From a virus, in IMG/VR virus record IMGVR_UViG_3300037511_000274: a stretch of DNA of 60,591 nt, one strand, 5' to 3'. Position 1 is the first letter of the stretch, and every line of letters starts with the position of its first letter. The notes under the pieces are model-generated. The model did not search any database. It was not told the origin of the DNA and saw only the letters and a program-made list of their open reading frames with translations. The position numbers were made by a program, and so were the translations under genes. This document shows, one piece after another, positions 1-60,591 of this stretch.

Positions 1-127
1 CCTTCTCCGCATCCGAGGTGGCGTAGGTCGCGCGCTTCCGTGCTCAGCTCCCCGGCGATCGTTTGCGGGAAGTACCTGGCCTCGGGTCCAGCGCTCCGGA
101 GAGCGCTAGACGATCTTGGCGCCGGGG
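1..127. repeat. terminal direct repeat, left copy (identical to 60465-60591)
   Basis: Read base by base: positions 1-127 equal 60465-60591 exactly, and the match stops at the window edges. Confidence 0.95.
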
Positions 128-255
128 TGACCGGCCACGTACGTCTCGGCCGCCAACTGGCTGGGCTTGGTGATCTTCAGCCCGTTGGGCGTCTGGACCG
201 TCACCCGGCCGCCGCTCGGCGCGCTGGTCGTCTTGTTCTTGCCGCAGCTACACAC
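106..255 (-). CDS. small hypothetical protein (49 aa), below the ORF-track cutoff
   Basis: GTG start sits 6 nt after GGAGGAG. 47 of 49 codons end in G/C. It starts 4 nt after the protease stop, and its last 22 nt lie in the terminal repeat. Confidence 0.5.
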   Translation of the reverse strand: MCSCGKNKTTSAPSGGRVTVQTPNGLKITKPSQLAAETYVAGHPGAKIV

Positions 256-258
256 GGT

Positions 259-1701
259 TCACTCCTCCCCGAGCATCGTCACCAGCTCGGCGCGCGCACC
301 GGCGCCCCGCTGCTGGTCGTCGGCCTCCACGATACCGGCCAGCGCCTCGGCCGCCGCCCGGCGCTCCTGCTCGTCCACCACGGCGCGCGCCAGGGCGGCC
401 GTGTCCAGGACGGGGGCCGCCCGCCGCCCGGCGGTCAGCGCGTGGCCGACCTCGGGGCCGAGGCAGGCCACGAGCGCGGTCTGGCGGCCGTTGCGGGTGT
501 GGGCCATCACCGGGAACCCCGGCTCGGACTGGGAGCGCGGACCGTTGCTCAGCGCCAGCAGCTCCACCAGGGCCAGCTCCCCGGACGCCTCGCGCCAGTC
601 GCCGGACACCTTGCGCCGGTTCAGCGTGTCGATCTCGGCCGGGGTAAGCCCGGTCTCGATCACGCCGGAGAACGCGATCCCGTGGTCATCCTCGTAGACC
701 CGCACCCACGCGGCCGTGGTCTTGTTGTCGTGGACCGCCATGGCCTGGCTGGCCGCCAGGGACAGCTCGGCGTGCCGCCCGCCCACGGTGATGCGACCGG
801 CCCACACGGTGCCCTCGTCGGTCTCGACCGCGTAGCGGTTGAACCAGGAGTAGGGCGCGCCCGGCGTCGGGTCCTGGGGAGGGGTGACGCACGTGCCCGG
901 GTAGCCGACGTGGCACGTGCCCCAGGTGGCCAGGTGGCCGTAGACCTCGCCGGTGGTGAAGTCCCAGGTGGCCGGGGTCGGCCCGGCCAGCTCCCGGCGC
1001 TCGAAAGCACCGGCGCGCGGAAGGGCCTGGGTGCTGACCGAGGCGACCAGGGCCGCCACCCGGTCGCGCTCGCGCGCCTGGGCCTGCTCGGTGGTCTCCC
1101 CCTCGGCGGCCACGATCGGCTCCGGCGCGATCAGCTCCAGCGGCGCCGAGGTCTCGGCAAACGCTGGGATGCTGACCAGGGTACCGGCGCGCACCCGGCC
1201 CTGAGTGATCAGCAGCTCCACCGGCGGCTCGGTGCCGTGCTCCTCGTAGTACGCCTCCAGCGCCTCGTACGTGATCTCCTCGTCCGTCCCGGCCATCACG
1301 GCCTTGGCCTCGAACGAGTCCAGATCGACCGAGGGGCCGAGCGTGCCCGCCGTGATCAGGTGCGTGGCCTCGGCCACGTCCTCGGCCAGCCGGGGCATCT
1401 CCTCCCGGTTCACGTCATCGAAGAGTTCCCCCTGGCCGAACACGCCTTTGGAGGCGGGATCGAGCTTGGCCACGCTGGACCCGTCGATCCAGCCGCCATC
1501 GATGGCCTGGGCGATCGTCATGATCTTGGCCTGGTTGACCACGCCGATGCCCACCGCGCCATCGTGGCCGCCCTCGCGCGCACGCGCCCACTCCAGCGGG
1601 AACGGCGTGTCCGCCAGGGTGATGCTGCCCTCGGCGAACCGGCGGCCGTCACCCGTGGACAGGCCGATGGGCGCCAGCAGCGTCCGGAACTTCGTACCCA
1701 T
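259..1701 (-). CDS. prohead (capsid maturation) protease-like head protein, 480 aa
   Basis: RBS GAGGAGGAAG. Located directly after portal and MuF. C-terminal half carries GHLATWGTCHVGYPGTCVTPP...GRITVGGRHA, recalled from actinophage prohead proteases. Confidence 0.6.
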   Translation of the reverse strand: MGTKFRTLLAPIGLSTGDGRRFAEGSITLADTPFPLEWARAREGGHDGAVGIGVVNQAKIMTIAQAIDGGWIDGSSVAKLDPASKGVFGQGELFDDVNREEMPRLAEDVAEATHLITAGTLGPSVDLDSFEAKAVMAGTDEEITYEALEAYYEEHGTEPPVELLITQGRVRAGTLVSIPAFAETSAPLELIAPEPIVAAEGETTEQAQARERDRVAALVASVSTQALPRAGAFERRELAGPTPATWDFTTGEVYGHLATWGTCHVGYPGTCVTPPQDPTPGAPYSWFNRYAVETDEGTVWAGRITVGGRHAELSLAASQAMAVHDNKTTAAWVRVYEDDHGIAFSGVIETGLTPAEIDTLNRRKVSGDWREASGELALVELLALSNGPRSQSEPGFPVMAHTRNGRQTALVACLGPEVGHALTAGRRAAPVLDTAALARAVVDEQERRAAAEALAGIVEADDQQRGAGARAELVTMLGEE

Positions 1702-1725
1702 GGCTTCCTCCTCGTCGTGACCAGG

Positions 1726-2547
1726 CTACCGGGACCGGCGGCTCTGGCGGTTGCTCAGGTCCAGCTCCTCGCCCGGCGCCACCAGGAGCATGGTGCACCG
1801 GCACTGGATCACTTCCTGGGGCGGCCCGAGCGGGTCACCCGGGAACCTCAGCTCGAACCCGCCCACGATGAACGGCTGGCCGAGCGGCTGGCGCTGGCCG
1901 TCCGCCACGTTGTGCGTGTGGCGCGTGCGGTTGTCGTCGGTGGCCAGCCAGACCCGCTCCAGCTCCTCGCCGGTCTCTTCCGCGTACGCGGCGAACGAGT
2001 CGGCCCGGCCGCCGTTCATCGCGCCGATGGCCTCGGTACGCGCGATGACGGTTGCCCGGTTCGGCCACCGGTCGGACGCCGTGGTTGACAGGACATTGTC
2101 AATGCGCGCCCGGAGGTCGGGTATCCCCTCGCCCAGGTTGACGCCCGTGGCCACCTCGTGCGCGACAAGCGCGTAGACCTCCTCGGGGATGCCCACCAGC
2201 CGGTTGCGCACCTCGGCCAGGTAGTTGGTGACGAACGTCCGGGCCTCCCACCGGTAGCTGTCCCCGAACAGCCGCTGGTAGGCCACGCCGAGCGCCTTCA
2301 GGATCTCCCCGTTCAGGATCAGCTCCACGGCCTCGCGCCACGCGGGCACGCGCGCCCAGACCGCGTCCGGGTCCGGGCGTCGGCCGGACCGCAGCACGGC
2401 CCGAGCGGTCTCGACCAGCCAGCCGGACAGCTCGGCCCAGAACGCGTTCCGGATGTCGCGCTCGGTGGCGCTGATCTCCAGCCGGGCGTCCAGCCGCTGG
2501 GGGAGCCAGGGATCGGTCCCCTTGCCGTTCCACGCGCTACCGGCCAC
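1726..2547 (-). CDS. MuF-like minor capsid protein (SPP1 gp7 family)
   Basis: ARTEAIGAMNGG...WLATDDNRTRHTH...PQEVIQCRCT pattern typical of Phage_Mu_F. Located directly downstream of portal. Confidence 0.85.
   Translation of the reverse strand: MAGSAWNGKGTDPWLPQRLDARLEISATERDIRNAFWAELSGWLVETARAVLRSGRRPDPDAVWARVPAWREAVELILNGEILKALGVAYQRLFGDSYRWEARTFVTNYLAEVRNRLVGIPEEVYALVAHEVATGVNLGEGIPDLRARIDNVLSTTASDRWPNRATVIARTEAIGAMNGGRADSFAAYAEETGEELERVWLATDDNRTRHTHNVADGQRQPLGQPFIVGGFELRFPGDPLGPPQEVIQCRCTMLLVAPGEELDLSNRQSRRSR
2085..2102. promoter_or_regulatory. orphan dyad site TTGACAGGACATTGTCAA (perfect TTGAC-N8-GTCAA) inside the MuF gene
   Basis: Encodes IDNVLST using ATT, AAT and TCA codons in an otherwise G/C-ending gene. 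Confidence 0.5.
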
Positions 2548-2665
2548 GGTGGATCACCACCGGCTCGGGCGGGTCGGGAGGCGGGGGCTGGCGCCGCTCC
2601 ACCTCGGCGCGCGTCGCGCGGTACACGTCGTCCTCCTGGCTGGGCGGGACTCGCACGGGCCTCAT
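2537..2665 (-). CDS. small hypothetical protein (42 aa)
   Basis: ATGA overlap with the portal stop. High GC3. Fills the portal-MuF gap. Below the ORF-track cutoff. Confidence 0.35.
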   Translation of the reverse strand: MRPVRVPPSQEDDVYRATRAEVERRQPPPPDPPEPVVIHRGR

Positions 2666-4599
2666 GCCGCTACCAGCCCTCGGCCTCGGTTCGCCATGTC
2701 CAGCGCGGCGTACAGGAGGTCATCGTGGTGGCGCACGCCCCGGGTCAGCAGCTCGGTCACGTAGCCCTCCAGCAGCGCGCGGAGCGCCAGCGGGTCCACG
2801 CCGAGATCGGCCGCCAGGGTGGGCACGTGGTTCCAGGCGCCCTCGGTCACCTTGGCCGCGCGCTCCGCCGAGATCGGGCCGACCCAATGGTGAAGCTCGT
2901 GGCGCGGCACCTCGGCCCACCGGCCCCGGCGCTCGGCTGGCGTGGCCAACCGGCCGCCCGCCAGCTCCAGGGCGCGGTACACGGTGAGCTTGGCCGCCGC
3001 GTTGAACACGCGCTCCGGGGAGGGAGGAGCCAGGGCCATCCGGTCGATGCGCGCGCTCAGCGCGTCGGTGAGCGCCCGCGTCTCGGCGCCGTTGTCCGTG
3101 GGCGTGTCCGGCGCCGTGCCGCCGTTGGGCGGCCCGTCGGCCGGGGGCTCGTCGCCCTCCGGCTCCCCGTCGCCCGCTCCCCCCACGGCGGGCTGAGTCG
3201 GCGCCGGGCCGACCACGGTCACCGTGGGCAGGCCGAGGGCCGCCTGGACGTTGGGGTCCAGGATCAGCTCGGGCTTGGCCTGGACCAGCTTCAGCAGGAT
3301 CTGGGCCGCGCGCTCCTCGGGCTTGGGCATCTGCTCGTGGTCGAAAGCAGCGGCCTTGACCACCTCGCGGTCCGAGAGCAGGAACCGATCGTGAAGCTGG
3401 ATCGCCTCGTCCAGCCGGTTGGGCTTGGCCGCCAGGGTGGACGTGTCGAACATGAACGCGTAGCGCTCGGGGTTCGTGATGCCCATCTTGGACAGGGCCA
3501 GCCGCAGGAACCCCCGCGTCAGCGCGTCCGCGATCAGGCCGAGGTAGCCCTGGATCCAGCGGATGCCCTCGTCCGAGATCAGCCAGGCCGTCCAGTGATT
3601 GGCGTCCCCGATGCCGGTCAGCACCTCGGCCGGGATCTCGGCCATGCTGGCCAGCCGGGAGATGGCGCGGTCCTTCATCGGCGCGATCTCGGCGGACAGC
3701 TCGGACCAGAACGTGAGCGGCTTCAACTGCTCCACGTACTGGATCAGGTGCTCGGGCAGCGTGGCCATGATCGGCACCACGGCGCGCGCGTCGCTCTGGT
3801 CCTGGATGCTGGCCGCCGCCGCGCGCTGGAGGTAGGCCATGAACCCGGCCAGGCCCTCGGGGTCGGTCGCCTCCCGGGGGAAGTCCACGCCCTCGGGCAG
3901 GAACATGACACCGGCGCCGGTGAGCCGCGAGTCCAGCTCGGCGAACTCGCGCTTGGTCAACAGCTCGATCTCGCGCAACGGCACGATGGCCGCACGCGCG
4001 AACGAGTCGGGCTGGTCCACCTCGTTGGGGTGCGGGCGCCAGCAGCGGATCAGCAGGTCCACGCCGTCGGTCAGCGTCAGCGTCTTGCCGCCCAGGATCT
4101 GGGGCCGCTTGACCTTGACCAGGCCGCCCTCGCGCTTCAGCGCGGCGCCGGTCACGGTGAACCAGGCGCCCTCGGCCTTCTCGGGGTCGGTGGCCGCGCC
4201 CTCACCGATGATCCAGCACTCGCCACCCACGGCCAGGTCCGTGCCCGCCAGGCGTAGCTGATCGTCGCGCTGGGCGCCGGTGCCCATCGGGATCCCGGCC
4301 AGCGCCGAGATCCGCATGTCCTGGGTCTCGCCCACCTCCTCGCCACGCTCGTCCAGCTCGGCCACGTAGAGGCGCGCCTGGGCCACCGAGTCACCCACGC
4401 GCCCGGCCAGCTTGCGCAGCTCACCCACGATGTCGTGGAGCCGCCACGCCTCGGTCTGCCACTCGGTGTTCCCGAACTTCCAGGTCTTCCACGAGCTGGC
4501 CGCGCCGAGGTCCACCACGGCCGTGGCCGCCGTGATCGAGCGGCGAGCGGTTGAGCGCCGGGCCAGCGGATCGGCCAGGGCGGGACGGCGGAGGGCCAC
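2662..4599 (-). CDS. portal protein
   Basis: 645 aa. GTG start after GGGGAGG. Located immediately upstream of MuF and the protease. Size and context are typical of a portal. Confidence 0.8.
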   Translation of the reverse strand: MALRRPALADPLARRSTARRSITAATAVVDLGAASSWKTWKFGNTEWQTEAWRLHDIVGELRKLAGRVGDSVAQARLYVAELDERGEEVGETQDMRISALAGIPMGTGAQRDDQLRLAGTDLAVGGECWIIGEGAATDPEKAEGAWFTVTGAALKREGGLVKVKRPQILGGKTLTLTDGVDLLIRCWRPHPNEVDQPDSFARAAIVPLREIELLTKREFAELDSRLTGAGVMFLPEGVDFPREATDPEGLAGFMAYLQRAAAASIQDQSDARAVVPIMATLPEHLIQYVEQLKPLTFWSELSAEIAPMKDRAISRLASMAEIPAEVLTGIGDANHWTAWLISDEGIRWIQGYLGLIADALTRGFLRLALSKMGITNPERYAFMFDTSTLAAKPNRLDEAIQLHDRFLLSDREVVKAAAFDHEQMPKPEERAAQILLKLVQAKPELILDPNVQAALGLPTVTVVGPAPTQPAVGGAGDGEPEGDEPPADGPPNGGTAPDTPTDNGAETRALTDALSARIDRMALAPPSPERVFNAAAKLTVYRALELAGGRLATPAERRGRWAEVPRHELHHWVGPISAERAAKVTEGAWNHVPTLAADLGVDPLALRALLEGYVTELLTRGVRHHDDLLYAALDMANRGRGLVAA

Positions 4600-4602
4600 G
4601 GG

Positions 4603-4908
4603 TTACCTCCCCAGGTTCGAGATCATGCCAGTGACCTGGCTGAAGGCCAGGGCGATGGCCACGATCAGCATGACGGGCGAGTGGCCCCAGAACCAGACCA
4701 ACGGGGAGGCGACCAGGGCCACCCACATACCGGCGCACCACGGACAGGTGATCAGCGTGGCGATGGCCGCGCCCAGGGTATGCGGCCGGTCGTCCAGCCA
4801 ATCCACCAGGCGGTCCCGGGCGGGCTCGGTGATCGAGTCGCTGACGATCAGGCCCGTCACGCGCGCGACCGCCAGCGCGTAGATCAGCAGGAGCACCGGG
4901 TCAGTCAT
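4603..4908 (-). CDS. small membrane protein (DUF1360-like), 101 aa
   Basis: Start trimmed to ATG 4908 (MTDPVLLLIYALAV...). Three hydrophobic helices and a CPWC motif. Stop lies within the portal RBS. Confidence 0.7.
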   Translation of the reverse strand: MTDPVLLLIYALAVARVTGLIVSDSITEPARDRLVDWLDDRPHTLGAAIATLITCPWCAGMWVALVASPLVWFWGHSPVMLIVAIALAFSQVTGMISNLGR

Positions 4909-4954
4909 GGCCACATCGTACGTGCTCGGGGGACATCTCGGCCCAGGCGCCACG

Positions 4955-4972
4955 TTGACACTTCACCGTCAT
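4955..4972 (+). promoter_or_regulatory. motif copy TTGACACTTCACCGTCAT without a -10 element, between two minus-strand genes
   Basis: 16 of 17 match to the promoter core but followed by CCCGGG. Overlaps the stop codon of 4969-5439. Confidence 0.45.
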
Positions 4973-5439
4973 GACCCCGGGACGTTCAACCACCGGCAGA
5001 CCCGGCGGTTGTAGCTCTGGCGAGGGTGACCGGCCCGGGTCAGCGCGGCCATGAGGCGAGCCCGAGGGAGCGGCGCGTGGTGGTTGCGCGCGCACAGCTT
5101 CAGGTAGCGCCCGTAGATGTCGTCCTCCGGATAGAAGCCAGTCACCTCGAACGAGCGGACCGTCTCGGCCACGGGGTCCACCGCGAGCGGACCGGGCGCG
5201 GCCATGGGGAGGGTCCAACCCGCCTCCTCGTGCTGATGGCCGGAGACCCGGCGCCGGATGCGGGTCTTCACGCACCCGTAGTCCCGGAGCGCCACGCCGA
5301 GCGACACCGGGTGCTCGGGCTCGCGCTCGTCGCGCGCCATGTTCTGGGCGTACTGGCGGTAGAGGGCTTTGGCCGTGTACGTGGCGCCGGGCTTCAGACC
5401 GCCCAGGAGCCGCGTCACGTCCTCAGGGTTAACAGGCAT
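4969..5439 (-). CDS. hypothetical protein, 156 aa
   Basis: High GC3, ordinary amino-acid composition, only plausible frame here. Confidence 0.75.
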   Translation of the reverse strand: MPVNPEDVTRLLGGLKPGATYTAKALYRQYAQNMARDEREPEHPVSLGVALRDYGCVKTRIRRRVSGHQHEEAGWTLPMAAPGPLAVDPVAETVRSFEVTGFYPEDDIYGRYLKLCARNHHAPLPRARLMAALTRAGHPRQSYNRRVCRWLNVPGS

Positions 5440-5486
5440 ACCTCAGCGTACCACGGACCCCTCAGCGGCCCTCACGCCCTCGGGGC

Positions 5487-5631
5487 GGGGGGACCTGGCG
5501 GGACTGGGGCTACCCTCACCCCCTCGCGCCCGCGTGCGTGCATGTGTGCGCCCGCCGCGCGCCCAGGGCAAGAGCATGTTTCTCGCGTATGTATAGGTGG
5601 TGAGGGTAGCCCCAGTTCCCCCGCTCCCCCC
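5487..5631. repeat. long inverted-repeat element, copy A
   Basis: Perfect 18-bp arms ACTGGGGCTACCCTCACC (5503-5520) and its reverse complement (5599-5616), extended imperfectly to about 33 bp. The 78-nt centre and the arm core GGCTACCCTCACC are homologous to copy B at 36257-36395. Confidence 0.85.
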
Positions 5632-5800
5632 AGGGTCGTGGCCCGCCCGGCGCGCATGCCTGGGAAGTTGGGACCGGGGGCAGAGGGGTGATCGGGGGAA
5701 CCAAGGCCAGCCCGATCAACCATGCCCCGGGGGGGTATACAACGCGAAGCGGCCCGGCCGCGCCTCGCTGGACGCCACCGGGCCGACTTCCTTCAGGGGA

Positions 5801-6115
5801 TCAGACCCCGGCGTCCAGCTCGATCACCTGGCCGTCCTCGGGCCGGTGCCCTCGGTCCGGGCAGAAGTACACCGGGCGCCGCTGCTCGTCATGCTCGTGC
5901 CCAGGGTTGTGGCACCTGGCCCGCCGGAGCCGGTCAGCGACGTAGGGGAAGTCCGCTCGCCCCGGCGTCCGGATCACGTAGAGCACCGGGTAGGGCTCCG
6001 GATACGGGATCACCTCGATCACGCGCCCGCCCGAGAGACCGGAGAACGGCCCCGAGCCCTGACCGTCCGGGTCGTGGTCGATGAACACGGCCGCGCCCAC
6101 CTCGAACTCAGGCAC
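5801..6115 (-). CDS. hypothetical protein, 104 aa
   Basis: GTG start 4 nt after AAGGAGGAG. High GC3. Confidence 0.7.
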   Translation of the reverse strand: MPEFEVGAAVFIDHDPDGQGSGPFSGLSGGRVIEVIPYPEPYPVLYVIRTPGRADFPYVADRLRRARCHNPGHEHDEQRRPVYFCPDRGHRPEDGQVIELDAGV

Positions 6116-6269
6116 TGGGCTCCTCCTTGCGCTCGGGATGTATCCGCTTGACCGGGATGCGCTCACCGGTGCCCGCCACGATCCGCACGCACCGGTGGCC
6201 CACGGCCGCTTCGCACTTAGGGCACGGCCGCCGGAGCGCCTTGTCCTCCACCGAGCCGCCCAGCCGCAT
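6108..6269 (-). CDS. small zinc-ribbon-like protein, 53 aa
   Basis: MRLGGSVEDKALRRPCPKCEAAVGHRC... with a CxxC motif. The N-terminal part of the track ORF overlaps the HNH gene and was rejected. Confidence 0.55.
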   Translation of the reverse strand: MRLGGSVEDKALRRPCPKCEAAVGHRCVRIVAGTGERIPVKRIHPERKEEPSA

Positions 6270-6295
6270 CACCAGGCGGGCTCCTCGTTGCGCCC

Positions 6296-6655
6296 TCACT
6301 TCTTGCGCCGGACGGTCGCGCCGGTGCTGCTGTTGCACGTGCCGCACGCGGGCCGGATGTTGTCCCGCCGGTACGTGCCGCCGTGACAGCCGGGCTTGAT
6401 CCGGTCCACCGTGACCGTGTCCACCGTCAGGAGCTGGCCGCACCGGTAGCACCGGCACGCGGGCTCGGCGCCCTCGGTGCCGATCACCACCTCCACCACG
6501 AGCGGGCCGTGGAACAGGTCGATGGCGATCACGTCCACGTTGGCCCGGTACGTCTCGACCAGCCAGGCTCGCCTACGGCGTCGCTCGTCACTTCCTCCCC
6601 GGGCGTTGCCGTTCGTCGTCCCCCGGCGCGCTGGCCGGACCAGTTCGGCGGTCAC
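6296..6655 (-). CDS. HNH endonuclease
   Basis: CRCYRCG...DRIKPGCHGGTYRRDNIRPACGTCN matches the HNH signature. GTGA overlap with the upstream gene. Confidence 0.85.
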   Translation of the reverse strand: MTAELVRPARRGTTNGNARGGSDERRRRRAWLVETYRANVDVIAIDLFHGPLVVEVVIGTEGAEPACRCYRCGQLLTVDTVTVDRIKPGCHGGTYRRDNIRPACGTCNSSTGATVRRKK

Positions 6656-6900
6656 TGCGTGGCCAGGAAGCGCGGCGTGTTCTTAGCCGTCTGCTTACGG
6701 CCCTTGCCCCGGTTGGCCCGGCCCAGCGAGCCCGCGTGCCACCAACCGCACTGGTTGCAGAAGTAGGTGTTGGAGCCGCCCGCCGTCCACACGCCCCGCC
6801 CGATGAGCTGGGCGCGCTGGCCCTCGGCCTCCTCCTGGGTGGCGTGCTGCTTCTTGGGCGCTCGGCCGTTGCTGCACTTCTTCAGGTAGCCCGCACTCAT
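6652..6900 (-). CDS. small Cys-containing basic protein, 82 aa
   Basis: Start at ATG 6900 (ATGA overlap with the upstream mini-ORF). CNQCGWWH motif. High GC3. Confidence 0.7.
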   Translation of the reverse strand: MSAGYLKKCSNGRAPKKQHATQEEAEGQRAQLIGRGVWTAGGSNTYFCNQCGWWHAGSLGRANRGKGRKQTAKNTPRFLATQ

Positions 6901-6998
6901 CGGGTCACCCACGCCCAGGCCAGCACCGGCGCTACTGCGATAGCCGCGTAGCCCCAGCAGATGACGGCCTTGGCCGCCTGGTACATCAGCTCTTGCAT
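6897..6998 (-). CDS. 33-aa hydrophobic peptide
   Basis: ATG after GAGGAGGGA. One transmembrane-like segment. Sits just downstream of promoter 7029-7056. Confidence 0.4.
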   Translation of the reverse strand: MQELMYQAAKAVICWGYAAIAVAPVLAWAWVTR

Positions 6999-7028
6999 CG
7001 TCCCTCCTCGATCAACCTGTTCGCCTCT

Positions 7029-7056
7029 ATCTTACCCGTCATGCCTGCAAAGTCAA
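7029..7056 (-). promoter_or_regulatory. promoter module, variant TTGACT-N16-TAAGAT
   Basis: Reverse complement reads TTGACTTTGCAGGCATGACGGGTAAGAT. Same spacer flavour as 12974-13002. Confidence 0.5.
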
Positions 7057-7060
7057 GGGC

Positions 7061-7088
7061 GAGAAAGGGCCGCCGGAGCGGCCCTCTC
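7061..7088 (-). terminator. hairpin terminator (GAGAGGGCCGC-TCCG-GCGGCCCTTTCTC)
   Basis: Stem of about 11 bp followed by a T-rich tail. Shares an 18-nt core GGGCCGCTCCGGCGGCCC with terminator 32249-32275. Confidence 0.6.
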
Positions 7089-7089
7089 C

Positions 7090-7107
7090 TTGACCCGTAC
7101 GTGTCAA
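7090..7107. promoter_or_regulatory. dyad site TTGACCCGTACGTGTCAA (perfect TTGAC-N8-GTCAA)
   Basis: Near-perfect 18-bp palindrome overlapping the stop codon of 7104-7226. Confidence 0.5.
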
Positions 7108-7226
7108 CCAGCAAACACGCTGACCACCGACACGCCCACACAGCACAGGACCAGCAGCGCGGCCAGGCCCAGGATCAGGCCCACCTCCATACCGGTCAGC
7201 GGCCGGTCCTCGGGGAGCAACCCCAT
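7104..7226 (-). CDS. 40-aa membrane peptide
   Basis: ATG after AGAGGAGG. Contains GLILGLAALLVLCCVGVSVVSVFAG. High GC3. Confidence 0.45.
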   Translation of the reverse strand: MGLLPEDRPLTGMEVGLILGLAALLVLCCVGVSVVSVFAG

Positions 7227-7239
7227 GCCGCACCTCCTC

Positions 7240-7647
7240 TCATGGCCTTGCCTTCTTGCGCTCGGCGCGCATCGCGTTGATCCGCTGGTAATCGCCCGCC
7301 AGCGTGTGGTCCGCCAGGATGGCCTCGGTCAGCCAGTACGGGGTCTCGGAGTCCGTCCGGCCGACCCAGGGACACGCCGCGTAGCCCACGATCACCTTCC
7401 GGCCCACCAGCGTGACGAACACGTGCGAGTGATAGGTGGGCTGGTCCCACGTACCGAACCCGGCGCCCTCGCCCGGCTTGGCCCTCGCGTACTCCGGCGT
7501 CTCGTGCTCGGTGGTGCGCCGGATGGTCAGCCCGGCCACCGAGGGCACCGGCTCCCAGCCGCTCTCCTCGTCGCGCGCCAGGTCGATGATCCGCTGGCGG
7601 ATCTCGTCAGCCTTGGTCGTTCTCACACTCGGTTCCCCTCGCGTCAT
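7240..7647 (-). CDS. hypothetical protein, 135 aa
   Basis: Start trimmed to ATG 7647 (TGATG junction with the upstream gene). The track N-terminus is Arg/Gly/Pro-rich with no coding-like composition. Confidence 0.75.
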   Translation of the reverse strand: MTRGEPSVRTTKADEIRQRIIDLARDEESGWEPVPSVAGLTIRRTTEHETPEYARAKPGEGAGFGTWDQPTYHSHVFVTLVGRKVIVGYAACPWVGRTDSETPYWLTEAILADHTLAGDYQRINAMRAERKKARP

Positions 7648-7988
7648 CAGTACGGCCCCGGCTTGTAGGTGGGCGAGCCCGGCTGGCGCTCCAGCCAGTC
7701 CAGGCCGTCCTCGGCCGTATAGCCCGCCTGCTCGATCGCCTCGGCCAGCGTCTCGCGCTGAGCGGTCATGGCGGCCAGCGAGCGCGCGATGGCCCCGGTT
7801 GCCGCCGTGGCCAGCAGGCCCAGGCTCAGCATCACGCCGAGCACGGCACCGGCGTACTCCCGGTCCGTCTCGGCTCCCCAGAGGATCCAGCCGGTGGCCA
7901 CGAGGGCCGCCAGGCCCAGCGCGCCGTTGTAGATCAGCGACCCCCGCGAGGGCACTGGGCCAGTAGGCTTGGTCTGCCGGTTGTCCAC
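7647..7988 (-). CDS. membrane protein with two predicted helices, 113 aa
   Basis: GTG start 6 nt after AAGGAGAAA. Alternative ATG at 8048 (ATGA overlap) would add two rare AGA codons. Confidence 0.65.
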   Translation of the reverse strand: MDNRQTKPTGPVPSRGSLIYNGALGLAALVATGWILWGAETDREYAGAVLGVMLSLGLLATAATGAIARSLAAMTAQRETLAEAIEQAGYTAEDGLDWLERQPGSPTYKPGPY

Positions 7989-8044
7989 GGTGCGTTTCTC
8001 CTTCCTGTTCAGGGTGCGGCCGGGTCTCGTCAGCCCGGCCGCTC

Positions 8045-8278
8045 TCATGTCCGGACCAGGGCGTCCGTGTCGCCACCGACCAGTACGGCCGGGTGGCGGT
8101 CCACGTGCGCCTGTGCGTCGCAGATGGCGTTGTCCTGGCGCCACCGGTGCATGACGTGCCCGCACTCGGTGCACGTGCCGTGCCAGCCGCGCGCCCTGTC
8201 CGGGTCGCCCGGTAGCACCTCCTCCAGCGTGATCCCGATGCACGGGTCCACGTCGTGGACGATCACCAGCTTTGCCAT
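8045..8278 (-). CDS. small Cys/His-rich protein, 77 aa
   Basis: RBS GGGAGG. Contains HGTCTECGHVMHRW. First gene downstream of the minus promoter at 8303-8332. Confidence 0.75.
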   Translation of the reverse strand: MAKLVIVHDVDPCIGITLEEVLPGDPDRARGWHGTCTECGHVMHRWRQDNAICDAQAHVDRHPAVLVGGDTDALVRT

Positions 8279-8297
8279 CCTGCCTCCCTCGTTCTGG

Positions 8298-8327
8298 TTG
8301 CAACCTTACCGCCATGACTGGTACGTT
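8298..8327 (+). promoter_or_regulatory. promoter TTGCAA-N18-TACGTT, apparently leaderless (ATG 7 nt after the -10)
   Basis: GTTGCAACCTTACCGCCATGACTGGTACGTTGGCAAGCATG. Confidence 0.55.
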
Positions 8328-8332
8328 GGCAA
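8303..8332 (-). promoter_or_regulatory. promoter TTGCCA-N18-TAAGGT on the opposite strand of the same DNA
   Basis: Its -10 overlaps the -35 of the plus promoter, and its -35 overlaps the plus promoter's -10. Confidence 0.55.
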
Positions 8333-8334
8333 GC

Positions 8335-8553
8335 ATGACCAAGGGAGACAGCGCGGCTTGGCTCGTGGCCCGCCGCGCGCTGGACAACCGCGAGACCGTG
8401 GACGAACTGATCAAGGCCATGCAAGCGGTCACCTCGGACGAGGTGGACCTGGCCCACGACACGGCCGCCGCACTGGCCCGTAACGGGCTGGTCCTCGTCC
8501 GGATGGACACCGAGGCAGCCCGCGATTTCTTCAGCAGGGGAGAGGACGTATGA
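8335..8553 (+). CDS. hypothetical protein, 72 aa
   Basis: ATG 8335 immediately after the promoter. High GC3. Confidence 0.65.
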   Translation: MTKGDSAAWLVARRALDNRETVDELIKAMQAVTSDEVDLAHDTAAALARNGLVLVRMDTEAARDFFSRGEDV

Positions 8554-8918
8554 GCCCGCGAGCAACCGTGCTCACCGACAAGAGCACCCGCACCATCGAA
8601 CTGGCCCTGGAGGGCATGCCGACCCTCAACGTGACCGAGGAGTGGCACCTCCAGCCCCGGCTCATCGCGCCGGACAAGGCGCGCATCGTCGTGACCGACG
8701 GGGAGGCCCGCTCGATCTACGTCTCCGGCTACACGATCAAGAAGTCCGGCCAGCCCAGCGAGCACGTCCGGGCGGACCGCACCTACCGCCCCAAGGCGTA
8801 CCGCGAGACCGAGCGGCTGGCCACGGCACCGGGCTGGGTCCAGGAGCTGTTCAGCCAGGCCCCGAACGGCATCACCAAGTTCTCGTGGGAGACGACCAAG
8901 GAGGCCCAGGTCCTGTGA
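8550..8918 (+). CDS. hypothetical protein, 122 aa
   Basis: ATGA overlap with the upstream gene. Ordinary composition. Confidence 0.75.
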   Translation: MSPRATVLTDKSTRTIELALEGMPTLNVTEEWHLQPRLIAPDKARIVVTDGEARSIYVSGYTIKKSGQPSEHVRADRTYRPKAYRETERLATAPGWVQELFSQAPNGITKFSWETTKEAQVL

Positions 8919-9001
8919 TCGACATCGGGTATCACCTGGAGTTCGCCATCATCGTGGTGGCCATTGCCGCCGCCGTCGCCTACGTCAAGGGCCGCCGTTG
9001 A
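8915..9001 (+). CDS. 28-aa hydrophobic peptide
   Basis: GTGA overlap start. Contains FAIIVVAIAAAVAYV. Confidence 0.35.
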   Translation: MIDIGYHLEFAIIVVAIAAAVAYVKGRR

Positions 9002-9123
9002 GGGACTGGCTCTACTGGCGGGTAGCCCGGCCACTGATGTGGCACGTTGCGGGCTGGACCACCCGGCGCCGGTCCGGTAACATTGAAGTCAGGACGGGGA
9101 AGTTCCCCGGGGAGGAGGGCACG

Positions 9124-9306
9124 ATGGCCAAGAGCACGGGCGGGAGCAGCGGCTCCCACGCCAACGACGGGACGGGCCGCCACGGCAACGCCGGGCGCGG
9201 CTCGGGTCACGCCGGGGGCGGGTCCGGCGGCAACACCGGGCCGGGCAACAGCGGGACCGGCGGGGGCCGCGCGGACGGCAACAGCGGTCAGGGCGGCAAG
9301 AACTGA
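9124..9306 (+). CDS. glycine-rich 60-aa protein
   Basis: ATG 5 nt after GGGGAGGAGGG. A TTG at 8998 is a possible longer start. Confidence 0.5.
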   Translation: MAKSTGGSSGSHANDGTGRHGNAGRGSGHAGGGSGGNTGPGNSGTGGGRADGNSGQGGKN

Positions 9307-9483
9307 TGTCCGGCCCGTTCCCCAACCGGTCGTTCCGGTGGTGGGCGGGCCGGGCAATTCTCCGGCTCCGGCCGGAGGATGGGTTCGGCTCCCAGGACGA
9401 TCGCAACGGACGGCGCCACGGGCGCCTCGTCGCGGTTGCCGGTGCGCCCCGAGGTGGCCGCCGGGCGCACGGCCTCCACCGGG

Positions 9484-9512
9484 TTGACACTTCACAGTCA
9501 TGGCGGTAACGT
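9484..9512 (+). promoter_or_regulatory. promoter module TTGACA-N17-TAACGT
   Basis: TTGACACTTCACAGTCATGGCGGTAACGT. Confidence 0.7.
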
Positions 9513-9542
9513 AGAGGGCACAACAGCAGAGAGGGGCACGAG

Positions 9543-9698
9543 ATGCCAGGACGCCACGGCCAGCCGAGCACGGGGGACGGGAAGAAGAAGTCCCGGCCGC
9601 CGATCGGCAAGGCCGAAGTGAGGGTCCAGTCCAGCTCGGGAGCATGGCTCTGGAAGCAGATAGCCGGGCTCTGGGGTGACGGCAAGAAGAAGTCCTGA
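9543..9698 (+). CDS. 51-aa basic protein, below the ORF-track cutoff
   Basis: ATG after AGAGGGG. High GC3. Flanked by promoter 9484 and terminator 9705. Confidence 0.55.
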   Translation: MPGRHGQPSTGDGKKKSRPPIGKAEVRVQSSSGAWLWKQIAGLWGDGKKKS

Positions 9699-9704
9699 CA
9701 CACC

Positions 9705-9738
9705 GAGAGGCCCGGACCGCCGTTGGTCCGGGCCTCTC
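9705..9738. terminator. bidirectional hairpin terminator (14-bp stem)
   Basis: GAGAGGCCCGGACC-GCCGTT-GGTCCGGGCCTCTC between convergent genes. Same stem core as 60441-60468. Confidence 0.75.
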
Positions 9739-9759
9739 GTCATGCAGTTGCGAGCGCGG

Positions 9760-10128
9760 TCAGCGTACCTGGCCGGTGTTCAGCGCCGTGGGCGCCGGGT
9801 CGGCCGCCGGGGTCACCTGGGGCCGGATGCCGAACAGGGCGAACCCGGCCAGCACGATGGCGCCCAGACCGGCAACGGCCGCCTGGCTGATGTTCAGCCC
9901 GTACTCACCGAACAGCGCGGCCCCGGCCGAGACCACGGCCACGAACAGCGCCGGTCCCCACGGCCGCGTGGTCAGCGCGATCAGCAGGCCCGAGATGAAC
10001 GTGATGATGGCCGTGGCCTGGCCCGCGTTCAGCCAGTGCCAGCCGAGCGTTGCCACCCACGAGACCACGGCGCCGATCAACCCGATGATCAGCGCGGGCT
10101 CCTTGCCGAAAATCTTCACCTGTCGCAA
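9760..10128 (-). CDS. holin-like membrane protein, 122 aa
   Basis: TTG start 6 nt after GGGAGGGAGA. Four hydrophobic helices. Located directly after the endolysin. Confidence 0.65.
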   Translation of the reverse strand: MRQVKIFGKEPALIIGLIGAVVSWVATLGWHWLNAGQATAIITFISGLLIALTTRPWGPALFVAVVSAGAALFGEYGLNISQAAVAGLGAIVLAGFALFGIRPQVTPAADPAPTALNTGQVR

Positions 10129-10144
10129 AGGGGGTCTCCCTCCC

Positions 10145-10879
10145 CTAGTGACCCATGGCGCGCCAGGACTGGCCGCCCTTGTCCAGGACACCGTCCGGGT
10201 GATTCCACCCGAAGTGGTTGCCCTGCCACCACTTCACACCGGCCTCGAACTTGGGGCCGGGGATGCCGTCCGCCGGACCCATCCGGCTCGGGCCGATCCA
10301 GCGCTGGACGAACGCCACGTCCGTGCCCGGGGACACGCCACGCTTCAGCGTGCGCGAGCCCGGCGCGTGCACCGGCAGACCGGCGGGGGTCTTCACCGGG
10401 GGCTTGGCCGGGGCGGGCTTGGCGTTGCGCGCCCGGATCCGGTCGGCCTGCTTCTTGACGGCCGCCGCGCCCTGGTTGATCTCGAAGTGCATGGCGTCCG
10501 GCGTGCCGGAGTAGTTGTTCCCCCAGCGGATGGCTCCGCCGTACTCCTTCAGCTTGGCGTTGATCTTGGAGACCTCGGCCGAGCTGAAGCCAGCGTTGCG
10601 CTTGCCCTGGACGTGGTCCTGCCACCGGACATCGGCGGCCGTGCCGCTGGCGTGGTTGCTCAGCTTGGTGGACCCGGCGATGTTCCGGCAGTTGTAGCCG
10701 CCCGTGTCCGCCTGCTTCAGCGGCTCGATCTCCTTGTGGTACCAGCCCAGGAAGTCCAGCAGGACCACCGAGACATCGCCCTTGCGAAGGTTGATCTTCA
10801 CGCTGGAGCCCGGCACGGTGTACTTACCGATCAGGCTGGAGTCACAGGCCACGTACCCGTTCTGGCTGTACTTGGTCAC
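10145..10879 (-). CDS. endolysin: M15 (VanY-like) peptidase plus peptidoglycan-binding domain
   Basis: SNHASGTAADV...PDAMHFE zinc-peptidase motifs. C-terminal VAFVQRWIG...DGIPGPKFEAGVKWWQ resembles PG_binding_1. Confidence 0.9.
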   Translation of the reverse strand: MTKYSQNGYVACDSSLIGKYTVPGSSVKINLRKGDVSVVLLDFLGWYHKEIEPLKQADTGGYNCRNIAGSTKLSNHASGTAADVRWQDHVQGKRNAGFSSAEVSKINAKLKEYGGAIRWGNNYSGTPDAMHFEINQGAAAVKKQADRIRARNAKPAPAKPPVKTPAGLPVHAPGSRTLKRGVSPGTDVAFVQRWIGPSRMGPADGIPGPKFEAGVKWWQGNHFGWNHPDGVLDKGGQSWRAMGH

Positions 10880-11139
10880 GCCTGAGGCCCCTCTCCGTCC
10901 ACGGCCTCGGCGTCGCTGTAGGTGTCGTCCCCCAGCGTCGCCTCCACCTCCTCGGAGTCCTCGCCATCGAAGTCCGGGATCCCGTCGTCGTCCGTCGCGG
11001 CCACGCCGCCCCAGACCCCGCCGTCGTGGTCACCCGGTCCCGGCTCCACCGGCTCGTCCACCGGCTGAGCGGCCAGGTCGGCCGTGGCCGGGTCCAGGTT
11101 CACGGTGCCGCCCGCAGCGGCGCCCTCAGCATCCGTCAT
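10876..11139 (-). CDS. highly acidic protein, 87 aa
   Basis: ATG 11139 after GGAAGGGAGG. About one third Asp/Glu. GTGA overlap into the endolysin. Confidence 0.7.
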   Translation of the reverse strand: MTDAEGAAAGGTVNLDPATADLAAQPVDEPVEPGPGDHDGGVWGGVAATDDDGIPDFDGEDSEEVEATLGDDTYSDAEAVDGEGPQA

Positions 11140-11193
11140 GATGCCTCCCTTCCTCACCTCACAGTAACAGCTTCAAGGGGAGGAGAGGGCCGC

Positions 11194-11385
11194 TCACAGG
11201 CCGCCGCGAGACCGCCGGGTGCGGGCCGCCTTGCGGGCCATCCGCGAGCGCTGGCCGTGCGTGTTGCCCGCGTTGGCGATCTTGGCCGCCACCGTCTTGG
11301 ACTTGCCCTGGCGCCGGAGCGCCCGATAGACCCGCTGACGGTGCTTGTAGACGAACCCGTACTTGCCGCCACGTGATGAGACCAT
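11194..11385 (-). CDS. highly basic protein, 63 aa
   Basis: ATG after GGAGGTGGGGA. Rich in Arg and Lys. Confidence 0.7.
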   Translation of the reverse strand: MVSSRGGKYGFVYKHRQRVYRALRRQGKSKTVAAKIANAGNTHGQRSRMARKAARTRRSRGGL

Positions 11386-11431
11386 CGTCCCCACCTCCGA
11401 GATCAATGGTGTACCCGGCGCCGGGCACAGT

Positions 11432-11465
11432 GAAGCCCCGGGGTGCTCTCGCTCCCCGGGGCTTC
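11432..11465 (-). terminator. hairpin terminator (12-bp stem)
   Basis: GAAGCCCCGGGG-N10-CCCCGGGGCTTC, 7 nt after the stop of 11472-11657. Confidence 0.65.
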
Positions 11466-11471
11466 AGTCCC

Positions 11472-11657
11472 TCAGTACCGCTCGACCCTCAGTGCTTCGC
11501 GCGCCTGGCGCCGGTTGCGCCGGGTGGCCCGGGTCTTGATCCCCCGGACCTCGCCCCGGCGCCACTTCAGCGCCCGCCGTGCCTTCTGGCTGAAGGCGTC
11601 CACCTCGTCCCCGTCCTTCGCTGCGGTCCGGACGGCCAGGTCATCGATGCTCATCAT
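11472..11657 (-). CDS. basic 61-aa protein
   Basis: First ORF after promoter 11705-11733. High GC3. Confidence 0.7.
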   Translation of the reverse strand: MMSIDDLAVRTAAKDGDEVDAFSQKARRALKWRRGEVRGIKTRATRRNRRQAREALRVERY

Positions 11658-11704
11658 GGCTGGTGGGCCTCTCTGTGGAGTTGTTCTCGCTTGCTCTGAG
11701 AACT

Positions 11705-11733
11705 ACCTTACAGCCATGACGTTTAAGTGTCAA
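11705..11733 (-). promoter_or_regulatory. promoter module TTGACA-N17-TAAGGT
   Basis: Reverse complement reads TTGACACTTAAACGTCATGGCTGTAAGGT followed by AGTTCT. Confidence 0.7.
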
Positions 11734-12203
11734 GCCCCGATCTTGCCGCCATCGTTGTGCGTGGCGATGGTCAGGCCGCGCGCCTCCAGCCGGTCGGTGA
11801 TGGCGCGCGCCCGCCGGTACAGCGGGCCGTCCTCGCGCTGGGTCTCGTGGAGCACTTCCTGGAGCGCGGTCTGGCCGCTCTGGTAGTCCACCGTCACCAG
11901 CGTGTCGGCGCCGATCATCCGCATGAACCAGTCGGCCGCCGTGCCCACGCCCGAGCCACCGGCGCCGCGCGGCCCGGTGTACTTCTCGCCCACGTAGGCC
12001 ACCAGCGCCCGGTCCAGGCTCTCGTAGAACTCGCCCATCTTGGGCAGGCCCCGATGGTCCAGGTTGTTGGCCGGGCTCCCGTCCGCCTCGTGCTGCTCGA
12101 TCCCGTACGCGTACATCGGGCGGCCCTCGTAGGAGGTGAACCCGTGGTCCTCCACCTCGTAGAACACCACGCCCGGCAGTGCCCACCGGTTGCTGACCCT
12201 CAT
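11730..12203 (-). CDS. hypothetical protein, 157 aa
   Basis: High GC3. Stop codon lies inside the -35 of promoter 11705-11733. Confidence 0.8.
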   Translation of the reverse strand: MRVSNRWALPGVVFYEVEDHGFTSYEGRPMYAYGIEQHEADGSPANNLDHRGLPKMGEFYESLDRALVAYVGEKYTGPRGAGGSGVGTAADWFMRMIGADTLVTVDYQSGQTALQEVLHETQREDGPLYRRARAITDRLEARGLTIATHNDGGKIGA

Positions 12204-12799
12204 CGCTCCAGCTCCTTGTCCTCGGGCCGCTCGGCCGGGGCCGGGAACTCCGGCACCCCGACCCGGCGCGCCGCGTCATTGACCATGCTGCGGAAGTCGG
12301 CCGGAGCCCACAGCCGCCAGCACTCCTCGCCCCGGTTCTCGCCCCGGTGCGGGCTCGCCTGGTGGTTGGCCTGCTGGCCCTCGATCCAGCCGTCCAGCTC
12401 CTCCAGCAGCACGCGGAGCGCCCGCTGGGCGCCACGCTGGCCCGCTACCCCGAGCTGGCCGCCCTTGTCCACCACCGGCTCGGCCACCGGCTTGGCCGCC
12501 GCCCGAGCCGCCGCCTTCTCCTGGTACGCCTTCTCGGCGTCGGCCGCCGCGTCCACCAGGCTGTCCAGCTTCAGGTTGAACAGCAGGGTCTGAAGGCTGT
12601 GGACGATCTGACCGGCCGCCCGGGGGTAGCCCTGCCAGTCGTAGTCACGGTCCGCTTTCGCGGCACTCGCCAGGTTGTGCCGGGCCTCGCGCTCGATGTC
12701 ATCGGCCACCTTCCGGAGGTCATCTACCACACCGGCCGCCACCCGCTCCAGGCGGGCTCGGGCCGCCGCTTCCCAGTCGCGCTCGTTCTGCTCTGCCAT
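12200..12799 (-). CDS. hypothetical protein, 199 aa
   Basis: RBS GGGGAGAGAG. Predicted helical. 4-nt overlap with the next gene. Confidence 0.8.
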   Translation of the reverse strand: MAEQNERDWEAAARARLERVAAGVVDDLRKVADDIEREARHNLASAAKADRDYDWQGYPRAAGQIVHSLQTLLFNLKLDSLVDAAADAEKAYQEKAAARAAAKPVAEPVVDKGGQLGVAGQRGAQRALRVLLEELDGWIEGQQANHQASPHRGENRGEECWRLWAPADFRSMVNDAARRVGVPEFPAPAERPEDKELER

Positions 12800-12815
12800 T
12801 GCTCTCTCCCCGTCC

Positions 12816-12837
12816 GGGGGCCGGTCGCCCGGCCCCC
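12816..12837 (-). terminator. hairpin GGGGGCCGG-TCGC-CCGGCCCCC (attenuator or terminator)
   Basis: 9-bp GC stem between the 40-aa ORF and 12200-12799. Confidence 0.4.
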
Positions 12838-12844
12838 TCCTCGG

Positions 12845-12967
12845 TTACTTCTTCGGCTTCTTGGGCTTCTTGGTCCCCGTCACGGCCAGCTCGATCAGCT
12901 TGGCCACGAGGCCCTTCTTTTTCGGCTGGGGTCCGTTCCCCCAGGAGTACGGTCCGTTTGTTGCCAT
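12845..12967 (-). CDS. 40-aa Lys-rich peptide, apparently leaderless
   Basis: ATG 6 nt after the -10 of promoter 12974-13002. Sequence MATNGPYSWGNGPQPKKKGLVAKLIELAVTGTKKPKKPKK. Confidence 0.45.
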   Translation of the reverse strand: MATNGPYSWGNGPQPKKKGLVAKLIELAVTGTKKPKKPKK

Positions 12968-12973
12968 GTGAAT

Positions 12974-13002
12974 ACCTTACCGTGATGCCTGCAAAGTGTC
13001 AA
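12974..13002 (-). promoter_or_regulatory. promoter module TTGACA-N17-TAAGGT (spacer flavour CTTTGCAGGCATCACGG)
   Basis: Reverse complement reads TTGACACTTTGCAGGCATCACGGTAAGGT. Confidence 0.7.
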
Positions 13003-13118
13003 CGCCCTTCACCCGTCGTTCTTGTAGGTCGGTCCGCACCCGGAAACCCCCGGTGACGTGCGTCACACTTTGCCCGGAACCCCGGACAGATCGGGGAGGT
13101 GCGACGTTAAGGGGCCAG

Positions 13119-14591
13119 CTACCGCTTGACCAGCCCGAGCTTGGTCGTCGGCATGGTGCCCTGGGGAGCGGCAAAGTTCGTCGCCTGGATCCGGTCGGCC
13201 CAGAACGACATAGCCACCGCGTCGCCCCGGTCCGGCGACCGGCCGAGCTTGGCCACCACGTCCTCCTTCTTCTCCACCTGGATCTTGGGTGGCACGCCGG
13301 TGGTCACCTGCCAATGTGGCGTGGTCAGGTCGGAGGTCAGCAGGTCGTCCGGGGGGAGCATCAGCGTCGGCTCGAATGCCGGGTCCAGCAGCTCCCGGAG
13401 GTTCCAGTAGGCCGCGCTCCGGACGTTGGCGAACCCGAGCTTGCGCGAGCGCTCGCGTACCTGGGTCTTGCCCGAGCCCACGTACGCGATGGCCTTCAGG
13501 CCCACCTCGCGCGCCCGGTCGTAGACACCGGCGCCCACGCCGATCACGTCGATGATGGGCCGCTCGTCCAGGCCCTGGAGCATCGCCACCGTGTTCATGG
13601 TGTCGCGCGAGCGCCAGCCGTCCAGCCAGAGCGCCGGTCCATCCCGGTGCGCCAGGACCGACTCGTCCCCGCCCCGGCCCACGTCCACGCCCACCCAGAG
13701 TGGGCCGCCCTGGGCCGGGCGTCCCGCCCGGTCCCACTCATACCAGCGCTCGTTAGCCGCCTCCAGCCACGCCAGCGGGATCACGCTGTCCTCGTCGCTG
13801 GCGTGGAACTCGCCCAGCACGCGGTTGTGGTAGACCGCCGAGTCCCGGCCCCACTGGAGCGCCCGCTGTTCGGCCCAGGCGCGCGAGATCCGGCCGCCCG
13901 CCACGGCCTCCTCCAGCGTCACGCTCTTGGTCCACCAGTCCTCGTACCCGGGCGCCCGCCGGTGGATGTCGTAGAACCGGCCAGCCGGGGCGCCCGGCGT
14001 GCTCATGGCGAACGCGTACGCGTTGTCCGCCGTGTCGGGGCCAGCGTTGGAGAACGCGCCCTCGATCGAGTCCCACGTGGCCGGGGGCACGATCTTGGCC
14101 TCATCCAGCAGGTACAGCAGCTCCTCGGCGTGCGCGCCCTCGATCCGCTCGGGCTGGTTGCTGGCCACCGCCGTGGCCGCGCCGTAACGCAGCTTCAGCC
14201 TCAGGTCCAGCAGCTCGGTCCGCCGGTTGTACGGCGCCCTCCCCAGGCTGGTGAAGTCGATCCGGTCGGCCCACTTGTGGATCTCGGGCCAGAGGTAGAC
14301 CTCCAGGTGGCGCCACGCGCTGGCCGTGGTGATGATCTTCCAGTCCTTGCCCATCATGTCCCGGGTGGTGGCGAACCAGTTCACCAGCAGCGCGCCCGAG
14401 AACGACTTGCCCAGGCCGTGCGGCCCCTTCACGGCCACGCGCCGGTGCACGGGGAGGGCGTCCAGGATCTCGGACTGGTAGCCCGCCAGCCGGACGTTGA
14501 GCACGTCGTGAGCCCAGGCCGTGGGCGAGTCCCGCCAGCGCGCGATCCGCGTCCGCGCGAGCACCTTGCCCGCCAGGTCGATACCGGTCAC
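13119..14591 (-). CDS. terL: terminase large subunit
   Basis: Walker A VKGPHGLGKS. About 490 aa. GTG 14591 chosen because GC3 collapses upstream and a GTGA overlap links it to the 59-aa ORF. Confidence 0.85.
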   Translation of the reverse strand: MTGIDLAGKVLARTRIARWRDSPTAWAHDVLNVRLAGYQSEILDALPVHRRVAVKGPHGLGKSFSGALLVNWFATTRDMMGKDWKIITTASAWRHLEVYLWPEIHKWADRIDFTSLGRAPYNRRTELLDLRLKLRYGAATAVASNQPERIEGAHAEELLYLLDEAKIVPPATWDSIEGAFSNAGPDTADNAYAFAMSTPGAPAGRFYDIHRRAPGYEDWWTKSVTLEEAVAGGRISRAWAEQRALQWGRDSAVYHNRVLGEFHASDEDSVIPLAWLEAANERWYEWDRAGRPAQGGPLWVGVDVGRGGDESVLAHRDGPALWLDGWRSRDTMNTVAMLQGLDERPIIDVIGVGAGVYDRAREVGLKAIAYVGSGKTQVRERSRKLGFANVRSAAYWNLRELLDPAFEPTLMLPPDDLLTSDLTTPHWQVTTGVPPKIQVEKKEDVVAKLGRSPDRGDAVAMSFWADRIQATNFAAPQGTMPTTKLGLVKR

Positions 14592-14767
14592 GTCTCCCCC
14601 AGCCTCATCATCCGGCGGAACTCCGCCAGCCGTTCGTTGACCACCCGGCGCCGCTCGCGCGAATCGGCCGCCTTGGGGCTCAGGCCCGGCCGCCAGTGCT
14701 CGCACCCATCGTCCGCCGGGACCAGCTCGTCACAGGCTCCGCACGGCCGCCACGCCCGGAACATCAT
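14588..14767 (-). CDS. 59-aa zinc-ribbon-like protein, below the ORF-track cutoff
   Basis: ATGA overlap with the upstream gene and GTGA overlap with terL. Contains CGACDELVPADDGCEHW. High GC3. Confidence 0.55.
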   Translation of the reverse strand: MMFRAWRPCGACDELVPADDGCEHWRPGLSPKAADSRERRRVVNERLAEFRRMMRLGET

Positions 14768-15489
14768 GGCGAGGGGACTGCCTCGATCTGGTCCAGGTCG
14801 ATCGAGCCCAGGTGCTGGGTCAGCAGCGCCGGAACCTTCACGGCCTGCTCGGGGGAGAGGTCCAGGGCGTCCAGCAGCAGCACCACGCGCCCGGCCACCA
14901 CGTCGCCCCAGCGCTCGGCCAGCGAGGTGATCCGCTCGGAGATGCCCATGTCGTGGGCCACCTTGGCGTACTTCACCACCCGGTCGCGCTCGGCCGCCTC
15001 CAGGTTGACCAGCGCGCGGACCTCCTCGGACTGGACGTAGATCACGCCGTCCTTGCCCGCCGCGCCGTACCGGTAGCCGATCAGGCCCGAGCCGTCCGGC
15101 GACCGGCCGCCCTCCTCGATCCCCTCGGCCGTGTCGCCCTCGGTGGCCACCTGCTGGCGGAGGAGTTCGGCGTACATGCCCGCCCGGAGGTAGGTCATCT
15201 GGAGCATGGCCAGCACGGTCATCCCGGCGTCCAGCTTGGTGGGCTCACCGTGCGGGTTCCACGCCGTGATCTTGGCGATCTCCACGCGCGTCTCGCCCTG
15301 GGCGTGCGCCACGTCCCGGCGTAGGCCCGAGTGCATGTCGCATGCGTCGGTGCCGCGAATCGCGCGCTTGTGGCACGGCCCCCGGCCCTTGGTCCGGTTC
15401 TTGGTGCACTCCAGCGTGGCGTGTTCGTCGCACCACCGGGCACCACCCGGGTTGTTGTTCTTGCCCAGGGGCTCTACCGGTTTCGACAT
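14764..15489 (-). CDS. hypothetical protein with N-terminal Cys/His cluster (possible small terminase)
   Basis: 241 aa. Position upstream of terL. ATG 6 nt after TACAGT, suggesting a leaderless transcript. Confidence 0.75.
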   Translation of the reverse strand: MSKPVEPLGKNNNPGGARWCDEHATLECTKNRTKGRGPCHKRAIRGTDACDMHSGLRRDVAHAQGETRVEIAKITAWNPHGEPTKLDAGMTVLAMLQMTYLRAGMYAELLRQQVATEGDTAEGIEEGGRSPDGSGLIGYRYGAAGKDGVIYVQSEEVRALVNLEAAERDRVVKYAKVAHDMGISERITSLAERWGDVVAGRVVLLLDALDLSPEQAVKVPALLTQHLGSIDLDQIEAVPSP

Positions 15490-15552
15490 GCTGTCACTGT
15501 AGCCGGAGACCGGGGGGCATTCACATCCTCCCCGCCATGCCTGGAAAGCACG

Positions 15553-15585
15553 GAGCCCGCCCGGACGGGGAGGTCGGGCGGGCTC
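15553..15585 (-). terminator. hairpin terminator (11-bp stem)
   Basis: GAGCCCGCCCG-N11-CGGGCGGGCTC, 16 nt after the metalloprotease stop. Confidence 0.65.
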
Positions 15586-15600
15586 ACGCTCAGCGCCACG

Positions 15601-16218
15601 CTACCGCGCGGCGAGGTACCGGCGCTGACCGGTCGTCAGCCAGAGGCGAATCTGGCTCATCTTGGGCCGCATGAGGTTGCGGCCCGAGCTGGAGTGCGCG
15701 TAGCCGAACGTGTGGAACAGCTCGTGGGCCAGGATCTTCTCCCGGCTCAGGTTGGACCGGTAGCCGTTGCGGTCCACCTTGACCGTGTCGATCGTGATCC
15801 GGTTGCCCTCGGTCACGCCCAGGTAGTTGCGTGGCAACTTGCCACCTCGCAAGGTGACACAGCGCCAGGCCCGGCCCGAGCACTTGCTGACCAGCCGCAT
15901 GTCCGAGGCCGTGTACCGGTCCAGCCAGTTCATCGCCTGGCGCACGTTCCACTTGGCCGGGCCGATCCGGTCCACCACCTCGATCACCCGCTTACGCACC
16001 GGCGTGGTGGTCGGCTTGGGCCAGGTGAAGGTCACGGCCGCCGTGGTGGTCACCGGCGCCTCGGCCAGCGCCTTGGGGCTCTGGCCGTACGGCCAGGACC
16101 ACGCGGGCGCCGGGGTGTAGGTCGGGACCGGCTTGGGGTTCTCACCGGGCAGGGGGCAACCGGCCAGCAGCAGGGCCGCCGCAATGAGTGCCGTCACCAC
16201 TCCGAGCGTGCGTCGCAT
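15601..16218 (-). CDS. lipoprotein zinc metalloprotease (HExxH, snapalysin/M7-like)
   Basis: Signal peptide with lipobox LLLAGC. HELFHTFGYAH motif. RBS AAGGAGGAGAG. Confidence 0.8.
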   Translation of the reverse strand: MRRTLGVVTALIAAALLLAGCPLPGENPKPVPTYTPAPAWSWPYGQSPKALAEAPVTTTAAVTFTWPKPTTTPVRKRVIEVVDRIGPAKWNVRQAMNWLDRYTASDMRLVSKCSGRAWRCVTLRGGKLPRNYLGVTEGNRITIDTVKVDRNGYRSNLSREKILAHELFHTFGYAHSSSGRNLMRPKMSQIRLWLTTGQRRYLAAR

Positions 16219-16227
16219 CTCTCCTCC

Positions 16228-16245
16228 TTGACAGTTAATCGTCAG
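16228..16245. promoter_or_regulatory. dyad site TTGACAGTTAATCGTCAG abutting the metalloprotease RBS
   Basis: AT-rich 18-mer in the 23-nt intergenic gap. Confidence 0.45.
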
Positions 16246-16913
16246 GATCCCAGCGAGGGGATCGTGTATCCGGCCGCGTCACAGCCACCGGCCAGGCCGC
16301 TGTACGCGTCCGATATCGGGCCGACCAGCGCCAGGACGCCCAGGTTGTTCGAGCCCATGCCCTGGGCCTGCCAGGCCAGGTCCATCAGCTTGGTGCCGTT
16401 GTCCCGGATAGCCGGGTAGCGCGAGTCCGCGAACACCTCGCGCGCCTGGCGGTACTGGTCCAGGGTCATCACGCCCTTGGCCTTGACCGGCGCCTGGCCC
16501 TTGCTGATGGCCTCGCACGCGGCCACGCCCGAGTCCTTGCCGATCAGCGGCACCCCAGCGGGGAGCCAGTTCATCCGCTGGACCACGAACCCCAGCAGGC
16601 CCAGGAACAGAGCCGCCACCAGGACCACGCCCAGCACGGTGCCCACCCGGTTCCACGAGCGCTCGCCCGGCGCCGGATCCCAGGTGTGCATCCCGGCCGC
16701 CCCGTACTGCGGCTCGGGGGCGTGGCGCGGCTGGCCGTGCTGGGCGGTCAGGTCGGCCCAGATCGGGAGCTGGCCGGTCGGCCAGTTGCCGGTAGCCCAG
16801 TGCTCGGCCGCCAGCGGGTCCACCTCGGGGGCCTGGCCCGGCGGCCCGGCGTCGGTGGCCGGGTGGAACGTGGCCTCGGTCTTGTTGCTCATCTCGTCCT
16901 CTTCGCTCGGCAT
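16242..16913 (-). CDS. single-pass membrane protein, 223 aa
   Basis: Pro-rich N-terminus, transmembrane segment VGTVLGVVLVAALFLGLLGFVV, and a Cys-containing extracytoplasmic domain. Confidence 0.8.
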   Translation of the reverse strand: MPSEEDEMSNKTEATFHPATDAGPPGQAPEVDPLAAEHWATGNWPTGQLPIWADLTAQHGQPRHAPEPQYGAAGMHTWDPAPGERSWNRVGTVLGVVLVAALFLGLLGFVVQRMNWLPAGVPLIGKDSGVAACEAISKGQAPVKAKGVMTLDQYRQAREVFADSRYPAIRDNGTKLMDLAWQAQGMGSNNLGVLALVGPISDAYSGLAGGCDAAGYTIPSLGS

Positions 16914-16924
16914 GTTCGGTCTCC

Positions 16925-16959
16925 GTATTACTTGCCAGTTATGACGTTCAAGTGATCAG
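16925..16959 (-). promoter_or_regulatory. degenerate promoter module (…CACTTGAACGTCAT…TAATAC)
   Basis: Core is recognisable but carries insertions. TAATAC lies 11 nt before ATG 16913. Confidence 0.35.
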
Positions 16960-16995
16960 GGTACCGGGGGAGCGCAACCGCTCCCCCGGCGCCCG

Positions 16996-19900
16996 TCACT
17001 TCTCGTAGCACTTACTCCAGTCGGTCCCCGCCGGGCTCCGGTCGGCCAGGATCGGGACGCCCCGCCAGGGCTCACCGTGGAGGCTCAGCGCGTCCACCAC
17101 GACCCGGCTCACGTCCTCCACGAGGTCGGCCGGGATGGACAAGACGATCTCGTCGTGGACCTGGGCGCGCAGCATGGGGAGGACTTCCGCCGGGAGGTTC
17201 AGGCAACCCTCCATCATGATGTCCCGGGCCGCGCCCTGGCCGCCGAGCGCCGGACCCTGGGTGTGAGCGCGCTGGGGGTCGGGCCGCATGAGGCGACCGA
17301 ACCCGTTGTCCAGGAGCTGGCCACTGGCCGCCAGCGCCCGGATCTCGTCCTGCCACTCGACCAGCCGGGGGAAGCGCTCGCGCATCATCCGGTCGAACTG
17401 GACCACCAAGTGGGGCTCGATGTTGTTGCTCATGCTGATCCGCTTCAGGCTCTCCCCGTAGTTCCAGCCGTGGCCGATCGGCTTGGCCACCTCGCGCATC
17501 TTGGGGTCACCGAACAGCGCCAGGGCGAGGTCCGTGTGGGGGTCGTCGGTCTTCAGCATGTCGATGTACGCCTGGTCCTGGCTGAGCCCGGCGACCGCCC
17601 GCATATCGACCTGGGAGAGGTCGAACGAGACCAGGAGCTGGCCGGGGTCGGGGAGCAGGACCGCCCGCTCCACGTGCCGCCCGCCGCGCTTGCCGAACAC
17701 CGTCAGCCCCGGCTCGGTGCTCGACCACCGGCCGGTGGCCTGCTTGAAGCTGATCTTGGGGTGAACCCGGCCGTCCGGCCCCATCGCGTTCTGAGCGGTC
17801 TCATAGATCGAGCGGGCCGACACGATCCGGTAGACCGCCTTCACGATCTCCAGGACCGTCTTGTTGTGGCCGTACTCCCGGCCGTAGTGGAGCATGGCGT
17901 CCGCGCTGATCTGGAGGTCCCCGCTGTTCGGCGTGCGCCACAGCGCCTTGGGCTTGACGCCCGCCGCGAGGAGGGCCGCCTCCAGCGCCTCCTTGCCGAG
18001 CTTGCTGGCCAGCGGCGCGGCGTACTCCTTCCCCTTGGCGTCGGCCGTGGGGATGCCGTACTTGCCCGCCAGCAGCTCCATCGCCTGGGCCTTCCGGCGC
18101 TGGATCTCCTCCACCCGCTGGGCGAGGAGCGGCTGGTCCACCAGGAACCCGTTGTGGCTGATCTGAGCGGCGATGGCGGCCACCCGGTGCTCGCGCCTCA
18201 GGTAGTCCGGCATCGTGCCGCCCAGCGCCTCCAGGAGGGCCGCGTACAGCCCCCGGGAGCCGCCCACGTCGTGCTCCAGGTACTCCCGGAAGCTGGCCGC
18301 GTCAGCGGCGCGTGCCGGGTCCGGGTCGTCCAGGTCCACCGGGATTTCGCCCCAGCCGCCGTACTTCTTGGCCAGCGCCCTGGAGATGTCGGACAGCTTG
18401 CCCATCGCCCCGTACTTGACCGCCAGCGCGCCCAGGTCGTACTTGCGGGTGGCGTCCACGCCCTTGTCCCGGGCCATCGGCGGATCGACGTAGCGGGCCA
18501 TCAGCAGCGTGTCCGCGAGGTTGCCCGCCGCCGCCTGCTCGTGCACCCACGGCATGATGAACGCGCCCGCTCGGACCAGGACGGGGAGGTCAAACGCCAT
18601 GATGTTGTGCCCGGTCACCACCCGGCCGCCGATGATGGCGTGGCGCGCGTGGGCCACCGTGTCCCGCTCGGTGGTCGCCACCGGCCCGTCATCGTGCGCC
18701 CACCCGGCCAGCCGGACGTAGTCCCGGGGCTCGGCCTTGAACTGGTCCCCGATGTCGCCGGTCTCCAGGTCGATCACCGTGACCTCGGCCGTGGGCGCCA
18801 GCGCGTCGGTCTCCCCGCCGATGGTGTCCTCCGGCGCCGGTCCGCGCGCCTCGGCGTGCTCGTTCTCCGGGGCGGGCTCGGGCATCGGGATATCCACAGG
18901 CTCCTCCACAGGCTGGGGATCGGGGCTTGACGTGTGAGTGTCAGGCTCGGTCGGCGCCGGGCTGACCGGCTCGGGGTCTTCCTTCCACGGGGGGAGGTCA
19001 TCGTCGTGGAACACCTGATAGACGCTGACGTGGCCGTGGGCCGAGCCCACCCGCTGGATCCAGTACGGGCCGTAGTGCCGCCCCGAGATCCGGCTGTACG
19101 CCTCGCCCAGGCTCTTGCCGTACGTCCGTTCGGTGGGGTCGTCCAGCTTGGGCGGCGCCGAGTAGAGGTCCGTCCCGCCGGTCAGCGCCTTGGCCTTCAC
19201 GTCGGCCGTGCGGAACGTGGCCTCCCCGAACTGCTCCCGGAGCCATTCCAGGTGGTTGATCCAATACTGGGTGTCAAAGTCCGACTCCGAGCGCCAGACC
19301 TTCAGGTTGGCCAGGAATCCCTCCAGGCCCGCCACCTCCACGATGCCGCCCACCATGCGCTCCCACTGCTCGAACGAGCCGAAGGACACGCCGCGCTTGG
19401 GGGTCGGCGCCCCGGCCGCGAACCAGGCCCGGACCAGCGTCAGGATGGCCACCAGCAGGTCCCGCCGGTGCTTGCGGGTCCAGCTCCCCAGGTCCAGGCC
19501 CGAGGTGCCCGGGTGCCGGAACGAGCTGGCCGCCCGGTCCTGCGGGTTCGCGTACCGGGGCCGGAGCGCGATCCGGTAGACCCGGCGCGTGATGTCGCCC
19601 TTCACCTGGACGTTGTTGCCCAGCGAGATCCACGTGACCTTGTTCGGGAAGCTGGCCATGTTCGAGACGCCCAGGATCCGGTCCTGCCAGACCTCGGCCG
19701 TGAGGGCCTGGGCCAGCGGCGCGCCCTCCAGGGTGTGCGCCTCGTCGTAGACGAAAAACTCCTGGCCGGTGCGGAATGCCGCCGTGACCTGCTTGCGGAT
19801 CTCCTCGGGCTCGCCCACCCAGTTCATCGGAAGGGCCGCGTGGCCGGTGTAGACCGTCAGCAGGACATCGGCCAGCAGGTTCTTGCCCACGCCCATCTGA

Positions 19901-21264
19901 AGGCCGTCGATCACGGCCAGGGGAGCGCGCGGCACGTTACCCCGGATGGCCGGGGTCACCAGCAGCGCCAGCAAGTTGGCCCGGTCGGCCTCCCCGTCCA
20001 GCGGGAAGTCCCCCAGCCACTCCTCCAGCAGCAGGTCCCGGGCCGCCGCGATCTCGGCCGCGCTCGGGTCCTCGGGTACCTCGATCCCGGCGAACACCTC
20101 GTCCGTCATCAGCAGCGTGCACGTGGCCTCGTCGTAGCCGGGCTCGGTACAGATCGTCCCGTCCGGCCGGACGAACGGCGCGTGGGCGATGCGGGCCAGC
20201 GAGGCGAACTTGGCGGCCCGGCTCATCGTGGCGGACATGGTCCCGGCGTCCGGCCAGGTGTAGGAGTACGTCACGCCCTGGGCGCCGTCGTTCTCGTTGA
20301 CCGTGATGGCCGTGGCCTGGACGAGGTCGTGGAACGAGCCCCGGTCCACCGGCGCCATCGTCTCCTCGTCGCTCAGCCAGGAGATCACGCCCCCGTGGTT
20401 GAACAGGCGCCGCGCGTTCCACAGGTCCAGCAGCGCCTTGGTCAGGTCGTTGATCACCTCCAGCCGGTCCCGGTTACAGATGATCGTTGCGCGCCCGTCG
20501 GCGGCCACCGGCGCTCCGCCGGTCTTCTTCCGGGGCTTGGGCTTGGCGTCCGCTGGTTTGGCCTTGGCGCCGTCAATGACCCGCTTCAGGTAGCCCGCCC
20601 GCCGGTCCTCCGGCCGCCCGGCCAGGATGTCGTCCAGGCCGCTCTTGTCGGCTCCCCCGGGGAGGCGACCGAAAGAGACCTTGGTGGCGCCCTCGGCCGC
20701 CAGGGCCGCCGCCAGGCCCATGCCTGCCTCGTAGACCTCCGGGTTGGTGGCTGCGTCCGCGTCCAGGATCACCACCACGTTCTTGCCGTCCGCCACCGCG
20801 AGATCCGGGATCGGGCCGCCGCCGGGGGTCTGCCACATCCGGCATCCGGCGATCGAGTAGACCGAGACGCCGGGCGGCGCGTAGCTGGCGCCCGCCAGGC
20901 CCTGCTTGGTCCCCTCGATGATCACCATCAGCTCGGAGCCCTCGACCTCCCGGAGTGCCCAGAGCACGGGGGTCATGTCCTTGGCGAACACGTACTTGCG
21001 GGGCTTGCCGGTCCGCCGGTCCGCCGTCGGGTCGTCCGGCCGGACCTGATACTCCACACGGCCGTCCGGCGAGGTCCAGGGGAACACGATGGCCGGGTGG
21101 TTGCTCCAGTTCGGCCAGACGCCCTCGGTGGGGTTGTCGTCGTGGGAGAGCAGCGAGCGCACGCCCAGTCGCTCGGCCAGCTCCACGTTGACCGCGTGGG
21201 CCTCCAGGTATGCCCGGTGCTCGGCGGTCAGCGCCTGGCCGGGAGTGGTGTTACCGTCGTTCAC
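16996..21264 (-). CDS. replicase fusion: Toprim/DUF3854-like primase domain, SF3 (P4/D5-type) helicase, and family A DNA polymerase with 3'-5' exonuclease
   Basis: IIEGTKQ and ILDADAA (Toprim-like). GVGKNLL and FFVYDEA (Walker A and B). Pro-rich linker. VIDLETG, HNIMAFDL and YLEHDV (Exo I-III). FDLSQVDMR, KPIGHGWNYG and QVHDEIV (Pol A, B and C). Confidence 0.85.
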   Translation of the reverse strand: MNDGNTTPGQALTAEHRAYLEAHAVNVELAERLGVRSLLSHDDNPTEGVWPNWSNHPAIVFPWTSPDGRVEYQVRPDDPTADRRTGKPRKYVFAKDMTPVLWALREVEGSELMVIIEGTKQGLAGASYAPPGVSVYSIAGCRMWQTPGGGPIPDLAVADGKNVVVILDADAATNPEVYEAGMGLAAALAAEGATKVSFGRLPGGADKSGLDDILAGRPEDRRAGYLKRVIDGAKAKPADAKPKPRKKTGGAPVAADGRATIICNRDRLEVINDLTKALLDLWNARRLFNHGGVISWLSDEETMAPVDRGSFHDLVQATAITVNENDGAQGVTYSYTWPDAGTMSATMSRAAKFASLARIAHAPFVRPDGTICTEPGYDEATCTLLMTDEVFAGIEVPEDPSAAEIAAARDLLLEEWLGDFPLDGEADRANLLALLVTPAIRGNVPRAPLAVIDGLQMGVGKNLLADVLLTVYTGHAALPMNWVGEPEEIRKQVTAAFRTGQEFFVYDEAHTLEGAPLAQALTAEVWQDRILGVSNMASFPNKVTWISLGNNVQVKGDITRRVYRIALRPRYANPQDRAASSFRHPGTSGLDLGSWTRKHRRDLLVAILTLVRAWFAAGAPTPKRGVSFGSFEQWERMVGGIVEVAGLEGFLANLKVWRSESDFDTQYWINHLEWLREQFGEATFRTADVKAKALTGGTDLYSAPPKLDDPTERTYGKSLGEAYSRISGRHYGPYWIQRVGSAHGHVSVYQVFHDDDLPPWKEDPEPVSPAPTEPDTHTSSPDPQPVEEPVDIPMPEPAPENEHAEARGPAPEDTIGGETDALAPTAEVTVIDLETGDIGDQFKAEPRDYVRLAGWAHDDGPVATTERDTVAHARHAIIGGRVVTGHNIMAFDLPVLVRAGAFIMPWVHEQAAAGNLADTLLMARYVDPPMARDKGVDATRKYDLGALAVKYGAMGKLSDISRALAKKYGGWGEIPVDLDDPDPARAADAASFREYLEHDVGGSRGLYAALLEALGGTMPDYLRREHRVAAIAAQISHNGFLVDQPLLAQRVEEIQRRKAQAMELLAGKYGIPTADAKGKEYAAPLASKLGKEALEAALLAAGVKPKALWRTPNSGDLQISADAMLHYGREYGHNKTVLEIVKAVYRIVSARSIYETAQNAMGPDGRVHPKISFKQATGRWSSTEPGLTVFGKRGGRHVERAVLLPDPGQLLVSFDLSQVDMRAVAGLSQDQAYIDMLKTDDPHTDLALALFGDPKMREVAKPIGHGWNYGESLKRISMSNNIEPHLVVQFDRMMRERFPRLVEWQDEIRALAASGQLLDNGFGRLMRPDPQRAHTQGPALGGQGAARDIMMEGCLNLPAEVLPMLRAQVHDEIVLSIPADLVEDVSRVVVDALSLHGEPWRGVPILADRSPAGTDWSKCYEK
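18927..18944. promoter_or_regulatory. orphan dyad site TTGACGTGTGAGTGTCAG in the replicase linker
   Basis: Encodes PDTHTSS with CCT, ACT and TCA codons. Confidence 0.4.
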
Positions 21265-21326
21265 GTTCGGTCACCTTTCTGGTTGATCATCGGGCCGCCC
21301 CTCGCTCGGGGGCGGCCCGCTCCGTT

Positions 21327-22085
21327 TCAGACCGACGTGACACCGGTGATGCGCCGGACCTCGGTCAGCGCCTCCACCATCAGCATGGCCGCGCTGGAGT
21401 CCCGGTAGGTCGTGATCTCGTTCTTCAGCTCCTCGCCCAGCACGGCCCGAGTGATGTCGTCCACCTTGCTCTGAAGCGGGTTCACGATCTCCCGCTGCAT
21501 CGCCGCACGTGCATCCTCCTTTGCACCTGCCTTTGCATCCTCCACCTGGGCCGTGGTGAATCGGCGCTCCTTCTCCGCCAGCGCCCGCCGGAGCTGGCCG
21601 TCCAGCTCCCCGATCCGGGTCTGGGCGTCGGCCAGCGCGGTCTCCAGATCGGCCACCAGCGACCGGCCCTCGAACGCCACGTGAGCGTCCTTGGTGCATC
21701 GCTCGGTGCACACGTGGCCCTTGACGTACCGGGCCAGGCTGGCCTCCAGCTCGGCTACCCGGGCCTGAGCCCGGTCGGCCCGGTCGCGCTCGGTGTGCCG
21801 GTCCTGGTCGTACCCCCGGACCGTCAGGGCCAGGCCCTCAGCCCGCTTGGTCTCGATCTCGCGCGCCTCCTGGGCGGTCGCGAGCTGGCCCGCCAGGTCC
21901 GAGTTGCGCTCCTCCAGCTCCCGGACCCGGGCCTCTGCCCGCTCGCACGCGTCGGCCCAGTAGCCCGCCTGGCGGCCCCGGACCAAGTGCTGGCCCACCG
22001 TCTGGACCTCGTCCGCCGTGCCGCTGATCTGGATCGAGACCTTGTCCCGCCAGAACTCCTCGGCCGTCTTGATCGTGATTTCCAT
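21327..22085 (-). CDS. coiled-coil protein, 252 aa
   Basis: Start trimmed to ATG 22085 because the track start lies inside the -10 hexamer. Heptad-like Glu/Arg/Ala-rich sequence. Confidence 0.8.
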   Translation of the reverse strand: MEITIKTAEEFWRDKVSIQISGTADEVQTVGQHLVRGRQAGYWADACERAEARVRELEERNSDLAGQLATAQEAREIETKRAEGLALTVRGYDQDRHTERDRADRAQARVAELEASLARYVKGHVCTERCTKDAHVAFEGRSLVADLETALADAQTRIGELDGQLRRALAEKERRFTTAQVEDAKAGAKEDARAAMQREIVNPLQSKVDDITRAVLGEELKNEITTYRDSSAAMLMVEALTEVRRITGVTSV

Positions 22086-22153
22086 GCCCCGTCCTCTCGT
22101 GCCCTGTGCCCGAGCGGGGGGAGCAAGCTCCCCCCGCCTCAACTGCAAAGTGA

Positions 22154-22183
22154 ACATTACCGCTATGCCGGGGAGGTCGTCAA
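22154..22183 (-). promoter_or_regulatory. promoter TTGACG-N18-TAATGT
   Basis: Reverse complement reads TTGACGACCTCCCCGGCATAGCGGTAATGT. The leader carries the hairpin GCGGGGGGAGC/GCTCCCCCCGC (22114-22137). Confidence 0.6.
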
Positions 22184-23874
22184 CCCACCATCCGCCGGAC
22201 CGCCCGGCGCCCGGCGATGCGGGTGATCAGGTCGGCCGCCTCGCCCTTGGTCCGCACCCGGGGGATGTGCTTGGAGGGCAGGCCCTCGCGGACCAGCCGC
22301 TGGCGCTGGGCGTCGGTGACCGGCGCGCTCAGCCACCGCGCCGAGCGCTCCACCAGCTTGGTGAACGCCTTGGCCCGGTCCTCCCCGATGCCCATCGCCC
22401 AGTCCGCCGGAAGCTCCTCGTGGAGGATCGTCAGCTTGCCGCCCTGGTAGGCCGCCAGCTTCCAGGTGTCCACGCCCACGGGGACCATCACCACGACCTC
22501 CTGACCGGCGCCGAGGCAGAACCCCGACTCGACCGGGAGCCACCGGAGCCGGGAGGCGCCGAACACGTCCACCTTCTTGGCCCCGCCGGACTTGCAGTTC
22601 TCGTGCCGCGTGCCGCCGCTCAGCGCGATTTCGGCCGGGAGGTACCGGTGGCACTGGACGCACCGGTGTTCGGCGAACTCGCACGGCACGCCGCAGCTCG
22701 GGCACGCCTGGGCCTCGGGCTCCTCCCCCTCCTTGCGCTTGCGGGGGTCGTCGATGTCCAGGCCGAGATCCACCAGGCCGATCAGTTCGTGGCGCTCGCT
22801 GGCGCCCACGATGTCGATCACCATCAGGTCCTTCTTGCCGGGGAACAGGCGCGTCCCCCGGCCGACCATCTGGACGTAGAGCCCGTGGAACTTGGTGGGC
22901 CGACCGATCAGCACGCACGAGATCGAGGGCTCGTCAAACCCCTCGGTCAGGACCGCGCAGTTGCATACCCACTGGGTCTCGCCGGTCTTCAGCCGCCGCA
23001 GGATCGCCCGCCGCTCGTCCGCCGGGGTCGCCCCGTCCAGGTGCTCGGCCGCGATGCCGCGCGCCTTCAGCGCCTCGGTCAGGAGCTGGCTCGTGCGCAC
23101 CGTGGGGAGGAAGGCCACACCCTTGCGGTCCGGCGCGTTCTCCTTGACCGCGTCGGCCATCTGGGCGATGGCGCCGGACTCCTCCAGCGCCGTGCCCAGG
23201 CCGCCGTCCGAGTAGTCCCCGCCGCGCGACCGGCCGACCTTGTCCAGGTCCACCGAGGTCTCGACCACCACGGCCGGGAGGATCGGGACGAGGTATCCGC
23301 CCTCCTCCTTCTTGCGGGGGTCACCGTAGATGGCCTCCCGGATTGACATGAAATCGACAACTTTTTCCCAGACGCCCAGCGTCTTGTTGTCGCGCTCCGG
23401 CGTGGCCGTGAACCCCACGGTCAGCGGGCCGTGGGAGTTGAACGAGCCCAGCTCGGTCAGCGCCCGGGTCCAGCTCGGCGCCGGTGCGTGGTGGGCCTCG
23501 TCCACCCACAGCGTGCCGAACGGGGACCGGCGGCCGGACTCCACGAGCTGGGCCAGCCGCATCTCGCGGGCGATGGTCGGGACCGAGATCACGACCACGT
23601 CAGCGTCCAGCTCGTTCAGCTCGGCCTTGACGGTGCCCACGCTCAGCTCGGGCGCCACCATCTTGATCTTGTTGCGGGTCTGCTCGGCCAGCTCCTCACG
23701 GTGCACGAGCACGCCGGACCGGCCGCGCTCGGCCCGCTCGGCAATGCCCTTGCAGAATGTCACCGTCTTGCCGGTGCCGGTCGGGTGCACGATCAGCGGG
23801 CGCCGGACGCCCTCGCGCTCGGCGGTCGCCACGTTGTCCAGGGCGCGCCGCTGGTAGGGCCTCAGGTCCAACAT
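22180..23874 (-). CDS. SF2 (DEAD/DEAH-type) DNA helicase with C-terminal zinc ribbon
   Basis: HPTGTGKT, WVDEAHH and FTATP motifs. CPSCGVPCEFAEHRCVQCH. Confidence 0.9.
   Translation of the reverse strand: MLDLRPYQRRALDNVATAEREGVRRPLIVHPTGTGKTVTFCKGIAERAERGRSGVLVHREELAEQTRNKIKMVAPELSVGTVKAELNELDADVVVISVPTIAREMRLAQLVESGRRSPFGTLWVDEAHHAPAPSWTRALTELGSFNSHGPLTVGFTATPERDNKTLGVWEKVVDFMSIREAIYGDPRKKEEGGYLVPILPAVVVETSVDLDKVGRSRGGDYSDGGLGTALEESGAIAQMADAVKENAPDRKGVAFLPTVRTSQLLTEALKARGIAAEHLDGATPADERRAILRRLKTGETQWVCNCAVLTEGFDEPSISCVLIGRPTKFHGLYVQMVGRGTRLFPGKKDLMVIDIVGASERHELIGLVDLGLDIDDPRKRKEGEEPEAQACPSCGVPCEFAEHRCVQCHRYLPAEIALSGGTRHENCKSGGAKKVDVFGASRLRWLPVESGFCLGAGQEVVVMVPVGVDTWKLAAYQGGKLTILHEELPADWAMGIGEDRAKAFTKLVERSARWLSAPVTDAQRQRLVREGLPSKHIPRVRTKGEAADLITRIAGRRAVRRMVG
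23343..23360. promoter_or_regulatory. near-dyad TTGACATGAAATCGACAA inside the helicase gene
   Basis: One perfect arm and one 4 of 5 arm. Encodes VVDFMSI with GAA, AAA, GTT, GAT and TCA codons. Confidence 0.35.
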
Positions 23875-24029
23875 CAGCGCCTCCCCGAGGTGTGCACGCG
23901 GACCAGCTCACCGGTTGCCGTGCGGATCACGATGGCCTCGCGCGTCGCGCTGACCACCGTGCCGGACAGGACCTCGTCCGGACTGGCCGGTCGCCAGTCC
24001 CGGATCTCCTCGTTACTCGTTGCCGTCAT
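23874..24029 (-). CDS. 51-aa protein, apparently leaderless
   Basis: ATG 7 nt after the -10 TAACCT. TGATG junction with the helicase. High GC3. Confidence 0.5.
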   Translation of the reverse strand: MTATSNEEIRDWRPASPDEVLSGTVVSATREAIVIRTATGELVRVHTSGRR

Positions 24030-24036
24030 GACTGTG

Positions 24037-24066
24037 AGGTTACTCGGACGCCTGGGAGGTTGTCAA
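24037..24066 (-). promoter_or_regulatory. promoter TTGACA-N18-TAACCT
   Basis: The motif fragment CCTCACAGTCATGACGG follows the -10 and contains the ATG. Confidence 0.55.
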
Positions 24067-24438
24067 ATCCTCGTCGTACGCGGGCTCGCCGGTGGCCGCC
24101 TGGCCCTCGATCGGGGAGGGGTACAGATCGGCCCAGGAGGTGGCCGCCCGGACCCAGCGGACCACGCGGTTGTCCCGGGCCAGCCAGTTCATCACGGCGC
24201 CCCAGCCAGCCGCCTGGGGGACCTTGCCGGTGCCGGTGACGTACCACAGGCCCCCGGCCTTCAGCATCGCGTACGTGAACACCTTGGGCGTGCTGCGGCC
24301 CCGGGTCGTGTCCCGGTCGGTCTGGCCCATACCGGGGTACTCGATCCCGAACAGCAGGACCGTCCCGTTGGGCACCTTGGCGTTGTCCAGGGTGAAGCTC
24401 GGGCGCCCGGCGCCCGGGTGAGTCAGGGTGGTTGCCAC
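24040..24438 (-). CDS. hypothetical protein, 132 aa
   Basis: GTG after AAGGAGAGA. Ordinary composition. Confidence 0.8.
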   Translation of the reverse strand: MATTLTHPGAGRPSFTLDNAKVPNGTVLLFGIEYPGMGQTDRDTTRGRSTPKVFTYAMLKAGGLWYVTGTGKVPQAAGWGAVMNWLARDNRVVRWVRAATSWADLYPSPIEGQAATGEPAYDEDLTTSQASE

Positions 24439-24508
24439 GGGTCTCTCCTTCAGAGACGGACGGGCCGCCCAGGGATCCCCCGGGCGGCCCGTATCGGTCG
24501 GAGCCGGA

Positions 24509-24988
24509 TCAGGCGGCGGCGCGCGCCTTGCGCGCCTTGGCCATCACGCCGTAGTGCTTGTAGTTCTTGCCCGCGTACGGACCGCGCTTGATCGGCTTCT
24601 CACCGAAGTAGCGGGCCGCGAACAGGTTGCCGGGCGCACAGGTCCCGGCGTCGATCACGGCCTGAAGCTCCTTGCGCAGCACCGAGGCGAACCCGATGAT
24701 GCGGAACTTGCCGTCCTTGTTCTCGATCGTGACCGTCGGGACCATCGGGTCCTCGCCCTTGGCGGCGAAGTCCGAGCGGGTCTCGCCCACCTTGACGATC
24801 ACGCCGCTGATCTGCTCCCCGGCCTCGGTGGGGTTCCACGCCTCGGCGTCGTCCTCGTCCACCTCATCCAGCAGGTCCTCAGCCTCGGCGAAATCGTCGT
24901 CCCCCAGGTCCTCCACGTCGGCCCCACCGAACAGCTTGTCCGCCTCGTCCAGGTCGGACGCGTCCACGGTGCTGGCTGCCTTGGCCAT
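24509..24988 (-). CDS. hypothetical protein with strongly acidic N-terminal segment, 159 aa
   Basis: Start trimmed to ATG 24988. The upstream part of the track ORF runs through the tRNA and the heptamer repeats. Confidence 0.8.
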   Translation of the reverse strand: MAKAASTVDASDLDEADKLFGGADVEDLGDDDFAEAEDLLDEVDEDDAEAWNPTEAGEQISGVIVKVGETRSDFAAKGEDPMVPTVTIENKDGKFRIIGFASVLRKELQAVIDAGTCAPGNLFAARYFGEKPIKRGPYAGKNYKHYGVMAKARKARAAA

Positions 24989-25003
24989 GTTGGCCTCACT
25001 CTC

Positions 25004-25045
25004 TTTGCGGTTTGCGGTTTGCGGTTGTCGGTTTGCAGTTGGCGG
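25004..25045. repeat. six tandem heptamers (TTTGCGG x3, TTGTCGG, TTTGCAG, TTGGCGG)
   Basis: Read directly. Non-coding, between the tRNA-like gene and 24509-24988. Confidence 0.85.
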
Positions 25046-25172
25046 GGGAGCACCGGGCGTGTTGCCTGTGGTTGCCCGGCTCCCCCATTTCATCGGCCCT
25101 CTTAACCCCGGCCGCATGGGGCGTCCACCTTGAGTTTTGAAGCAGAGTCGTGGGCGGACCTCGGACTCTCCG

Positions 25173-25249
25173 CTGGCTCCGCTGGACTTGAACCAGCAAC
25201 CTCCCCGAGTTTGCACCCCGGGTAGCTCTGCCAATTGAGCTAGAAGCCA
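25173..25249 (-). tRNA. tRNA-like gene, nominal anticodon GCA (Cys), with an over-long anticodon stem
   Basis: Canonical 7-bp acceptor stem, U8, D arm GCUC/AAUUGGCA/GAGC, and T arm GCUGG/UUCAAGU/CCAGC. The anticodon arm is 21 nt rather than 17. No CCA is encoded. Confidence 0.6.
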
Positions 25250-25256
25250 TAGCGCC

Positions 25257-25283
25257 GGGGCCGCCGCCGCGAACGGCGGCCCC
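25257..25283. terminator. GC hairpin GGGGCCGCCG-N7-CGGCGGCCCC
   Basis: 10-bp stem immediately 5' of the tRNA-like gene on the minus strand. Confidence 0.4.
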
Positions 25284-25494
25284 TGGGATCGGTCGGACGG
25301 TCCCTACCCGTTCAACCCGGAGCGAGGGTTCACATCCGGGGCCGCCCGGCTCATCGCCAAGCGGGCTTACCGGAGCTACTGGTCCATCCAGGCACCGAAT
25401 CGAGCGGCCCGCGAAAACCGCCCGGCGCTGGTCTTTCGGGGGTCTTCAGGACCAGCGCGGTACACGTTACAGTGTTGCCGACAAGGTAGCAACC

Positions 25495-25512
25495 TTGACA
25501 CTTACTTGTCAG
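25495..25512. promoter_or_regulatory. dyad site TTGACACTTACTTGTCAG overlapping the exonuclease stop codon
   Basis: Arms TTGACA and TGTCAG. Confidence 0.45.
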
Positions 25513-26683
25513 ACTTCAGGCCCTTGGGCACCTTGATCGACAGTCGCCGGTGGGTGCTCTTGACCGTGTAGCGCTCGGCCACCTCGGGCATCTCCCGGCG
25601 CAACGCCTCCACGTCCAGGCGCGTGGTGTTGACGACCGGGTAGCCCACCACCTTCTTGTCACCGAGGTAGGCGGCGCCCGCGTCGGCGGTCATCAGCCGG
25701 AACCAGTTCTTGACCGCGTCCAGCTCGGTGTTGGCCCTGTCGGCCTCCTCCTTGGCCTCCTCGTACATCCGGAGCCATTCCTCCGCGTCGGCCCCGAGCT
25801 GGACGCTGGGCCGGATCACGTCCGGGTGCTGGTCCTTCAGCAGGCCCTCGGTGATCGGGTGCTTCAGGTCGTGCTCGGGGATCTTGTCCCCTAGCACGCT
25901 CTCCAGCCAGAAACGCTCGGCCGCGTCGGTCATCTCGCGGAACCACTCCCGATCGAAGTGGACTTCCACCGTGAAGAAGTCGCGCGCCTGGTTGGAGACG
26001 TAGCACCCCAGCCAGCCGATGGGGAGGCCAAGAATGCCGAGTTGCCACTGGAGCTGGGCCTGGTAGCTGAGCGGCGCGCGCCCCGTGCCGTGGCCGCTCG
26101 GCCGGATGGTGCCGGACTCCCAGTGCTCGTCATCACCGGCGGTCTTGCACTCGATCACGCCCAGGGCCTTCCAGGCGCGCGGCTTGGTCGCCAGCCGGTC
26201 CGGGGTCACCCGGATGAACGGCCGCTCCCGGTCGGCCCACAGTCCGCCAGCGAAGCGCGAGACCAGGCCGATCTCCTCGGCGGTCTTCTGGGCCACCACG
26301 TCCTCCAGCCGGTGGCCCCACTCGATCGGCGCGCCGGTCAGCTCCTCGTCCGGGAGATCGGAGGTCTTCTTCTTCCAGATGGACCACGTGGTCTCGTGCT
26401 CGTTCACGCCGATCAGCGCGCCCACCTCGGAGCCGCCGATCCCACCGAGGCGGGCCGCCAGCCAGGCGGGCCGACCGGCGCACTCGGGGAGGATGATCTC
26501 CGCCGGGCTGTTGGGCACCTGGGCGAACCGGTGCACCGGGTGCGGACATGCGAGGCGCCCGCCCGAGCGGGCCAGGTGGCGCTTGACCTCCTGGACCGCT
26601 CGGGCCTCCACCGTGGCGCGCGCCCGCTCGCGTTCCGCGATCTCCACGTCCGTGAAGAAAGCGGGCATGGCGTCGTCGGTCAC
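25502..26683 (-). CDS. YqaJ/lambda-Exo-type recombination exonuclease
   Basis: GGIGGSEVGALIG...IEWGHRLE...VIECKT pattern of the YqaJ family. 393 aa. Confidence 0.8.
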   Translation of the reverse strand: MTDDAMPAFFTDVEIAERERARATVEARAVQEVKRHLARSGGRLACPHPVHRFAQVPNSPAEIILPECAGRPAWLAARLGGIGGSEVGALIGVNEHETTWSIWKKKTSDLPDEELTGAPIEWGHRLEDVVAQKTAEEIGLVSRFAGGLWADRERPFIRVTPDRLATKPRAWKALGVIECKTAGDDEHWESGTIRPSGHGTGRAPLSYQAQLQWQLGILGLPIGWLGCYVSNQARDFFTVEVHFDREWFREMTDAAERFWLESVLGDKIPEHDLKHPITEGLLKDQHPDVIRPSVQLGADAEEWLRMYEEAKEEADRANTELDAVKNWFRLMTADAGAAYLGDKKVVGYPVVNTTRLDVEALRREMPEVAERYTVKSTHRRLSIKVPKGLKSDK

Positions 26684-26886
26684 TGCTCCCCCGTGGTGTC
26701 GCCAGCCTCGATGCTGATCGTGATCTCCTCGGGCCAGGAGCCGTTCACCTTCAGGCCCACCATGTGCTCCTTGCGCACGTAGACCTGACCGACGGCCACG
26801 GCCGTGGGGTTGGGCAGGGCGTAGACCACCGTGCCCGGGGTCTCCTTCTTCTTGGGGAGAACCATCTGGATCTTCACGATCTTCAC
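26680..26886 (-). CDS. hypothetical protein, 68 aa
   Basis: GTGA overlaps at both ends. High GC3. Confidence 0.6.
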   Translation of the reverse strand: MKIVKIQMVLPKKKETPGTVVYALPNPTAVAVGQVYVRKEHMVGLKVNGSWPEEITISIEAGDTTGEQ

Positions 26887-27272
26887 TCCCCCAGCAGGGC
26901 CGAGAACAGCGCGGCCCCCAGGTCGATGGCGCCCACGGTCACGGTCTCGATCTCGGCCAGCACGGCCGCCGTGCCGAGCCGCCGCCCGCTGGTGGTCAGC
27001 CAGGAGGCCAGCTCCTCGGAGTCGATGCCGTTCGGGCTCCGCTCGCCGGTCAGGTACCACTTGCCGCCGGTCTTGTAGCCCACGACCACGTACGGCCGCG
27101 AACGCCCGTAGGTGACCGTCAGGGCCAGGACGGTGCCGTCCACCAGGGCGCCGAAGTCCGGCAGGGACTCCAGCCGCTCCAGCTCCCGGCGCTTGCGCGC
27201 CAGCTCGGCCTCGGCCGCCGCCTCCAGCTCCGCGATCTCCTCGCGAAGCATTGCCTTCCTGCTGTTGATCAT
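26883..27272 (-). CDS. hypothetical protein, 129 aa
   Basis: N-terminal coiled coil. High GC3. Confidence 0.8.
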   Translation of the reverse strand: MINSRKAMLREEIAELEAAAEAELARKRRELERLESLPDFGALVDGTVLALTVTYGRSRPYVVVGYKTGGKWYLTGERSPNGIDSEELASWLTTSGRRLGTAAVLAEIETVTVGAIDLGAALFSALLGE

Positions 27273-27278
27273 CGTGCC

Positions 27279-27782
27279 CTAGACCTCTCGAACGATCTTG
27301 CTCAGCGTCTCCCGCTGAGCGACGGGGAGCGTGATCACCGGCGCGCCCAGGTGGTCGTTGACCGCCACCCAGAGCCACCAGGAGTCACACGCGTTGTCGT
27401 TGGTGAACTCGACCCCGCCCCGCTTCAGCGCGGCGATGGCCATTTCGGTCTTGCTCGCCCCGCCCTTGCCGGTGGCGTACTTCTTGTTGCTGGCCGGGGG
27501 AAACGTGGCGTACGGGATCCCGGCCTCGATCAGGCCGAGCCGGACGGCCCCGTGGACCGTGCCGGTGATCCCGGCCGACATCGACCGGTTCAGGTAGCCC
27601 TCGATCAGGACCAGCTCGGCGCCGTGCGAGAACTCCAAGACCCAGTTCTTGATCTCCGGGAGCCGGAGGTCCCTCACGCTCTTGGTCCGCAGGACGTGGG
27701 TACACGCGGCCCCCTCGACCGTGTGTGTCAGCCCTGGCTCCGAGATCGAGAGGTCCAGGCCCACCACCTTCAGCGGGTCCAC
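27279..27782 (-). CDS. RuvC-like Holliday junction resolvase
   Basis: VVGLDLS...LIEGY...KKYATGKGGASK...NDNACDSWW, the RuvC catalytic pattern. Confidence 0.85.
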   Translation of the reverse strand: MDPLKVVGLDLSISEPGLTHTVEGAACTHVLRTKSVRDLRLPEIKNWVLEFSHGAELVLIEGYLNRSMSAGITGTVHGAVRLGLIEAGIPYATFPPASNKKYATGKGGASKTEMAIAALKRGGVEFTNDNACDSWWLWVAVNDHLGAPVITLPVAQRETLSKIVREV

Positions 27783-27783
27783 G

Positions 27784-28068
27784 TCACTCTCCGTCCCGGC
27801 CGGAGCCGGTGCCCTCGCTCAGCAGCGCCTCGGCGGCCACGGCCACGGTGTTGGGCTCGTTCCGGATGTTCTCCAGGGTGAGCATCAGGCCGATGAACTC
27901 GGCCAGGTCCATCTCCACGTGGAGCGCGGCCAGGTCCGGCGAGACCTCCAGGACCACGCACGCCGTGGGCAGGCCCGGCAGGAACGTCCGGCCGTCCACC
28001 GGGACGTTCGTCTGGACGTAATCCCACTGCCGGAGGTTGAGGTCCTTGACCTCGATTGCGGTCCGCAT
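27784..28068 (-). CDS. hypothetical protein, 94 aa
   Basis: RBS GGAAGGAGGG. First gene after promoter 28096-28125. Confidence 0.8.
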   Translation of the reverse strand: MRTAIEVKDLNLRQWDYVQTNVPVDGRTFLPGLPTACVVLEVSPDLAALHVEMDLAEFIGLMLTLENIRNEPNTVAVAAEALLSEGTGSGRDGE

Positions 28069-28095
28069 CGGCGGCCCTCCTTCCTTCTGGTTGAT

Positions 28096-28125
28096 ACCTT
28101 ACCGTACTGACTGCAAGGTATGCAA
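28096..28125 (-). promoter_or_regulatory. promoter TTGCAT-N18-TAAGGT
   Basis: Reverse complement reads TTGCATACCTTGCAGTCAGTACGGTAAGGT. Confidence 0.55.
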
Positions 28126-28155
28126 CCCCGGATCTCGGGCCGCCGTTTCCGCAGC

Positions 28156-28794
28156 TCAGCCCTCGTTCGGGTGGGCATCCTCGGGGTAGCCGCACTGGGC
28201 CGTCATGACCAACACGCCGGTCTCCGGGCCGCCGCTGGACCCGGCCGGGAGCATGGCGGCGCACCCGTCCAGCTCGGTCTTGCCCGGCACGAACTGGTGG
28301 TCCCGCATGGCGGCCCGGCGAATGCGCTCGGAGCGCTCCTGGGCCTCGGCACGCTCGGCCGGGCTGGAGCCCATCAGCGGGTAGTCCTCCAGCGTGATGG
28401 TCTCGCGCACGTGGTAGCCCTCGGGCTCGCCCTCCTTGCGCTCCAGGCTGTCCTCGGGGTCAATGGCCAGCCCGGTGGCCCTCTCCGGGAACGGGTAGCC
28501 CAGCAGCGCGTAGAGGTCCCCCACGACCCAGTCCCGGGCCAGCACCTCCTCCCGGTCCTCCAGCACCCGGACGTAGCGGTCCAGGGCGTCGCGTAGCGTC
28601 GTGGGCTCGCCCTCGCACAGGTCCAGGACGCCCTCCTCCGCCATCGCGTCCATGGCGCCGATGGCCTCCTCCACGACCTCGCGGGACTCGCCGCTCTCGG
28701 CCATCACCTGGCGGATGGCCTGCTCCCGGGCCAGCGCGTCGCGCCAGGCGCCGAGGTCGTCAGCCCCGGCCAGCAGCTTGGACAGTTCGCTCAT
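28156..28794 (-). CDS. hypothetical acidic protein, 212 aa
   Basis: Start trimmed to ATG 28794 after GGGGAGGGTGAG. The track N-terminus is just the translated promoter motif. Confidence 0.8.
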   Translation of the reverse strand: MSELSKLLAGADDLGAWRDALAREQAIRQVMAESGESREVVEEAIGAMDAMAEEGVLDLCEGEPTTLRDALDRYVRVLEDREEVLARDWVVGDLYALLGYPFPERATGLAIDPEDSLERKEGEPEGYHVRETITLEDYPLMGSSPAERAEAQERSERIRRAAMRDHQFVPGKTELDGCAAMLPAGSSGGPETGVLVMTAQCGYPEDAHPNEG

Positions 28795-28834
28795 CTCACC
28801 CTCCCCTAACGGCGGGCCTCTCCCACCGTCCATT

Positions 28835-28863
28835 ACTTTACCGGCATGACTGTGATGTGTCAA
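28835..28863 (-). promoter_or_regulatory. promoter module TTGACA-N17-TAAAGT
   Basis: Reverse complement reads TTGACACATCACAGTCATGCCGGTAAAGT. Confidence 0.7.
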
Positions 28864-28977
28864 CCCCTACGCGACATCACTCCAGGGGATCTCATAGCGC
28901 CCGCCGCTGGCGTAGGGGTCACCCCGCCGCAAGCGTGGGGCTGGCCCTGCCAGGAGCGCGCCTGGGCCGACGCAAGC

Positions 28978-29011
28978 GCCGGGGTCACCCCTTGGGGAGG
29001 GTGACCCCGGC
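28978..29011 (-). terminator. hairpin terminator (13-bp stem)
   Basis: GCCGGGGTCACCC-N8-GGGTGACCCCGGC, 20 nt after the stop of 29031-30278. Confidence 0.7.
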
Positions 29012-29030
29012 GCCGGTGCTGGCGTGCCGC

Positions 29031-30278
29031 TCAGCGCTCCAGGAACAGCGCGTCACAGTCGCCACAGTTGACCACCATCTTGGCGGCCACCTTCTTGGAG
29101 GCCCGGATGATGTTGGGCTCGGCGCACTCGCACGTCAGCTTGACGTTGCCGCCGTTGCTGGTGGTCGGCTCGGCCGGGCGGCCCTTGACCCCGTCGCCAC
29201 CCAGCGGGTCTCCGTTCAGGCCGCCCAGCAGGCCACCCAGGCCACCGAGCCAGCCGGGGAGCGAGACCACCAGGCTGATCTCGCGGTCCAGCTCCTCGAT
29301 CAGGTCGGCATATTCGGCCTTGGTCGCCTCGGTCAGGGTGACCGCCGAGAACCCCAGGGCTTTGTCCGCCTGGCCGTGGGTGTACTCCAGGCCCATCTCT
29401 TCGGCCAGCGTGCGGAACTTGGCGTTGTGCCACCGGTGCTGGCGGCTGGTGTCCTGGATGTCCCGGACCCGGGCCAGCGTGTGCGCGCCCTCGTGGAGCA
29501 TCGTCTGGAGCACCTGAAGCGCGCCCTTGGCCAGGGTCTCGCCCGCCATGAACATCTCGTTGAGCCGGAGCGCGGCGCCCTCGGTCCGGACGACCTCCCA
29601 TCCCTCGGCCCGGAAGTGGCCCCACTTCAGGCCGCCCGGGTTGGCGCCCATGCCGGTCACGATCACGGCGTCCGGAAGCTCCGGGTGGTTCTGGCGGATC
29701 CGCTCCCAGACCCGCTCCAGCAGCTCCACCACGGCGGAGCCGGTGTGCTTCTTGGCCGGTGCGTTCTCGGTGGTCGTGGCGGTCATGTCGTCCCCCTCGG
29801 GCTCGTCGTTGCTGTTGGTGTCAACCTTACCGTCATGACTGTGAAGTGTCAACGCCTCGGGCTCGTCAATCTCGACCGGCGCCGGGACCGGCTCGGCCAC
29901 GGGCTCGGGGGTCGGCTCGGGAGCCGGGGCCACCAGCACGTAGTTGGTGTCCGCGATGACGATCTGGACCCGCACCGGCTGGGAGCCACGGCCAGCGCCC
30001 ACGTGCGCCTCGTAGGCCGCCGCCGCGTCAACCGCGCCCTGGGTCGTGATGGCCACGTGCGTCTTGGTCTTGGTGGTCTTGACGACCACGCCCCGGCGCC
30101 GGTCGCCCATGGCGTCCACGTAGGCCACGGTGCCGATCTCCGGCGCCTTGGTCGGGGCCACCCAGGTCTCGCGGTGCATGATCTCCTTGTAGGTCCCGAT
30201 CAGCGCGATCAGGTCGGCCGTGGTGCCGTTGGTCAGCTCGAAGCTCCGCAGCTCGGCCGGGGTCTTGTAGATCGCCAT
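29031..30278 (-). CDS. SprT-like zinc metalloprotease domain protein with N-terminal extension (415 aa; internal start at 29786 gives 251 aa)
   Basis: MLHEGAHTLA (HExxH) plus C-terminal CECAEP...CGDCD zinc ribbon. RBS AGGAGGA at 30278. A full promoter plus RBS sits in frame at 29787-29852. Confidence 0.75.
   Translation of the reverse strand: MAIYKTPAELRSFELTNGTTADLIALIGTYKEIMHRETWVAPTKAPEIGTVAYVDAMGDRRRGVVVKTTKTKTHVAITTQGAVDAAAAYEAHVGAGRGSQPVRVQIVIADTNYVLVAPAPEPTPEPVAEPVPAPVEIDEPEALTLHSHDGKVDTNSNDEPEGDDMTATTTENAPAKKHTGSAVVELLERVWERIRQNHPELPDAVIVTGMGANPGGLKWGHFRAEGWEVVRTEGAALRLNEMFMAGETLAKGALQVLQTMLHEGAHTLARVRDIQDTSRQHRWHNAKFRTLAEEMGLEYTHGQADKALGFSAVTLTEATKAEYADLIEELDREISLVVSLPGWLGGLGGLLGGLNGDPLGGDGVKGRPAEPTTSNGGNVKLTCECAEPNIIRASKKVAAKMVVNCGDCDALFLER
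29824..29852 (-). promoter_or_regulatory. promoter module TTGACA-N17-TAAGGT embedded in frame inside ORF 29031-30278
   Basis: Reverse complement reads TTGACACTTCACAGTCATGACGGTAAGGT, followed by GAGGGGGA and ATG 29786. Confidence 0.65.
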
Positions 30279-30314
30279 CTCGTCCTCCTGGTTGTTCGTG
30301 CCCTGATGAGAACT

Positions 30315-30343
30315 ACTTTACAGGCATGACACTTCAGCGTCAA
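30315..30343 (-). promoter_or_regulatory. promoter TTGACG-N17-TAAAGT
   Basis: Reverse complement reads TTGACGCTGAAGTGTCATGCCTGTAAAGT followed by AGTTCT. A partial motif copy lies at 30351-30371. Confidence 0.65.
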
Positions 30344-30389
30344 CCTCCACGGCATGACTGTGAGGTAGACCACATCGGGCCTCCTGGCG

Positions 30390-30418
30390 TTGACACTTCA
30401 CAGTCAAGCCTGTAATGT
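30390..30418 (+). promoter_or_regulatory. promoter module TTGACA-N17-TAATGT
   Basis: TTGACACTTCACAGTCAAGCCTGTAATGT. Back to back with 30315-30343. Confidence 0.75.
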
Positions 30419-30469
30419 TTGTCGTGTCAGGGGGAACGGCCCCCGGACAGAGCGGAAGGAACAAGAACG

Positions 30470-30643
30470 ATGCGCAGCTACCTGACCGGCCTGAAGTTCG
30501 TGAACTACACCATCTCCGGCGAGGCGTCCTACGCCCGGATGACCGAGGAGGAGCTGACCACGCTCCGCGAGATCGCCTCCAAGAGCGAGGGCACGCTGGT
30601 CATCACCAGCGTCAAGGCCGACCGGCGCCGCACCGTCCGCTGA
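30470..30643 (+). CDS. hypothetical protein, 57 aa
   Basis: ATG after GGAAGGAA. High GC3. Confidence 0.65.
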   Translation: MRSYLTGLKFVNYTISGEASYARMTEEELTTLREIASKSEGTLVITSVKADRRRTVR

Positions 30644-30650
30644 CCCGCGA

Positions 30651-30675
30651 GGGCCGCCCCGGGGAGGGGCGGCCC
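30651..30675 (+). terminator. hairpin GGGCCGCCCC-GGGGA-GGGGCGGCCC
   Basis: 10-bp stem 8 nt after the stop codon. No T tract, so it may be an attenuator. Confidence 0.5.
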
Positions 30676-30699
30676 ACCCACCTGAAGGGACCACGAGAG

Positions 30700-30885
30700 A
30701 TGAACCAGGACCGTCGCAAGCAGGGCCGCAAGATCCGCCAGGTCGTCCGGCTGGACCGGGCATGGCGCGCCGGGGGCCGCCAGGAGGGCCGCACCGAGAA
30801 CGATCTGGCGTGGCGCCTGGGCCAGGCGTACCGGATGGGTGTGGGGCCGGATGCCGAGCGCGCCCGGCGCCGGGCCGCCCGGTAG
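30700..30885 (+). CDS. basic 61-aa protein
   Basis: ATG after GAAGGGA. Arg-rich. High GC3. Confidence 0.6.
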   Translation: MNQDRRKQGRKIRQVVRLDRAWRAGGRQEGRTENDLAWRLGQAYRMGVGPDAERARRRAAR

Positions 30886-30929
30886 TTGCATCGACAAGTA
30901 ATAAAAGTCCGGGCCGTTCCCGGACGCAC

Positions 30930-30963
30930 GAGAGCCCGCCGGGGGCACGTCCGGCGGGCTCTC
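30930..30963. terminator. bidirectional hairpin terminator (13-bp stem)
   Basis: GAGAGCCCGCCGG-N8-CCGGCGGGCTCTC between convergent genes. An AT-rich patch lies at 30886-30910. Confidence 0.7.
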
Positions 30964-30989
30964 GCTCTGGGCGGGGCAGGAAGAAAGCT

Positions 30990-31250
30990 TCAGGCGGCCA
31001 CGCCGATCAGGTCGGTCCGGGCGCCCTGGCCCGGCCGGTTGGCCTTCCACTCGTCCAGGTCGGCCCGCTTGAACACAGGCTTGTTGTACTGGTCCTCGAC
31101 CTCGTACCGGCTGATCTTAGGCCCGATGCCGCGCGCGTTGTAGCTGGAGAGCGTGTTCCGCTTCAGCCCCAGATACTCGCCCGCTGGCCCATAGCCCACG
31201 AACTCGTCCGGCGTCTCCTGCGCATCGGTGTCCGTCACGGTGTCACCCAC
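30990..31250 (-). CDS. helix-turn-helix DNA-binding protein (excisionase/MerR-like HTH_17)
   Basis: AGEYLGLKRNTLSSYNARGIGPK...FKRADLDEW. Confidence 0.75.
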   Translation of the reverse strand: MGDTVTDTDAQETPDEFVGYGPAGEYLGLKRNTLSSYNARGIGPKISRYEVEDQYNKPVFKRADLDEWKANRPGQGARTDLIGVAA

Positions 31251-31286
31251 TCCCCTTGTCTCGTGCGTCGCATGCTCGTCACGCTC

Positions 31287-31316
31287 ACTATACAGTCACG
31301 CCTTTTATGCGCACAA
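31287..31316 (-). promoter_or_regulatory. promoter TTGTGC-N18-TATAGT for the HTH gene
   Basis: Good -10 (TATAGT). Not a member of the conserved-spacer family, although ACAGTCACGCC resembles its core. Confidence 0.5.
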
Positions 31317-31341
31317 GCGCGGATGCCCAGGTCACAAGGGG

Positions 31342-31370
31342 TTGACACTTCACAGTCATGCCGGTAATGT
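31342..31370 (+). promoter_or_regulatory. promoter module TTGACA-N17-TAATGT
   Basis: TTGACACTTCACAGTCATGCCGGTAATGT, the consensus copy. Confidence 0.75.
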
Positions 31371-31418
31371 AATGGGTGTGAGGGGGACAGGCCCCCGGAG
31401 CAGGGAGGATTACCAGCC

Positions 31419-31646
31419 ATGGCCGTGCGAGTCACCTACACCGCGATCATCGACCAGGACGAAATGATCATCCGCCAGGCGTACCACGCCGGTGTTGACG
31501 GCCCGATCAAGTGGCTGGCGCGGCCCGCCAACCTGGACGATGCCGACACCGTCCTGAAGGCCCAGGGGTTCGAGCGCACCGAGCCGTGGGCCGTGAAGGT
31601 CGGTTACGCGGGCCTGAGCCTGGAGGCCAAGCTGGACCAGGTCTGA
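31419..31646 (+). CDS. hypothetical protein, 75 aa
   Basis: RBS GGGAGGA. High GC3. Confidence 0.8.
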   Translation: MAVRVTYTAIIDQDEMIIRQAYHAGVDGPIKWLARPANLDDADTVLKAQGFERTEPWAVKVGYAGLSLEAKLDQV

Positions 31647-31653
31647 GCAGGTC

Positions 31654-31680
31654 GGGGCCGACTTCAAAGAAGTTGGCCCC
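31654..31680 (+). terminator. hairpin GGGGCCGAC-N9-GTTGGCCCC
   Basis: 9-bp stem with one G-U pair, 8 nt after the stop codon. Confidence 0.5.
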
Positions 31681-31685
31681 ACCGG

Positions 31686-31714
31686 TTGACACTTCACAGT
31701 CAAGCCTGTAATGT
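31686..31714 (+). promoter_or_regulatory. promoter module TTGACA-N17-TAATGT
   Basis: TTGACACTTCACAGTCAAGCCTGTAATGT, identical to 30390-30418. Confidence 0.75.
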
Positions 31715-31763
31715 AGTGGATGTGAGGGGGACACGCCCCCTCCACAAGGCCAAGGAGGCCCCC

Positions 31764-32237
31764 ATGAACACCACCACCGCCACCATCACCGGCGTCTCGC
31801 TCGTCGTTGCCGAGCGCAACGACCTGGGCCTGGTCTGCCAGACCCTGGCCACCGAGGGCCGCCCGGCCACGCTGGCCGCCGCTGACACGGCGCTGGCGTT
31901 CTACTCCCTGGGCCGCACCTCGGCATGGGAGCTGGACAACAACGGTGGCGTGGAGGCGCCGGTGGCCAAGATCGACAACCGGTTCGATGGCACCGTGGCT
32001 GCGCGCCTGGACCAGGCCGTGGGCACCACCCACAACGAGTTCGAGCCGGTCTCGGCCACCACCGTCCGGAACGGTGACCTGATCACGGACCAGGAGTTCT
32101 CGGCCATCTACGTGGTGGCGGGCTCCTCGCTGGAGTCCGGCGCAATGAAGATCCACATGGTGGGCGAGGGCCAGACCTGGGAGGACCGCCACACCAGCAC
32201 CTTCACCGGGCTGGTGTGGGTGGCGCGCAAGCGCTGA
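31764..32237 (+). CDS. hypothetical protein, 157 aa
   Basis: ATG after AAGGAGG. High GC3. Confidence 0.8.
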   Translation: MNTTTATITGVSLVVAERNDLGLVCQTLATEGRPATLAAADTALAFYSLGRTSAWELDNNGGVEAPVAKIDNRFDGTVAARLDQAVGTTHNEFEPVSATTVRNGDLITDQEFSAIYVVAGSSLESGAMKIHMVGEGQTWEDRHTSTFTGLVWVARKR

Positions 32238-32248
32238 CCTCCCCGGCG

Positions 32249-32275
32249 GGGGCCGCTCCGGCGGCCCCTTCTTTG
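32249..32275 (+). terminator. intrinsic terminator GGGGCCGC-TCCG-GCGGCCCC followed by TTCTTTG
   Basis: Stem plus a T-rich tail. Its core is identical to 7061-7088. Confidence 0.75.
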
Positions 32276-32280
32276 TCGCC

Positions 32281-32298
32281 CTGACTGTAACGTTTCAA
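32281..32298. promoter_or_regulatory. degenerate dyad (reverse complement TTGAAACGTTACAGTCAG)
   Basis: AT-rich 18-mer between convergent genes. Each arm matches 4 of 5. Confidence 0.3.
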
Positions 32299-32315
32299 TC
32301 CTGGGTTTCCCCTGG

Positions 32316-32648
32316 TCAGGGGGAGGAAGGACACCCGGTCAGCGTGGCGCGATAGTCGTTCATCGCCTTCAGGACAGCCGCCTGGTCCGGGGTCAGCTTG
32401 ACGCCCTGGGCGCGCGCCGAGGACAGATCCAGGATCACGCACATGGCGCGATCCTGGCGCGCCCTCAGCGCGTCGCGCTCCTGCTCGGCCTCGCGCTGGG
32501 CATGCCAGATCCAGTACGAGAGCAGGCCGAACGAGACGAACAGCGCCAGGCCCCAGCTCATCAGGACCAGCCACACGCGCCTCGGGATCTCCCAGACCTC
32601 GGCCGTTGGCTTGCCCTCGCGCTCCACGAACTCGTGGACCTCCGTCAC
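32316..32648 (-). CDS. membrane protein, 110 aa
   Basis: GTGA overlap start. Transmembrane segment VWLVLMSWGLALFVSFGLLSYWIW. Confidence 0.75.
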   Translation of the reverse strand: MTEVHEFVEREGKPTAEVWEIPRRVWLVLMSWGLALFVSFGLLSYWIWHAQREAEQERDALRARQDRAMCVILDLSSARAQGVKLTPDQAAVLKAMNDYRATLTGCPSSP

Positions 32649-32911
32649 GGCTCAGCCCCCGCCGCGCTGGGAGAGGTAGATGGCGAGGAGGGCAACGGCT
32701 CCGGCGGCTCCGGTGGAGGCAACGAGGGTCTGGGCGCGGTACCTGGCCCGGAGAGCCAGAGCCTCAGAAAGCCCGGCCCGAGCATCGTCGCGCTGCTGAT
32801 GAGCATCAGCGGCCACGGGCCTGCCGTGTAGATGATCCATGTTCCCCAGGCGCCCCCGAGGAGCAGGAAGAATACGTCCCGCTGGAACGGTGGCAGTGCT
32901 CGGCGGCTCAC
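32645..32911 (-). CDS. membrane protein with Pro-rich tail, 88 aa
   Basis: GTGA overlaps at both ends favour this frame over 32652-32915. Confidence 0.5.
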   Translation of the reverse strand: MSRRALPPFQRDVFFLLLGGAWGTWIIYTAGPWPLMLISSATMLGPGFLRLWLSGPGTAPRPSLPPPEPPEPLPSSPSTSPSAAGAEP

Positions 32912-33663
32912 GCACGTTCCCCTACCTTCCCGGTCCGGCGGCCCGTTGACAGTGAGGTTACCTGCCGGTTTGCCGTCGGCCCCGACCTCATCCCCCGCAA
33001 CCTCACGAGGACGGGATCCCGTACGGACGGCCCGCTCCAGTCCAGCTCCAGGGCCGAGCCCACGTGGTGGCGCTCGGCGCGTCGATCCTTGGCGTGGTGC
33101 TTCGTGATTGACGGTACGGCACGGTGATCAACAAGGCAGGGCCAGGTGTACCAGACATCGGTCCTGGTTTTCTCGGCCCAGCCCGCCACCCGCATATCGT
33201 CCGTGATGCCGGTGAGCCGGTCGGCCAGCGCGATCATTTCGGAGATGCGCGCCACGGGGAGGACGATCCCGACCCCCCACATGAGTTTCGAGCTGACCAC
33301 CCACGAGGCGCCGAGCCGGTCCGCGTCGGCCGCCATCCGGCGCCAGCGATGCGGCGTGGCGCCACCCTTGCCGAGGTAGGGCGAGACCACCGCGTCCGGC
33401 GGGACGTGCTCCAGGGCGCGCTCCAGCCCGGCCAGCAGGTCGGCCGAGACCAGGGCATCGTCCTGGAGCAACAGGTGGAAGTCCGCGTCCGGGTCGTGCA
33501 TCACCCAGCCGCCGCGCGCCGTGCGCCAGCCCCGGTCCGCGTTGCCCGAGGGCGGCCCCTCGGTGTCGTAGTGCACCCGGACCGGCCGGTCCAGCGAGGC
33601 CAGCAGCTCGGCCACGTACGGCGCGCGGTCCGGGTGCGCCATGATGCTGGCGGAGAGCTTCAC
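32908..33663 (-). CDS. glycosyltransferase-like protein, 251 aa
   Basis: GTGA overlap start at 33663. LLLQDDALV (DxD-like) motif. Located in the glycosyltransferase cluster. Confidence 0.7.
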   Translation of the reverse strand: MKLSASIMAHPDRAPYVAELLASLDRPVRVHYDTEGPPSGNADRGWRTARGGWVMHDPDADFHLLLQDDALVSADLLAGLERALEHVPPDAVVSPYLGKGGATPHRWRRMAADADRLGASWVVSSKLMWGVGIVLPVARISEMIALADRLTGITDDMRVAGWAEKTRTDVWYTWPCLVDHRAVPSITKHHAKDRRAERHHVGSALELDWSGPSVRDPVLVRLRGMRSGPTANRQVTSLSTGRRTGKVGERA

Positions 33664-35540
33664 GCCCCGTCCCGGAGCGCCTGGAGCATGGCGTCCCGCT
33701 TGTCCTTGCGCACGCCCAGCCGGATCCCCCGGGCCTTGGCGAGGACGCGTAGCTGGCCGGTGTTCAGCTCCTCGATCGAGGTACCGGCGGCCACGCCACC
33801 CACCTCCCCCTCGGCCACGACCTCGCGCGCCTTCAGCTCCTCGGCGGACTTCTCCAGGGCGGCCACGCCATCGGGGTCCACCCGGCGCCACTCGTCCTCC
33901 AGAGAGTTGATTGACACTCCAGTGTCACCTCCCAGGTCCGGCCGGTCGGCGCGCTCCTCCACGATCTTCACCGGACCAATTCCCGGGATGTCCGCTTCCC
34001 TCGTCACCGGCGCCGGGTCCACGCCCTCGCCAGTGATCGCCCGAACCGGCATGTCCGAGGCGAGCCCCCGCTGGCTGTGCGTCAGCTCCCCGATCGGCTC
34101 GGCCGCGTGGCCGGTGGTCGCCCACTCCTGGCGATCGGTCAGCTTGGTCACGGCCAGCCGCTCGTGATAGATCGTCACCGGCGCCAGGACGCCCTCGGCC
34201 ACCAGCTCGTCCACGGCCTCGGCCACGCCCGGCCAGTCCGGGTGGTGGTAGTCGTCCACCGCGATGATGGCCCCAGGGGCAAGGTGCGGCGCCCACGTCT
34301 CGATGTCTAGGCGCGCCCCGTCGCGGGTGTGGTCCCCGTCCACGAACAGCAGGCCCACGGGCTTGCCGGACCAGTCCGAGCCCACCTCGAACGAGAACGC
34401 CTGGACCAGCTCGATCCGCTCGGCGTAGCCCAGCTCCCGGACCCGGTACTCCGCCCACCGCTTGGAGTCGATCTCGGTAAAGGGCGGGTCGTAGACGTTG
34501 CCCTCCAGGTCCCACGGGTCGATGGCGGTCACGTGCGCGCCGTTACCCTGCTTGGCGCCCCAGGCCATGATCAGCGCGGTCCGGGCCTGGAACACGCCCA
34601 GCTCCACGATCTCGTGGTCCGCCGGGACGCCAGCGGCGAAGTCCGCCAGCACCATGCCGATCTCGTCCGGCGTCGCTCCCCGGACCTCCTTCAGCTCCCG
34701 GGTGAACGGGTATCGGTTCATGTCGATCCTCTCCCTGGTCGGCCCGGACCTCAGCCGGGGGTCTCGCGTGGTGCGCACCACCGGCCGGACGGACGGCCGC
34801 ACAGGCCCCACCTTGAACTCCGGCGCCCCCGGCCGCAACGCGCGCACGGTGCGGATGTCCTGGAGCAGGCCCTGGCGCCTCCAGCGCTCGTAATCGCGCC
34901 GGTCGTTGCGGTACTGCTCGCGCGAGTTCACCCGCTTGTACTGGTCGTCCATCGGGGCCTTGCCGCCCGCGTACGGGTTGAAGTGCTCCACGCGCACCTC
35001 GGGGAGGTGACGCATCGCCCCGGCCCCGTTGAACAGGTCCATCATCGAATTGTCGGAGTACATGTGCTCCACCGGCGCCGGGACCATCCGGCCGAGCGCG
35101 GCCACCGCGTCGGCGGTCACGGCCCACTCGGTGGAGAGCTTGGCGCCCTGGTACCCGTCGTCCCCGTAGACCATGCCGGTGCCCATCTCGTGGAGCACGG
35201 TCAGATAGCGCTCGGCCCAGTTCATCGTCTGGGGGAGGTGATCGTCACCGGCGAACCCCAGGGCGAAGTACCGGCCCTCGGCCGCCAGCGCCGTGGCCAC
35301 CTCGTTCAGCTTGTGGACCATCGGCCGCCACTCGGGCACCTCCACGAGCCGGACCGGGAGCGCGTCCATCTGCGCGATGTCCCGGTACCCGCCGATCTCG
35401 GGGTCGTCCGCGTCGGCCACCAGCACGAGGTCCGCCACGTCCCACGCGTTGGTGAAGTCCCAGGCGCCGATCACCTTCAGGATGTTGCCGGGTCGGCCCC
35501 GGGTCGGGACGATCACGGCCAGCTCAGTCCGCTTAGGCAT
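33660..35540 (-). CDS. fusion protein: glycosyltransferase, class I SAM methyltransferase, and C-terminal Rho_N/SAP-like motif
   Basis: LAVIVPTRGRP...LVADADDPE (GT2-like). EIVELGVFQARTA...LLFVDGDHT...AVDDY (Methyltransf_24-like). LNTGQLRVLAKARGIRLG at the C-terminus. Confidence 0.8.
   Translation of the reverse strand: MPKRTELAVIVPTRGRPGNILKVIGAWDFTNAWDVADLVLVADADDPEIGGYRDIAQMDALPVRLVEVPEWRPMVHKLNEVATALAAEGRYFALGFAGDDHLPQTMNWAERYLTVLHEMGTGMVYGDDGYQGAKLSTEWAVTADAVAALGRMVPAPVEHMYSDNSMMDLFNGAGAMRHLPEVRVEHFNPYAGGKAPMDDQYKRVNSREQYRNDRRDYERWRRQGLLQDIRTVRALRPGAPEFKVGPVRPSVRPVVRTTRDPRLRSGPTRERIDMNRYPFTRELKEVRGATPDEIGMVLADFAAGVPADHEIVELGVFQARTALIMAWGAKQGNGAHVTAIDPWDLEGNVYDPPFTEIDSKRWAEYRVRELGYAERIELVQAFSFEVGSDWSGKPVGLLFVDGDHTRDGARLDIETWAPHLAPGAIIAVDDYHHPDWPGVAEAVDELVAEGVLAPVTIYHERLAVTKLTDRQEWATTGHAAEPIGELTHSQRGLASDMPVRAITGEGVDPAPVTREADIPGIGPVKIVEERADRPDLGGDTGVSINSLEDEWRRVDPDGVAALEKSAEELKAREVVAEGEVGGVAAGTSIEELNTGQLRVLAKARGIRLGVRKDKRDAMLQALRDGA
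33911..33928. promoter_or_regulatory. orphan dyad TTGACACTCCAGTGTCAC (contains the perfect palindrome TGACAC-TCCA-GTGTCA)
   Basis: Encodes GDTGVSINS with ACT, GGA, TCA and TCT codons. Confidence 0.45.
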
Positions 35541-36207
35541 CGGGGCTCCAGGTGAAATGCGGGTGCTCGATCAGCGAGCGCTCCCCAGGGTGGATCTTCC
35601 GGTCAATCTGCCAGCGCGATCCCTCGCCCGGGGTCCGGCTGGTCGAGTAGAGGTAGTGGTACATGATCCGGGGGATCACCACCTCGGAGCGCAACAGCTT
35701 GGCGCTCCTGAGCTGTTCGGCCCAGGCCCGGTCCTCGGCTGACCCGGCGCCCACGCGATCGAACCTGGCCTTGCGCGCCAGCGCGGTCCGGATGGGGTTG
35801 ATGTGCGAGATGTCCCGCTCGTACCGGCCGGGGTAGTTCTTCCAGCGCCGGTGCACGAGCGAGTGGTGGGCCACCGCCGTGGGCGCCCCGTCCGAGTAGC
35901 ACTGGACCTGAAACCCGACGTAGTCCGGCTGGGTCTCCAGGGCCGCCATCACCTCGGCCACGTAGTACGGGGCCACCAGATCATCGTCATCGACGAACGA
36001 GACGTAGTCGGTGTCCGCGCTCTGGACCATGGTCTGGCGGATCTTGGGGAGGGACGGACTGCCGTTGTTGAACCAGCCGACCACGCGCGCTCTCCCGGCG
36101 TACGGATCGAGCTGAGGCAACAGGCCCGCCATCAGCCTCTCGAACAGCGCGCGCCGCTCGCCCAGGGTGGGCACGAGGATGGTCCACGTTGGCGGCATGG
36201 CTGTCAT
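35533..36207 (-). CDS. family 2 glycosyltransferase
   Basis: ILVPTLGER...YVSFVDDDDLV pattern. 8-nt overlap with the next gene. Confidence 0.85.
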   Translation of the reverse strand: MTAMPPTWTILVPTLGERRALFERLMAGLLPQLDPYAGRARVVGWFNNGSPSLPKIRQTMVQSADTDYVSFVDDDDLVAPYYVAEVMAALETQPDYVGFQVQCYSDGAPTAVAHHSLVHRRWKNYPGRYERDISHINPIRTALARKARFDRVGAGSAEDRAWAEQLRSAKLLRSEVVIPRIMYHYLYSTSRTPGEGSRWQIDRKIHPGERSLIEHPHFTWSPDA

Positions 36208-36256
36208 GTCCTCAATCTAGCAGACCAGGGGGCGCCGGGCACAACCCCCGGCATCG

Positions 36257-36395
36257 CGGGGGACCGGGGAGACCGAGGCTACCCTCACCCCCGGTCCCTC
36301 GCGTGTTACGCGTGTGCACCCGCCCGCCGAACAACAGATCACTTTCAGCAACGTGTATAGGTGGTGAGGGTAGCCTCGGTCTCCCCGGTCCCCCG
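36257..36395. repeat. long inverted-repeat element, copy B
   Basis: Perfect 33-bp arms CGGGGGACCGGGGAGACCGAGGCTACCCTCACC (36257-36289) and its reverse complement (36363-36395) around a 73-nt centre. The right arm ends exactly at the stop codon of 36396-36677. Confidence 0.9.
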
Positions 36396-36677
36396 TCACT
36401 CGGGAGCGGGCTCCGGGTCGGGCTGGGGCACCGGGTTAGTGGGCGTGGCCGGGATCATCTCCACCGAGTAGAACTGGGCGGTCACGTCCCCGTTGGGGTG
36501 CTTGCCCGGCCAGCCCTGGAGCAGGTCCACCAGGCTGGTTACGGCCGCTTTGATGTCGTCCGGCGTGGCGGTCCCGCCATCGCTCTGGATCGACATGCTG
36601 ATGGACAGGCCGTTGTTGGTGGGGACGCTGATCTGGGCGGGGAACATCTGGACGGGTTGCGGGTCTCCGAACGGCAT
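36396..36677 (-). CDS. hypothetical virion-associated protein, 93 aa
   Basis: RBS GGAGGAAGA. Last gene of the tail block. Confidence 0.75.
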   Translation of the reverse strand: MPFGDPQPVQMFPAQISVPTNNGLSISMSIQSDGGTATPDDIKAAVTSLVDLLQGWPGKHPNGDVTAQFYSVEMIPATPTNPVPQPDPEPAPE

Positions 36678-36691
36678 GGGTCTTCCTCCCC

Positions 36692-37378
36692 TTACTGCGG
36701 TAGCACGATGGCTTGGCGCCGGTTGTAGCTGACCGTCCCGCCGGACGAGGACCGGTAGGACAACGTGACGTTGTACTGGGTGCCGGGGGTCAGCCCGGTG
36801 ACCACGTCCGAGCTGACGATGGTGGCCTGGAGAGAGGCCGTGCTGGACCGGATGATCCCGGCCGTGTTGTCGTTGGCGTTGCGGATGACCGAACCCAGAT
36901 TGGGCGTGGCTCCGGTCCGGATCTGGAAGTCCATCAGCGCGTAGTCACCGGCCGTGGCGTTGGCCGCCGCCGCCTTGCACGAGACCATCACGGTGCCCGA
37001 GGGCGGCGCGATGAACGCCACGCCCCAGACATTGTTCGTGGCGCCGGTCAGCGAGTTGACATAGGACGTGCTGGTGGTGGTGCCGGTGTCGGTGTTGCCG
37101 CCGGTCGCCACCACCGGCCCCGGCTGGACCGCCTTACCCGAGCCGCCCAGGACCAGCAGCGAGCCCCGGTAGCTCAGCACCTGGACCGACTGGCCGGATA
37201 CGAACCGGGCCGAGCCGAGGACCGGCACGTCCGCCACGGTGGCGCCGTTCAGCAGGATGTCCACCGTGCCGTCCGAGGCGATCGAGGACACCGTGGCCGC
37301 CTGGAGCCGGAGCGGCCCCTGGCCGTCCGGCTCGGGGTTCAGCTTCTTCTTGATCTTGCTGAGGTTGATGCTCGTCAT
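36692..37378 (-). CDS. minor tail protein, 228 aa
   Basis: Ser/Thr/Gly-rich beta-type sequence within the tail block. Confidence 0.7.
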   Translation of the reverse strand: MTSINLSKIKKKLNPEPDGQGPLRLQAATVSSIASDGTVDILLNGATVADVPVLGSARFVSGQSVQVLSYRGSLLVLGGSGKAVQPGPVVATGGNTDTGTTTSTSYVNSLTGATNNVWGVAFIAPPSGTVMVSCKAAAANATAGDYALMDFQIRTGATPNLGSVIRNANDNTAGIIRSSTASLQATIVSSDVVTGLTPGTQYNVTLSYRSSSGGTVSYNRRQAIVLPQ

Positions 37379-38451
37379 GCCAGCTCCCGGACGGTCAGCG
37401 TGGTGTCCCCCACGAGGTCCAGCGCCACCACGTCCACGGCCAGGATCTTGCCGCCGTTCGAGACCACGTCACCGGCCGAGATGGTGGGGTCGTACGGGAC
37501 GGTGAGCTGGTAGCTGGCACCGGCGCCCACGTTCTCCGCCAGGATCGTGGTCGCCGCGCTCTGGGCCTGGGGCACGGTGGTGATGAGCGGGGAGCTGTAG
37601 AACAGCGTCACGCGGCCGTACGGGCTCGTTCCCGGCCCGGTGCCCGCGTAGGTCGGGGAGGAGGGATCGGTGTCCATGGCGACCGCCTGGACCGGCGTGG
37701 TGCCGTCCTGGGGCTCGCCCCGGGCCACCACCACGTTGGGCGGCTTGGTGTCGTAGTCCGCGTCCAGGGTCGCCACCGAGGAGAGCGGGTAGGCCGTGGC
37801 CGGGCTGGCCGTGGCCGCGCCCACCTGGATGTGACCGACCCGGTCATACCAGGCCGTCCGGCTGAACCCGTCCAGCACGTCCAGCACCTCGGACCACGGC
37901 GCCGAGCCGGTGTCCAGGCCGAACACCCGGGGCGCGCCGAGCGAGGCGCCCACCGCGCTGACGTTCGGGTTGACGCCCACCCGGTTGGTGATCACCTGAT
38001 TGATCATGGTGCCCAGGTCGGTGCCGGTCGCCACGGTGAACGGGGTCTCGAACCGGTAGCGCTCCACGGCGCCGGAGATGTCGGCCAGGCCCACGTCCAC
38101 CGTGCGCTCGCCCGCCCGCTTGCCCGCTCGGGCCGAGGCCACCTCGTACGTGCCGTAGGGGACGACTGACACTGAACCGTCAAGAAGCGTCAGGCCCAGC
38201 TTGGCCACCACCCGCGTGCCGAACGGGGTCAGGATGTCGCCCGGCCGGGTCGGCAACAGGTCGTTGCCAGCGAACGTGAGCTGGCCGTCCCACCGGCCGT
38301 TCCGCGTCGCGTCCTGGGTGAGCCGCCCGCTGATCGGCTCCAGGGTGACGGACTCGCCTCCCCGGTAGAACTCAAACACCATGTAGCGGCTGTAGCCCGT
38401 GGGCGTGGCGAGGGCCGCCTGGTGGCGCGCCGAGGTGAAACGCTGGCTCAC
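37375..38451 (-). CDS. minor tail or baseplate protein, 358 aa
   Basis: GTGA overlap start at 38451. Tail-block context. Confidence 0.7.
   Translation of the reverse strand: MSQRFTSARHQAALATPTGYSRYMVFEFYRGGESVTLEPISGRLTQDATRNGRWDGQLTFAGNDLLPTRPGDILTPFGTRVVAKLGLTLLDGSVSVVPYGTYEVASARAGKRAGERTVDVGLADISGAVERYRFETPFTVATGTDLGTMINQVITNRVGVNPNVSAVGASLGAPRVFGLDTGSAPWSEVLDVLDGFSRTAWYDRVGHIQVGAATASPATAYPLSSVATLDADYDTKPPNVVVARGEPQDGTTPVQAVAMDTDPSSPTYAGTGPGTSPYGRVTLFYSSPLITTVPQAQSAATTILAENVGAGASYQLTVPYDPTISAGDVVSNGGKILAVDVVALDLVGDTTLTVRELA
38166..38183. promoter_or_regulatory. orphan dyad CTGACACTGAACCGTCAA in a minor tail gene
   Basis: Encodes LLDGSVS with CTT, CTT, GGT, TCA and TCA codons. Confidence 0.45.
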
Positions 38452-41288
38452 AGGAACTCCCCCGGGTCCGGCGTGGTCGGCCACGCCACGTTCACCATCG
38501 TGATGGACAGCACCTTGACCCCGGGAGTGGCGGGCTGGACGGTCCAGCCTTGCGGAGCGAACCAGCCCGGCGTCCCGCCGAGCGGGGACCAGTAGACCGC
38601 GTCCGAGGCCAGCAGCTCCTCCAGCGTGTCGATGGCGGGCATGCCCTCCACCGCGATCACCAGCGAGAGGTCCCGGCCGCTCGGCGTGGAGCTGACCGTG
38701 TGGAGCCCGCCATCCAGCGGTGTGGAGTCGGCTACCAGCTTGGGGAAAGCGCCGGAGCGCTCGGTGGCCACAGCCAGCTTGGTGGTGTAGTTGGCCAGCC
38801 GGTCGAGCCCGTCCCCGTAGGTGAAGCTCGGCACGGTGGCGCTGGCGAACTCCGTCACCTTCAGCTCGGGCACCGCCAGCGGGCCGCCGGAGATCGTGCC
38901 GTCCAGCCGGACGAAATGCACCTCCTTGTACGGGGGGAGGTGGCTGGAGCTGGAGGTGTTGCCGCTCCCCTTGCTGGTGACGCCTGGCGAGCCCGAGCCG
39001 GTGGACCCGCTGGAGTGGTCGTGGCTGGTGGTGGGCGAGGAGCCCAGGTCACCGAACGAGGGCGCCTCGAACGAGCCGGTGGTGGAGGTCAGGACGTTGG
39101 TCCCGTGGGTGTGGCCCGCGATGTCGTGGGCGTGGCTCGGCGTGGTGTGCGAGTGCGACGAGGAGCCGCCGGTGGAGTTGACCGAGTCCGAGCCCGCGTC
39201 CCGGCAGAACCACGTCCGCATGTCCGGCGTGCCGTTGCCACCATTGCACAGGGTCAGCAGCGGATCGAGGCTAGCCACGTCGCCCACGTACAGGCCGATG
39301 ATCCGGGTCTGGATCCCGCCGCCGGTGTTCTGGAGCACCTTCAGCCGCTTGTTGGGCGGCTCGTGGTTGACCGCGTTGGTGTCGCCCGCATCGGTGCCGC
39401 CGCCGTAGCTCGTGGTGTTGCCGGTGCTGGCCGAGCTGACATCCATCGGATGGGTGTGCCGGGGGAGCCACCGGGGGGAGCTGGAGCCGTAGCCCGCCTC
39501 GGTCGAGCTGGCCGGGTTGCTGAGCGAGGTCGAGCCGATCGAGTGGTCGTGGCTCAGCCCGGTGTGCGTGTGGCCGCCGATGGGGTGGGTGTGCGTCGCG
39601 CTCCCCGTGGTGCCGCCGCCGTTCCCGGCCGCCGCCGCGCCCCGGAGGTAGCGCCCGCTGGCCGCCGCGTAGCTGCTCCAGCCGGACACGCTCTCGGTGG
39701 CCCAGCCGACCACGCCGGACGGGTAGGCCGCCTGGGCGCCGTTGGAGGCGATCCAGATCACGTCCAGCACCGGGGGCACGTTGCTGACCGCGCTCACGCT
39801 GGGGGTCGCGCTCCCCGAGGTGCCGCCACCATGCGTGCCGGTCGAGCTGGGCCGGGTGTGCGAGTGCGGCTGGTCGGCCTGAGGCTGGCTGGCGCCGTTG
39901 AACCGGGCCGAGGTGGTGGAGGAGTTGCTGGTCCCGGTCGAGCCGCCCACCGAGTGGTTGTGGGAGCCGATCGAGTGGTTGTGGCTCGGGAGCGTGTGGC
40001 CGTGGGTCGAGCCGCCGCCGGTCACGCCGGTGGGCACGCCGGTCCCGTTCGATCCCCTCGGGAGCCAGCCGTCCAGTGCCGTGACCCGGCTCCAGCCGGA
40101 CGGGATGCTGGCGGCCGTGCCCGGCCAGCCCAGGATCAGATCGTCCGGCAGAGTGCTGGGCAGATCCACGCTGGTCGAGACGTAGCCCTGGTAGCGCACC
40201 CGGTACGTGATGTCACAGGGCGAACTTGACACTTCACAGTCAGGACCGGGCACCGGCTGGGGGTCGAGCTGCGGAATGGCCAGGTCCAGGTACGAACCGT
40301 TGAGGCCGTCCGCCACCACCGCGATGCGGTAGGACCCGGTGCAATCGTCGCGCCAGACCTCGGCCACCACGTAATCGTCATCCCACTGCTGGCCGCCGGG
40401 GTTGGCCCAGTTCACCCGGTAGCCGCCGTTCTCCGGCACCACGCTGACCAGGGGAGGCGAGGGCGGGGGGACCGTGTTCTGGACGGTGAACTGGTAGGTG
40501 ATGGCGTTCTGGTACTGGTCGGCTCCCCGAATGGTGGAGCGCACGCCGAACACGGCCCAGTAGGTGCCGTCCGGCAGACCCGGCGCCACGTCCACGCTGA
40601 CCGGGGGCTGGCCCGCGTCGCCCACGTCGAACACGTTGGGGCCGTTGGCCGAGCCGGTCCGCACGTTGGCGAACCAGTTCAGCGCCGGGAGCCCGTCATA
40701 GTCCACCGCGCCGAAGTACATGGTGGGCGCGTTGGTGTCGGTGACGGTGCCACCGTTCTGGTTCGTCCCAGCCGCGTCGCGCAGCTCGGGCGAGAACTGC
40801 GGCGCCAGCCGACAGTCCACCTCGATATACATCTCGGCCGTGCGCGTCTCGCTCGCGCCCCCGGCCACGTTGTCCATCCAGCCGCCGCCGATGTTGAGAT
40901 CGGACAGCGCGCCCGCCGTGTCCAGGCCATAGCTGGTCTGCTGGAACCAAGCGCTGTACTGGTCGATGAACCCTGTGGCGTCAACGGCAACCGTCGAGTA
41001 GCCGATCCAGTCGGAGGTCCCCCGGCCAACGTCGATGTCCTCGGTGCACGTACCGGTGTCGCACCGCACCCGGATGTGGCCCCGGATCCGGTGGCGCTGG
41101 TAGCCCGCCCCTGGGGTGTGGCTCTCCACCCTCAGGTTGTAGTTGTTGCCCGAGCTGGCGAGCGGGACCTGGACATACGTGCTGTCCGAGTTGTCCGAGG
41201 TGACCCCGGCCAGGGTGCCCGAGGGGACCGCCGTGCCGCCGCCCGTCTTGCGGACGGAGAGCGGCCGGAGAACGTCCGTCACTGCCAT
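38448..41288 (-). CDS. giant tail fibre or receptor-binding protein with repeated collar-like modules and HxH motifs, 946 aa
   Basis: IPSGWSRVTALDG...THGHTLPSHNHSIGSHNHS, ATHTHPIGGHTHTGLSHDHS, SHSHTTPSHAHDIAGHTHG and TTSHDHSSGS. Confidence 0.8.
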   Translation of the reverse strand: MAVTDVLRPLSVRKTGGGTAVPSGTLAGVTSDNSDSTYVQVPLASSGNNYNLRVESHTPGAGYQRHRIRGHIRVRCDTGTCTEDIDVGRGTSDWIGYSTVAVDATGFIDQYSAWFQQTSYGLDTAGALSDLNIGGGWMDNVAGGASETRTAEMYIEVDCRLAPQFSPELRDAAGTNQNGGTVTDTNAPTMYFGAVDYDGLPALNWFANVRTGSANGPNVFDVGDAGQPPVSVDVAPGLPDGTYWAVFGVRSTIRGADQYQNAITYQFTVQNTVPPPSPPLVSVVPENGGYRVNWANPGGQQWDDDYVVAEVWRDDCTGSYRIAVVADGLNGSYLDLAIPQLDPQPVPGPDCEVSSSPCDITYRVRYQGYVSTSVDLPSTLPDDLILGWPGTAASIPSGWSRVTALDGWLPRGSNGTGVPTGVTGGGSTHGHTLPSHNHSIGSHNHSVGGSTGTSNSSTTSARFNGASQPQADQPHSHTRPSSTGTHGGGTSGSATPSVSAVSNVPPVLDVIWIASNGAQAAYPSGVVGWATESVSGWSSYAAASGRYLRGAAAAGNGGGTTGSATHTHPIGGHTHTGLSHDHSIGSTSLSNPASSTEAGYGSSSPRWLPRHTHPMDVSSASTGNTTSYGGGTDAGDTNAVNHEPPNKRLKVLQNTGGGIQTRIIGLYVGDVASLDPLLTLCNGGNGTPDMRTWFCRDAGSDSVNSTGGSSSHSHTTPSHAHDIAGHTHGTNVLTSTTGSFEAPSFGDLGSSPTTSHDHSSGSTGSGSPGVTSKGSGNTSSSSHLPPYKEVHFVRLDGTISGGPLAVPELKVTEFASATVPSFTYGDGLDRLANYTTKLAVATERSGAFPKLVADSTPLDGGLHTVSSTPSGRDLSLVIAVEGMPAIDTLEELLASDAVYWSPLGGTPGWFAPQGWTVQPATPGVKVLSITMVNVAWPTTPDPGEFL
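40227..40244 (+). promoter_or_regulatory. full promoter-core copy TTGACACTTCACAGTCAG antisense inside the fibre gene
   Basis: 17 of 18 identity to the promoter core with no -10 element. Encodes PDCEVSS with CCT, TGT, GAA, TCA and AGT codons. Confidence 0.5.
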
Positions 41289-41318
41289 GATGTCACCCTA
41301 TCCCGGATCACCGTGGCA

Positions 41319-44300
41319 TCATCCCACGTCGGCCAGTTGCGGGGCAGGCTGAGGCCCGGTGGCGATGAAGTCCGCCGTTACCTGGCGCACCCGGCCGATC
41401 TTCACGATCTTGACGGAGGAGCCCACGGGGGCCGCCCAGACCTCGGCCGCGTCGCTCGGGGAGACGAGAACCAGCGGCCGGTTGAGCACCGTCAGGAGCT
41501 GGGCCAGCTCGGCCTCGCTCTCCACGGCCGTGCTCAGGTGGAGGTTCCGGCCGCCGGGCGGCGCCGAGGTGACGTACCGGCCGCCCATCACGCCGGTGGC
41601 CGCCGTGAACGGCCGGTCCACGTCCCAGGTGAAGATCCCGCCCACGGCCGCGAACAGCGGACCGTCCGCGTTCTCGCTCCGGATCAGGTGCTGGTCATCG
41701 TCCCAGACCAGGCAGAACTCCTCGGGCGGCGCCGGGGGCGTCGGCTCCTCCACAAGCTGGATGAACGCCACCTCCTCGTACGGGGGCTCGGCCGTGGAGT
41801 TCGCCCAGGTGCCCGAGGTCGAGCCGCCCACCGTGGGCGTGGTGGAGTCGGTGCTGGGCGCCGTGTGAGTGTGGGTGCCCAGGGCCACCGTCACGATGTT
41901 GGTGTTGTTGATGGCGGCCGTGGCCGCCCCGGCGCTGGCCAGGCTCTGGGTGTGGGTGTGGCCCGAGGTCGAGTGGTCGCTGTGGCTGGAGGTCGAGTGG
42001 CTGTGCGGGTTGAGGGAGCCGCCGGTCTGGCCGAACGTGCCAACGGTGCCCTGGGGGTACTTGCCGAAGAACGAGGGCGTCCCGTTCGTCCCGTCGCACA
42101 ACTGCCAGTGCTTGGGGATTGAGCCGAGCGAGCCGCGCCACGCACAGATGAGGCCCACCGGGAGATCCGGCACGCCCGAGGTGTTCTGGCGCGCCCGGAT
42201 CGTGAAGTAGGGGATGTAGTCCCCGACCCGGCCCGAGGTGACCCCGGCCGCGCTGGAGCCCAGAGCCGCCGTGGCCGTGCTGGCCGCCGAGATCGAGTGG
42301 CTGTGGCTCCCCGTCCACAGGGCTTGGGTGGACCCGGCAAACAGGCTCTTGTTGCTGGTGACCGAGCCCGAGGTGGACGAGTGCGTGTGGGAGGTGCCGG
42401 TGTGCGTGTGCGCGCCCACCGTGTGGGTGTGGCCCTCCATCGCGCTGGCCACCTGGACTCCGCCGTCCGCACCGGCCGCCGCGCCCTTCAGGTAGCGGCC
42501 GTGGGCGTTGGCGTAGTCCGTCCAGCCTGACACTGAAATGTCAGGCATGAGGCCCATGGCGTTGTTCGGCACGCCCGCCGGGGTGCCGTCCGATTCCATC
42601 CAGATCACGTCCAGCCGGACCGGGTCGTTGGCCACGCTGCTGGTGCTCGGCGTGGCCGAGCCGGACGAGACGCTGTCCGTGCTCGTGCTCGGCACGGTGT
42701 GGGTGTGGCTGGACAGAATGGCCGTGGTGCCGGTGGCCCCGTCGTTGCCCGGGGTCGTCCCGCTGGCCGCGCCGCTGGCGCCGGTGGTGGTGTGGCTGTG
42801 GCTCAGGCTGTGGGTGTGGCTGGGCACCGTGTGGGTGTGCGTGGCCGCCCCGCCGGTGGTGCCGGGCTGGGTCGAGCTGCTGGCCACCTGCTTGGGGTAC
42901 TTGCCGTCCAGCGCCGTGGTCCGGGTCCAGCCGCTCGGGACGCTGGCGTTGGTGCTGGGCCACATCACGATCAGGCCCGCCGGGACGCCGGTGTCGAACG
43001 AGTCGGACCAGTCGGACACCCGGAGTGCCCCGTCCACCCTCCCCACCGTGCGCGCCCGGTAGTAGGAGCAGCACGGATCCGGGGTGTGCTCGCACGTAGC
43101 GCCCACGCCGGTCCGGGGGAGGGAGTAGTCCACGTAGGTGGCGCACTCGTCGGTGGCCAGCGGGCCGAGGATGGCGACGCTGGTCAGCCGCTGGTCCGAG
43201 GTGATGCTGGCCGGGTTGGAGACGGTCCAGAGGTTGCCCTGGTCGTCGGTGAACGAGGTGGTCCCCGCCATCCGGCCGGTGAAGTCCGGCGAGACGATCA
43301 GGGCGCCGTCCGCGCTGTTGCGCACCTCGGCCCAGTAGACCCGGCCCGTGAACCGGTTGAACTCGCCCTGGTACTTGCCGACGTAGTAGCCCGCCGTGCT
43401 GTTGAACAGCGAGGTGGTCCCGCCGCCCGAGTTGGTGATGGGGTCGCTGAAGGCCACCCAGGCGCCGGTCTCGTCCATCGCCTCGAACGTGACCGCGTAG
43501 CCCCCGGCGCCGTCGTCCACGTCCAGGCGCACGCGCATGGTCACCCGGCCGTAGCCGTCGATCGGGGGCCGCGAGGTGGCGCGCGCAAAGAAGGTGTTGG
43601 CGCCGTCGGTGCTCCAGACCAGCATCGGGATCCCGATCAGACTGGGGTCTCCGTTGCCGTCCGCGTCCAGGCTCAGCCGCCACGAGCGCTGGCTGACCCC
43701 GTCGTTGTTGTAGTGGGCCACCAGGGTCTCGTCCCCGGCCGGGCGCCAGTCGTCCGAGCGCTGGGCCGAGACGATCACCTCCAGGTCGGCGGGCACCGTG
43801 CCGGGGTTGGGCGTGGAGGCGTAAGCGTTGGATCCGGCCGTGCCGGGGAGATCGAGGTAGCCGCCCTGGGCACAGTCCACCCGCTGGATCTCCACGTACG
43901 CCTCGGCGCCGTCGAAGTCGTCCACCAGCGGCGCGCACGCCTCGATCGAGTAGAACGGCGTGTCCGCCACCGGCGTGACGGCAGGCTGGTCCGGCACCTG
44001 GACCGAGCCCACCGAGATGGTGAACGAGGTGGTGACCTCGGCGCTGGCGTACGCGGTGTTGCTCCCCAGGGTGGACCAGACCTGGGCGTGGGCCACGTAC
44101 GCGCCGTTGTCCAGGGCGGCCGTGGCCTGGTTGGTGGCCGGGCCGCTGACCACGCCGGTGTCCCAGACGATGGCGCCGCTCAGGGTCACCCAGTACCGGT
44201 ACTGGCGCCCCGAGAGGCCGTCCAGGTCCGGCGTACCCACGGTGATGGTGGGCTGGGCCGTGTCACCGATGGTGGCGCTCGGCGTGCCGGTGCCGTCCAG

Positions 44301-44750
44301 CACCTGGAGGGTGAACGTGGGCGCCTCGCGCGAGTCCACGTCCAGGTACAGCTCCTCCAGCTTGACGCCGGTGGACTGGCCGGTCACGTAGCACGAGAGC
44401 ACCGTGGAGCCGTCCGCCGGGACGCCGGTCCCCCACGAACCGGTCACCGTCCCCGGGGAGGAGGAGAACTGGGCGGCCACGCCAGCGACCAGGCCGCCGG
44501 ACGCCAGCCGCACGGCGCCCCAGGCGTCCCCGTCCTCGCCCCGCATCCGGAGCCGGGCCTGGTGGCGCCGCTCGCCCACCGGCGGCGCGTCGGCCGGGGT
44601 CGCCAGGATCAGGGCCGAGCCCGAGCCGGACCACGTGTCATAGGTCGAATCGTTGTCGTCCGAGGTGGCGCTGTGGAGCGTGCCGCTGCTGGCCGTCCAG
44701 CCGACCCCGGACGAGGTGGCGGACGGCCGCAGCGTGGTGATGGTGCCCAT
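41319..44750 (-). CDS. giant tail protein, paralogous in its C-terminal two thirds to 38448-41288, 1143 aa
   Basis: VPSGWTRTTALDG...ATHTHTVPSHTHSLSHSHT, GHTHTVGAHTHTGTSHTHS, PHSHSTSSHSDHSTSGHTHT and GTHTHTAPS. Confidence 0.8.
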   Translation of the reverse strand: MGTITTLRPSATSSGVGWTASSGTLHSATSDDNDSTYDTWSGSGSALILATPADAPPVGERRHQARLRMRGEDGDAWGAVRLASGGLVAGVAAQFSSSPGTVTGSWGTGVPADGSTVLSCYVTGQSTGVKLEELYLDVDSREAPTFTLQVLDGTGTPSATIGDTAQPTITVGTPDLDGLSGRQYRYWVTLSGAIVWDTGVVSGPATNQATAALDNGAYVAHAQVWSTLGSNTAYASAEVTTSFTISVGSVQVPDQPAVTPVADTPFYSIEACAPLVDDFDGAEAYVEIQRVDCAQGGYLDLPGTAGSNAYASTPNPGTVPADLEVIVSAQRSDDWRPAGDETLVAHYNNDGVSQRSWRLSLDADGNGDPSLIGIPMLVWSTDGANTFFARATSRPPIDGYGRVTMRVRLDVDDGAGGYAVTFEAMDETGAWVAFSDPITNSGGGTTSLFNSTAGYYVGKYQGEFNRFTGRVYWAEVRNSADGALIVSPDFTGRMAGTTSFTDDQGNLWTVSNPASITSDQRLTSVAILGPLATDECATYVDYSLPRTGVGATCEHTPDPCCSYYRARTVGRVDGALRVSDWSDSFDTGVPAGLIVMWPSTNASVPSGWTRTTALDGKYPKQVASSSTQPGTTGGAATHTHTVPSHTHSLSHSHTTTGASGAASGTTPGNDGATGTTAILSSHTHTVPSTSTDSVSSGSATPSTSSVANDPVRLDVIWMESDGTPAGVPNNAMGLMPDISVSGWTDYANAHGRYLKGAAAGADGGVQVASAMEGHTHTVGAHTHTGTSHTHSSTSGSVTSNKSLFAGSTQALWTGSHSHSISAASTATAALGSSAAGVTSGRVGDYIPYFTIRARQNTSGVPDLPVGLICAWRGSLGSIPKHWQLCDGTNGTPSFFGKYPQGTVGTFGQTGGSLNPHSHSTSSHSDHSTSGHTHTQSLASAGAATAAINNTNIVTVALGTHTHTAPSTDSTTPTVGGSTSGTWANSTAEPPYEEVAFIQLVEEPTPPAPPEEFCLVWDDDQHLIRSENADGPLFAAVGGIFTWDVDRPFTAATGVMGGRYVTSAPPGGRNLHLSTAVESEAELAQLLTVLNRPLVLVSPSDAAEVWAAPVGSSVKIVKIGRVRQVTADFIATGPQPAPQLADVG
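42527..42544. promoter_or_regulatory. orphan dyad CTGACACTGAAATGTCAG (6-bp arms)
   Basis: Encodes PDISVSG with ATT, TCA and TCA codons. Confidence 0.45.
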
Positions 44751-44758
44751 GTCCTCCC

Positions 44759-47700
44759 CTAACCCTGGGCGTTGGCCAGGGCCTCCAGCAGCGCCTCGGC
44801 GGCATCCTCGCCCGCCTTGGTGCCGCCACCCTGGATCACGATGGCGCCAGGCGCCAGGGTCACGTTAACGGTCCGGCCCGAGCCGCCGGTGGGAGCGGTC
44901 GCGCTGGCGCCGTCCCCTCCCCGGGCCGCGCCCGCCGTGAACGAGGGAAGCTCGGCGGTCAGCCCGGCCAGCTTCTTGCGGATCGAGCCGAACTCGTCCT
45001 GGAGCCCGTCCCCGAACCCGGCCATGACCATCCGGCCCGAGTCCCGGAGGATCTTCTGGTCCACCTCGGCCGGACCCTTCCAGTCCGGGAGCATGCTGGT
45101 CAGCGAGCCCAGCAGGGACTTGACCCGGCCGAATCCAGCCTGGATGCCCGAGATCAGACCACTGATGATCTTGGAACCGGCCGAGACCAGCCAGCTCCCG
45201 GCGCCCGCGAACGCGCCGGTAACCGCGCTCTTGACCGAGCCGATCTTGGCCCGTACCGCGCCGATCTGGTTGGCGATGCCGTTGACCAGGCCCTGGATGA
45301 TCCGGACCCCGGCCGAGATCAGCCAGCTTGCCGCGCTGGCCACCGCGCCCAGGATGGCGGACTTCACGCTGTTGATGGCCGAGCGCGCCCGGCCCACGCC
45401 GCTGGAGATGATCGAGCTGGCGAACCCCACCATCAGCTTGACGCCCGCCGCGATCATCGCGCCGAGCACGCTCAGCAGCGCGTTGACCATCGCGATGTTG
45501 ATCTGGGCGATGCCTCGCACGATCGAGGGGATCGAGCGGATCAGCGCGCCCAGCAGCGCGAGCATGAGCTGGCCCGCCGCGCTCGCAATCTGGGGACCGT
45601 TCTGCTGGAGCACCGTCACGAACGTGGGGATCAGCACGCCCGAGATGAAATTGATAATCATGGGCATGGCCGTGCCGAACGCATTGGCCAGCGCCACGAT
45701 CATCTTCACACCCGCGTCGATGATCTGCGGGTTGTTCTTCAACAGGTTGGTGATCTGCGGAATCAGCGTCCCGGTGATGAACGTGGTCAGCAGGCCGATG
45801 TTTTGCGCCCACGCCTGGAGCAATTGCTGGAGCACGGCAATACCCGCCTGAATGAACTCGGGCGCGTGCTGGAACAACTGCGTGATGGCCGGGATGATCT
45901 GGGTCGAGATCACATTGGCGATGATCCCGATATTGGACACCCAGCCCTGCATAAAGGTCTGGATGGCCTGGATGCCCTGCTGGATGAGCTGCGGTCCCTG
46001 GGTGCGCAGCGTGTTGATCAGGGTCGGGATCACCTGGGTCTGAATCGCGCTCACAAGCTGGGGGAGCGCGTTGCCGATGCCCTGGACGATGGCCACCAGC
46101 AGGTTGGTCCCGAGGAGCAGGAGCTGGGGCACGGCCGCGATCAGGGCCGAGATGATCTTGGGGATCGCCTGGATCAGCGCGGTGTAGAGCGAGGGCAGGG
46201 CGCCGAGGATGCCCTGGATCAGGCCCTGGATCAGCCGGAGCCCGGCCGAGATGATCGTGGGGATCAGGCCGATGATGCCGGTCACCAGCGTGGTCACGAT
46301 GTTGACGATGGCCGGGAGCAGCGTAGGCAGAGCGCGCACGATCCCGTCGGCCAGGCCGTTGATCAGCTCCCCGGCCGCCGCCACGACCTTGGGCACGGTC
46401 TGGACCAGGCCGTTCACCAGCGTGGTGGCGATGGCGACGATCCCCGAGATCAACTGGGGGATGATCGTGGGGAGCTGCTGGGCGATACCGAGCACGATCT
46501 GGATCACGGCGTCCAAGATTTGCTGCTTGAACGCGAGGAATTTCTGAATCAGGCCCGGCAGATTGTTGATGATGTAATTCAGGCCCTTGGTGACGATTGA
46601 CTTTATGCTGTCAACCACCCGGTCAAAGAAGCCCGGCGAGAACGCCTTTTCGATGATGTCGAATACCTGGCCGACCGAGGCGCCACCCTTGAAGGCGTCC
46701 CACGCTTCTTTCAGAATGGCGGGCAGCGGGCCGAGGAAGTTCTTTACCGCGACATAGGCGCGCGCCAGCCAGCCGATGAACTCGCCCAGCCAGCGGATCA
46801 CCTGACCGAGTCCCCGGATCAGATCCTGGAAGAAAATGGTGGCCTCGGGGCCGCTGGCCGCGATGTTGCCCAGGAAGTTCGAGATGGACTGGCCGAACCC
46901 GCCGAACTCCTTGGCGATCCCCTTCAGGAACGGGTTGGCCGCCGCCATCAGGTCCAGGAACCCCGGGAGGGAGTTGTGGACCAGCTCGGCCAGCCCCTTG
47001 GTGAACGGGACGATGGCCGGGGCCAGGATGCCGAACGCGGAGCGGATGATCGGCATGTCCCGGACCGCCTGGTCCCGGAACAGCGCGAGCGCGTCAAGGA
47101 GCGGCTGGGCAATCGGCTTGGCCGCCTTGGCGAACTCGGTCTCGATCGACTTGCCGATCTTGGCCGCCGCCGCCGCGAACTCGGGGTTGGTCTTGGCCAG
47201 CACCTTGGCGCCGATGCCGATCAGTCCGGCCGAGGCGCCAAAGATGATCCCGCTGGCGATCAGCGCACCGGCCGCCGGGCCGACCACGGCCGCGAGCCCG
47301 GCCACGGCGGTCAGCCCGGCCGTGATGAGCGCCGGGCCGATCAGCTTGGGGAGGGTGCTCAGGCCGCCGGTGAGCGCGTTGGCGAACAGGGTTGCGGAGT
47401 CGGTCCCCGTCCGGCCGAACAGGCCCGCCAGAAAGCGCCTGATGGCGTTGCCGTCGGTGTTCTTCTTGACCGCCTTGGGCAGGGCCTTGCCGAACGCCTT
47501 GCCGCCCGCGTCCCCGCCCTCGCTGCCCGCCTTCTCGCCCTCGGCCACGAACCGGCCGGTGAACGCGTCCCGGAGCCGCCCATCGGAGCCCCGGACAACC
47601 CCGTCCCCGAAGTCCTCGCCCGCGCGCTCGCCCGCCTTGCGCGCGCCGTCCTCGTCCACCGGCACCTTGACCGGGTCCAGGTCGATGCGGTCCAGGGCGC

Positions 47701-47782
47701 GGTTGAGGTCTCGTTCGGTCTGCCGGGCGAAGTCCCGGACATCGCCTTCAACCTCTACGCTTGCTGATCCGACATCGGCCAC
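44759..47782 (-). CDS. tape measure protein
   Basis: 1007 aa. N-terminal VEVEGDVRDFARQ...LNRAL. Long hydrophobic and helical repeats. Position before the minor tail genes. Confidence 0.9.
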   Translation of the reverse strand: MADVGSASVEVEGDVRDFARQTERDLNRALDRIDLDPVKVPVDEDGARKAGERAGEDFGDGVVRGSDGRLRDAFTGRFVAEGEKAGSEGGDAGGKAFGKALPKAVKKNTDGNAIRRFLAGLFGRTGTDSATLFANALTGGLSTLPKLIGPALITAGLTAVAGLAAVVGPAAGALIASGIIFGASAGLIGIGAKVLAKTNPEFAAAAAKIGKSIETEFAKAAKPIAQPLLDALALFRDQAVRDMPIIRSAFGILAPAIVPFTKGLAELVHNSLPGFLDLMAAANPFLKGIAKEFGGFGQSISNFLGNIAASGPEATIFFQDLIRGLGQVIRWLGEFIGWLARAYVAVKNFLGPLPAILKEAWDAFKGGASVGQVFDIIEKAFSPGFFDRVVDSIKSIVTKGLNYIINNLPGLIQKFLAFKQQILDAVIQIVLGIAQQLPTIIPQLISGIVAIATTLVNGLVQTVPKVVAAAGELINGLADGIVRALPTLLPAIVNIVTTLVTGIIGLIPTIISAGLRLIQGLIQGILGALPSLYTALIQAIPKIISALIAAVPQLLLLGTNLLVAIVQGIGNALPQLVSAIQTQVIPTLINTLRTQGPQLIQQGIQAIQTFMQGWVSNIGIIANVISTQIIPAITQLFQHAPEFIQAGIAVLQQLLQAWAQNIGLLTTFITGTLIPQITNLLKNNPQIIDAGVKMIVALANAFGTAMPMIINFISGVLIPTFVTVLQQNGPQIASAAGQLMLALLGALIRSIPSIVRGIAQINIAMVNALLSVLGAMIAAGVKLMVGFASSIISSGVGRARSAINSVKSAILGAVASAASWLISAGVRIIQGLVNGIANQIGAVRAKIGSVKSAVTGAFAGAGSWLVSAGSKIISGLISGIQAGFGRVKSLLGSLTSMLPDWKGPAEVDQKILRDSGRMVMAGFGDGLQDEFGSIRKKLAGLTAELPSFTAGAARGGDGASATAPTGGSGRTVNVTLAPGAIVIQGGGTKAGEDAAEALLEALANAQG
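46596..46613. promoter_or_regulatory. orphan dyad TTGACTTTATGCTGTCAA (perfect TTGAC-N8-GTCAA) in the tape measure gene
   Basis: Encodes VDSIKSI with ATA and TCA codons. Confidence 0.45.
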
Positions 47783-47795
47783 GTGACCAGCGTAG

Positions 47796-47813
47796 TTGGC
47801 ACTTAACTGTCAC
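47796..47813. promoter_or_regulatory. weak dyad TTGGCACTTAACTGTCAC between the tape measure gene and the plus-strand HTH gene
   Basis: Both arms match 4 of 5. Lies 14 nt from the tape measure start and 42 nt from ATG 47855. Confidence 0.3.
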
Positions 47814-47854
47814 GGCACCCCGGGGCAAGGGGGCATTTCGCGTAGGCTGTCCGC

Positions 47855-48337
47855 ATGGACGTTTCAGCGGCCCAGCTCACCAACACCGGCGACATGGTCC
47901 AGGTGGTGGATCCCGGCTTCCCCTACACGGTGGACATCTACCTGGCCGGGGGCACCGAGCGCCCCCAGGTGAAGGGCCTTGTGGTGTGGGCACGGCCGGA
48001 CGAGGAGGGCGCGATCGAGCCGATCACCTCCACCGTGCTGGCCCAGCTCCCCATCCGGCAACTGGCCAGCGTGGCCGCCAGCGAGCTACAGGGGGAGGGT
48101 GAGGCCCAATACCGGATGCTGGCCCGGCCGCGCCCCAGCGGCTCTAGGAGCTGGCCGCCGGACCACTTCGAGCGCGTGGCGCGCGTGGCCGCTTGGGCAC
48201 GCCGGACGGGGCGCCCTGGTGGCGCTGCTGGGGCTGTGAGCGAGTTCTGGGCTGTGCACTACCGGACGGCTCGGCGCTGGATTGCTGAGGCGGCCCCTGG
48301 CCCGGAACCGACGGCGCCGGGCGCGGCCCGGCCATAG
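47855..48337 (+). CDS. helix-turn-helix protein, 160 aa (candidate regulator), apparently leaderless
   Basis: ATG 6 nt after TAGGCT. Very high GC3 in the first 96 codons. C-terminal VSEFWAVHYRTARRWIAEA is HTH-like. Confidence 0.7.
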   Translation: MDVSAAQLTNTGDMVQVVDPGFPYTVDIYLAGGTERPQVKGLVVWARPDEEGAIEPITSTVLAQLPIRQLASVAASELQGEGEAQYRMLARPRPSGSRSWPPDHFERVARVAAWARRTGRPGGAAGAVSEFWAVHYRTARRWIAEAAPGPEPTAPGAARP

Positions 48338-48842
48338 CCTCGAACTCGGTCAGGACCCGCTCGCTCGGCGTGCGCTTCTTGCCGGGCTGGGTCAGCGCCT
48401 CGTTCTCCAGGATGGCCTCGAACTTGGTCCGGGCCTCGTCCGGCAAGTTGCCGATGATAACGGCGTAGACCGCGTCCAGCGCGGCGCCGATCGAGACCAC
48501 GTCCCAGCGGAGCCCGATCTGGGCGAGGTGGCCGCCGATGGTCGGCCAGTTGCCGTCCGCCGCCAGCGCGAGCACGAGGGAGACGTGGAGCGAGCGGCCG
48601 GTGGCCTCCTCGATGGCGTCCACGCACGCCTCGCCCAGGTCGGCCGCCGAGAGCTTGCCGTCCAGGATCAGTTCGTCCAGGTCGGAACTTGACGGTAAAA
48701 GGTCAAGAACCTGGCGCGGCTGGACCGAGGTCAGGACCGGCCACCAGTCCACGGCCGGAAGCGCCGGGATCTCGAACTCCCGGCCGCCCAGGTCCATGGT
48801 GATGGCCCAGCAGCGCATCGACGCAACCGGGTCAACGTCCAC
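48144..48842 (-). CDS. tail-assembly-chaperone-like protein with low-complexity C-terminal tail, 232 aa
   Basis: MDLGGREFEIPALPAVDWWPVL.... Its last 194 nt overlap the convergent gene 47855-48337. Confidence 0.65.
   Translation of the reverse strand: MDVDPVASMRCWAITMDLGGREFEIPALPAVDWWPVLTSVQPRQVLDLLPSSSDLDELILDGKLSAADLGEACVDAIEEATGRSLHVSLVLALAADGNWPTIGGHLAQIGLRWDVVSIGAALDAVYAVIIGNLPDEARTKFEAILENEALTQPGKKRTPSERVLTEFEAMAGPRPAPSVPGQGPPQQSSAEPSGSAQPRTRSQPQQRHQGAPSGVPKRPRAPRARSGPAASS
48689..48706. promoter_or_regulatory. orphan dyad TTGACGGTAAAAGGTCAA (perfect TTGAC-N8-GTCAA)
   Basis: Encodes VLDLLPSS with GTT, CTT, CTT, TTA, TCA and AGT codons. Confidence 0.5.
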
Positions 48843-48956
48843 GGCGCTTCTTCCTCTTCACGCGGAACGAACGCTGGAGGGGGAGGAGGATGGCGCGCTC
48901 AGCGTTGCGCGCCCGGCGCTCGGCCGCCCGGCGCTGGGTCCTCCTCCCCCGCGAGT

Positions 48957-49367
48957 TCATCGCCCGGCCACCAGCCGGGCGGTCTCCAGCAGGCGGGTCA
49001 CGCTGTCCTCGGGCGTGGCGCCGTCCCACTTCGGGGCGTGCGGAAGCTCGGGCACGGCCGCGAACTCGTCCCAGTGCTTCAGCTTGTAGTGGTACGTGAT
49101 CACGCCGGTGGGGAGCCGGATGCCCACGATGAAATACCCGCCCTCGAACATCGGGTCATCGTCCGGGTGGTGGGCCTTGGACCGCCACGAGTCCCCGTCC
49201 CCGGCCGCCGCAGCGGCCAGCACGGCGGTCAGCGCCAGCCGGTGGGCGTACAGATCCTCGAACGTGTGATGGCCGTCGGAGACCTCGATCCCCTTGCCCA
49301 GCACGTCGATCCGGATCGTACGGCCCTCGATCGTCGTGACCCGGTACTCCTCGTCCCCGGCGGTCAT
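48957..49367 (-). CDS. hypothetical protein, 136 aa
   Basis: Start trimmed to ATG 49367 (ATGA overlap). The track N-terminus is Arg/Pro/Gly-rich with no coding-like composition. Confidence 0.75.
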   Translation of the reverse strand: MTAGDEEYRVTTIEGRTIRIDVLGKGIEVSDGHHTFEDLYAHRLALTAVLAAAAAGDGDSWRSKAHHPDDDPMFEGGYFIVGIRLPTGVITYHYKLKHWDEFAAVPELPHAPKWDGATPEDSVTRLLETARLVAGR

Positions 49368-49765
49368 GCCTGGGGCCGATCCGCAATCGGGCGCGGCTGG
49401 GGCTGACCGGCGCCGTAGTTGCCCACCGGCGGGTCCACGACGGTGGCCGGGCGCGGCACCGGGCCGGGCTTGCCCTGCTGGTCCCGGATGCCCGCTCGGA
49501 CCGCCCAGTCCTTGGCCTCCACGAGCTTGTTCAGCGCCGTGGTCAGCTCGGCCGAGTCGGACCGGATCGTGGCCACCAGCTCGGCGCCGGTCTGGTAGAG
49601 CGGCCGGGAGAACGCTCTCAGCGGCTCGGGGAGGTGGGAGAACGCCAGCCAGGCCATGGCCGTGACCACGCCCGGGTGCCGCCCCTCGGTGAGCCGGGCC
49701 GCGTGTTCGGCCGTGCCCAGGATGAATGCCGGGTCCTGCTCCCGGCCCAAGCTCTCCACGGTCAT
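49364..49765 (-). CDS. hypothetical tail-module protein, 133 aa
   Basis: ATGA overlap start at 49765. Its frame is -1 relative to the upstream gene. Confidence 0.75.
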   Translation of the reverse strand: MTVESLGREQDPAFILGTAEHAARLTEGRHPGVVTAMAWLAFSHLPEPLRAFSRPLYQTGAELVATIRSDSAELTTALNKLVEAKDWAVRAGIRDQQGKPGPVPRPATVVDPPVGNYGAGQPQPRPIADRPQA

Positions 49766-50214
49766 GCCGTCGCCTTCTTCCGGGCCGCCTTCTTGGCGGG
49801 CTTGGCGGACTTGGTGGCGCGCCGCGCGGCGCGGTTGCTGGTCGCGTTGGCCTCCTCGGCTGCATCCGCGAACCCGTCCACCACCAGGGCGATGAACGGC
49901 GCCAGGCCCTTGAACGTGAGCGTGCCGTCCAGGAACTGATCGTCCATCCACTCCACGTCGGCCTTGTTGACCAGGATGGTGTCCACGATCCGCCGGAGCC
50001 GGTCCAGCGAGCGCATGACCTGGGAGCCGGTCCAGGTCTCGTCCGGCGGCGCCTCGGTCAGGCTCTTGACCGTGCGGTCCCAGACCAGGAGCTGTTCCGG
50101 GGTCGGCATGTGCGTCCAGATCCCCCGGCCCATGAACTGGACCTCTACCTCCGGGATCGTCACTTCCTCCTCGGCGGGCTCGGCCGCCACCTGTTCAGTC
50201 ATGGGTGCCACCAT
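49762..50214 (-). CDS. hypothetical tail-module protein with Lys/Ala-rich tail (possible chaperone), 150 aa
   Basis: High GC3. Alternative ATG at 50202. Confidence 0.75.
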   Translation of the reverse strand: MVAPMTEQVAAEPAEEEVTIPEVEVQFMGRGIWTHMPTPEQLLVWDRTVKSLTEAPPDETWTGSQVMRSLDRLRRIVDTILVNKADVEWMDDQFLDGTLTFKGLAPFIALVVDGFADAAEEANATSNRAARRATKSAKPAKKAARKKATA

Positions 50215-50235
50215 ACTCCAGATTGAGGGGACATC

Positions 50236-50643
50236 TCACCGGTGGACGGTCATGCCCTCCTGGGCCGCCGTCTCCAGCAGCGCGGTCCGCAGGAACGGAC
50301 GGCCCCGCCGGGCGGGCTGGCGCACCGAGCGCGCATAGACCACGCGGCCGTCCACCACGAACCGGAGGTAGCCGCCGCCCCGAGCGCGGATGGTGAGGGC
50401 TCGCCTCCCCTCGTGCACGGCCGCCGCGTAGCGCGCGGTGTACTCCACCCGGCCGACCACGAGCGCGCCCCGGTCCCCGAGGGTCATGCTGCCCGAGGCC
50501 CGGAGGTTGCCGGTGTCCACGGGGCACAGGATCTGGGAGCGGTTGAACGTCCGGCGGGTCACCTTGCTGACGATCTTGCGCGCGCCGTTCATCCCTACGG
50601 CCTGGAGCTTGGGCCGGTCGATGATCAGACGGTGGCGCACCAT
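50236..50643 (-). CDS. HK97 gp10-like head-tail joining protein
   Basis: CPVDTGNLRASG...YAAAVHEGRR...GRPFLRTAL. Start trimmed to ATG 50643. Confidence 0.75.
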   Translation of the reverse strand: MVRHRLIIDRPKLQAVGMNGARKIVSKVTRRTFNRSQILCPVDTGNLRASGSMTLGDRGALVVGRVEYTARYAAAVHEGRRALTIRARGGGYLRFVVDGRVVYARSVRQPARRGRPFLRTALLETAAQEGMTVHR

Positions 50644-50659
50644 GCCGCCAGCATACGGG

Positions 50660-50688
50660 TTGCGACCCTGACGTGATGCCTGTAAGGT
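50660..50688 (+). promoter_or_regulatory. promoter TTGCGA-N17-TAAGGT
   Basis: TTGCGACCCTGACGTGATGCCTGTAAGGT, upstream of the secreted-protein gene. Confidence 0.6.
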
Positions 50689-50723
50689 TCTCGGCACAAT
50701 CCCTACCCCATTCGGGAGGTTTC

Positions 50724-51119
50724 ATGCGCAAGCGTATTGCCATGCTGCTGGCGGCCCTGGCGCTCGCCACGGGCCTGAGCGTGGCCGCCGCGCCGAGCCC
50801 GGCGCTGGCCAACGGCTCGTGCTCCAGTAACCAGCTCTGCCTCTACCCGTGCTACCTGTCCGAGTCGTGCAACGCCTGGTTCCGGTCCACCGTGGCCCCC
50901 GGGTGCTACCCGACCGGCGCCAACGGCCTGGAGCACCTGACCTATTCGGTCAAGAACAACACGGCCAAGACGATGACGGTCTACCACACCAGCAACTGCA
51001 CGAGCGGCGGCTACGGTACGTCCGTCCTCTACGCGCACACGACCGGCAACCTGGCGTATCCCTGGATCGGTGGCAACACGGCCGACCACACCGGGATCGT
51101 GTCGTTCCGCGTTCCCTGA
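50724..51119 (+). CDS. secreted Cys-rich protein (peptidase inhibitor I36-like)
   Basis: Sec signal MRKRIAMLLAALALATGLSVAAAPSPALA. The mature part has 8 Cys residues and an NQLCLYP...KNNTAKTMTVYHTSNCTSG pattern recalled from the I36/SMPI family. Confidence 0.75.
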   Translation: MRKRIAMLLAALALATGLSVAAAPSPALANGSCSSNQLCLYPCYLSESCNAWFRSTVAPGCYPTGANGLEHLTYSVKNNTAKTMTVYHTSNCTSGGYGTSVLYAHTTGNLAYPWIGGNTADHTGIVSFRVP

Positions 51120-51236
51120 TCGATCTGACCTTTTCCGCCGTGACCTCTTGTGATCATTGAAGCCACGGCGGTAAGGTCGGAGCTACAGGAGCGGCGGCCC
51201 GGGGTGACATTCTCAGTCCCTCGGGCTGCTTGCTGT

Positions 51237-51785
51237 TCAGGATGAGGTCGGCCCCGCCTCGGCGCAATCGCACGCCGGTCCCCGGAGCGTTACCGGCAGG
51301 ATGCCGCCCACGCACCCGCCCTCCACGTCCACCGGTTGCCACAGGCCCGGGAGCACCCGCTGGAGCCGGTTGGCCCGGTCCGCGTCGATGAAGCAGCAGA
51401 TGGCCCGGCGCATGGCCGCCGCCGCGTCCATCACGCCCTGAGTCACGGCCAGCCACTCGTCCTCGGACGGGATCGAGTTCTCGTCCGGCGTGGGTGCGCA
51501 CCGGGCATAGCCCAGGTCCATCGTGACGGCCCAGGCCAGCGTCCCCTTGCCGGGCGTGGAGTCCTGGACCGGGAACGTGGTGGAGTTCGGATAGAAGGCC
51601 GCCGGGCGCACCCAGGCCAGCCCCTCGCAACACTCGTCCCGGACAGTTGACATGAGAAAGTCAACCGTGGCGCCGGGCCGGACTCCGATGTTCACCGGCG
51701 GCTCGGCCAGCTTGGCCAGCTCCTGGCGGTAGCAGTCCAGCAGCTCGGTTACGAGCGGCATCACCAGCGGGTCAGCGACCGGCAT
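51237..51785 (-). CDS. head-tail connector protein, 182 aa
   Basis: Context after the adaptor. CCEGLAWVRP motif seen in actinophage connector proteins (from recall). Confidence 0.65.
   Translation of the reverse strand: MPVADPLVMPLVTELLDCYRQELAKLAEPPVNIGVRPGATVDFLMSTVRDECCEGLAWVRPAAFYPNSTTFPVQDSTPGKGTLAWAVTMDLGYARCAPTPDENSIPSEDEWLAVTQGVMDAAAAMRRAICCFIDADRANRLQRVLPGLWQPVDVEGGCVGGILPVTLRGPACDCAEAGPTSS
51647..51664. promoter_or_regulatory. orphan dyad TTGACATGAGAAAGTCAA (perfect; extended arms GTTGAC and GTCAAC)
   Basis: Encodes VDFLMSTV with TTT, TCA and ACT codons. Confidence 0.5.
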
Positions 51786-51786
51786 A

Positions 51787-52590
51787 TCAACTCCCCGGGT
51801 AGATGACGGTGCGCCGGTCGCGCGGCATCAGGTCCGGCGACATGATCATCGGGGGCGCCTGGCGCTTGCCCGGGTTCAGCGCGGCGATCGTATCGTCCAC
51901 CATCCGGATGCCGGTCTTGCCGTCGTCCGGCACCGGCGGCGCCACCTCGATCTCCACGCCCTGGCGGGACAGCCGGGTCATCTTGGCCGGAAGCGCGCAG
52001 TTCTGGCCCGGGGTCAGCGCCTTGGCGTACTCACAGGCCAGCAGGCCCGTGGCGATGGCCAGCGCCTCGGGGAGGGGGACGCCCTGGTCGTACGTGACCT
52101 CGAACGTGCCCACCTCGCTGGCCTCGGCCGCCGCGTTCTGGCAGATCGGCCAGCAGGTGCCATCGGTGCGCACGAGGAGGTAGGCGCCCTCGGCCACGTC
52201 CACGCGATAGCTGGCCGGGCTCACCACCTCCCCGTCCACCAGCACCTCGTCCACGGCCGCCACCGGGCCGTTGAGCACCACGCCGCACACGTTGTTGCAG
52301 CAGGCCGCCACGGTGCCCGCGTTGAACCACCGGCCGCCGTACAGGAACGGGCCGCCCTGGTAGGTGCCCGAGCCCGGGATCAGCGGGAACGTCCGGTAGA
52401 GCCACGGCTGATACGGGCTCTGGCTCGGGCGCACCGTGACCGGGCACGTGCCGAACCGGCGCCCGGTGGCCGCCCACAAGAAGGTGGACGCCAGCCACAG
52501 GGCCTTGTCCTGGGTCTCCTGGGCGTAGTCGGCCCAGCCCGAACAGTCCGGGGTCACCACGTCCCACGAACAGGGGATCGTCCTCGTCAT
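51787..52590 (-). CDS. head-to-tail adaptor, 267 aa
   Basis: ATGA overlap start at 52590. LWLASTFLWAATGRRFGTCPVTVRP is typical of adaptor proteins (from recall). Confidence 0.7.
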   Translation of the reverse strand: MTRTIPCSWDVVTPDCSGWADYAQETQDKALWLASTFLWAATGRRFGTCPVTVRPSQSPYQPWLYRTFPLIPGSGTYQGGPFLYGGRWFNAGTVAACCNNVCGVVLNGPVAAVDEVLVDGEVVSPASYRVDVAEGAYLLVRTDGTCWPICQNAAAEASEVGTFEVTYDQGVPLPEALAIATGLLACEYAKALTPGQNCALPAKMTRLSRQGVEIEVAPPVPDDGKTGIRMVDDTIAALNPGKRQAPPMIMSPDLMPRDRRTVIYPGS

Positions 52591-54032
52591 GGCTCCGTCA
52601 CCTCCTGGAAGGACTTTACAGCCCGGGGTGCCCACGGGAAGCCCGAGCCCGAGCGCGGCGCCCAGGGGAAGGACGAGACGGGCCGCCCACTCTGGCCGTT
52701 GCGGCCCTGGGTGGCGACCGCCAGCCGGAGCCCGAGCGCGGCGGCGCCCTGGGAGAGCCGGTGCCCGGCCGCCGCCACGCCGAGGCCCAGCCCGAGCGCG
52801 GCGGCGCCGAGGGAGTCCCTGGCGCCGGTGGAGGTGACGGCCAGCCCCAGCGAGAGAGCCACCTGGCCCTCGGCGCGCGCCGCTCCTTGCGAGGCTACGG
52901 CCAGCCCGATGCCGACGCCAGCGGCGCCCTCAGCGGGCGCGGCGCCGGTGCTCGCCACCGCGAGCCCGAGCCCGAGGGCCGCCTGGCCCTCGGCAGGCAC
53001 GTCCCCCGAGTCCGGGACGAACACCACGTCCACCCAGTAACCCGCGTTGTTGAACGAGCTGGTGGGGAACACCACGGACGGATCGAGATCGTCCTGGTCG
53101 TTGAACCGACCGGCGCTGCTAGCCGCGCTCAGGTCCCCGCTGGTGATCGGCCACGGGGTGCTCGCGCCGTTGCTGGAGGCGTACGCCTCGGTGCGGATGG
53201 CCGGTGCAATCTGGGCGCCCGCCGAGACATGGATGGGCGTGTCCAGCTCCAGGTAGTCCCACCAGTCCTGGATCCCGGAGGTGAAGGCGCCATCGGTGCT
53301 CGGGGTGAGCTTGGTCCCGGTGCTCCAATCGAACAGGGCGCCCTTGACGGTGGCGCCGCTCGGCTGGCTGGAGGTGTTCGGGGACCACCGGCGGATGTGC
53401 GTGATGGTGCCCGCCACGGCCGCCGTGATGTAGCTGCCCAGGGTGTAGACGGTCGAGTCGTACTGGTTGTGGGTGACCGGCTCCTGGCCGCTGAACAGCG
53501 TCTCAGCGACCATGGTCGAGCTGGAGCCGCCAGCCGTGCCGTCCCAGACCCAGCCGGGAACGTCACCGTCCCCGTACACGTCCAGCGCGCTGACCTTCTC
53601 CAGCAGCACGGCCGTCATGCCGAGGCCCGCCGCGAGCGAGTCCCAGATGACGTATATGCCGGTCGCATCGGCCGGGGCCGCCGCCGTGGTGAAGCTGGCG
53701 CGGCCCACCGCGCCGATGTCGCCCAGGACAGCGGTGTTGAACGTCTCGGGGAAGGTGTCCCCGCCGGTCGAGCGGGTGTAGCCGATGTAGACCGTGCGGT
53801 TGAACTGGAACGCGTCCGAGCCGTTGTGCATGTAGAACGAGACGGTGAACACGTCCCCCGCCGAGCACGGGGCCGCCGGGCTCTGGAGGAACCCGCCGGT
53901 GGAGGCGCGCACGCCGGTCTGACGGGGGCAGTAGGCGGGGAAGTCGGTGGCGCGCACCGCCGTGGCCGAGCCGGACCAGCCGGTCAGATCGACTTTGGCC
54001 GCCGGGTTCGGGCAGAGGTTGACCCTGCTCAC
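52587..54032 (-). CDS. virion surface protein: CBM-like N-terminal domain, DUF4082-like domain, and Ala/Gly repeat tail, 481 aa
   Basis: ...NNAGYWVDVVFVP (DUF4082-like) followed by 5 x 20-aa repeats and a duplicated FPWAPR. Confidence 0.8.
   Translation of the reverse strand: MSRVNLCPNPAAKVDLTGWSGSATAVRATDFPAYCPRQTGVRASTGGFLQSPAAPCSAGDVFTVSFYMHNGSDAFQFNRTVYIGYTRSTGGDTFPETFNTAVLGDIGAVGRASFTTAAAPADATGIYVIWDSLAAGLGMTAVLLEKVSALDVYGDGDVPGWVWDGTAGGSSSTMVAETLFSGQEPVTHNQYDSTVYTLGSYITAAVAGTITHIRRWSPNTSSQPSGATVKGALFDWSTGTKLTPSTDGAFTSGIQDWWDYLELDTPIHVSAGAQIAPAIRTEAYASSNGASTPWPITSGDLSAASSAGRFNDQDDLDPSVVFPTSSFNNAGYWVDVVFVPDSGDVPAEGQAALGLGLAVASTGAAPAEGAAGVGIGLAVASQGAARAEGQVALSLGLAVTSTGARDSLGAAALGLGLGVAAAGHRLSQGAAALGLRLAVATQGRNGQSGRPVSSFPWAPRSGSGFPWAPRAVKSFQEVTEP
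52695..52994 (-). repeat. five tandem 60-nt (20-aa) coding repeats AEGxAALGLGLAVASxGAxx
   Basis: Read from the translation of 52587-54032. Confidence 0.8.
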
Positions 54033-54036
54033 GGGA

Positions 54037-54372
54037 TCAGGTGCTGGAGCCGGTGACGGTCAGGGCCGTGATGCTGTACTCCCCAGCCGCGTTGAACGCC
54101 TGGTCCCCGGCCAGCGCGTCGTAGCCGTAGAACGTGCCCGCCGTGCTGGCGCTGAAGAACAGCGCGTTGGTGGCCGCCGCGCCCGCCGAGCCGGTGAAGT
54201 CGAACGGCACGTTGCTGGCGGTCAGCACGCCGGACGCCACCGAGAACGTGACCTGGCGCCGCTCGGCGCTGGTCTGGTCCCCAGAGGTCTGGCCACCGCC
54301 GGTGGCCACCCACATGACCACCTCGTTGCCCTGGTCCAGGACCGCGTTGATACCCGCCGTGTTCAGCGGCAT
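54037..54372 (-). CDS. hypothetical structural protein, 111 aa
   Basis: RBS GGGAGG. Beta-rich Ser/Thr/Ala/Gly composition. Confidence 0.75.
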   Translation of the reverse strand: MPLNTAGINAVLDQGNEVVMWVATGGGQTSGDQTSAERRQVTFSVASGVLTASNVPFDFTGSAGAAATNALFFSASTAGTFYGYDALAGDQAFNAAGEYSITALTVTGSST

Positions 54373-54385
54373 GGCCGCACCTCCC

Positions 54386-54403
54386 TTGACACTTAACAGT
54401 CAG
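54386..54403 (+). promoter_or_regulatory. dyad or core copy TTGACACTTAACAGTCAG just upstream of the RBS of 54037-54372
   Basis: Oriented antisense to the flanking genes. No -10 element. Confidence 0.45.
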
Positions 54404-54415
54404 CCTATCCGAGCA

Positions 54416-54441
54416 AGGCCCGGCGGTCACCCGCCGGGCCT
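54416..54441 (-). terminator. hairpin AGGCCCGGCGG-TCAC-CCGCCGGGCCT
   Basis: 11-bp stem 18 nt after the stop of 54459-55145. Confidence 0.6.
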
Positions 54442-54458
54442 CGTCGTTCCGAGCCGGA

Positions 54459-55145
54459 TCAGGAGCTGAGCGACTGGGCGCCGCAGAGGGCGACCGGCGG
54501 CGCAAGCTGCGTCCAGATGGGGAGGTGGTGCGTGTCGTCCGGGATGGCCGTGAACAGCGGCGACGGGGTAGACGTGCTGTCCAGCACCACGTCATACGGG
54601 CCGACGCCCCACGGCGTGCCCTTCCGAGTGCGACCGGCCACCGTGAAGGTGATCAGGTCGTTCTGGATCACCAGATCCTCGGTCAGCGCACCGTTGGTGA
54701 CCCAGGGGAGCAGGTTGTAGCCGTACCAGGGAAGCGCGCCACCGCACGCCTCCTCGGCATTGCCCATCCAGCCCTCCAGGGCGAAGTTGGCCGTGGCGTA
54801 GTCGGACTCGGTGACCGGGAAGCCGATCACGCGGTCCTGGTCGTCCATGTACGGCTGAAGACCCGTGATGAGCGTGAACAGCTCGGGGTCCACCTCCTGG
54901 AACACGATGGACACGTCGTACCAGTTCAGGAGGGGGCGCCCCTGCTGGTTGACGATGGCCGAGCCGTTGGCCGTGCGCTGGAGGAAGCGCTCCCCATCCT
55001 CCACGTTCGGGGTCATCGTGATCGAGACGAACCCCTCCGAGACCGCGTACGCACCGGCCCCGAACTCGATGTTGCCGCACTCGTCCAGGCGGGTCACACG
55101 CATCGTGGACCCCTGGAGCGGCTTGGCGCAAACAGCAACCGTCAT
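54459..55145 (-). CDS. abundant structural protein, candidate major tail protein, 228 aa
   Basis: ATGA overlap start at 55145. Followed by a terminator, as for highly expressed virion genes. Function is uncertain. Confidence 0.6.
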   Translation of the reverse strand: MTVAVCAKPLQGSTMRVTRLDECGNIEFGAGAYAVSEGFVSITMTPNVEDGERFLQRTANGSAIVNQQGRPLLNWYDVSIVFQEVDPELFTLITGLQPYMDDQDRVIGFPVTESDYATANFALEGWMGNAEEACGGALPWYGYNLLPWVTNGALTEDLVIQNDLITFTVAGRTRKGTPWGVGPYDVVLDSTSTPSPLFTAIPDDTHHLPIWTQLAPPVALCGAQSLSS

Positions 55146-55972
55146 GGTGACGTGACCTCCAGCGGGTCGAACGTGGCGCGGCCCGCGAAGCAATCGAACG
55201 CCACCGCGTAGGCGCGCTCGGCCACCAGGATCCGCGTGTTGCTTGCCGGGTCGAACGCGTCGGCCACGGAAGCCTCGCGCGCCCGCCAGACCGTGGTCTG
55301 GCCCGTGATGATGATCGAGCCGCCCGGGTAGGCCCCGAACGCCCAGATCGAGCCCATCGGCGTGACCAGCCGGTTGCCGTCCTTCAGCACCTGGCCAGAC
55401 TCGTGGGCGAATGCGGCCACTTCCACCGGGGCGTGGATGTACGCCTGGTAGCCGTAGCCCTGATCGGTGTAGGCGTACCGCTCCAGGCCGCCGATCACGT
55501 CGGTGATCAGGCCCGGATCGAACCCGGCCGGGATGTCCTCGGCCTCCCCGTCCAGCGTCAGGATGCCGAGCGAGTCACCCGCGAAGTCGAGCCCGCTCCA
55601 CAGGGCTCGCTCCACGGCCGCCTGTTCGCCAGCCTCGTGCCGACGGAGGAGCCGCGCGGTCTGCTCGGCCCGGGTGTAGCCCACCGCGTTGCACTCGATG
55701 GTGGCCAGCGTGGCGAACACGCCGGTATTGACCTCGTCCGGAAGACTGGTCAGCGGCTTGGCCGGGGCCTCGGTCTGACCGACGCCGGAGCCGTAGCAGG
55801 CCACGCCGTAGGCCACGACCGCGCCGCAGTCTTCCGGCACGAACCGGACGCCACCGCCCTCCCCGTGGTTGGGGAGGTCGAGCGGCCCGCTGGCGGCCGT
55901 GAACAGGCCGTAGCGCCGGGCGAGCGGCTGGGGTGCCGGAACGCTCGGAGCGGGTGCGAGAGAGCCTGCCAT
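55142..55972 (-). CDS. HK97-fold capsid-like protein, 276 aa
   Basis: RBS GAGGAGG. The C-terminal region IHAPVEVAAFA...GSIWAFGAYPGGSIIITGQTTVW...ILVAERAYAVAF parallels the HK97 gp5 C-terminal region from memory. Confidence 0.6.
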   Translation of the reverse strand: MAGSLAPAPSVPAPQPLARRYGLFTAASGPLDLPNHGEGGGVRFVPEDCGAVVAYGVACYGSGVGQTEAPAKPLTSLPDEVNTGVFATLATIECNAVGYTRAEQTARLLRRHEAGEQAAVERALWSGLDFAGDSLGILTLDGEAEDIPAGFDPGLITDVIGGLERYAYTDQGYGYQAYIHAPVEVAAFAHESGQVLKDGNRLVTPMGSIWAFGAYPGGSIIITGQTTVWRAREASVADAFDPASNTRILVAERAYAVAFDCFAGRATFDPLEVTSP

Positions 55973-56033
55973 GTCACCTCCTCGGTGTCGTTACCAGGCC
56001 CGGGGCCGGTCAGCCCCGGGCTCCGGGGAGGGA

Positions 56034-57746
56034 TCAGGCGTCGCGCGCCACGACGCCCAGCGGCTGAACGTCGGTGGTGTAGACCCGCGAGTCCCGGCCC
56101 ATCTTGAGGGCGGCCAGGCCGTCCTCCACGAACAGGGCCGTGAACTGGTTGTGGGTCAGCATCGCGTTGTCGTAGATGGTGTCCAGCGCGATCACGTCCT
56201 GCTCCGCCTTGACCCAGGTACCGGCCGGGTAGATCAGGAAGCTGACCGAGGTCGGGAAGGCCGTGGCCGCCGAGGAGCCGCCGAACGCCCCGCCGGTGAA
56301 CGCGTCCTGCCAGTCGTAGACGAACTGGACCGAGGCGCCCCGCATGGTGAACCAGGAGACGATCTCAGTGTCCGTCACGGCCATCTCGGACACGCCCCGG
56401 CGCCGGGCGAGGGACGCCCGGATCGGGCCGACCACCCATGCCGGGAGGACGACCTCCACGGTGGTGCCGAACGCCATACGGTGCCGGTAGCGCATGTCCC
56501 AGACGGCCAGCTCCACCGCGCTGAGCAGGTTGCTCGCCGCGTCGTCCGAGGAGGCGGGCTCGTTGATGGTGACCGGCGCGGCGGAACCGGCGACCAGGCG
56601 CGCGATCATCGACGCGTTGACCTTGTGGGCCAGGGCCGTGGTGGCCTCCTGGCTGAACTGGGTCACGGCCTCGGGGTAACCGCGCTGCTGGAGCAGGTTG
56701 CCGGTGAGGCAGAGGTAGGCCACGTCCAGGCGCACGTCCGTGAAGTCCGGGCAGGGCACCTCCACGCAAACCTTGGTGGCGCCGTTCTCCACCTCGTACT
56801 CGGTCAGGATCACGTCCCCGTCGTCACCGATCAGGTCGTAGACCACCGAGAAGTCCGGGCCGCCGTCGTCCGGGATCTGGAAACCGCCCCGGCTGGCCTG
56901 GACGGTCGGGCCGCTCCACATGCCGTCCAACGAGGACAGCGAGAACAGGTCGTAGAGGATCTCGGACGGCGCACACCAGCCCGCCGCCGCCGTGAGCGCG
57001 CGACCGGCCTGGACCCGCTGGAGCTGGGAAGCCGCGAGGGAGCCGCCGGGGAGGCGGGCCTCACTGCGCACGCGCTCCAGCATGGCGCGCACGTCGCTGG
57101 CCTCGGTCACCCGGAACTCGGCGCCGTACCGGCGCTCGATCGCCGCGATGCTGTGCCGGACGACGCTACGGCCGCTCCGCATCTGGAAGTGGTGGCCGCC
57201 CGCGATCTTCAGCGCGTCGGGGCCGCTGGCGCCCTTGGCCGCACGGCCGTAGCGACCGAACTGGGTGTCCAGCAGGCGACCGACGGCCAGCGGGCTGTCC
57301 AGCTCCCCGCGCACGCCCGGCGCGTCGGCCGACGCCACGAGGACGCCCACCGGCTCGGGCTCGGGGGCCGGGGTCGGCTCCGGCTCGGGGGCCGGGTCGA
57401 TGGTGCCGCCGGTCGGGGCGGGCGCCGGGGCCGGGGTCGGCTCGGGGGCCGGGGTCGGCTCGGGCTCGGGGGCCGGGGTCGGCTCCGGGGTCGGCGCCGG
57501 GTCCAGCAGGCCACCGGCGAGCGCCTGGCGGGCCGCGTCGGCCTCGGCGGCCAGCTCGGTCCGGCGGGTCTCCTCGCCCTGGACGTTGGTCAGCAGGTCC
57601 CGGTAGGCCACCAGGCCCTCGGCCGGGGTCGCGTTGTCCGCGAGCGCGGAGCGAGCGGCGGCCCGAGCCTGGGCGGCGAATGCCGCGAACTCCTCGGCGC
57701 TGAGCGCGCCGAGATCGGCCGGGACCTCGAACGGAAGGGTGAACAT
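56034..57746 (-). CDS. major capsid protein with N-terminal scaffold-like coiled coil and Pro/Glu/Thr linker, 570 aa
   Basis: Start trimmed to ATG 57746 after GGGGAG. AAGWCAPSEILYDL and other HK97-lineage capsid patterns. Confidence 0.75.
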   Translation of the reverse strand: MFTLPFEVPADLGALSAEEFAAFAAQARAAARSALADNATPAEGLVAYRDLLTNVQGEETRRTELAAEADAARQALAGGLLDPAPTPEPTPAPEPEPTPAPEPTPAPAPAPTGGTIDPAPEPEPTPAPEPEPVGVLVASADAPGVRGELDSPLAVGRLLDTQFGRYGRAAKGASGPDALKIAGGHHFQMRSGRSVVRHSIAAIERRYGAEFRVTEASDVRAMLERVRSEARLPGGSLAASQLQRVQAGRALTAAAGWCAPSEILYDLFSLSSLDGMWSGPTVQASRGGFQIPDDGGPDFSVVYDLIGDDGDVILTEYEVENGATKVCVEVPCPDFTDVRLDVAYLCLTGNLLQQRGYPEAVTQFSQEATTALAHKVNASMIARLVAGSAAPVTINEPASSDDAASNLLSAVELAVWDMRYRHRMAFGTTVEVVLPAWVVGPIRASLARRRGVSEMAVTDTEIVSWFTMRGASVQFVYDWQDAFTGGAFGGSSAATAFPTSVSFLIYPAGTWVKAEQDVIALDTIYDNAMLTHNQFTALFVEDGLAALKMGRDSRVYTTDVQPLGVVARDA

Positions 57747-57850
57747 GTCGCGTCTCCCCTGAGTCGGGTTGTCGGGTGGATCAGGTCTCGTCCGCCCGGC
57801 CGGTCCGAAGCTCAGGCACCGCGCGTTCTGGCGAGATCGTAGCACCGGAC

Positions 57851-57868
57851 CTGACATCTCAGCGTCAA
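57851..57868. promoter_or_regulatory. dyad CTGACATCTCAGCGTCAA in the capsid / plus-cassette divergent region
   Basis: Reverse complement reads TTGACGCTGAGATGTCAG. Lies 105 nt upstream of the capsid ATG. Confidence 0.45.
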
Positions 57869-57930
57869 TGTCCCCGGATGCCACGCATCCTAGGAAGCTA
57901 GTACGCCTGGAAAGTTTCTCGGATGAGGGG

Positions 57931-57959
57931 TTGACACTCCACAGTCATGCCTGTAATGT
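57931..57959 (+). promoter_or_regulatory. promoter module TTGACA-N17-TAATGT
   Basis: TTGACACTCCACAGTCATGCCTGTAATGT followed by AGTTCTTGTC. Confidence 0.75.
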
Positions 57960-57998
57960 AGTTCTTGTCAGCGAGGCAGACCGAAGGGACCAGGGACG

Positions 57999-58709
57999 AT
58001 GAGCACTCAGGAGCGCAACTACCGCAAGAACCCCCACACCGCGCGTTGGCTGATGGCCTTCCACGCGGCGGCTGCTGGCCTCCCGGCCGACCTGGACGGG
58101 GAGAACGATTACATGACCCCCGCCGAGCGTGGCCTGGCCGAGGAGATCGACCTCCTGAACGAGATCCCGGTGGACGCCAACCTGGACCGGCGCTCGCCCC
58201 GTCAGGCCGAGCTGATGACCAGCCTGGTCGCCCAGATCACCGAGCTGGACGCCGAGCTGGGCGCCCGCACCGGCGAGTGGATCGCCAAGGCCACCGCCGC
58301 CGGTCACTGGACCCCCGGCCGCGAGGGCAACGCCAGCGCCTGGATCACCAAGATGATCGACAAGGTCCGGGAGCTGAAGGCCGCCGCCAAGGCCACCCCG
58401 AGCACCCCGGCCGCCGAGGTGGCGAACGGCCGCTACGCGGTCGAGGAGGACGGGGTCCTGAAGTTCTTCAAGGTCACCAACGGCAAGCGCGCCGGGTTCG
58501 TCTTCCTGGACGTTCAGGCGAGCGACGAGTGGCACGCCATCCGCAACGTGGCCCGCATCCGCAAGATCGTGGCCCTGATCGCCGAGGACGCCCACGCGGC
58601 CATGATCCGCTACGGCCACGAGCTGGGCGAGTGCGGCCGGTGCGGCCGGACCCTGACGGACGAGGCCAGCCGGGCGGCCGGGATCGGCCCGATCTGCGCG
58701 AGCAAGTAG
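57999..58709 (+). CDS. hypothetical protein with C-terminal DUF6011-like zinc ribbon, 236 aa
   Basis: CGRCGRTLTDEASRAAGIGPIC at the C-terminus. RBS AGGGA. Confidence 0.8.
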   Translation: MSTQERNYRKNPHTARWLMAFHAAAAGLPADLDGENDYMTPAERGLAEEIDLLNEIPVDANLDRRSPRQAELMTSLVAQITELDAELGARTGEWIAKATAAGHWTPGREGNASAWITKMIDKVRELKAAAKATPSTPAAEVANGRYAVEEDGVLKFFKVTNGKRAGFVFLDVQASDEWHAIRNVARIRKIVALIAEDAHAAMIRYGHELGECGRCGRTLTDEASRAAGIGPICASK

Positions 58710-58716
58710 CCGGACC

Positions 58717-58742
58717 GGGAGGGGGCTTGCGAGCCCCCTCCC
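58717..58742 (+). terminator. hairpin GGGAGGGGGC-TTGCGA-GCCCCCTCCC
   Basis: 10-bp stem 8 nt after the stop codon. Confidence 0.6.
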
Positions 58743-58791
58743 CCTCGGCGTAACGTCACAGTCATAGCGGCTAGGTAAGGAGTGATCGGCA

Positions 58792-59226
58792 ATGGTCAAC
58801 GTTCCGTTCGGGATCGGGGAGTACATCACCAACGGCTCCAGCGCCGGGCGCGTGATCGAGATCGTGGAGAAAGACGCACGGTGGCACTGTCCGGCCCTGA
58901 AGCTGAGCAACGTCGGCCTGGAGGCGTTCGGCGGCAACATCGGGATGGCCAGCTCGGTGCCGGACTACCTGCTCACCGGCTGGCGCCGGATCCCGTTCGA
59001 GTGGACGCCCAACCCCGGCGGCCAGACCGAGGAGCGGTACGTGTGGCGGGACAACTGGCGGCGCCTGGAGCGCGAGGTCCGCTCGCGCGTCCCGTCGCGC
59101 GTCCAGGCCCGGGATGAGCCGTGCGCCAGCCCGGCCACGTGCGACGTGCACGGGGAGGGTCTTGCGATCACGGCGGAACGTGAGCAAGGCTCGGAAGTTC
59201 CCGCACCCGTGGAGGCAGAGCGATGA
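58792..59226 (+). CDS. hypothetical protein, 144 aa
   Basis: RBS AAGGAG. Preceded by a degenerate motif copy, GTAACGTCACAGTCATAGCGGCTAGGT. Confidence 0.8.
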   Translation: MVNVPFGIGEYITNGSSAGRVIEIVEKDARWHCPALKLSNVGLEAFGGNIGMASSVPDYLLTGWRRIPFEWTPNPGGQTEERYVWRDNWRRLEREVRSRVPSRVQARDEPCASPATCDVHGEGLAITAEREQGSEVPAPVEAER

Positions 59227-59453
59227 ACGGCCTGGACCCGCTGACAATCGTGATGGTGTGCCTACTGGCCGTGGTGGCCGCTGGTGTCCTGGGGGCCTTC
59301 CTGGGCGCCGTGCTCTGGGCCATGTTCGGGGACCTCGTGCTGGCCGTGTGGTGCCCGGTGCGCGCCTTCCTGGGCCGGGCCTTCCGCGACATCGTGGAGG
59401 GGTTCAAGAGCGCCGTGGAGTGGGCGGTCTACGGCACGGTGTACGGGTCGTGA
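59223..59453 (+). CDS. membrane protein, 76 aa
   Basis: ATGA overlap. Two hydrophobic helices. Confidence 0.75.
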   Translation: MNGLDPLTIVMVCLLAVVAAGVLGAFLGAVLWAMFGDLVLAVWCPVRAFLGRAFRDIVEGFKSAVEWAVYGTVYGS

Positions 59454-59686
59454 TCTGCCCGCCGTGCACCGAAGCGATGGGCCGGTGGCTGGACGCCCGG
59501 CCGCCCGCCGTGGGCGGGTTCTCGTTCGGCTCGGGCGCGGCGTACGACATCTCCCCGGCCGGGGTCACCGAGCGGCGCCGGGCGCGCGGCCGGTGGTGGG
59601 CCGGGATCGTGCGCGCCCAGCGCCAGACCCTGGCCGAGGCGTGCCGAGCTGGCCGCCACGTAGGGGTTGACACCTCACAGTCATGA
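59450..59686 (+). CDS. hypothetical protein, 78 aa
   Basis: GTGA overlap start. High GC3. Its 3' end reads through the next promoter motif. Confidence 0.6.
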   Translation: MICPPCTEAMGRWLDARPPAVGGFSFGSGAAYDISPAGVTERRRARGRWWAGIVRAQRQTLAEACRAGRHVGVDTSQS

Positions 59687-59695
59687 CGGTAAGGT
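59667..59695 (+). promoter_or_regulatory. promoter module TTGACA-N17-TAAGGT
   Basis: TTGACACCTCACAGTCATGACGGTAAGGT. Confidence 0.7.
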
Positions 59696-59744
59696 CTTCC
59701 TTGTACGGCGCACCGGGCGCCGGGACCGGGAAGGACCACCAGCC

Positions 59745-60086
59745 ATGATGATCTTCTTTTACATCCAGGTCACCGGCGCCGAGCGCGCCCGCCGGGTCGG
59801 CTTCAGCACCGAGCCCCAGGCCCTGACCTACCTCCGCCGGTTCTCGGGCATCGCCCACATCTATGAGGCGGCCGTGGACAACCACGACAAGGGCGCCAGC
59901 TACGCGGACATCCCGGCGGACTGGACGCTGGTCTGGGACCTGCTCTACCCGATGTGCGAGCACGGCATGTCGCTGTCCTCGTGCTACGGCCCCGACCACT
60001 TCATGAGCGCGGCCCAGGAGCAGGCGATGGACTGGCAGTACGCGGACTATGCCAGCGAGGCGTACGCGGGCATGGCCGAGGGCTGA
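59745..60086 (+). CDS. hypothetical protein, 113 aa
   Basis: ATG after GGAAGGA. High GC3. Confidence 0.8.
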   Translation: MMIFFYIQVTGAERARRVGFSTEPQALTYLRRFSGIAHIYEAAVDNHDKGASYADIPADWTLVWDLLYPMCEHGMSLSSCYGPDHFMSAAQEQAMDWQYADYASEAYAGMAEG

Positions 60087-60099
60087 GGCCCCCAGAGAC

Positions 60100-60125
60100 T
60101 GGCCCCCGGTCAATTGGCCGGGGGC
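60100..60125 (+). terminator. hairpin GGCCCCCGG-N8-CCGGGGGCC followed by TTCCCTT
   Basis: 9-bp stem 14 nt after the stop codon. Confidence 0.6.
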
Positions 60126-60130
60126 CTTCC

Positions 60131-60159
60131 CTTGACACTTCACAGTCAAGACTGTAATG
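60131..60159 (+). promoter_or_regulatory. promoter module TTGACA-N17-TAATGT
   Basis: TTGACACTTCACAGTCAAGACTGTAATGT followed by AGTTCTTGTC. Confidence 0.75.
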
Positions 60160-60212
60160 TAGTTCTTGTCCGGCGGGGCCGGGTTGAAAACTCCAGAGGG
60201 GAATCACCGATC

Positions 60213-60434
60213 ATGGACAAGACCGTTGAGGCGCGCGTCGGTATCAGCACGGACACGCGGGTGGAGGGCCGGTACTTCGTGGACGTGCGGGACACCACCG
60301 CTGGCCGCGACCGCCAGATGACCACCCGGGTCACCGATGACCCGGCCACCTTCATCCGGGAGCTGACCGCCGAGGGGATCCGCCAGGGGGTGCTCGTCAC
60401 CTACGTGGACAACACCGGCGAACTGGCGGAGTGA
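60213..60434 (+). CDS. hypothetical protein, 73 aa
   Basis: ATG after AGAGGGGAA. High GC3. Confidence 0.8.
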   Translation: MDKTVEARVGISTDTRVEGRYFVDVRDTTAGRDRQMTTRVTDDPATFIRELTAEGIRQGVLVTYVDNTGELAE

Positions 60435-60440
60435 ACGAGG

Positions 60441-60468
60441 AAGGCCCGGACCGCGAGGTCCGGGCCTT
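60441..60468. terminator. bidirectional hairpin terminator (12-bp stem)
   Basis: AAGGCCCGGACC-GCGA-GGTCCGGGCCTT. Sits at the convergence of the plus cassette and the minus-strand head genes once the ends are joined. Confidence 0.75.
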
Positions 60469-60591
60469 CTCCGCATCCGAGGTGGCGTAGGTCGCGCGCT
60501 TCCGTGCTCAGCTCCCCGGCGATCGTTTGCGGGAAGTACCTGGCCTCGGGTCCAGCGCTCCGGAGAGCGCTAGACGATCTTGGCGCCGGGG
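60465..60591. repeat. terminal direct repeat, right copy
   Basis: Identical to 1-127. Confidence 0.95.

Follow-up and report, generated by a model that had tools for sequence, protein, structure and literature searches.

A primase, SF3 helicase and proofreading family A DNA polymerase predicted on a single chain in a phiAsp2-like actinophage

Whether a primase, a helicase and a DNA polymerase are really carried on one polypeptide, and whether such a chain is unusual, are the questions raised by a gene on the minus strand of the viral record IMGVR_UViG_3300037511_000274 (60,591 nucleotides, here termed the window). Read directly, the open reading frame has a GTG start at 21264, a TGA stop at 16998-16996 and 1422 codons with zero internal stops; the predicted product is one chain of 155 kDa, and the PHROG 17 profile matches it over residues 10-1421 (E 1.4e-161). 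Predicted structures, the models being confident (pLDDT 91 and 89), and fold searches give the order along the chain as Toprim primase, D5/P4-alpha-type SF3 helicase, linker, and Klenow-type exonuclease and polymerase (Table 1). Across 56 fused homologues, with identities as low as 30%, no change is seen in the catalytic residues of the primase, NTPase (the Walker A Ser/Thr excepted), exonuclease or polymerase. A preliminary description had proposed a single uninterrupted frame of 1422 codons with four domains; the frame is as described, all four domain assignments agree with the PF00476 profile, predicted structures and fold searches, and the motifs then quoted are present on direct reading of the translation, i.e. 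IIEGTKQ (residues 115-121) and ILDADAA (166-172) in the primase, and GVGKNLL (458-464) and FFVYDEA (503-509) in the helicase. The product is very probably a true single-chain replicase from a phiAsp2-like actinophage, with a P4-alpha-like module joined by a 74-residue disordered tether to a proofreading Klenow-type PolA of the actinophage kind, its action at the fork being predicted from the families of its parts.

Table 1. Features of the fused gene and its immediate flanks (window coordinates)
Feature	Residues	Coordinates	Strand	Basis
Shine-Dalgarno-like GAAAGGTGA		21271..21279	-	6 nt upstream of GTG start; read directly
Fused primase/SF3 helicase/PolA gene		16996..21264	-	ORF scan, PHROG 17 match, Pas55 orthologue
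DnaG/T7-gp4-type primase RNA-polymerase (Toprim) domain	7-246	20527..21246	-	Fold matches, alignments
D5-type collar and SF3 AAA+ helicase core	254-668	19261..20505	-	Fold matches, alignments
C-terminal helix/beta-hairpin domain of primase-helicase module	669-755	19000..19260	-	Model; alignments to residues 740-760
Disordered Pro/Glu/Asp-rich linker	756-829	18778..18999	-	Predicted model; alignment
18-bp palindrome, sense strand CTGACACTCACACGTCAA		18927..18944	-	Within linker-coding DNA; direct reading
Candidate internal Shine-Dalgarno and in-frame GTG (GGAGG-N5-GTG)	Val790	18895..18907	-	Direct reading; not conserved in relatives
3'-5' proofreading exonuclease domain	830-1015	18220..18777	-	Motifs, fold; boundary with polymerase approximate (Klenow alignment)
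Family A polymerase domain	1016-1422	16999..18219	-	PF00476, motifs, fold
G+C-rich hairpin, terminator-like, without U tract		16963..16989	-	Immediately past stop codon; read directly

The C-terminal part scores 83.6 bits against PF00476 (cutoff 34.3), and exonuclease and polymerase together match the whole large fragment of Bst (LF), Klenow and KlenTaq (E ~1e-21, TM 0.72-0.78), the PolA fold also matching T7 gp5 (2ajq). Invariant residues are found in motifs Exo I (D832/E834), Exo II (N887/D892) and Exo III (Y995/D999), and in polymerase motifs A (D1215), B (R1257/K1261/Y1269) and C (H1370-D-E); a His stands at the position of Klenow F762. Among stand-alone PolAs, the closest are the Pol I enzymes of mycobacteriophages and Streptomyces phages (32-34% identity); the protein may belong to the D29-like PolA subfamily, cluster 9 in a published classification (PMC10201439), which is typified by the enzyme of mycobacteriophage D29.

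The N-terminal 800 residues gave nothing significant in Pfam, NCBIfam and PDB sequence searches, with only Toprim_3 (PF13362) appearing at E 0.063 (14.2 bits, cutoff 27.2), and so this part could be identified only by folding. DUF3854 (PF12965) hits the equivalent residues of ten homologues, in three of them above its cutoff of 23 bits (52 bits at best, E 6.5e-14), and precomputed PF12965 matches are present on some close homologues. The modelled primase domain superposes on Aquifex DnaG (2au3, residues 109-362; Z 16.0, rmsd 4.2 Å, 208 residues aligned) and on the T7 gp4 primase (6n9u; Z 14.2, rmsd 3.0 Å), with E117, G118, D168, D170, D211 and D212 invariant in alignments. Both structural alignments begin past the zinc domains, at residue 109 of DnaG and residue 72 of T7 gp4, and there is no Cys in residues 1-130, i.e. 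the zinc-binding domain, which has the task of template recognition in DnaG and T7 gp4, is absent. On its predicted fold, the domain is thus a Toprim primase of the DnaG/T7 type without a zinc finger, for which primer synthesis is predicted.

The Pro/Glu-rich linker, earlier put at about 75 residues, comprises 74 (18 Pro, 12 Glu, 7 Asp); it is predicted to be disordered (pLDDT < 50 at residues 759-821) and is hypervariable in length among relatives (55-156 residues). Two products are made from T7 gene 4, and one alternative for the present gene is that a single chain is translated, with the working enzymes being separate, either by cleavage in the linker, as may be compared with apicoplast PREX, or by an internal start giving free PolA. 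The predicted disorder and exposure of the linker are consistent with this proposal, as are the use of separate proteins by many relatives and the description of PREX as a polyprotein (PMC10201439). Whereas no internal ribosome-binding site had been noticed in the preliminary description, an in-frame GGAGG-N5-GTG does occur in the linker, at Val790; a strong Shine-Dalgarno sequence with a start no more than 25 codons from Exo I is, however, found in only 4 of 32 relatives, which excludes a conserved internal translation start as a family feature, and the density of such pairs in linkers, about twice that elsewhere, is as expected of a Glu-rich (GAG) stretch. A short motif conserved within the variable linker, ENEH.E.RG..., present in 65 of 120 close homologues, could serve processing or docking, but is missing from all 35 more distant fused forms; its docking onto the helicase or polymerase is unsupported by the model, in which pLDDT is 32-41 at the motif and each domain is placed independently of the others (pTM 0.55). 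No protease was linked to the gene. The palindrome in the linker DNA carries a -35-like TTGACA, but the TAAnGT -10 of its family, which true promoters in the window do have at the right distance, is so placed in none of 23 linker copies, and therefore an internal promoter of the phage's type is excluded; a generic sigma-70 scan of 16500-24200 likewise found none. Separate working enzymes are thus unlikely, and the intact single-chain replicase is preferred.

The identity of the helicase module raises a different issue. Residues 254-668 of the model match SaPI5 Pri-Rep (7ola), vaccinia D5 (8apl, residues 323-700) and MPXV E5 (8xj7), with Z 13-14 and a Foldseek probability of 1.0 for the D5-family helicase fold, and residues 669-755 occupy in the model the place of the DNA-binding domain in E5, NrS-1 and PriRep1, so may bind DNA. 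The core residues are Walker A G460-K461-N462, Walker B D507-E508, sensor Asn550, and R560/R561, the latter, from their position, probably providing the arginine finger. The canonical Walker A GxxxxGK[S/T] is not seen, in that the residue following the invariant G460-K461 is never in the majority Ser/Thr, being Asn in 49 of 56 fused and Gly in 32 of 59 split sequences; with the Ser/Thr replaced family-wide, the NTPase chemistry may be atypical.

This G-x-G-K-[N/G] pattern, together with the lack of a match to any Pfam or NCBIfam helicase model, including Pfam D5/P4, is compatible with the SF3-like module not being a working helicase, but an origin-binding or oligomerizing scaffold for the primase and polymerase, with a neighbouring gene responsible for unwinding. 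A separate helicase gene (PHROG 16, 'DNA helicase'), the counterpart of Pas53 in phiAsp2, indeed lies two genes upstream at 22180-23874, and hence the SF3 module may not be the sole, or main, helicase. Among 115 fused and split sequences, however, K461, D507 and R561 are invariant, and E508, N550 and R560 nearly so, as would be expected of an active NTPase under selection; the collar and AAA+ fold matches active D5-type helicases, and Kazlauskas et al. name the SF3 domain as the replicative helicase (PMC4889955). A scaffold lacking helicase activity is therefore quite unlikely.

With respect to novelty, Pas55 of Actinoplanes phage phiAsp2 aligns with residues 1-1422 in one piece (63.6% identity, 100% coverage), is co-linear, its four parts being arranged identically, and has a linker palindrome. 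The neighbourhood is shared, comprising a RecE-like exonuclease (25502-26683), the helicase, a small gene, the fused replicase and a large terminase (13119-14705), in the order of pas49, pas53 and pas60. The two differ in linker sequence and palindrome position, and Pas55 is annotated merely as 'putative DNA polymerase'; both are known from sequence. Since Kazlauskas, Krupovic & Venclovas (2016) have already described Pas55 as a fusion of SF3 helicase, DnaG primase and PolA (PMC4889955), and the window protein is its orthologue, the earlier proposal that a three-activity chain is unusual fails, while its view that such a chain is biochemically attractive stands. The architecture is common in uncultured actinobacterial phages; a search for homologous fusions, suggested in the preliminary description along with a check of the assembly, identified at least 120 protein clusters with the fused architecture (~1400 residues, one continuous frame), fused forms making up about one-third of the nearest 50%-identity representatives, and fused prophage genes occur in Corynebacterium, Knoellia and Mycobacteriales genomes. 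Although split and fused relatives differ very little at the junction, where stop and start codons overlap, the prospect that a frameshift error in sequencing or assembly has joined two adjacent genes is negligible, because 5 JGI contigs and independent Logan assemblies encode the identical protein, and the same continuous frame is intact in phiAsp2 (complete genome record NC_005885), in these at least 120 independent clusters plus 32 non-redundant loci, and in isolate genomes of Corynebacterium and Knoellia.

The split state is exemplified by Streptomyces Woodruffvirus phages (TP1604, Mischief19) and many prophages, in which homologous modules (30-33% identity) have the same order and strand but lie in two neighbouring genes, 'DNA primase' and 'DNA polymerase I'. 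The junction in split relatives comprises ~100-120 nt with hairpin or promoter-like signals or, in others, an overlap of a few bases, with stop and start codons overlapping or abutting. In a tree of the primase-helicase module, 30 fused and 59 split representatives interleave, requiring at least 17 switches. The fusion probably arises through loss of the stop/start junction between adjacent, often overlapping, genes, and has been gained or lost many times within the family. The value of the family lies in its size and in this toggling, which provides natural matched pairs for comparison, with predicted structures now defining the domain boundaries.

The N-terminal 755 residues have the plan of P4 gp-alpha, i.e. 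DnaG-type primase, D5-type SF3 helicase and a C-terminal DNA-binding-type domain (PMC4889955), and share with the D5 family (vaccinia D5, MPXV E5, SaPI5 Pri-Rep and the C-terminal region of NrS-1) the collar and AAA+ fold. Unlike these proteins, the module has PolA attached, a Walker A without Ser/Thr and no Pfam D5/P4 match; D5, E5 and NrS-1 carry an AEP primase, the fused protein a Toprim one. The same three activities are provided in T7 by gp4 and gp5, on which the primase and PolA folds, respectively, can be superposed or matched. T7 employs an SF4 (DnaB/RecA-type) helicase together with a zinc-binding domain and thioredoxin, its two separate proteins being joined through an acidic tail contact. 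By contrast, an SF3 helicase is here linked covalently to the polymerase, and neither zinc domain nor thioredoxin-binding loop is seen. The helicase of PREX, from the apicoplast of Plasmodium and Toxoplasma, is also of the SF4 type, resembling those of Twinkle and T7, whereas the present core matches the SF3 D5 type, the rmsd to T7 gp4/Twinkle beyond the primase exceeding 20 Å. On its one translated chain, PREX carries the activities in the order seen here (TOPRIM primase, helicase, exonuclease and PolA), but it is eukaryotic and organelle-targeted, and its PolA falls in the Aquificae-like cluster 8 (PMC10201439). The sole other single chain listed with helicase, primase and polymerase is gp55 of Lactococcus phage 1706 (PMC4889955), which combines an SF3 helicase with an AEP primase and PolB, so differing in primase superfamily and polymerase family, with no homology as a whole.

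By analogy with these families, the SF3 part would form a hexameric ring unwinding the fork, with the ring-borne primase domains making lagging-strand primers and the tethered polymerases being kept at a very high local concentration at the fork. In T7 the helicase-polymerase contact between gp4 and gp5 is non-covalent; the covalent tether would serve in its place and might also confer processivity. Should the chain work intact, it would amount to a very compact replisome core that unites primase, helicase, proofreading and polymerase, no accessory protein having been identified. It would then be a convenient model of how contacts between helicase and polymerase can be replaced by a covalent tether, and could find use as a reagent in primer-free isothermal DNA amplification.

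The linker DNA itself has a further property. The dyad site earlier noted at 18927 is an 18-bp palindrome lying, as proposed, within the linker-coding region. The palindrome is conserved: of 32 related genes, 28 have it in the linker, and it is almost absent from the rest of those genes. It belongs to a window-wide family (consensus yTGACAC-N4-GTGTCAA) that overlaps the -35 of phage promoters and, within long genes, turns up every 2-4 kb. The linker also contains a CCTGTGGA direct repeat; the idea that this is an iteron in common with the candidate origin arrays (5487-5631 and 36257-36395) was rejected, since the window has 5 copies where 2.9 would be expected, and the arrays have none. In one natural recombinant the crossover falls within the linker, the only clean linker crossover found; discordance between module trees does not show the linker to be a general recombination hot spot, as halves within a module are equally discordant as across it. 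Tentatively, the linker DNA might perform two jobs, encoding the tether and carrying a selected palindrome, the core word of promoter -35 and operator, while marking an old gene boundary and acting as a joint for module exchange between phages. Were this so, the linker would be the one spot in a 4.3-kb essential gene able to hold a putative genome-wide protein-binding site, and its role as a joint would help account for repeated fusion and fission; its conserved cis-element deserves testing. A codon-usage test of the palindrome is largely circular, as the search pattern fixes 4 of 6 codons, with only the unconstrained positions adding evidence; at these, motif position 6 is A, and position 8 is T in 26 of 30 copies, the GC3 being 90%.

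The preliminary description of the protein as a primase, an SF3 helicase and a PolA polymerase on one open reading frame is right, a continuous 1422-codon frame and domain models together confirming the arrangement, with the activities of the domains being those predicted from profile and structure models. The coordinates 16996-21264 are likewise borne out, on the minus strand, and all of the motifs quoted from the translation are found, in the order proposed. The polymerase is the sole part caught by sequence profiles (PF00476, 83.6 bits versus a cutoff of 34.3); Toprim_3 is sub-threshold (E 0.063), and residues 1-800 have no match in NCBIfam or a PDB sequence search. Residues 1-800 were therefore folded as a structure model (input alignment of 58 stand-alone homologues, mean pLDDT 91), which comparison using Foldseek and VIA-align divides into three clear pieces. 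In this model residues 7-246 resemble the DnaG RNA-polymerase domain (Aquifex 2au3 residues 109-362; Z 16.0, rmsd 4.2 Å, 208 aligned) and T7 gp4 primase (Z 14.2, rmsd 3.0 Å), residues 254-668 resemble D5-family SF3 helicases over the collar and AAA+ core (SaPI5 Pri-Rep, vaccinia D5 323-700 and MPXV E5; Z 13-14), and residues 669-760 resemble the domain at the C terminus of E5, NrS-1 and PriRep1. Residues 250-1422, modelled separately (pLDDT 88.9), match the whole Pol I large fragment of Bst, E. coli and Taq (E ~1e-21, TM 0.72-0.78, ~640 columns); in this second model pLDDT is <50 at residues 759-821, so the linker is best regarded as a disordered tether. By analogy with the domain families, the SF3 helicase would form a hexameric ring carrying the primases and the tethered polymerases.

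The Toprim acidic residues (E117, D168, D170, D211, D212), the NTPase residues (K461, D507, E508, N550, R560, R561), Exo I, II and III, and polymerase motifs A, B and C are all invariant in 56 fused homologues, to 30% identity. The protein departs from the canonical families in that neither its sequence nor structure alignments reveal a zinc-binding domain N-terminal of the primase, and in that Walker A (residues 454-462) ends GK[N/G], not GK[S/T], across the whole family; judged from the sequence, the P-loop of the SF3 module is thus atypical. Clustering at the 50% level leaves 18,623 representatives of the N-terminal module, a large family whose helicase part is covered by no Pfam or NCBIfam model.

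Gene order around the fused frame is the same as in Actinoplanes phage phiAsp2, i.e. RecE-like exonuclease, helicase, small gene, fused gene and terminase, and the window, with a G+C content of ~70% along its whole length, has the appearance of a nearly complete genome of a phiAsp2-like phage. The GTG start is preceded, 6 nt upstream, by the Shine-Dalgarno-like GAAAGGTGA, and a G+C-rich hairpin lies 3' of the stop.

Positions in the window of the fused gene, its neighbours and linker-related features
Feature	Position	Strand	Remarks
Fused gene	GTG 21264 to TGA 16998-16996	minus	1422 codons, internal stops 0
Helicase (PHROG 16)	22180-23874	minus	counterpart pas53 of phiAsp2, same order
RecE-like exonuclease (PHROG 434)	25502-26683	minus	counterpart pas49 of phiAsp2, same order
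Large terminase (PHROG 2)	13119-14705	minus	counterpart pas60 of phiAsp2, same order
Walker A	19879-19905		
Linker palindrome	18927-18944		
Palindromes with -10 (examples)	9485, 11717, 28847, 29836, 30327, 30391, 31343, 31687, 57932, 59668, 60133		
Intragenic palindromes without -10 (examples)	18928, 33912, 38167, 40227, 42528, 46598, 48690, 51648		
ENEH-type linear motif	18805-18876		residues 797-820
Direct repeat	18893-18912		codes P-V-[DE]-x-P-V-D

The suggestion that such a fusion is rare was wrong, since the architecture has already been published for Pas55 of phiAsp2, described as SF3 helicase, DnaG primase and PolA (PMC4889955), and large protein collections hold at least 120 fused clusters (1389-1497 aa, 62-100% identity), many of them encoded on contigs 55-63 kb long. 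The gene thus adds one more example to the Pas55-type single-chain replicases already known. A search of 50,697 phage records finds the same full-length protein in phiAsp2 only (Pas55, 63.6% identity, 100% coverage), and in Streptomyces Woodruffvirus phages the two halves are neighbouring genes. Of the 150 best N-terminal module representatives, 35 have at least 1300 aa, with the HDE of PolA motif C close to the C terminus in nearly all. Fused genes are also present in Corynebacterium and Knoellia isolate genomes and in one Mycobacteriales MAG, and split pairs in many other Actinomycetota. An assembly artefact is excluded because five JGI contigs carry the identical 1422-aa protein, which is found again in Logan assemblies made independently. 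In a later reclassification of PolA enzymes (PMC10201439), which also brings up the PREX polyprotein of the apicoplast, the actinophage D29-like cluster is entered as having 'no known partners'. Literature searches turned up no experimental study of a Pas55-type protein. Every match is within Actinomycetota save one cyanobacterial record, the Synechococcus sp. MIT S9507 chromosome (1483308-1488405), where an unbroken 1477-aa frame has 36% identity to the fused protein; it may stem from a prophage, from transfer or from contamination.

In a tree of the N-terminal module (93 rows), 30 fused and 59 split forms are intermixed, implying at least 17 state changes on well-supported branches, with the caveat that some 'split' entries may be truncated genes. 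Many split entries have a distinctive C-terminal Cys4 tail that the fused forms lack, which counts against truncation as their origin. Switching between the two states is likely to be easy, because the stop and start codons of split relatives overlap or abut (as at loci L057 and L062). The zinc-ribbon-like tail (CPxC...ACPxCHPxTF) occupies the last 40 aa of the stand-alone homologues P0128, P0131, P0133, P0134, P0137-P0141, P0145, P0158, P0162 and P0163, and a few fused linkers have Cys-rich inserts in its place; both may be related to the absent N-terminal zinc domain. The primase-PolA gap of Streptomyces phage TP1604 (L003, 6205-6310) contains a promoter-like TTGACA-N17-CATGAT, at a position corresponding to the palindrome of the fused genes.

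One case of module exchange is also evident. Among 120 close homologues, P0039 has 97-100% identity to P0040 up to ~residue 725 and to P0034 from ~residue 779; on sequence grounds it is a natural chimera of a P0040-like N-terminal module and a P0034-like PolA module, with a clean crossover inside the linker. The linker is not demonstrated to be a general recombination hot spot, because overall discordance within modules is as large as that across it.

The dyad placed in the linker by the preliminary description is present and is one of a window-wide family, there being 29 copies of TGACACT-N5-GTCA with at most 1 mismatch (0.57 expected) or, as TTGAC-N8-GTCAA, 27-29 copies (~0.6 expected). About eleven copies belong to promoters of one uniform type, TTGACACTTCACAGTCA-N6-TAAnGT, for which they supply the -35 and the spacer, and about ten lie deep within long genes, 2-4 kb apart and with no -10, in which they resemble a dispersed operator-type site. 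The linker copy was rejected as an internal promoter, because no -10 follows it, and as a start signal, because no conserved Shine-Dalgarno sequence or start follows it among relatives. It is present in 28 of 32 non-redundant phiAsp2-like fused genes, and 30 of the 32 palindromes in these frames fall in the linker, i.e. in 6.8% of the length (binomial P 4e-33, uncorrected for kinship); it is missing from more distant fused genes (<50% identity). Its flanks are unalignable, its place within the linker varies among relatives, the residues encoded vary at four of six codons, and its unconstrained bases match the genome-wide consensus despite a 90% GC3 background. The best reading is that the palindrome is a selected DNA-level site, placed where the protein tolerates it, and most simply a putative site for a dimeric DNA-binding protein.

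A linear motif, P-x-P-[EY]-N-E-H-[AG]-[ED]-x-R-G...D-T-x-G, is present in 65 of the 120 close fused homologues and not in more distant fused or split forms; it is itself predicted to be disordered, and the rest of the linker is hypervariable. The direct repeat CCTGTGGA-N4-CCTGTGGA occurs in many linkers, including L001, L004, L010, L013, L015 and L035, at varying offsets from the palindrome, and other linkers have two copies of AGGTGGCAGAC (QVADSQVAD) instead, which gives the linkers a mosaic appearance, as if pieced together from short modules.

Follow-up and report, generated by a model that had tools for sequence, protein, structure and literature searches.

What does a long inverted repeat do at the point where the tail genes of a phage end and a glycosyltransferase cluster begins? 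The window, i.e., the entire stretch of 60,591 nucleotides that was analysed, is 70% GC and carries nearly all of its genes on the minus strand; its sole tRNA gene, a tRNA-Cys (GCA), is at 25172–25249 on the same strand. The first and last 127 bases of the window are identical (1–127 = 60465–60591), and this terminal direct repeat shows that the assembly is circular, with 60,464 bp; its start is arbitrary and uninformative on physical ends. The repeat in question, copy B, has arms at 36257–36289 and 36363–36395, which on direct reading are perfect complements of 33 nt with 73 nt between them; with one mismatch, the repeat finder extends the arms to 36 nt (36257–36292 and 36360–36395; 97% complementary) and leaves 67 nt between them. 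The adjoining bases, TCA at 36396–36398, read TGA on the minus strand and form the stop codon of the minus-strand open reading frame at 36396–36677, i.e., the arm abuts the stop codon. Direct reading and the repeat finder thus confirm the perfect 33-bp arms, the 73-nt centre and the position next to this TGA, as given in the initial annotation. Copy B also stands far outside the background, with a best inverted-repeat score of 33 compared to a mean of 8.2 ± 1.0 and a maximum of 13 in 300 random 300-nt windows, and a predicted RNA folding energy of −98 to −106 kcal/mol (z = −10.7 to −11.2). The only other comparable repeat that the finder returned in the window is copy A, with arms at 5488–5524 and 5595–5631 that are 81% complementary.

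Read in the direction of transcription, copy B has three parts, all described here on the minus strand. The distal, i.e., upstream, arm (36360–36395; C-GGGGGACC-GGGGAGACC-GAGGCTACC-CTCACCACC), delimited by sequence and repeat finder, comprises three 9-nt G-rich units and a lineage-specific inner part. It is followed by an asymmetric centre of 67 nt and 58% GC (36293–36359), recognized by centre alignment, profile and GC content, in which a conserved 5′ module (CCTATACACGTTG) precedes GAAAG and a 13-nt tract of alternating purines and pyrimidines (36307–36319). The proximal, promoter-side arm (36257–36292), assigned by repeat finder and spacing analysis, contains the C-rich units GGTCTCCCC-GGTCCCCCG, and its C runs begin 51 and 44 nt upstream of the −10 box. 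By the same approaches, copy A, likewise on the minus strand, is divided into a distal arm (5595–5631), a centre identified by the centre profile (5525–5594), and a proximal arm (5488–5524).

Both copies occupy defined positions in the gene order. The nearest isolate, and the only close one found, is the Actinoplanes phage phiAsp2, the record of which runs opposite to the orientation of the window; nucleotide identity reaches ∼80% in the glycosyltransferase gene only, and the portal proteins are 70% identical. Copy B lies between the pas32 homologue (36396–36677, minus strand; 93 aa; GC3 0.91), which by synteny with phiAsp2 is the last tail-module gene, and the pas33 homologue (35533–36207, minus strand), which by homology and synteny encodes a glycosyltransferase of 224 aa and is the first gene downstream, followed by a gene for a methyltransferase-glycosyltransferase fusion. 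Gene annotation and synteny with phiAsp2 therefore agree with the earlier statement that the element parts the tail genes from the glycosyltransferase/methyltransferase cluster. Upstream of copy A are an HNH endonuclease gene (6296–6655) and then one small gene, and the genes downstream encode a protein of 156 aa, a DUF1360 protein, the portal and a MuF-like protein. The large terminase is encoded at 13119–14705, and no small terminase subunit could be assigned with confidence. Between the upstream gene and copy A lies a terminator-like hairpin with an 18-bp stem, a 6-nt loop and a predicted energy of −37 kcal/mol (5746–5793, minus strand). Extra C-rich 9-nt units (GTTCCCCC, GATCACCCC and TCTGCCCCC) are present at and near 5685–5701, upstream of the G-rich arm of copy A, with which they could pair as an alternative partner. 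Copies A and B bracket a block of ∼29 kb with the virion genes, and do so likewise in phiAsp2, in which copy B is at 48% of the genome. The distance of 30.8 kb between the copies, or 51% of the 60,464-bp circle, is in line with the near-antipodal placement noted in the initial annotation; however, this spacing is accounted for by the conserved gene order, which places the copies around the virion block.

Several lines of evidence establish that the element is conserved and old. A search of IMG/VR with the glycosyltransferase gave 27 loci, 25 of them with enough upstream DNA, and 18 of these 25 have an inverted repeat that scores above the null maximum within 300 nt upstream of the gene. A search with the pas3-like protein gave 44 loci, ∼25 of which have an element of the same build upstream of pas1/pas3-like genes, in some cases with perfect arms of 32 to 56 nt. 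The element fills two syntenic sites, which are the same in ∼40 metagenomic relatives as in phiAsp2. Among close strains, it is identical in all. The phiAsp2 site corresponding to copy B has a weak repeat (18 nt, 83%), and a full copy A appears when the deposited ends of the phiAsp2 genome are joined. All 40 matches of the centre profile in related loci are in the sense orientation and never flipped, and in the window the profile matches both copies on the minus strand, so that their common orientation relative to transcription, as proposed before, stands. Because the same two sites are filled in divergent phages, the element is old, and the suggestion that a recent duplication explains the perfect arms of copy B is not tenable. 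Nor is a perfect copy B opposite a decayed copy A a rule: either copy can be perfect (copy A in 56 of 56 nt in locus L046) or decayed (copy B in phiAsp2).

Within individual genomes, the two copies are related to each other to varying degrees. In the window, A and B share the inner arm GGCTACCCTCACC, which is otherwise seen only in L032, the closest relative of the window; in phiAsp2, they share most of the centre, and the likeness ends at the edges of the element. In the window, in phiAsp2 and in other genomes alike, the similarity between A and B reaches the element edges and does not extend beyond them. Copies A and B are identical over >100 nt in the genome represented by L027 and L042, and in two further genomes the A–B identity falls within the top 1.5% of between-genome comparisons, whereas in other genomes the copies differ from each other. 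Thus, exchange between the copies is occasional. In the relative represented by L027 (∼2680–2960) and L042 (∼2500–2700), the element is in addition nested in a larger inverted repeat (…CCTAGAACTACTATGGT… / …ACCATAGTAGTTCTAGG…).

Outside this group of phages, searches returned very little. With the element as a nucleotide query, no match was obtained among isolated phages, and no comparable repeat was found in Rosebush, a distant relative in Cluster B2. An exact scan of viral contigs for the window-specific core (GGCTACCCTCACC...GGTGAGGGTAGCC) gave none, and the one match to this core in a bacterial genome is a chance match to an assembly palindrome in an unrelated metagenome-assembled genome; stray matches aside, the element core is absent from the bacterial genomes and other phage groups searched. 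When the unit-array pattern was used as the query, the matches were limited to two relatives that were already known, a simple tandem repeat and a further element that may be a distant member. The last of these (L077, 1457–1584) is on a short contig mis-binned as Planctomycetales; each of its arms has three GGGGGGAC units, and purines alternate with pyrimidines in its centre. No homologues of the window's flanking proteins were detectable on this contig, and the element may belong to another phage lineage. As far as the literature and databases were searched, this conserved element has not been described before.

The arms combine a short conserved sequence with extensive compensatory variation. 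Each arm contains three units of 9 nt (consensus GGGGGGACN), which are rich in G on the upstream arm and in C on the promoter side, with lineage-specific sequence inside. These GGGGRGAC units are the only part of the arms with a conserved sequence, and without exception the G-rich array lies upstream. The units are spaced by 8.5 to 9 bp, which does not match the DNA helical repeat, and arm lengths range from 16 to 56 bp across elements. In the 28 aligned elements, the 20-pair outer stem is 89.5% paired compared to 72.4% in shuffles, and double changes occur in 19 of the 20 aligned pairs, with 97 double-change cells compared to 28 in shuffles; none of 500 shuffles reaches the observed values, and pairing falls to at most 57% when the pairing register is slid. 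The arms are thus conserved as complementary sequences with compensatory changes in 28 aligned relatives, which supports selection for pairing, the second of the two origins that had been put forward for the perfect arms. Selection on an RNA helix is expected to leave an excess of G·U pairs. The arm pairs in 35 elements comprise 990 Watson-Crick pairs, 38 transversion-type mismatches, 20 G·U pairs in sense and 13 in antisense (p = 0.30), and the lack of a G·U excess among the mismatches makes the constraint look DNA-level. Folding of the whole element as RNA prefers the sense strand in 24 elements versus 11 (mean −3.5 kcal/mol, p = 0.009); this preference stems mainly from the centre, for which no consensus RNA structure is predicted. 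GGGGRGAC occurs nine times in the window compared to 18.9 ± 4.3 times in shuffles, i.e., below all 100 shuffles, and three of the nine occurrences are in the two elements. This rarity may reflect avoidance of a recognised signal, or simply that G-runs are rare in coding sequence.

The centre is distinct in composition and direction. It varies from 57 to 142 nt, has a GC content of 61% compared to 68.5% in control windows, and has a conserved 5′ module (CCTAYRCRCGTTG). An A/T run of at least four is present in the centre of 20 of 35 elements and in 3.8% of control windows, and the longest stretch of alternating purines and pyrimidines measures 17 nt in the median (maximum 36) compared to a median of 6 in controls; the longest such run of the whole window is the one in the centre of copy A (21 nt, 5531–5551). 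A promoter inside the centre was considered and rejected, as the TTG-type and TA-type motifs are only ∼12 nt apart and do not match the consensus.

The tight spacing of the element is to the sequence downstream. After 32 of 35 elements, there is a TANNNT box, often preceded by TGN, 5 to 8 nt before an ATG or GTG, and no Shine-Dalgarno sequence at a usable distance. In the window, these are the extended −10-like boxes TGC-TAGATT at 36214–36222 (minus strand), 6 nt upstream of the glycosyltransferase ATG, and TGG-TACGCT at 5445–5453 (minus strand), 5 nt before the ATG at 5439. Only 5 of the 49 genes in the window have this −10/start pattern, and two of the five are the genes after copies A and B. 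A TANNNT box close to a start codon that lacks a Shine-Dalgarno sequence is the signature of promoters for leaderless mRNAs in Actinobacteria. Judged by sequence, we infer that the box downstream of the element is a promoter of this type. In B copies, the C runs of the proximal arm start at approximately −60, −52 and −43 (±1–2) relative to TANNNT, while the sequence between them and the box has diverged, and in about half of the A copies the outermost unit is at −42/−43. By contrast, the distance to the upstream gene varies from 0 to 12 nt at B to ∼170 nt at A, where the separate terminator-like hairpin lies in between. The long stem is dispensable for the promoter, as one relative (L024) has a leaderless-type promoter without any inverted repeat and the arms of copy B in phiAsp2 are weak. 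A small palindrome between arm and promoter is not significant (z = +0.6) and was rejected as a component. A second promoter type, without an inverted repeat, is present at 4900–4945 and 50200–50245 on the minus strand and reads CCGAGATGYCCCC, 8 to 16 nt, TANNNT, 6 to 7 nt, ATG; the CCGAGATGYCCCC box is also found between the element and the −10 box in most relatives with copy B. The second of these sites suggests that the true start of gene 49762–50214 is the ATG at ∼50203.

The fixed promoter spacing, the polar units, the directional centre, the missing wobble signature and the separate hairpin before copy A together favour an element that acts at the level of DNA and is coupled to the promoter. 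We therefore tentatively propose, as the best available explanation albeit one to which we give somewhat less than an even chance, that copy B is one of two architectural and regulatory boundary elements of phiAsp2-like phages, each coupled to its downstream promoter. The order along transcription would be the stop codon of the tail gene, the GGGGRGAC array, an asymmetric and bendable centre with an A/T run in the majority of copies and an alternating purine-pyrimidine tract prone to non-B DNA, the inverted units, ∼30 nt and an extended −10 promoter, from which the transcript would start at or next to the glycosyltransferase ATG. Binding of a protein or formation of a stem would bring the two inverted arrays into contact, and the complex so folded would extend to ∼49 nt upstream of the transcription start. 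In this position, it could shield the promoter from the heavy late transcription out of the tail genes and also set promoter activity, and copy A would have the same role for the head-assembly operon. The initial suggestion that the element insulates or times the glycosyltransferase cluster is plausible, and it gains precision from the conserved leaderless-type promoter at a fixed distance downstream.

A candidate for the bound protein is encoded right after copy A. The 156-aa product of this gene (4969–5439, minus strand) is predicted to contain two tandem winged-helix domains in an AlphaFold model with a pLDDT of 80.6. It has a weak RFX match, and in fold it matches tandem winged-helix proteins, RTP and the DNA-binding domain of RFX, albeit in no case significantly (best E = 0.012). 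Homologues of this protein follow copy A in most relatives, consistent with a candidate binder of the element. A Pfam scan of 32 further proteins revealed no partition protein, sigma factor or primase tied to the element. Some observations count against the boundary explanation, namely the lack of significance of the fold matches, the unit spacing that is off the helical repeat, the modest preference for folding of the sense strand, and the promoter in L024 together with the weak arms in phiAsp2. It also explains poorly why the variation in the inner arms is mirrored and why perfect arms reach 56 nt, both of which would be superfluous for protein binding and point to real stem formation or to frequent gene conversion from arm to arm.

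The principal alternative is an RNA hairpin, which the element would form in read-through RNA where the late transcript of the tail genes ends. This hairpin would stop the polymerase without a U-tract, block 3′ exonucleases or be cut by RNase III, and in that way part tail from glycosyltransferase expression. The site is suited to such a function, since the stem lies at the stop codon of the last tail-module gene, i.e., at the 3′ end of a transcription unit, in the window and 0 to 12 nt past the stop in the B copies of relatives, and there is no other terminator between the tail gene and the glycosyltransferase gene. As RNA, the element is predicted to be very stable (−106 kcal/mol, z = −11), the predicted RNA stem of 33 to 36 bp between cistrons exceeds the 20 bp of RNase III sites, the arms covary strongly, and the sense strand is the one preferred by folding in 24 of 35 elements. 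In addition, C-ending codons of the kind that marks high expression are used by the upstream structural genes and not by the downstream cluster, making a drop in expression at this point plausible. However, a terminator has no need of a loop of 57 to 142 nt with conserved sequence and fixed orientation; the loop in the window is 67 to 73 nt rather than ∼3 to 8 nt, and the terminator scan is blank at the element. There is no T-run after the stem in the window or in relatives, and the sense strand reads on as CGATGCCGGGGG. The arm mismatches are not enriched in G·U pairs and thus lack the signature of G·U tolerance, copy A already has a compact terminator-like hairpin upstream, and the tight spacing is to the downstream promoter and not to the upstream gene. 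The centre, moreover, has no predicted consensus structure, and at gathering thresholds Rfam 15 gave no match; the best sub-threshold matches (38 versus 124 bits and 27 versus 120 bits) are far below the cut-off and are to generic long hairpins. On balance, we regard the RNA hairpin as possible yet unlikely. A further alternative is a DNA site for packaging or replication, with a bent centre that unwinds easily and, on either side of it, units that would bind the small terminase subunit or an initiator; copy A would be the cos region and copy B a second docking site or an origin. We consider this improbable, even though the deposited ends of phiAsp2, once joined, rebuild a complete copy A and the end falls inside the promoter-side arm, between GGGAGGTCC and ACCGGCTCCCCCC; an HNH endonuclease is encoded immediately upstream, as it is in those cos phages in which cutting requires HNH; the repeated units, the A/T run and the centre of lower GC content resemble such sites; GGGGRGAC is depleted elsewhere in the window; and the three 9-nt units per arm, with the arms inverted, have the arrangement of an inverted-iteron origin with putative initiator units. 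What argues against it is that copy B is in the middle of the genome and apparently uncut, given that the phiAsp2 record is one linear sequence of 58.6 kb, and that the terminase and replication genes are located elsewhere.

Two further signals that appear to favour packaging or replication have, or may have, other explanations. The cumulative G–C minimum at 35.5 to 36.5 kb is right at copy B; however, third codon positions are C-rich in the tail and capsid genes (skew 0.1 to 0.2; 36396–47782 and 52587–57884) and near zero in early genes. The minimum therefore follows from the codon usage of the highly expressed structural genes and mimics a replication signal, and we discarded GC skew as a sign of an origin or terminus. 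The end of contig L060 is the only metagenomic contig end that matches the phiAsp2 end and may be an assembly break: other contigs begin (L010, L016 and L081) or end (L083) inside the element, and specifically inside copy B. Because contigs break inside the repeat, a contig that stops there is no guide to the end of the genome, and the L060 end is not independent proof of a physical one; as a practical matter, short-read assemblies break inside the element. A related idea is that the working form is folded DNA, i.e., a stem, a cruciform or a structure containing Z-DNA, nucleated by the perfect arms and the alternating purine-pyrimidine centre, that the phage machinery would read as structure and not as sequence. 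The two copies would together delimit the virion block physically, one also with the genome end (cos) and the other as a mid-genome docking site or topological barrier. This is also an improbable reading; if true, tailed phages would have a system that organises the genome from two sites, of a kind not described in them. Finally, the element could be a selfish or neutral palindrome, i.e., a functionless miniature transposable element or by-product of template switching in replication. The presence of two similar copies per genome, the GGGG at the arm starts, the fast-changing arms and the neutral-looking spectrum of mismatches would fit this origin. By contrast, there is no target-site duplication, as the flanks CCCGGCATCG / TCACTCGGGA at B and CCTCGGGGCG / AGGGTCGTGG at A contain no direct repeat; the same two positions are filled in ∼40 divergent phages rather than variable insertion sites; orientation and promoter spacing are fixed; the properties of the centre are conserved; and, stray matches aside, the core is missing from bacterial genomes and other phage groups. 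We therefore find a neutral palindrome very hard to credit.

Among known systems, the origins with inverted initiator sites, e.g., SV40 site II, HSV oriL and oriS, and the archaeal ORB elements, resemble the element in having short inverted arrays of units around a deformable region, sometimes as perfect palindromes, in more than one copy per genome and near promoters. The element differs from them in that it is not linked to replication genes and lacks an AT-rich unwinding element, its centre being 61% GC. In lambda cosB, which is present once per genome, the R sites for terminase binding are in inverted order around an IHF bend. Inverted binding repeats around a bend, both putative here, a location next to the genome end (for copy A, the end of the phiAsp2 record) and upstream of the first head gene, and an adjoining gene for a winged-helix protein, predicted in our case, are common to both; by contrast, our element has a second copy in the middle of the genome and long complementary arms that covary, and lambda has no such long arms. 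In intrinsic terminators and RNase III sites of the T7 type, the loops are short and both G·U pairs and bulges are tolerated; the terminators also have a U-tract. They share with the element a stable intercistronic hairpin at the end of a highly expressed operon; the element, however, has a conserved centre of at least 67 nt and neither a U-tract nor a wobble signature. Thus, lambda cosB, terminators, RNase III sites and origins each share some features with the element and each fail at least one defining test. The SAS motif of Cluster K mycobacteriophages, GGGATAGGAGCCC, has two matches with two mismatches in the window compared to 2.85 expected, and none at the element. The closest described feature is the ESAS of these phages, in which 17-bp inverted repeats 4 to 13 bp apart are tied to the 13-bp SAS at the start codon and occur roughly 6 to 10 times per genome in the non-structural half (PMC3203893). 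The element and ESAS are alike as imperfect inverted repeats just upstream of some actinophage gene starts, with a conserved position and a lineage-specific arm consensus; by contrast, the element has arms of 16 to 56 bp built of 9-nt G-rich units, a conserved centre of 57 to 142 nt and two copies that flank the structural block. We rate it as a phage control element of the intergenic inverted-repeat kind, set apart by an unusual composite build and by its two-copy layout.

Little is understood of gene regulation in actinophages, in which most of the conserved repeats between genes lack an assigned role. The anatomy of the present element is clear and testable, with repeated units, arms that covary, a directional centre that is prone to form non-B DNA, and a leaderless-type promoter at an exact distance, and experiments are feasible since phiAsp2 has been isolated and can be cultured. 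If the boundary element does insulate or time its downstream genes, it would represent a compact natural boundary part for high-GC hosts, e.g., Actinoplanes, which is of industrial use; if instead folded DNA or a link to the genome end proved true, the element would exemplify a new mode of chromosome organisation in phages.

The window also contains a repeated motif of a different kind. The 17-nt motif GACTGTGAAGTGTCAAC is present in 14 copies compared to 0.09 expected (at 4954, 9483, 28848, 29837, 30389, 31341, 31685, 33910, 40225, 47795, 54385, 57930, 59666 and 60131), and its core is the dyad TTGAC-N8-GTCAA. On the opposite strand, ∼9 copies read TTGACA-N17-TAATGT, a near-consensus promoter facing plus-strand or early genes, while the others are without the −10 part. 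GACTGTGAAGTGTCAAC is probably a family of early promoters and operators.
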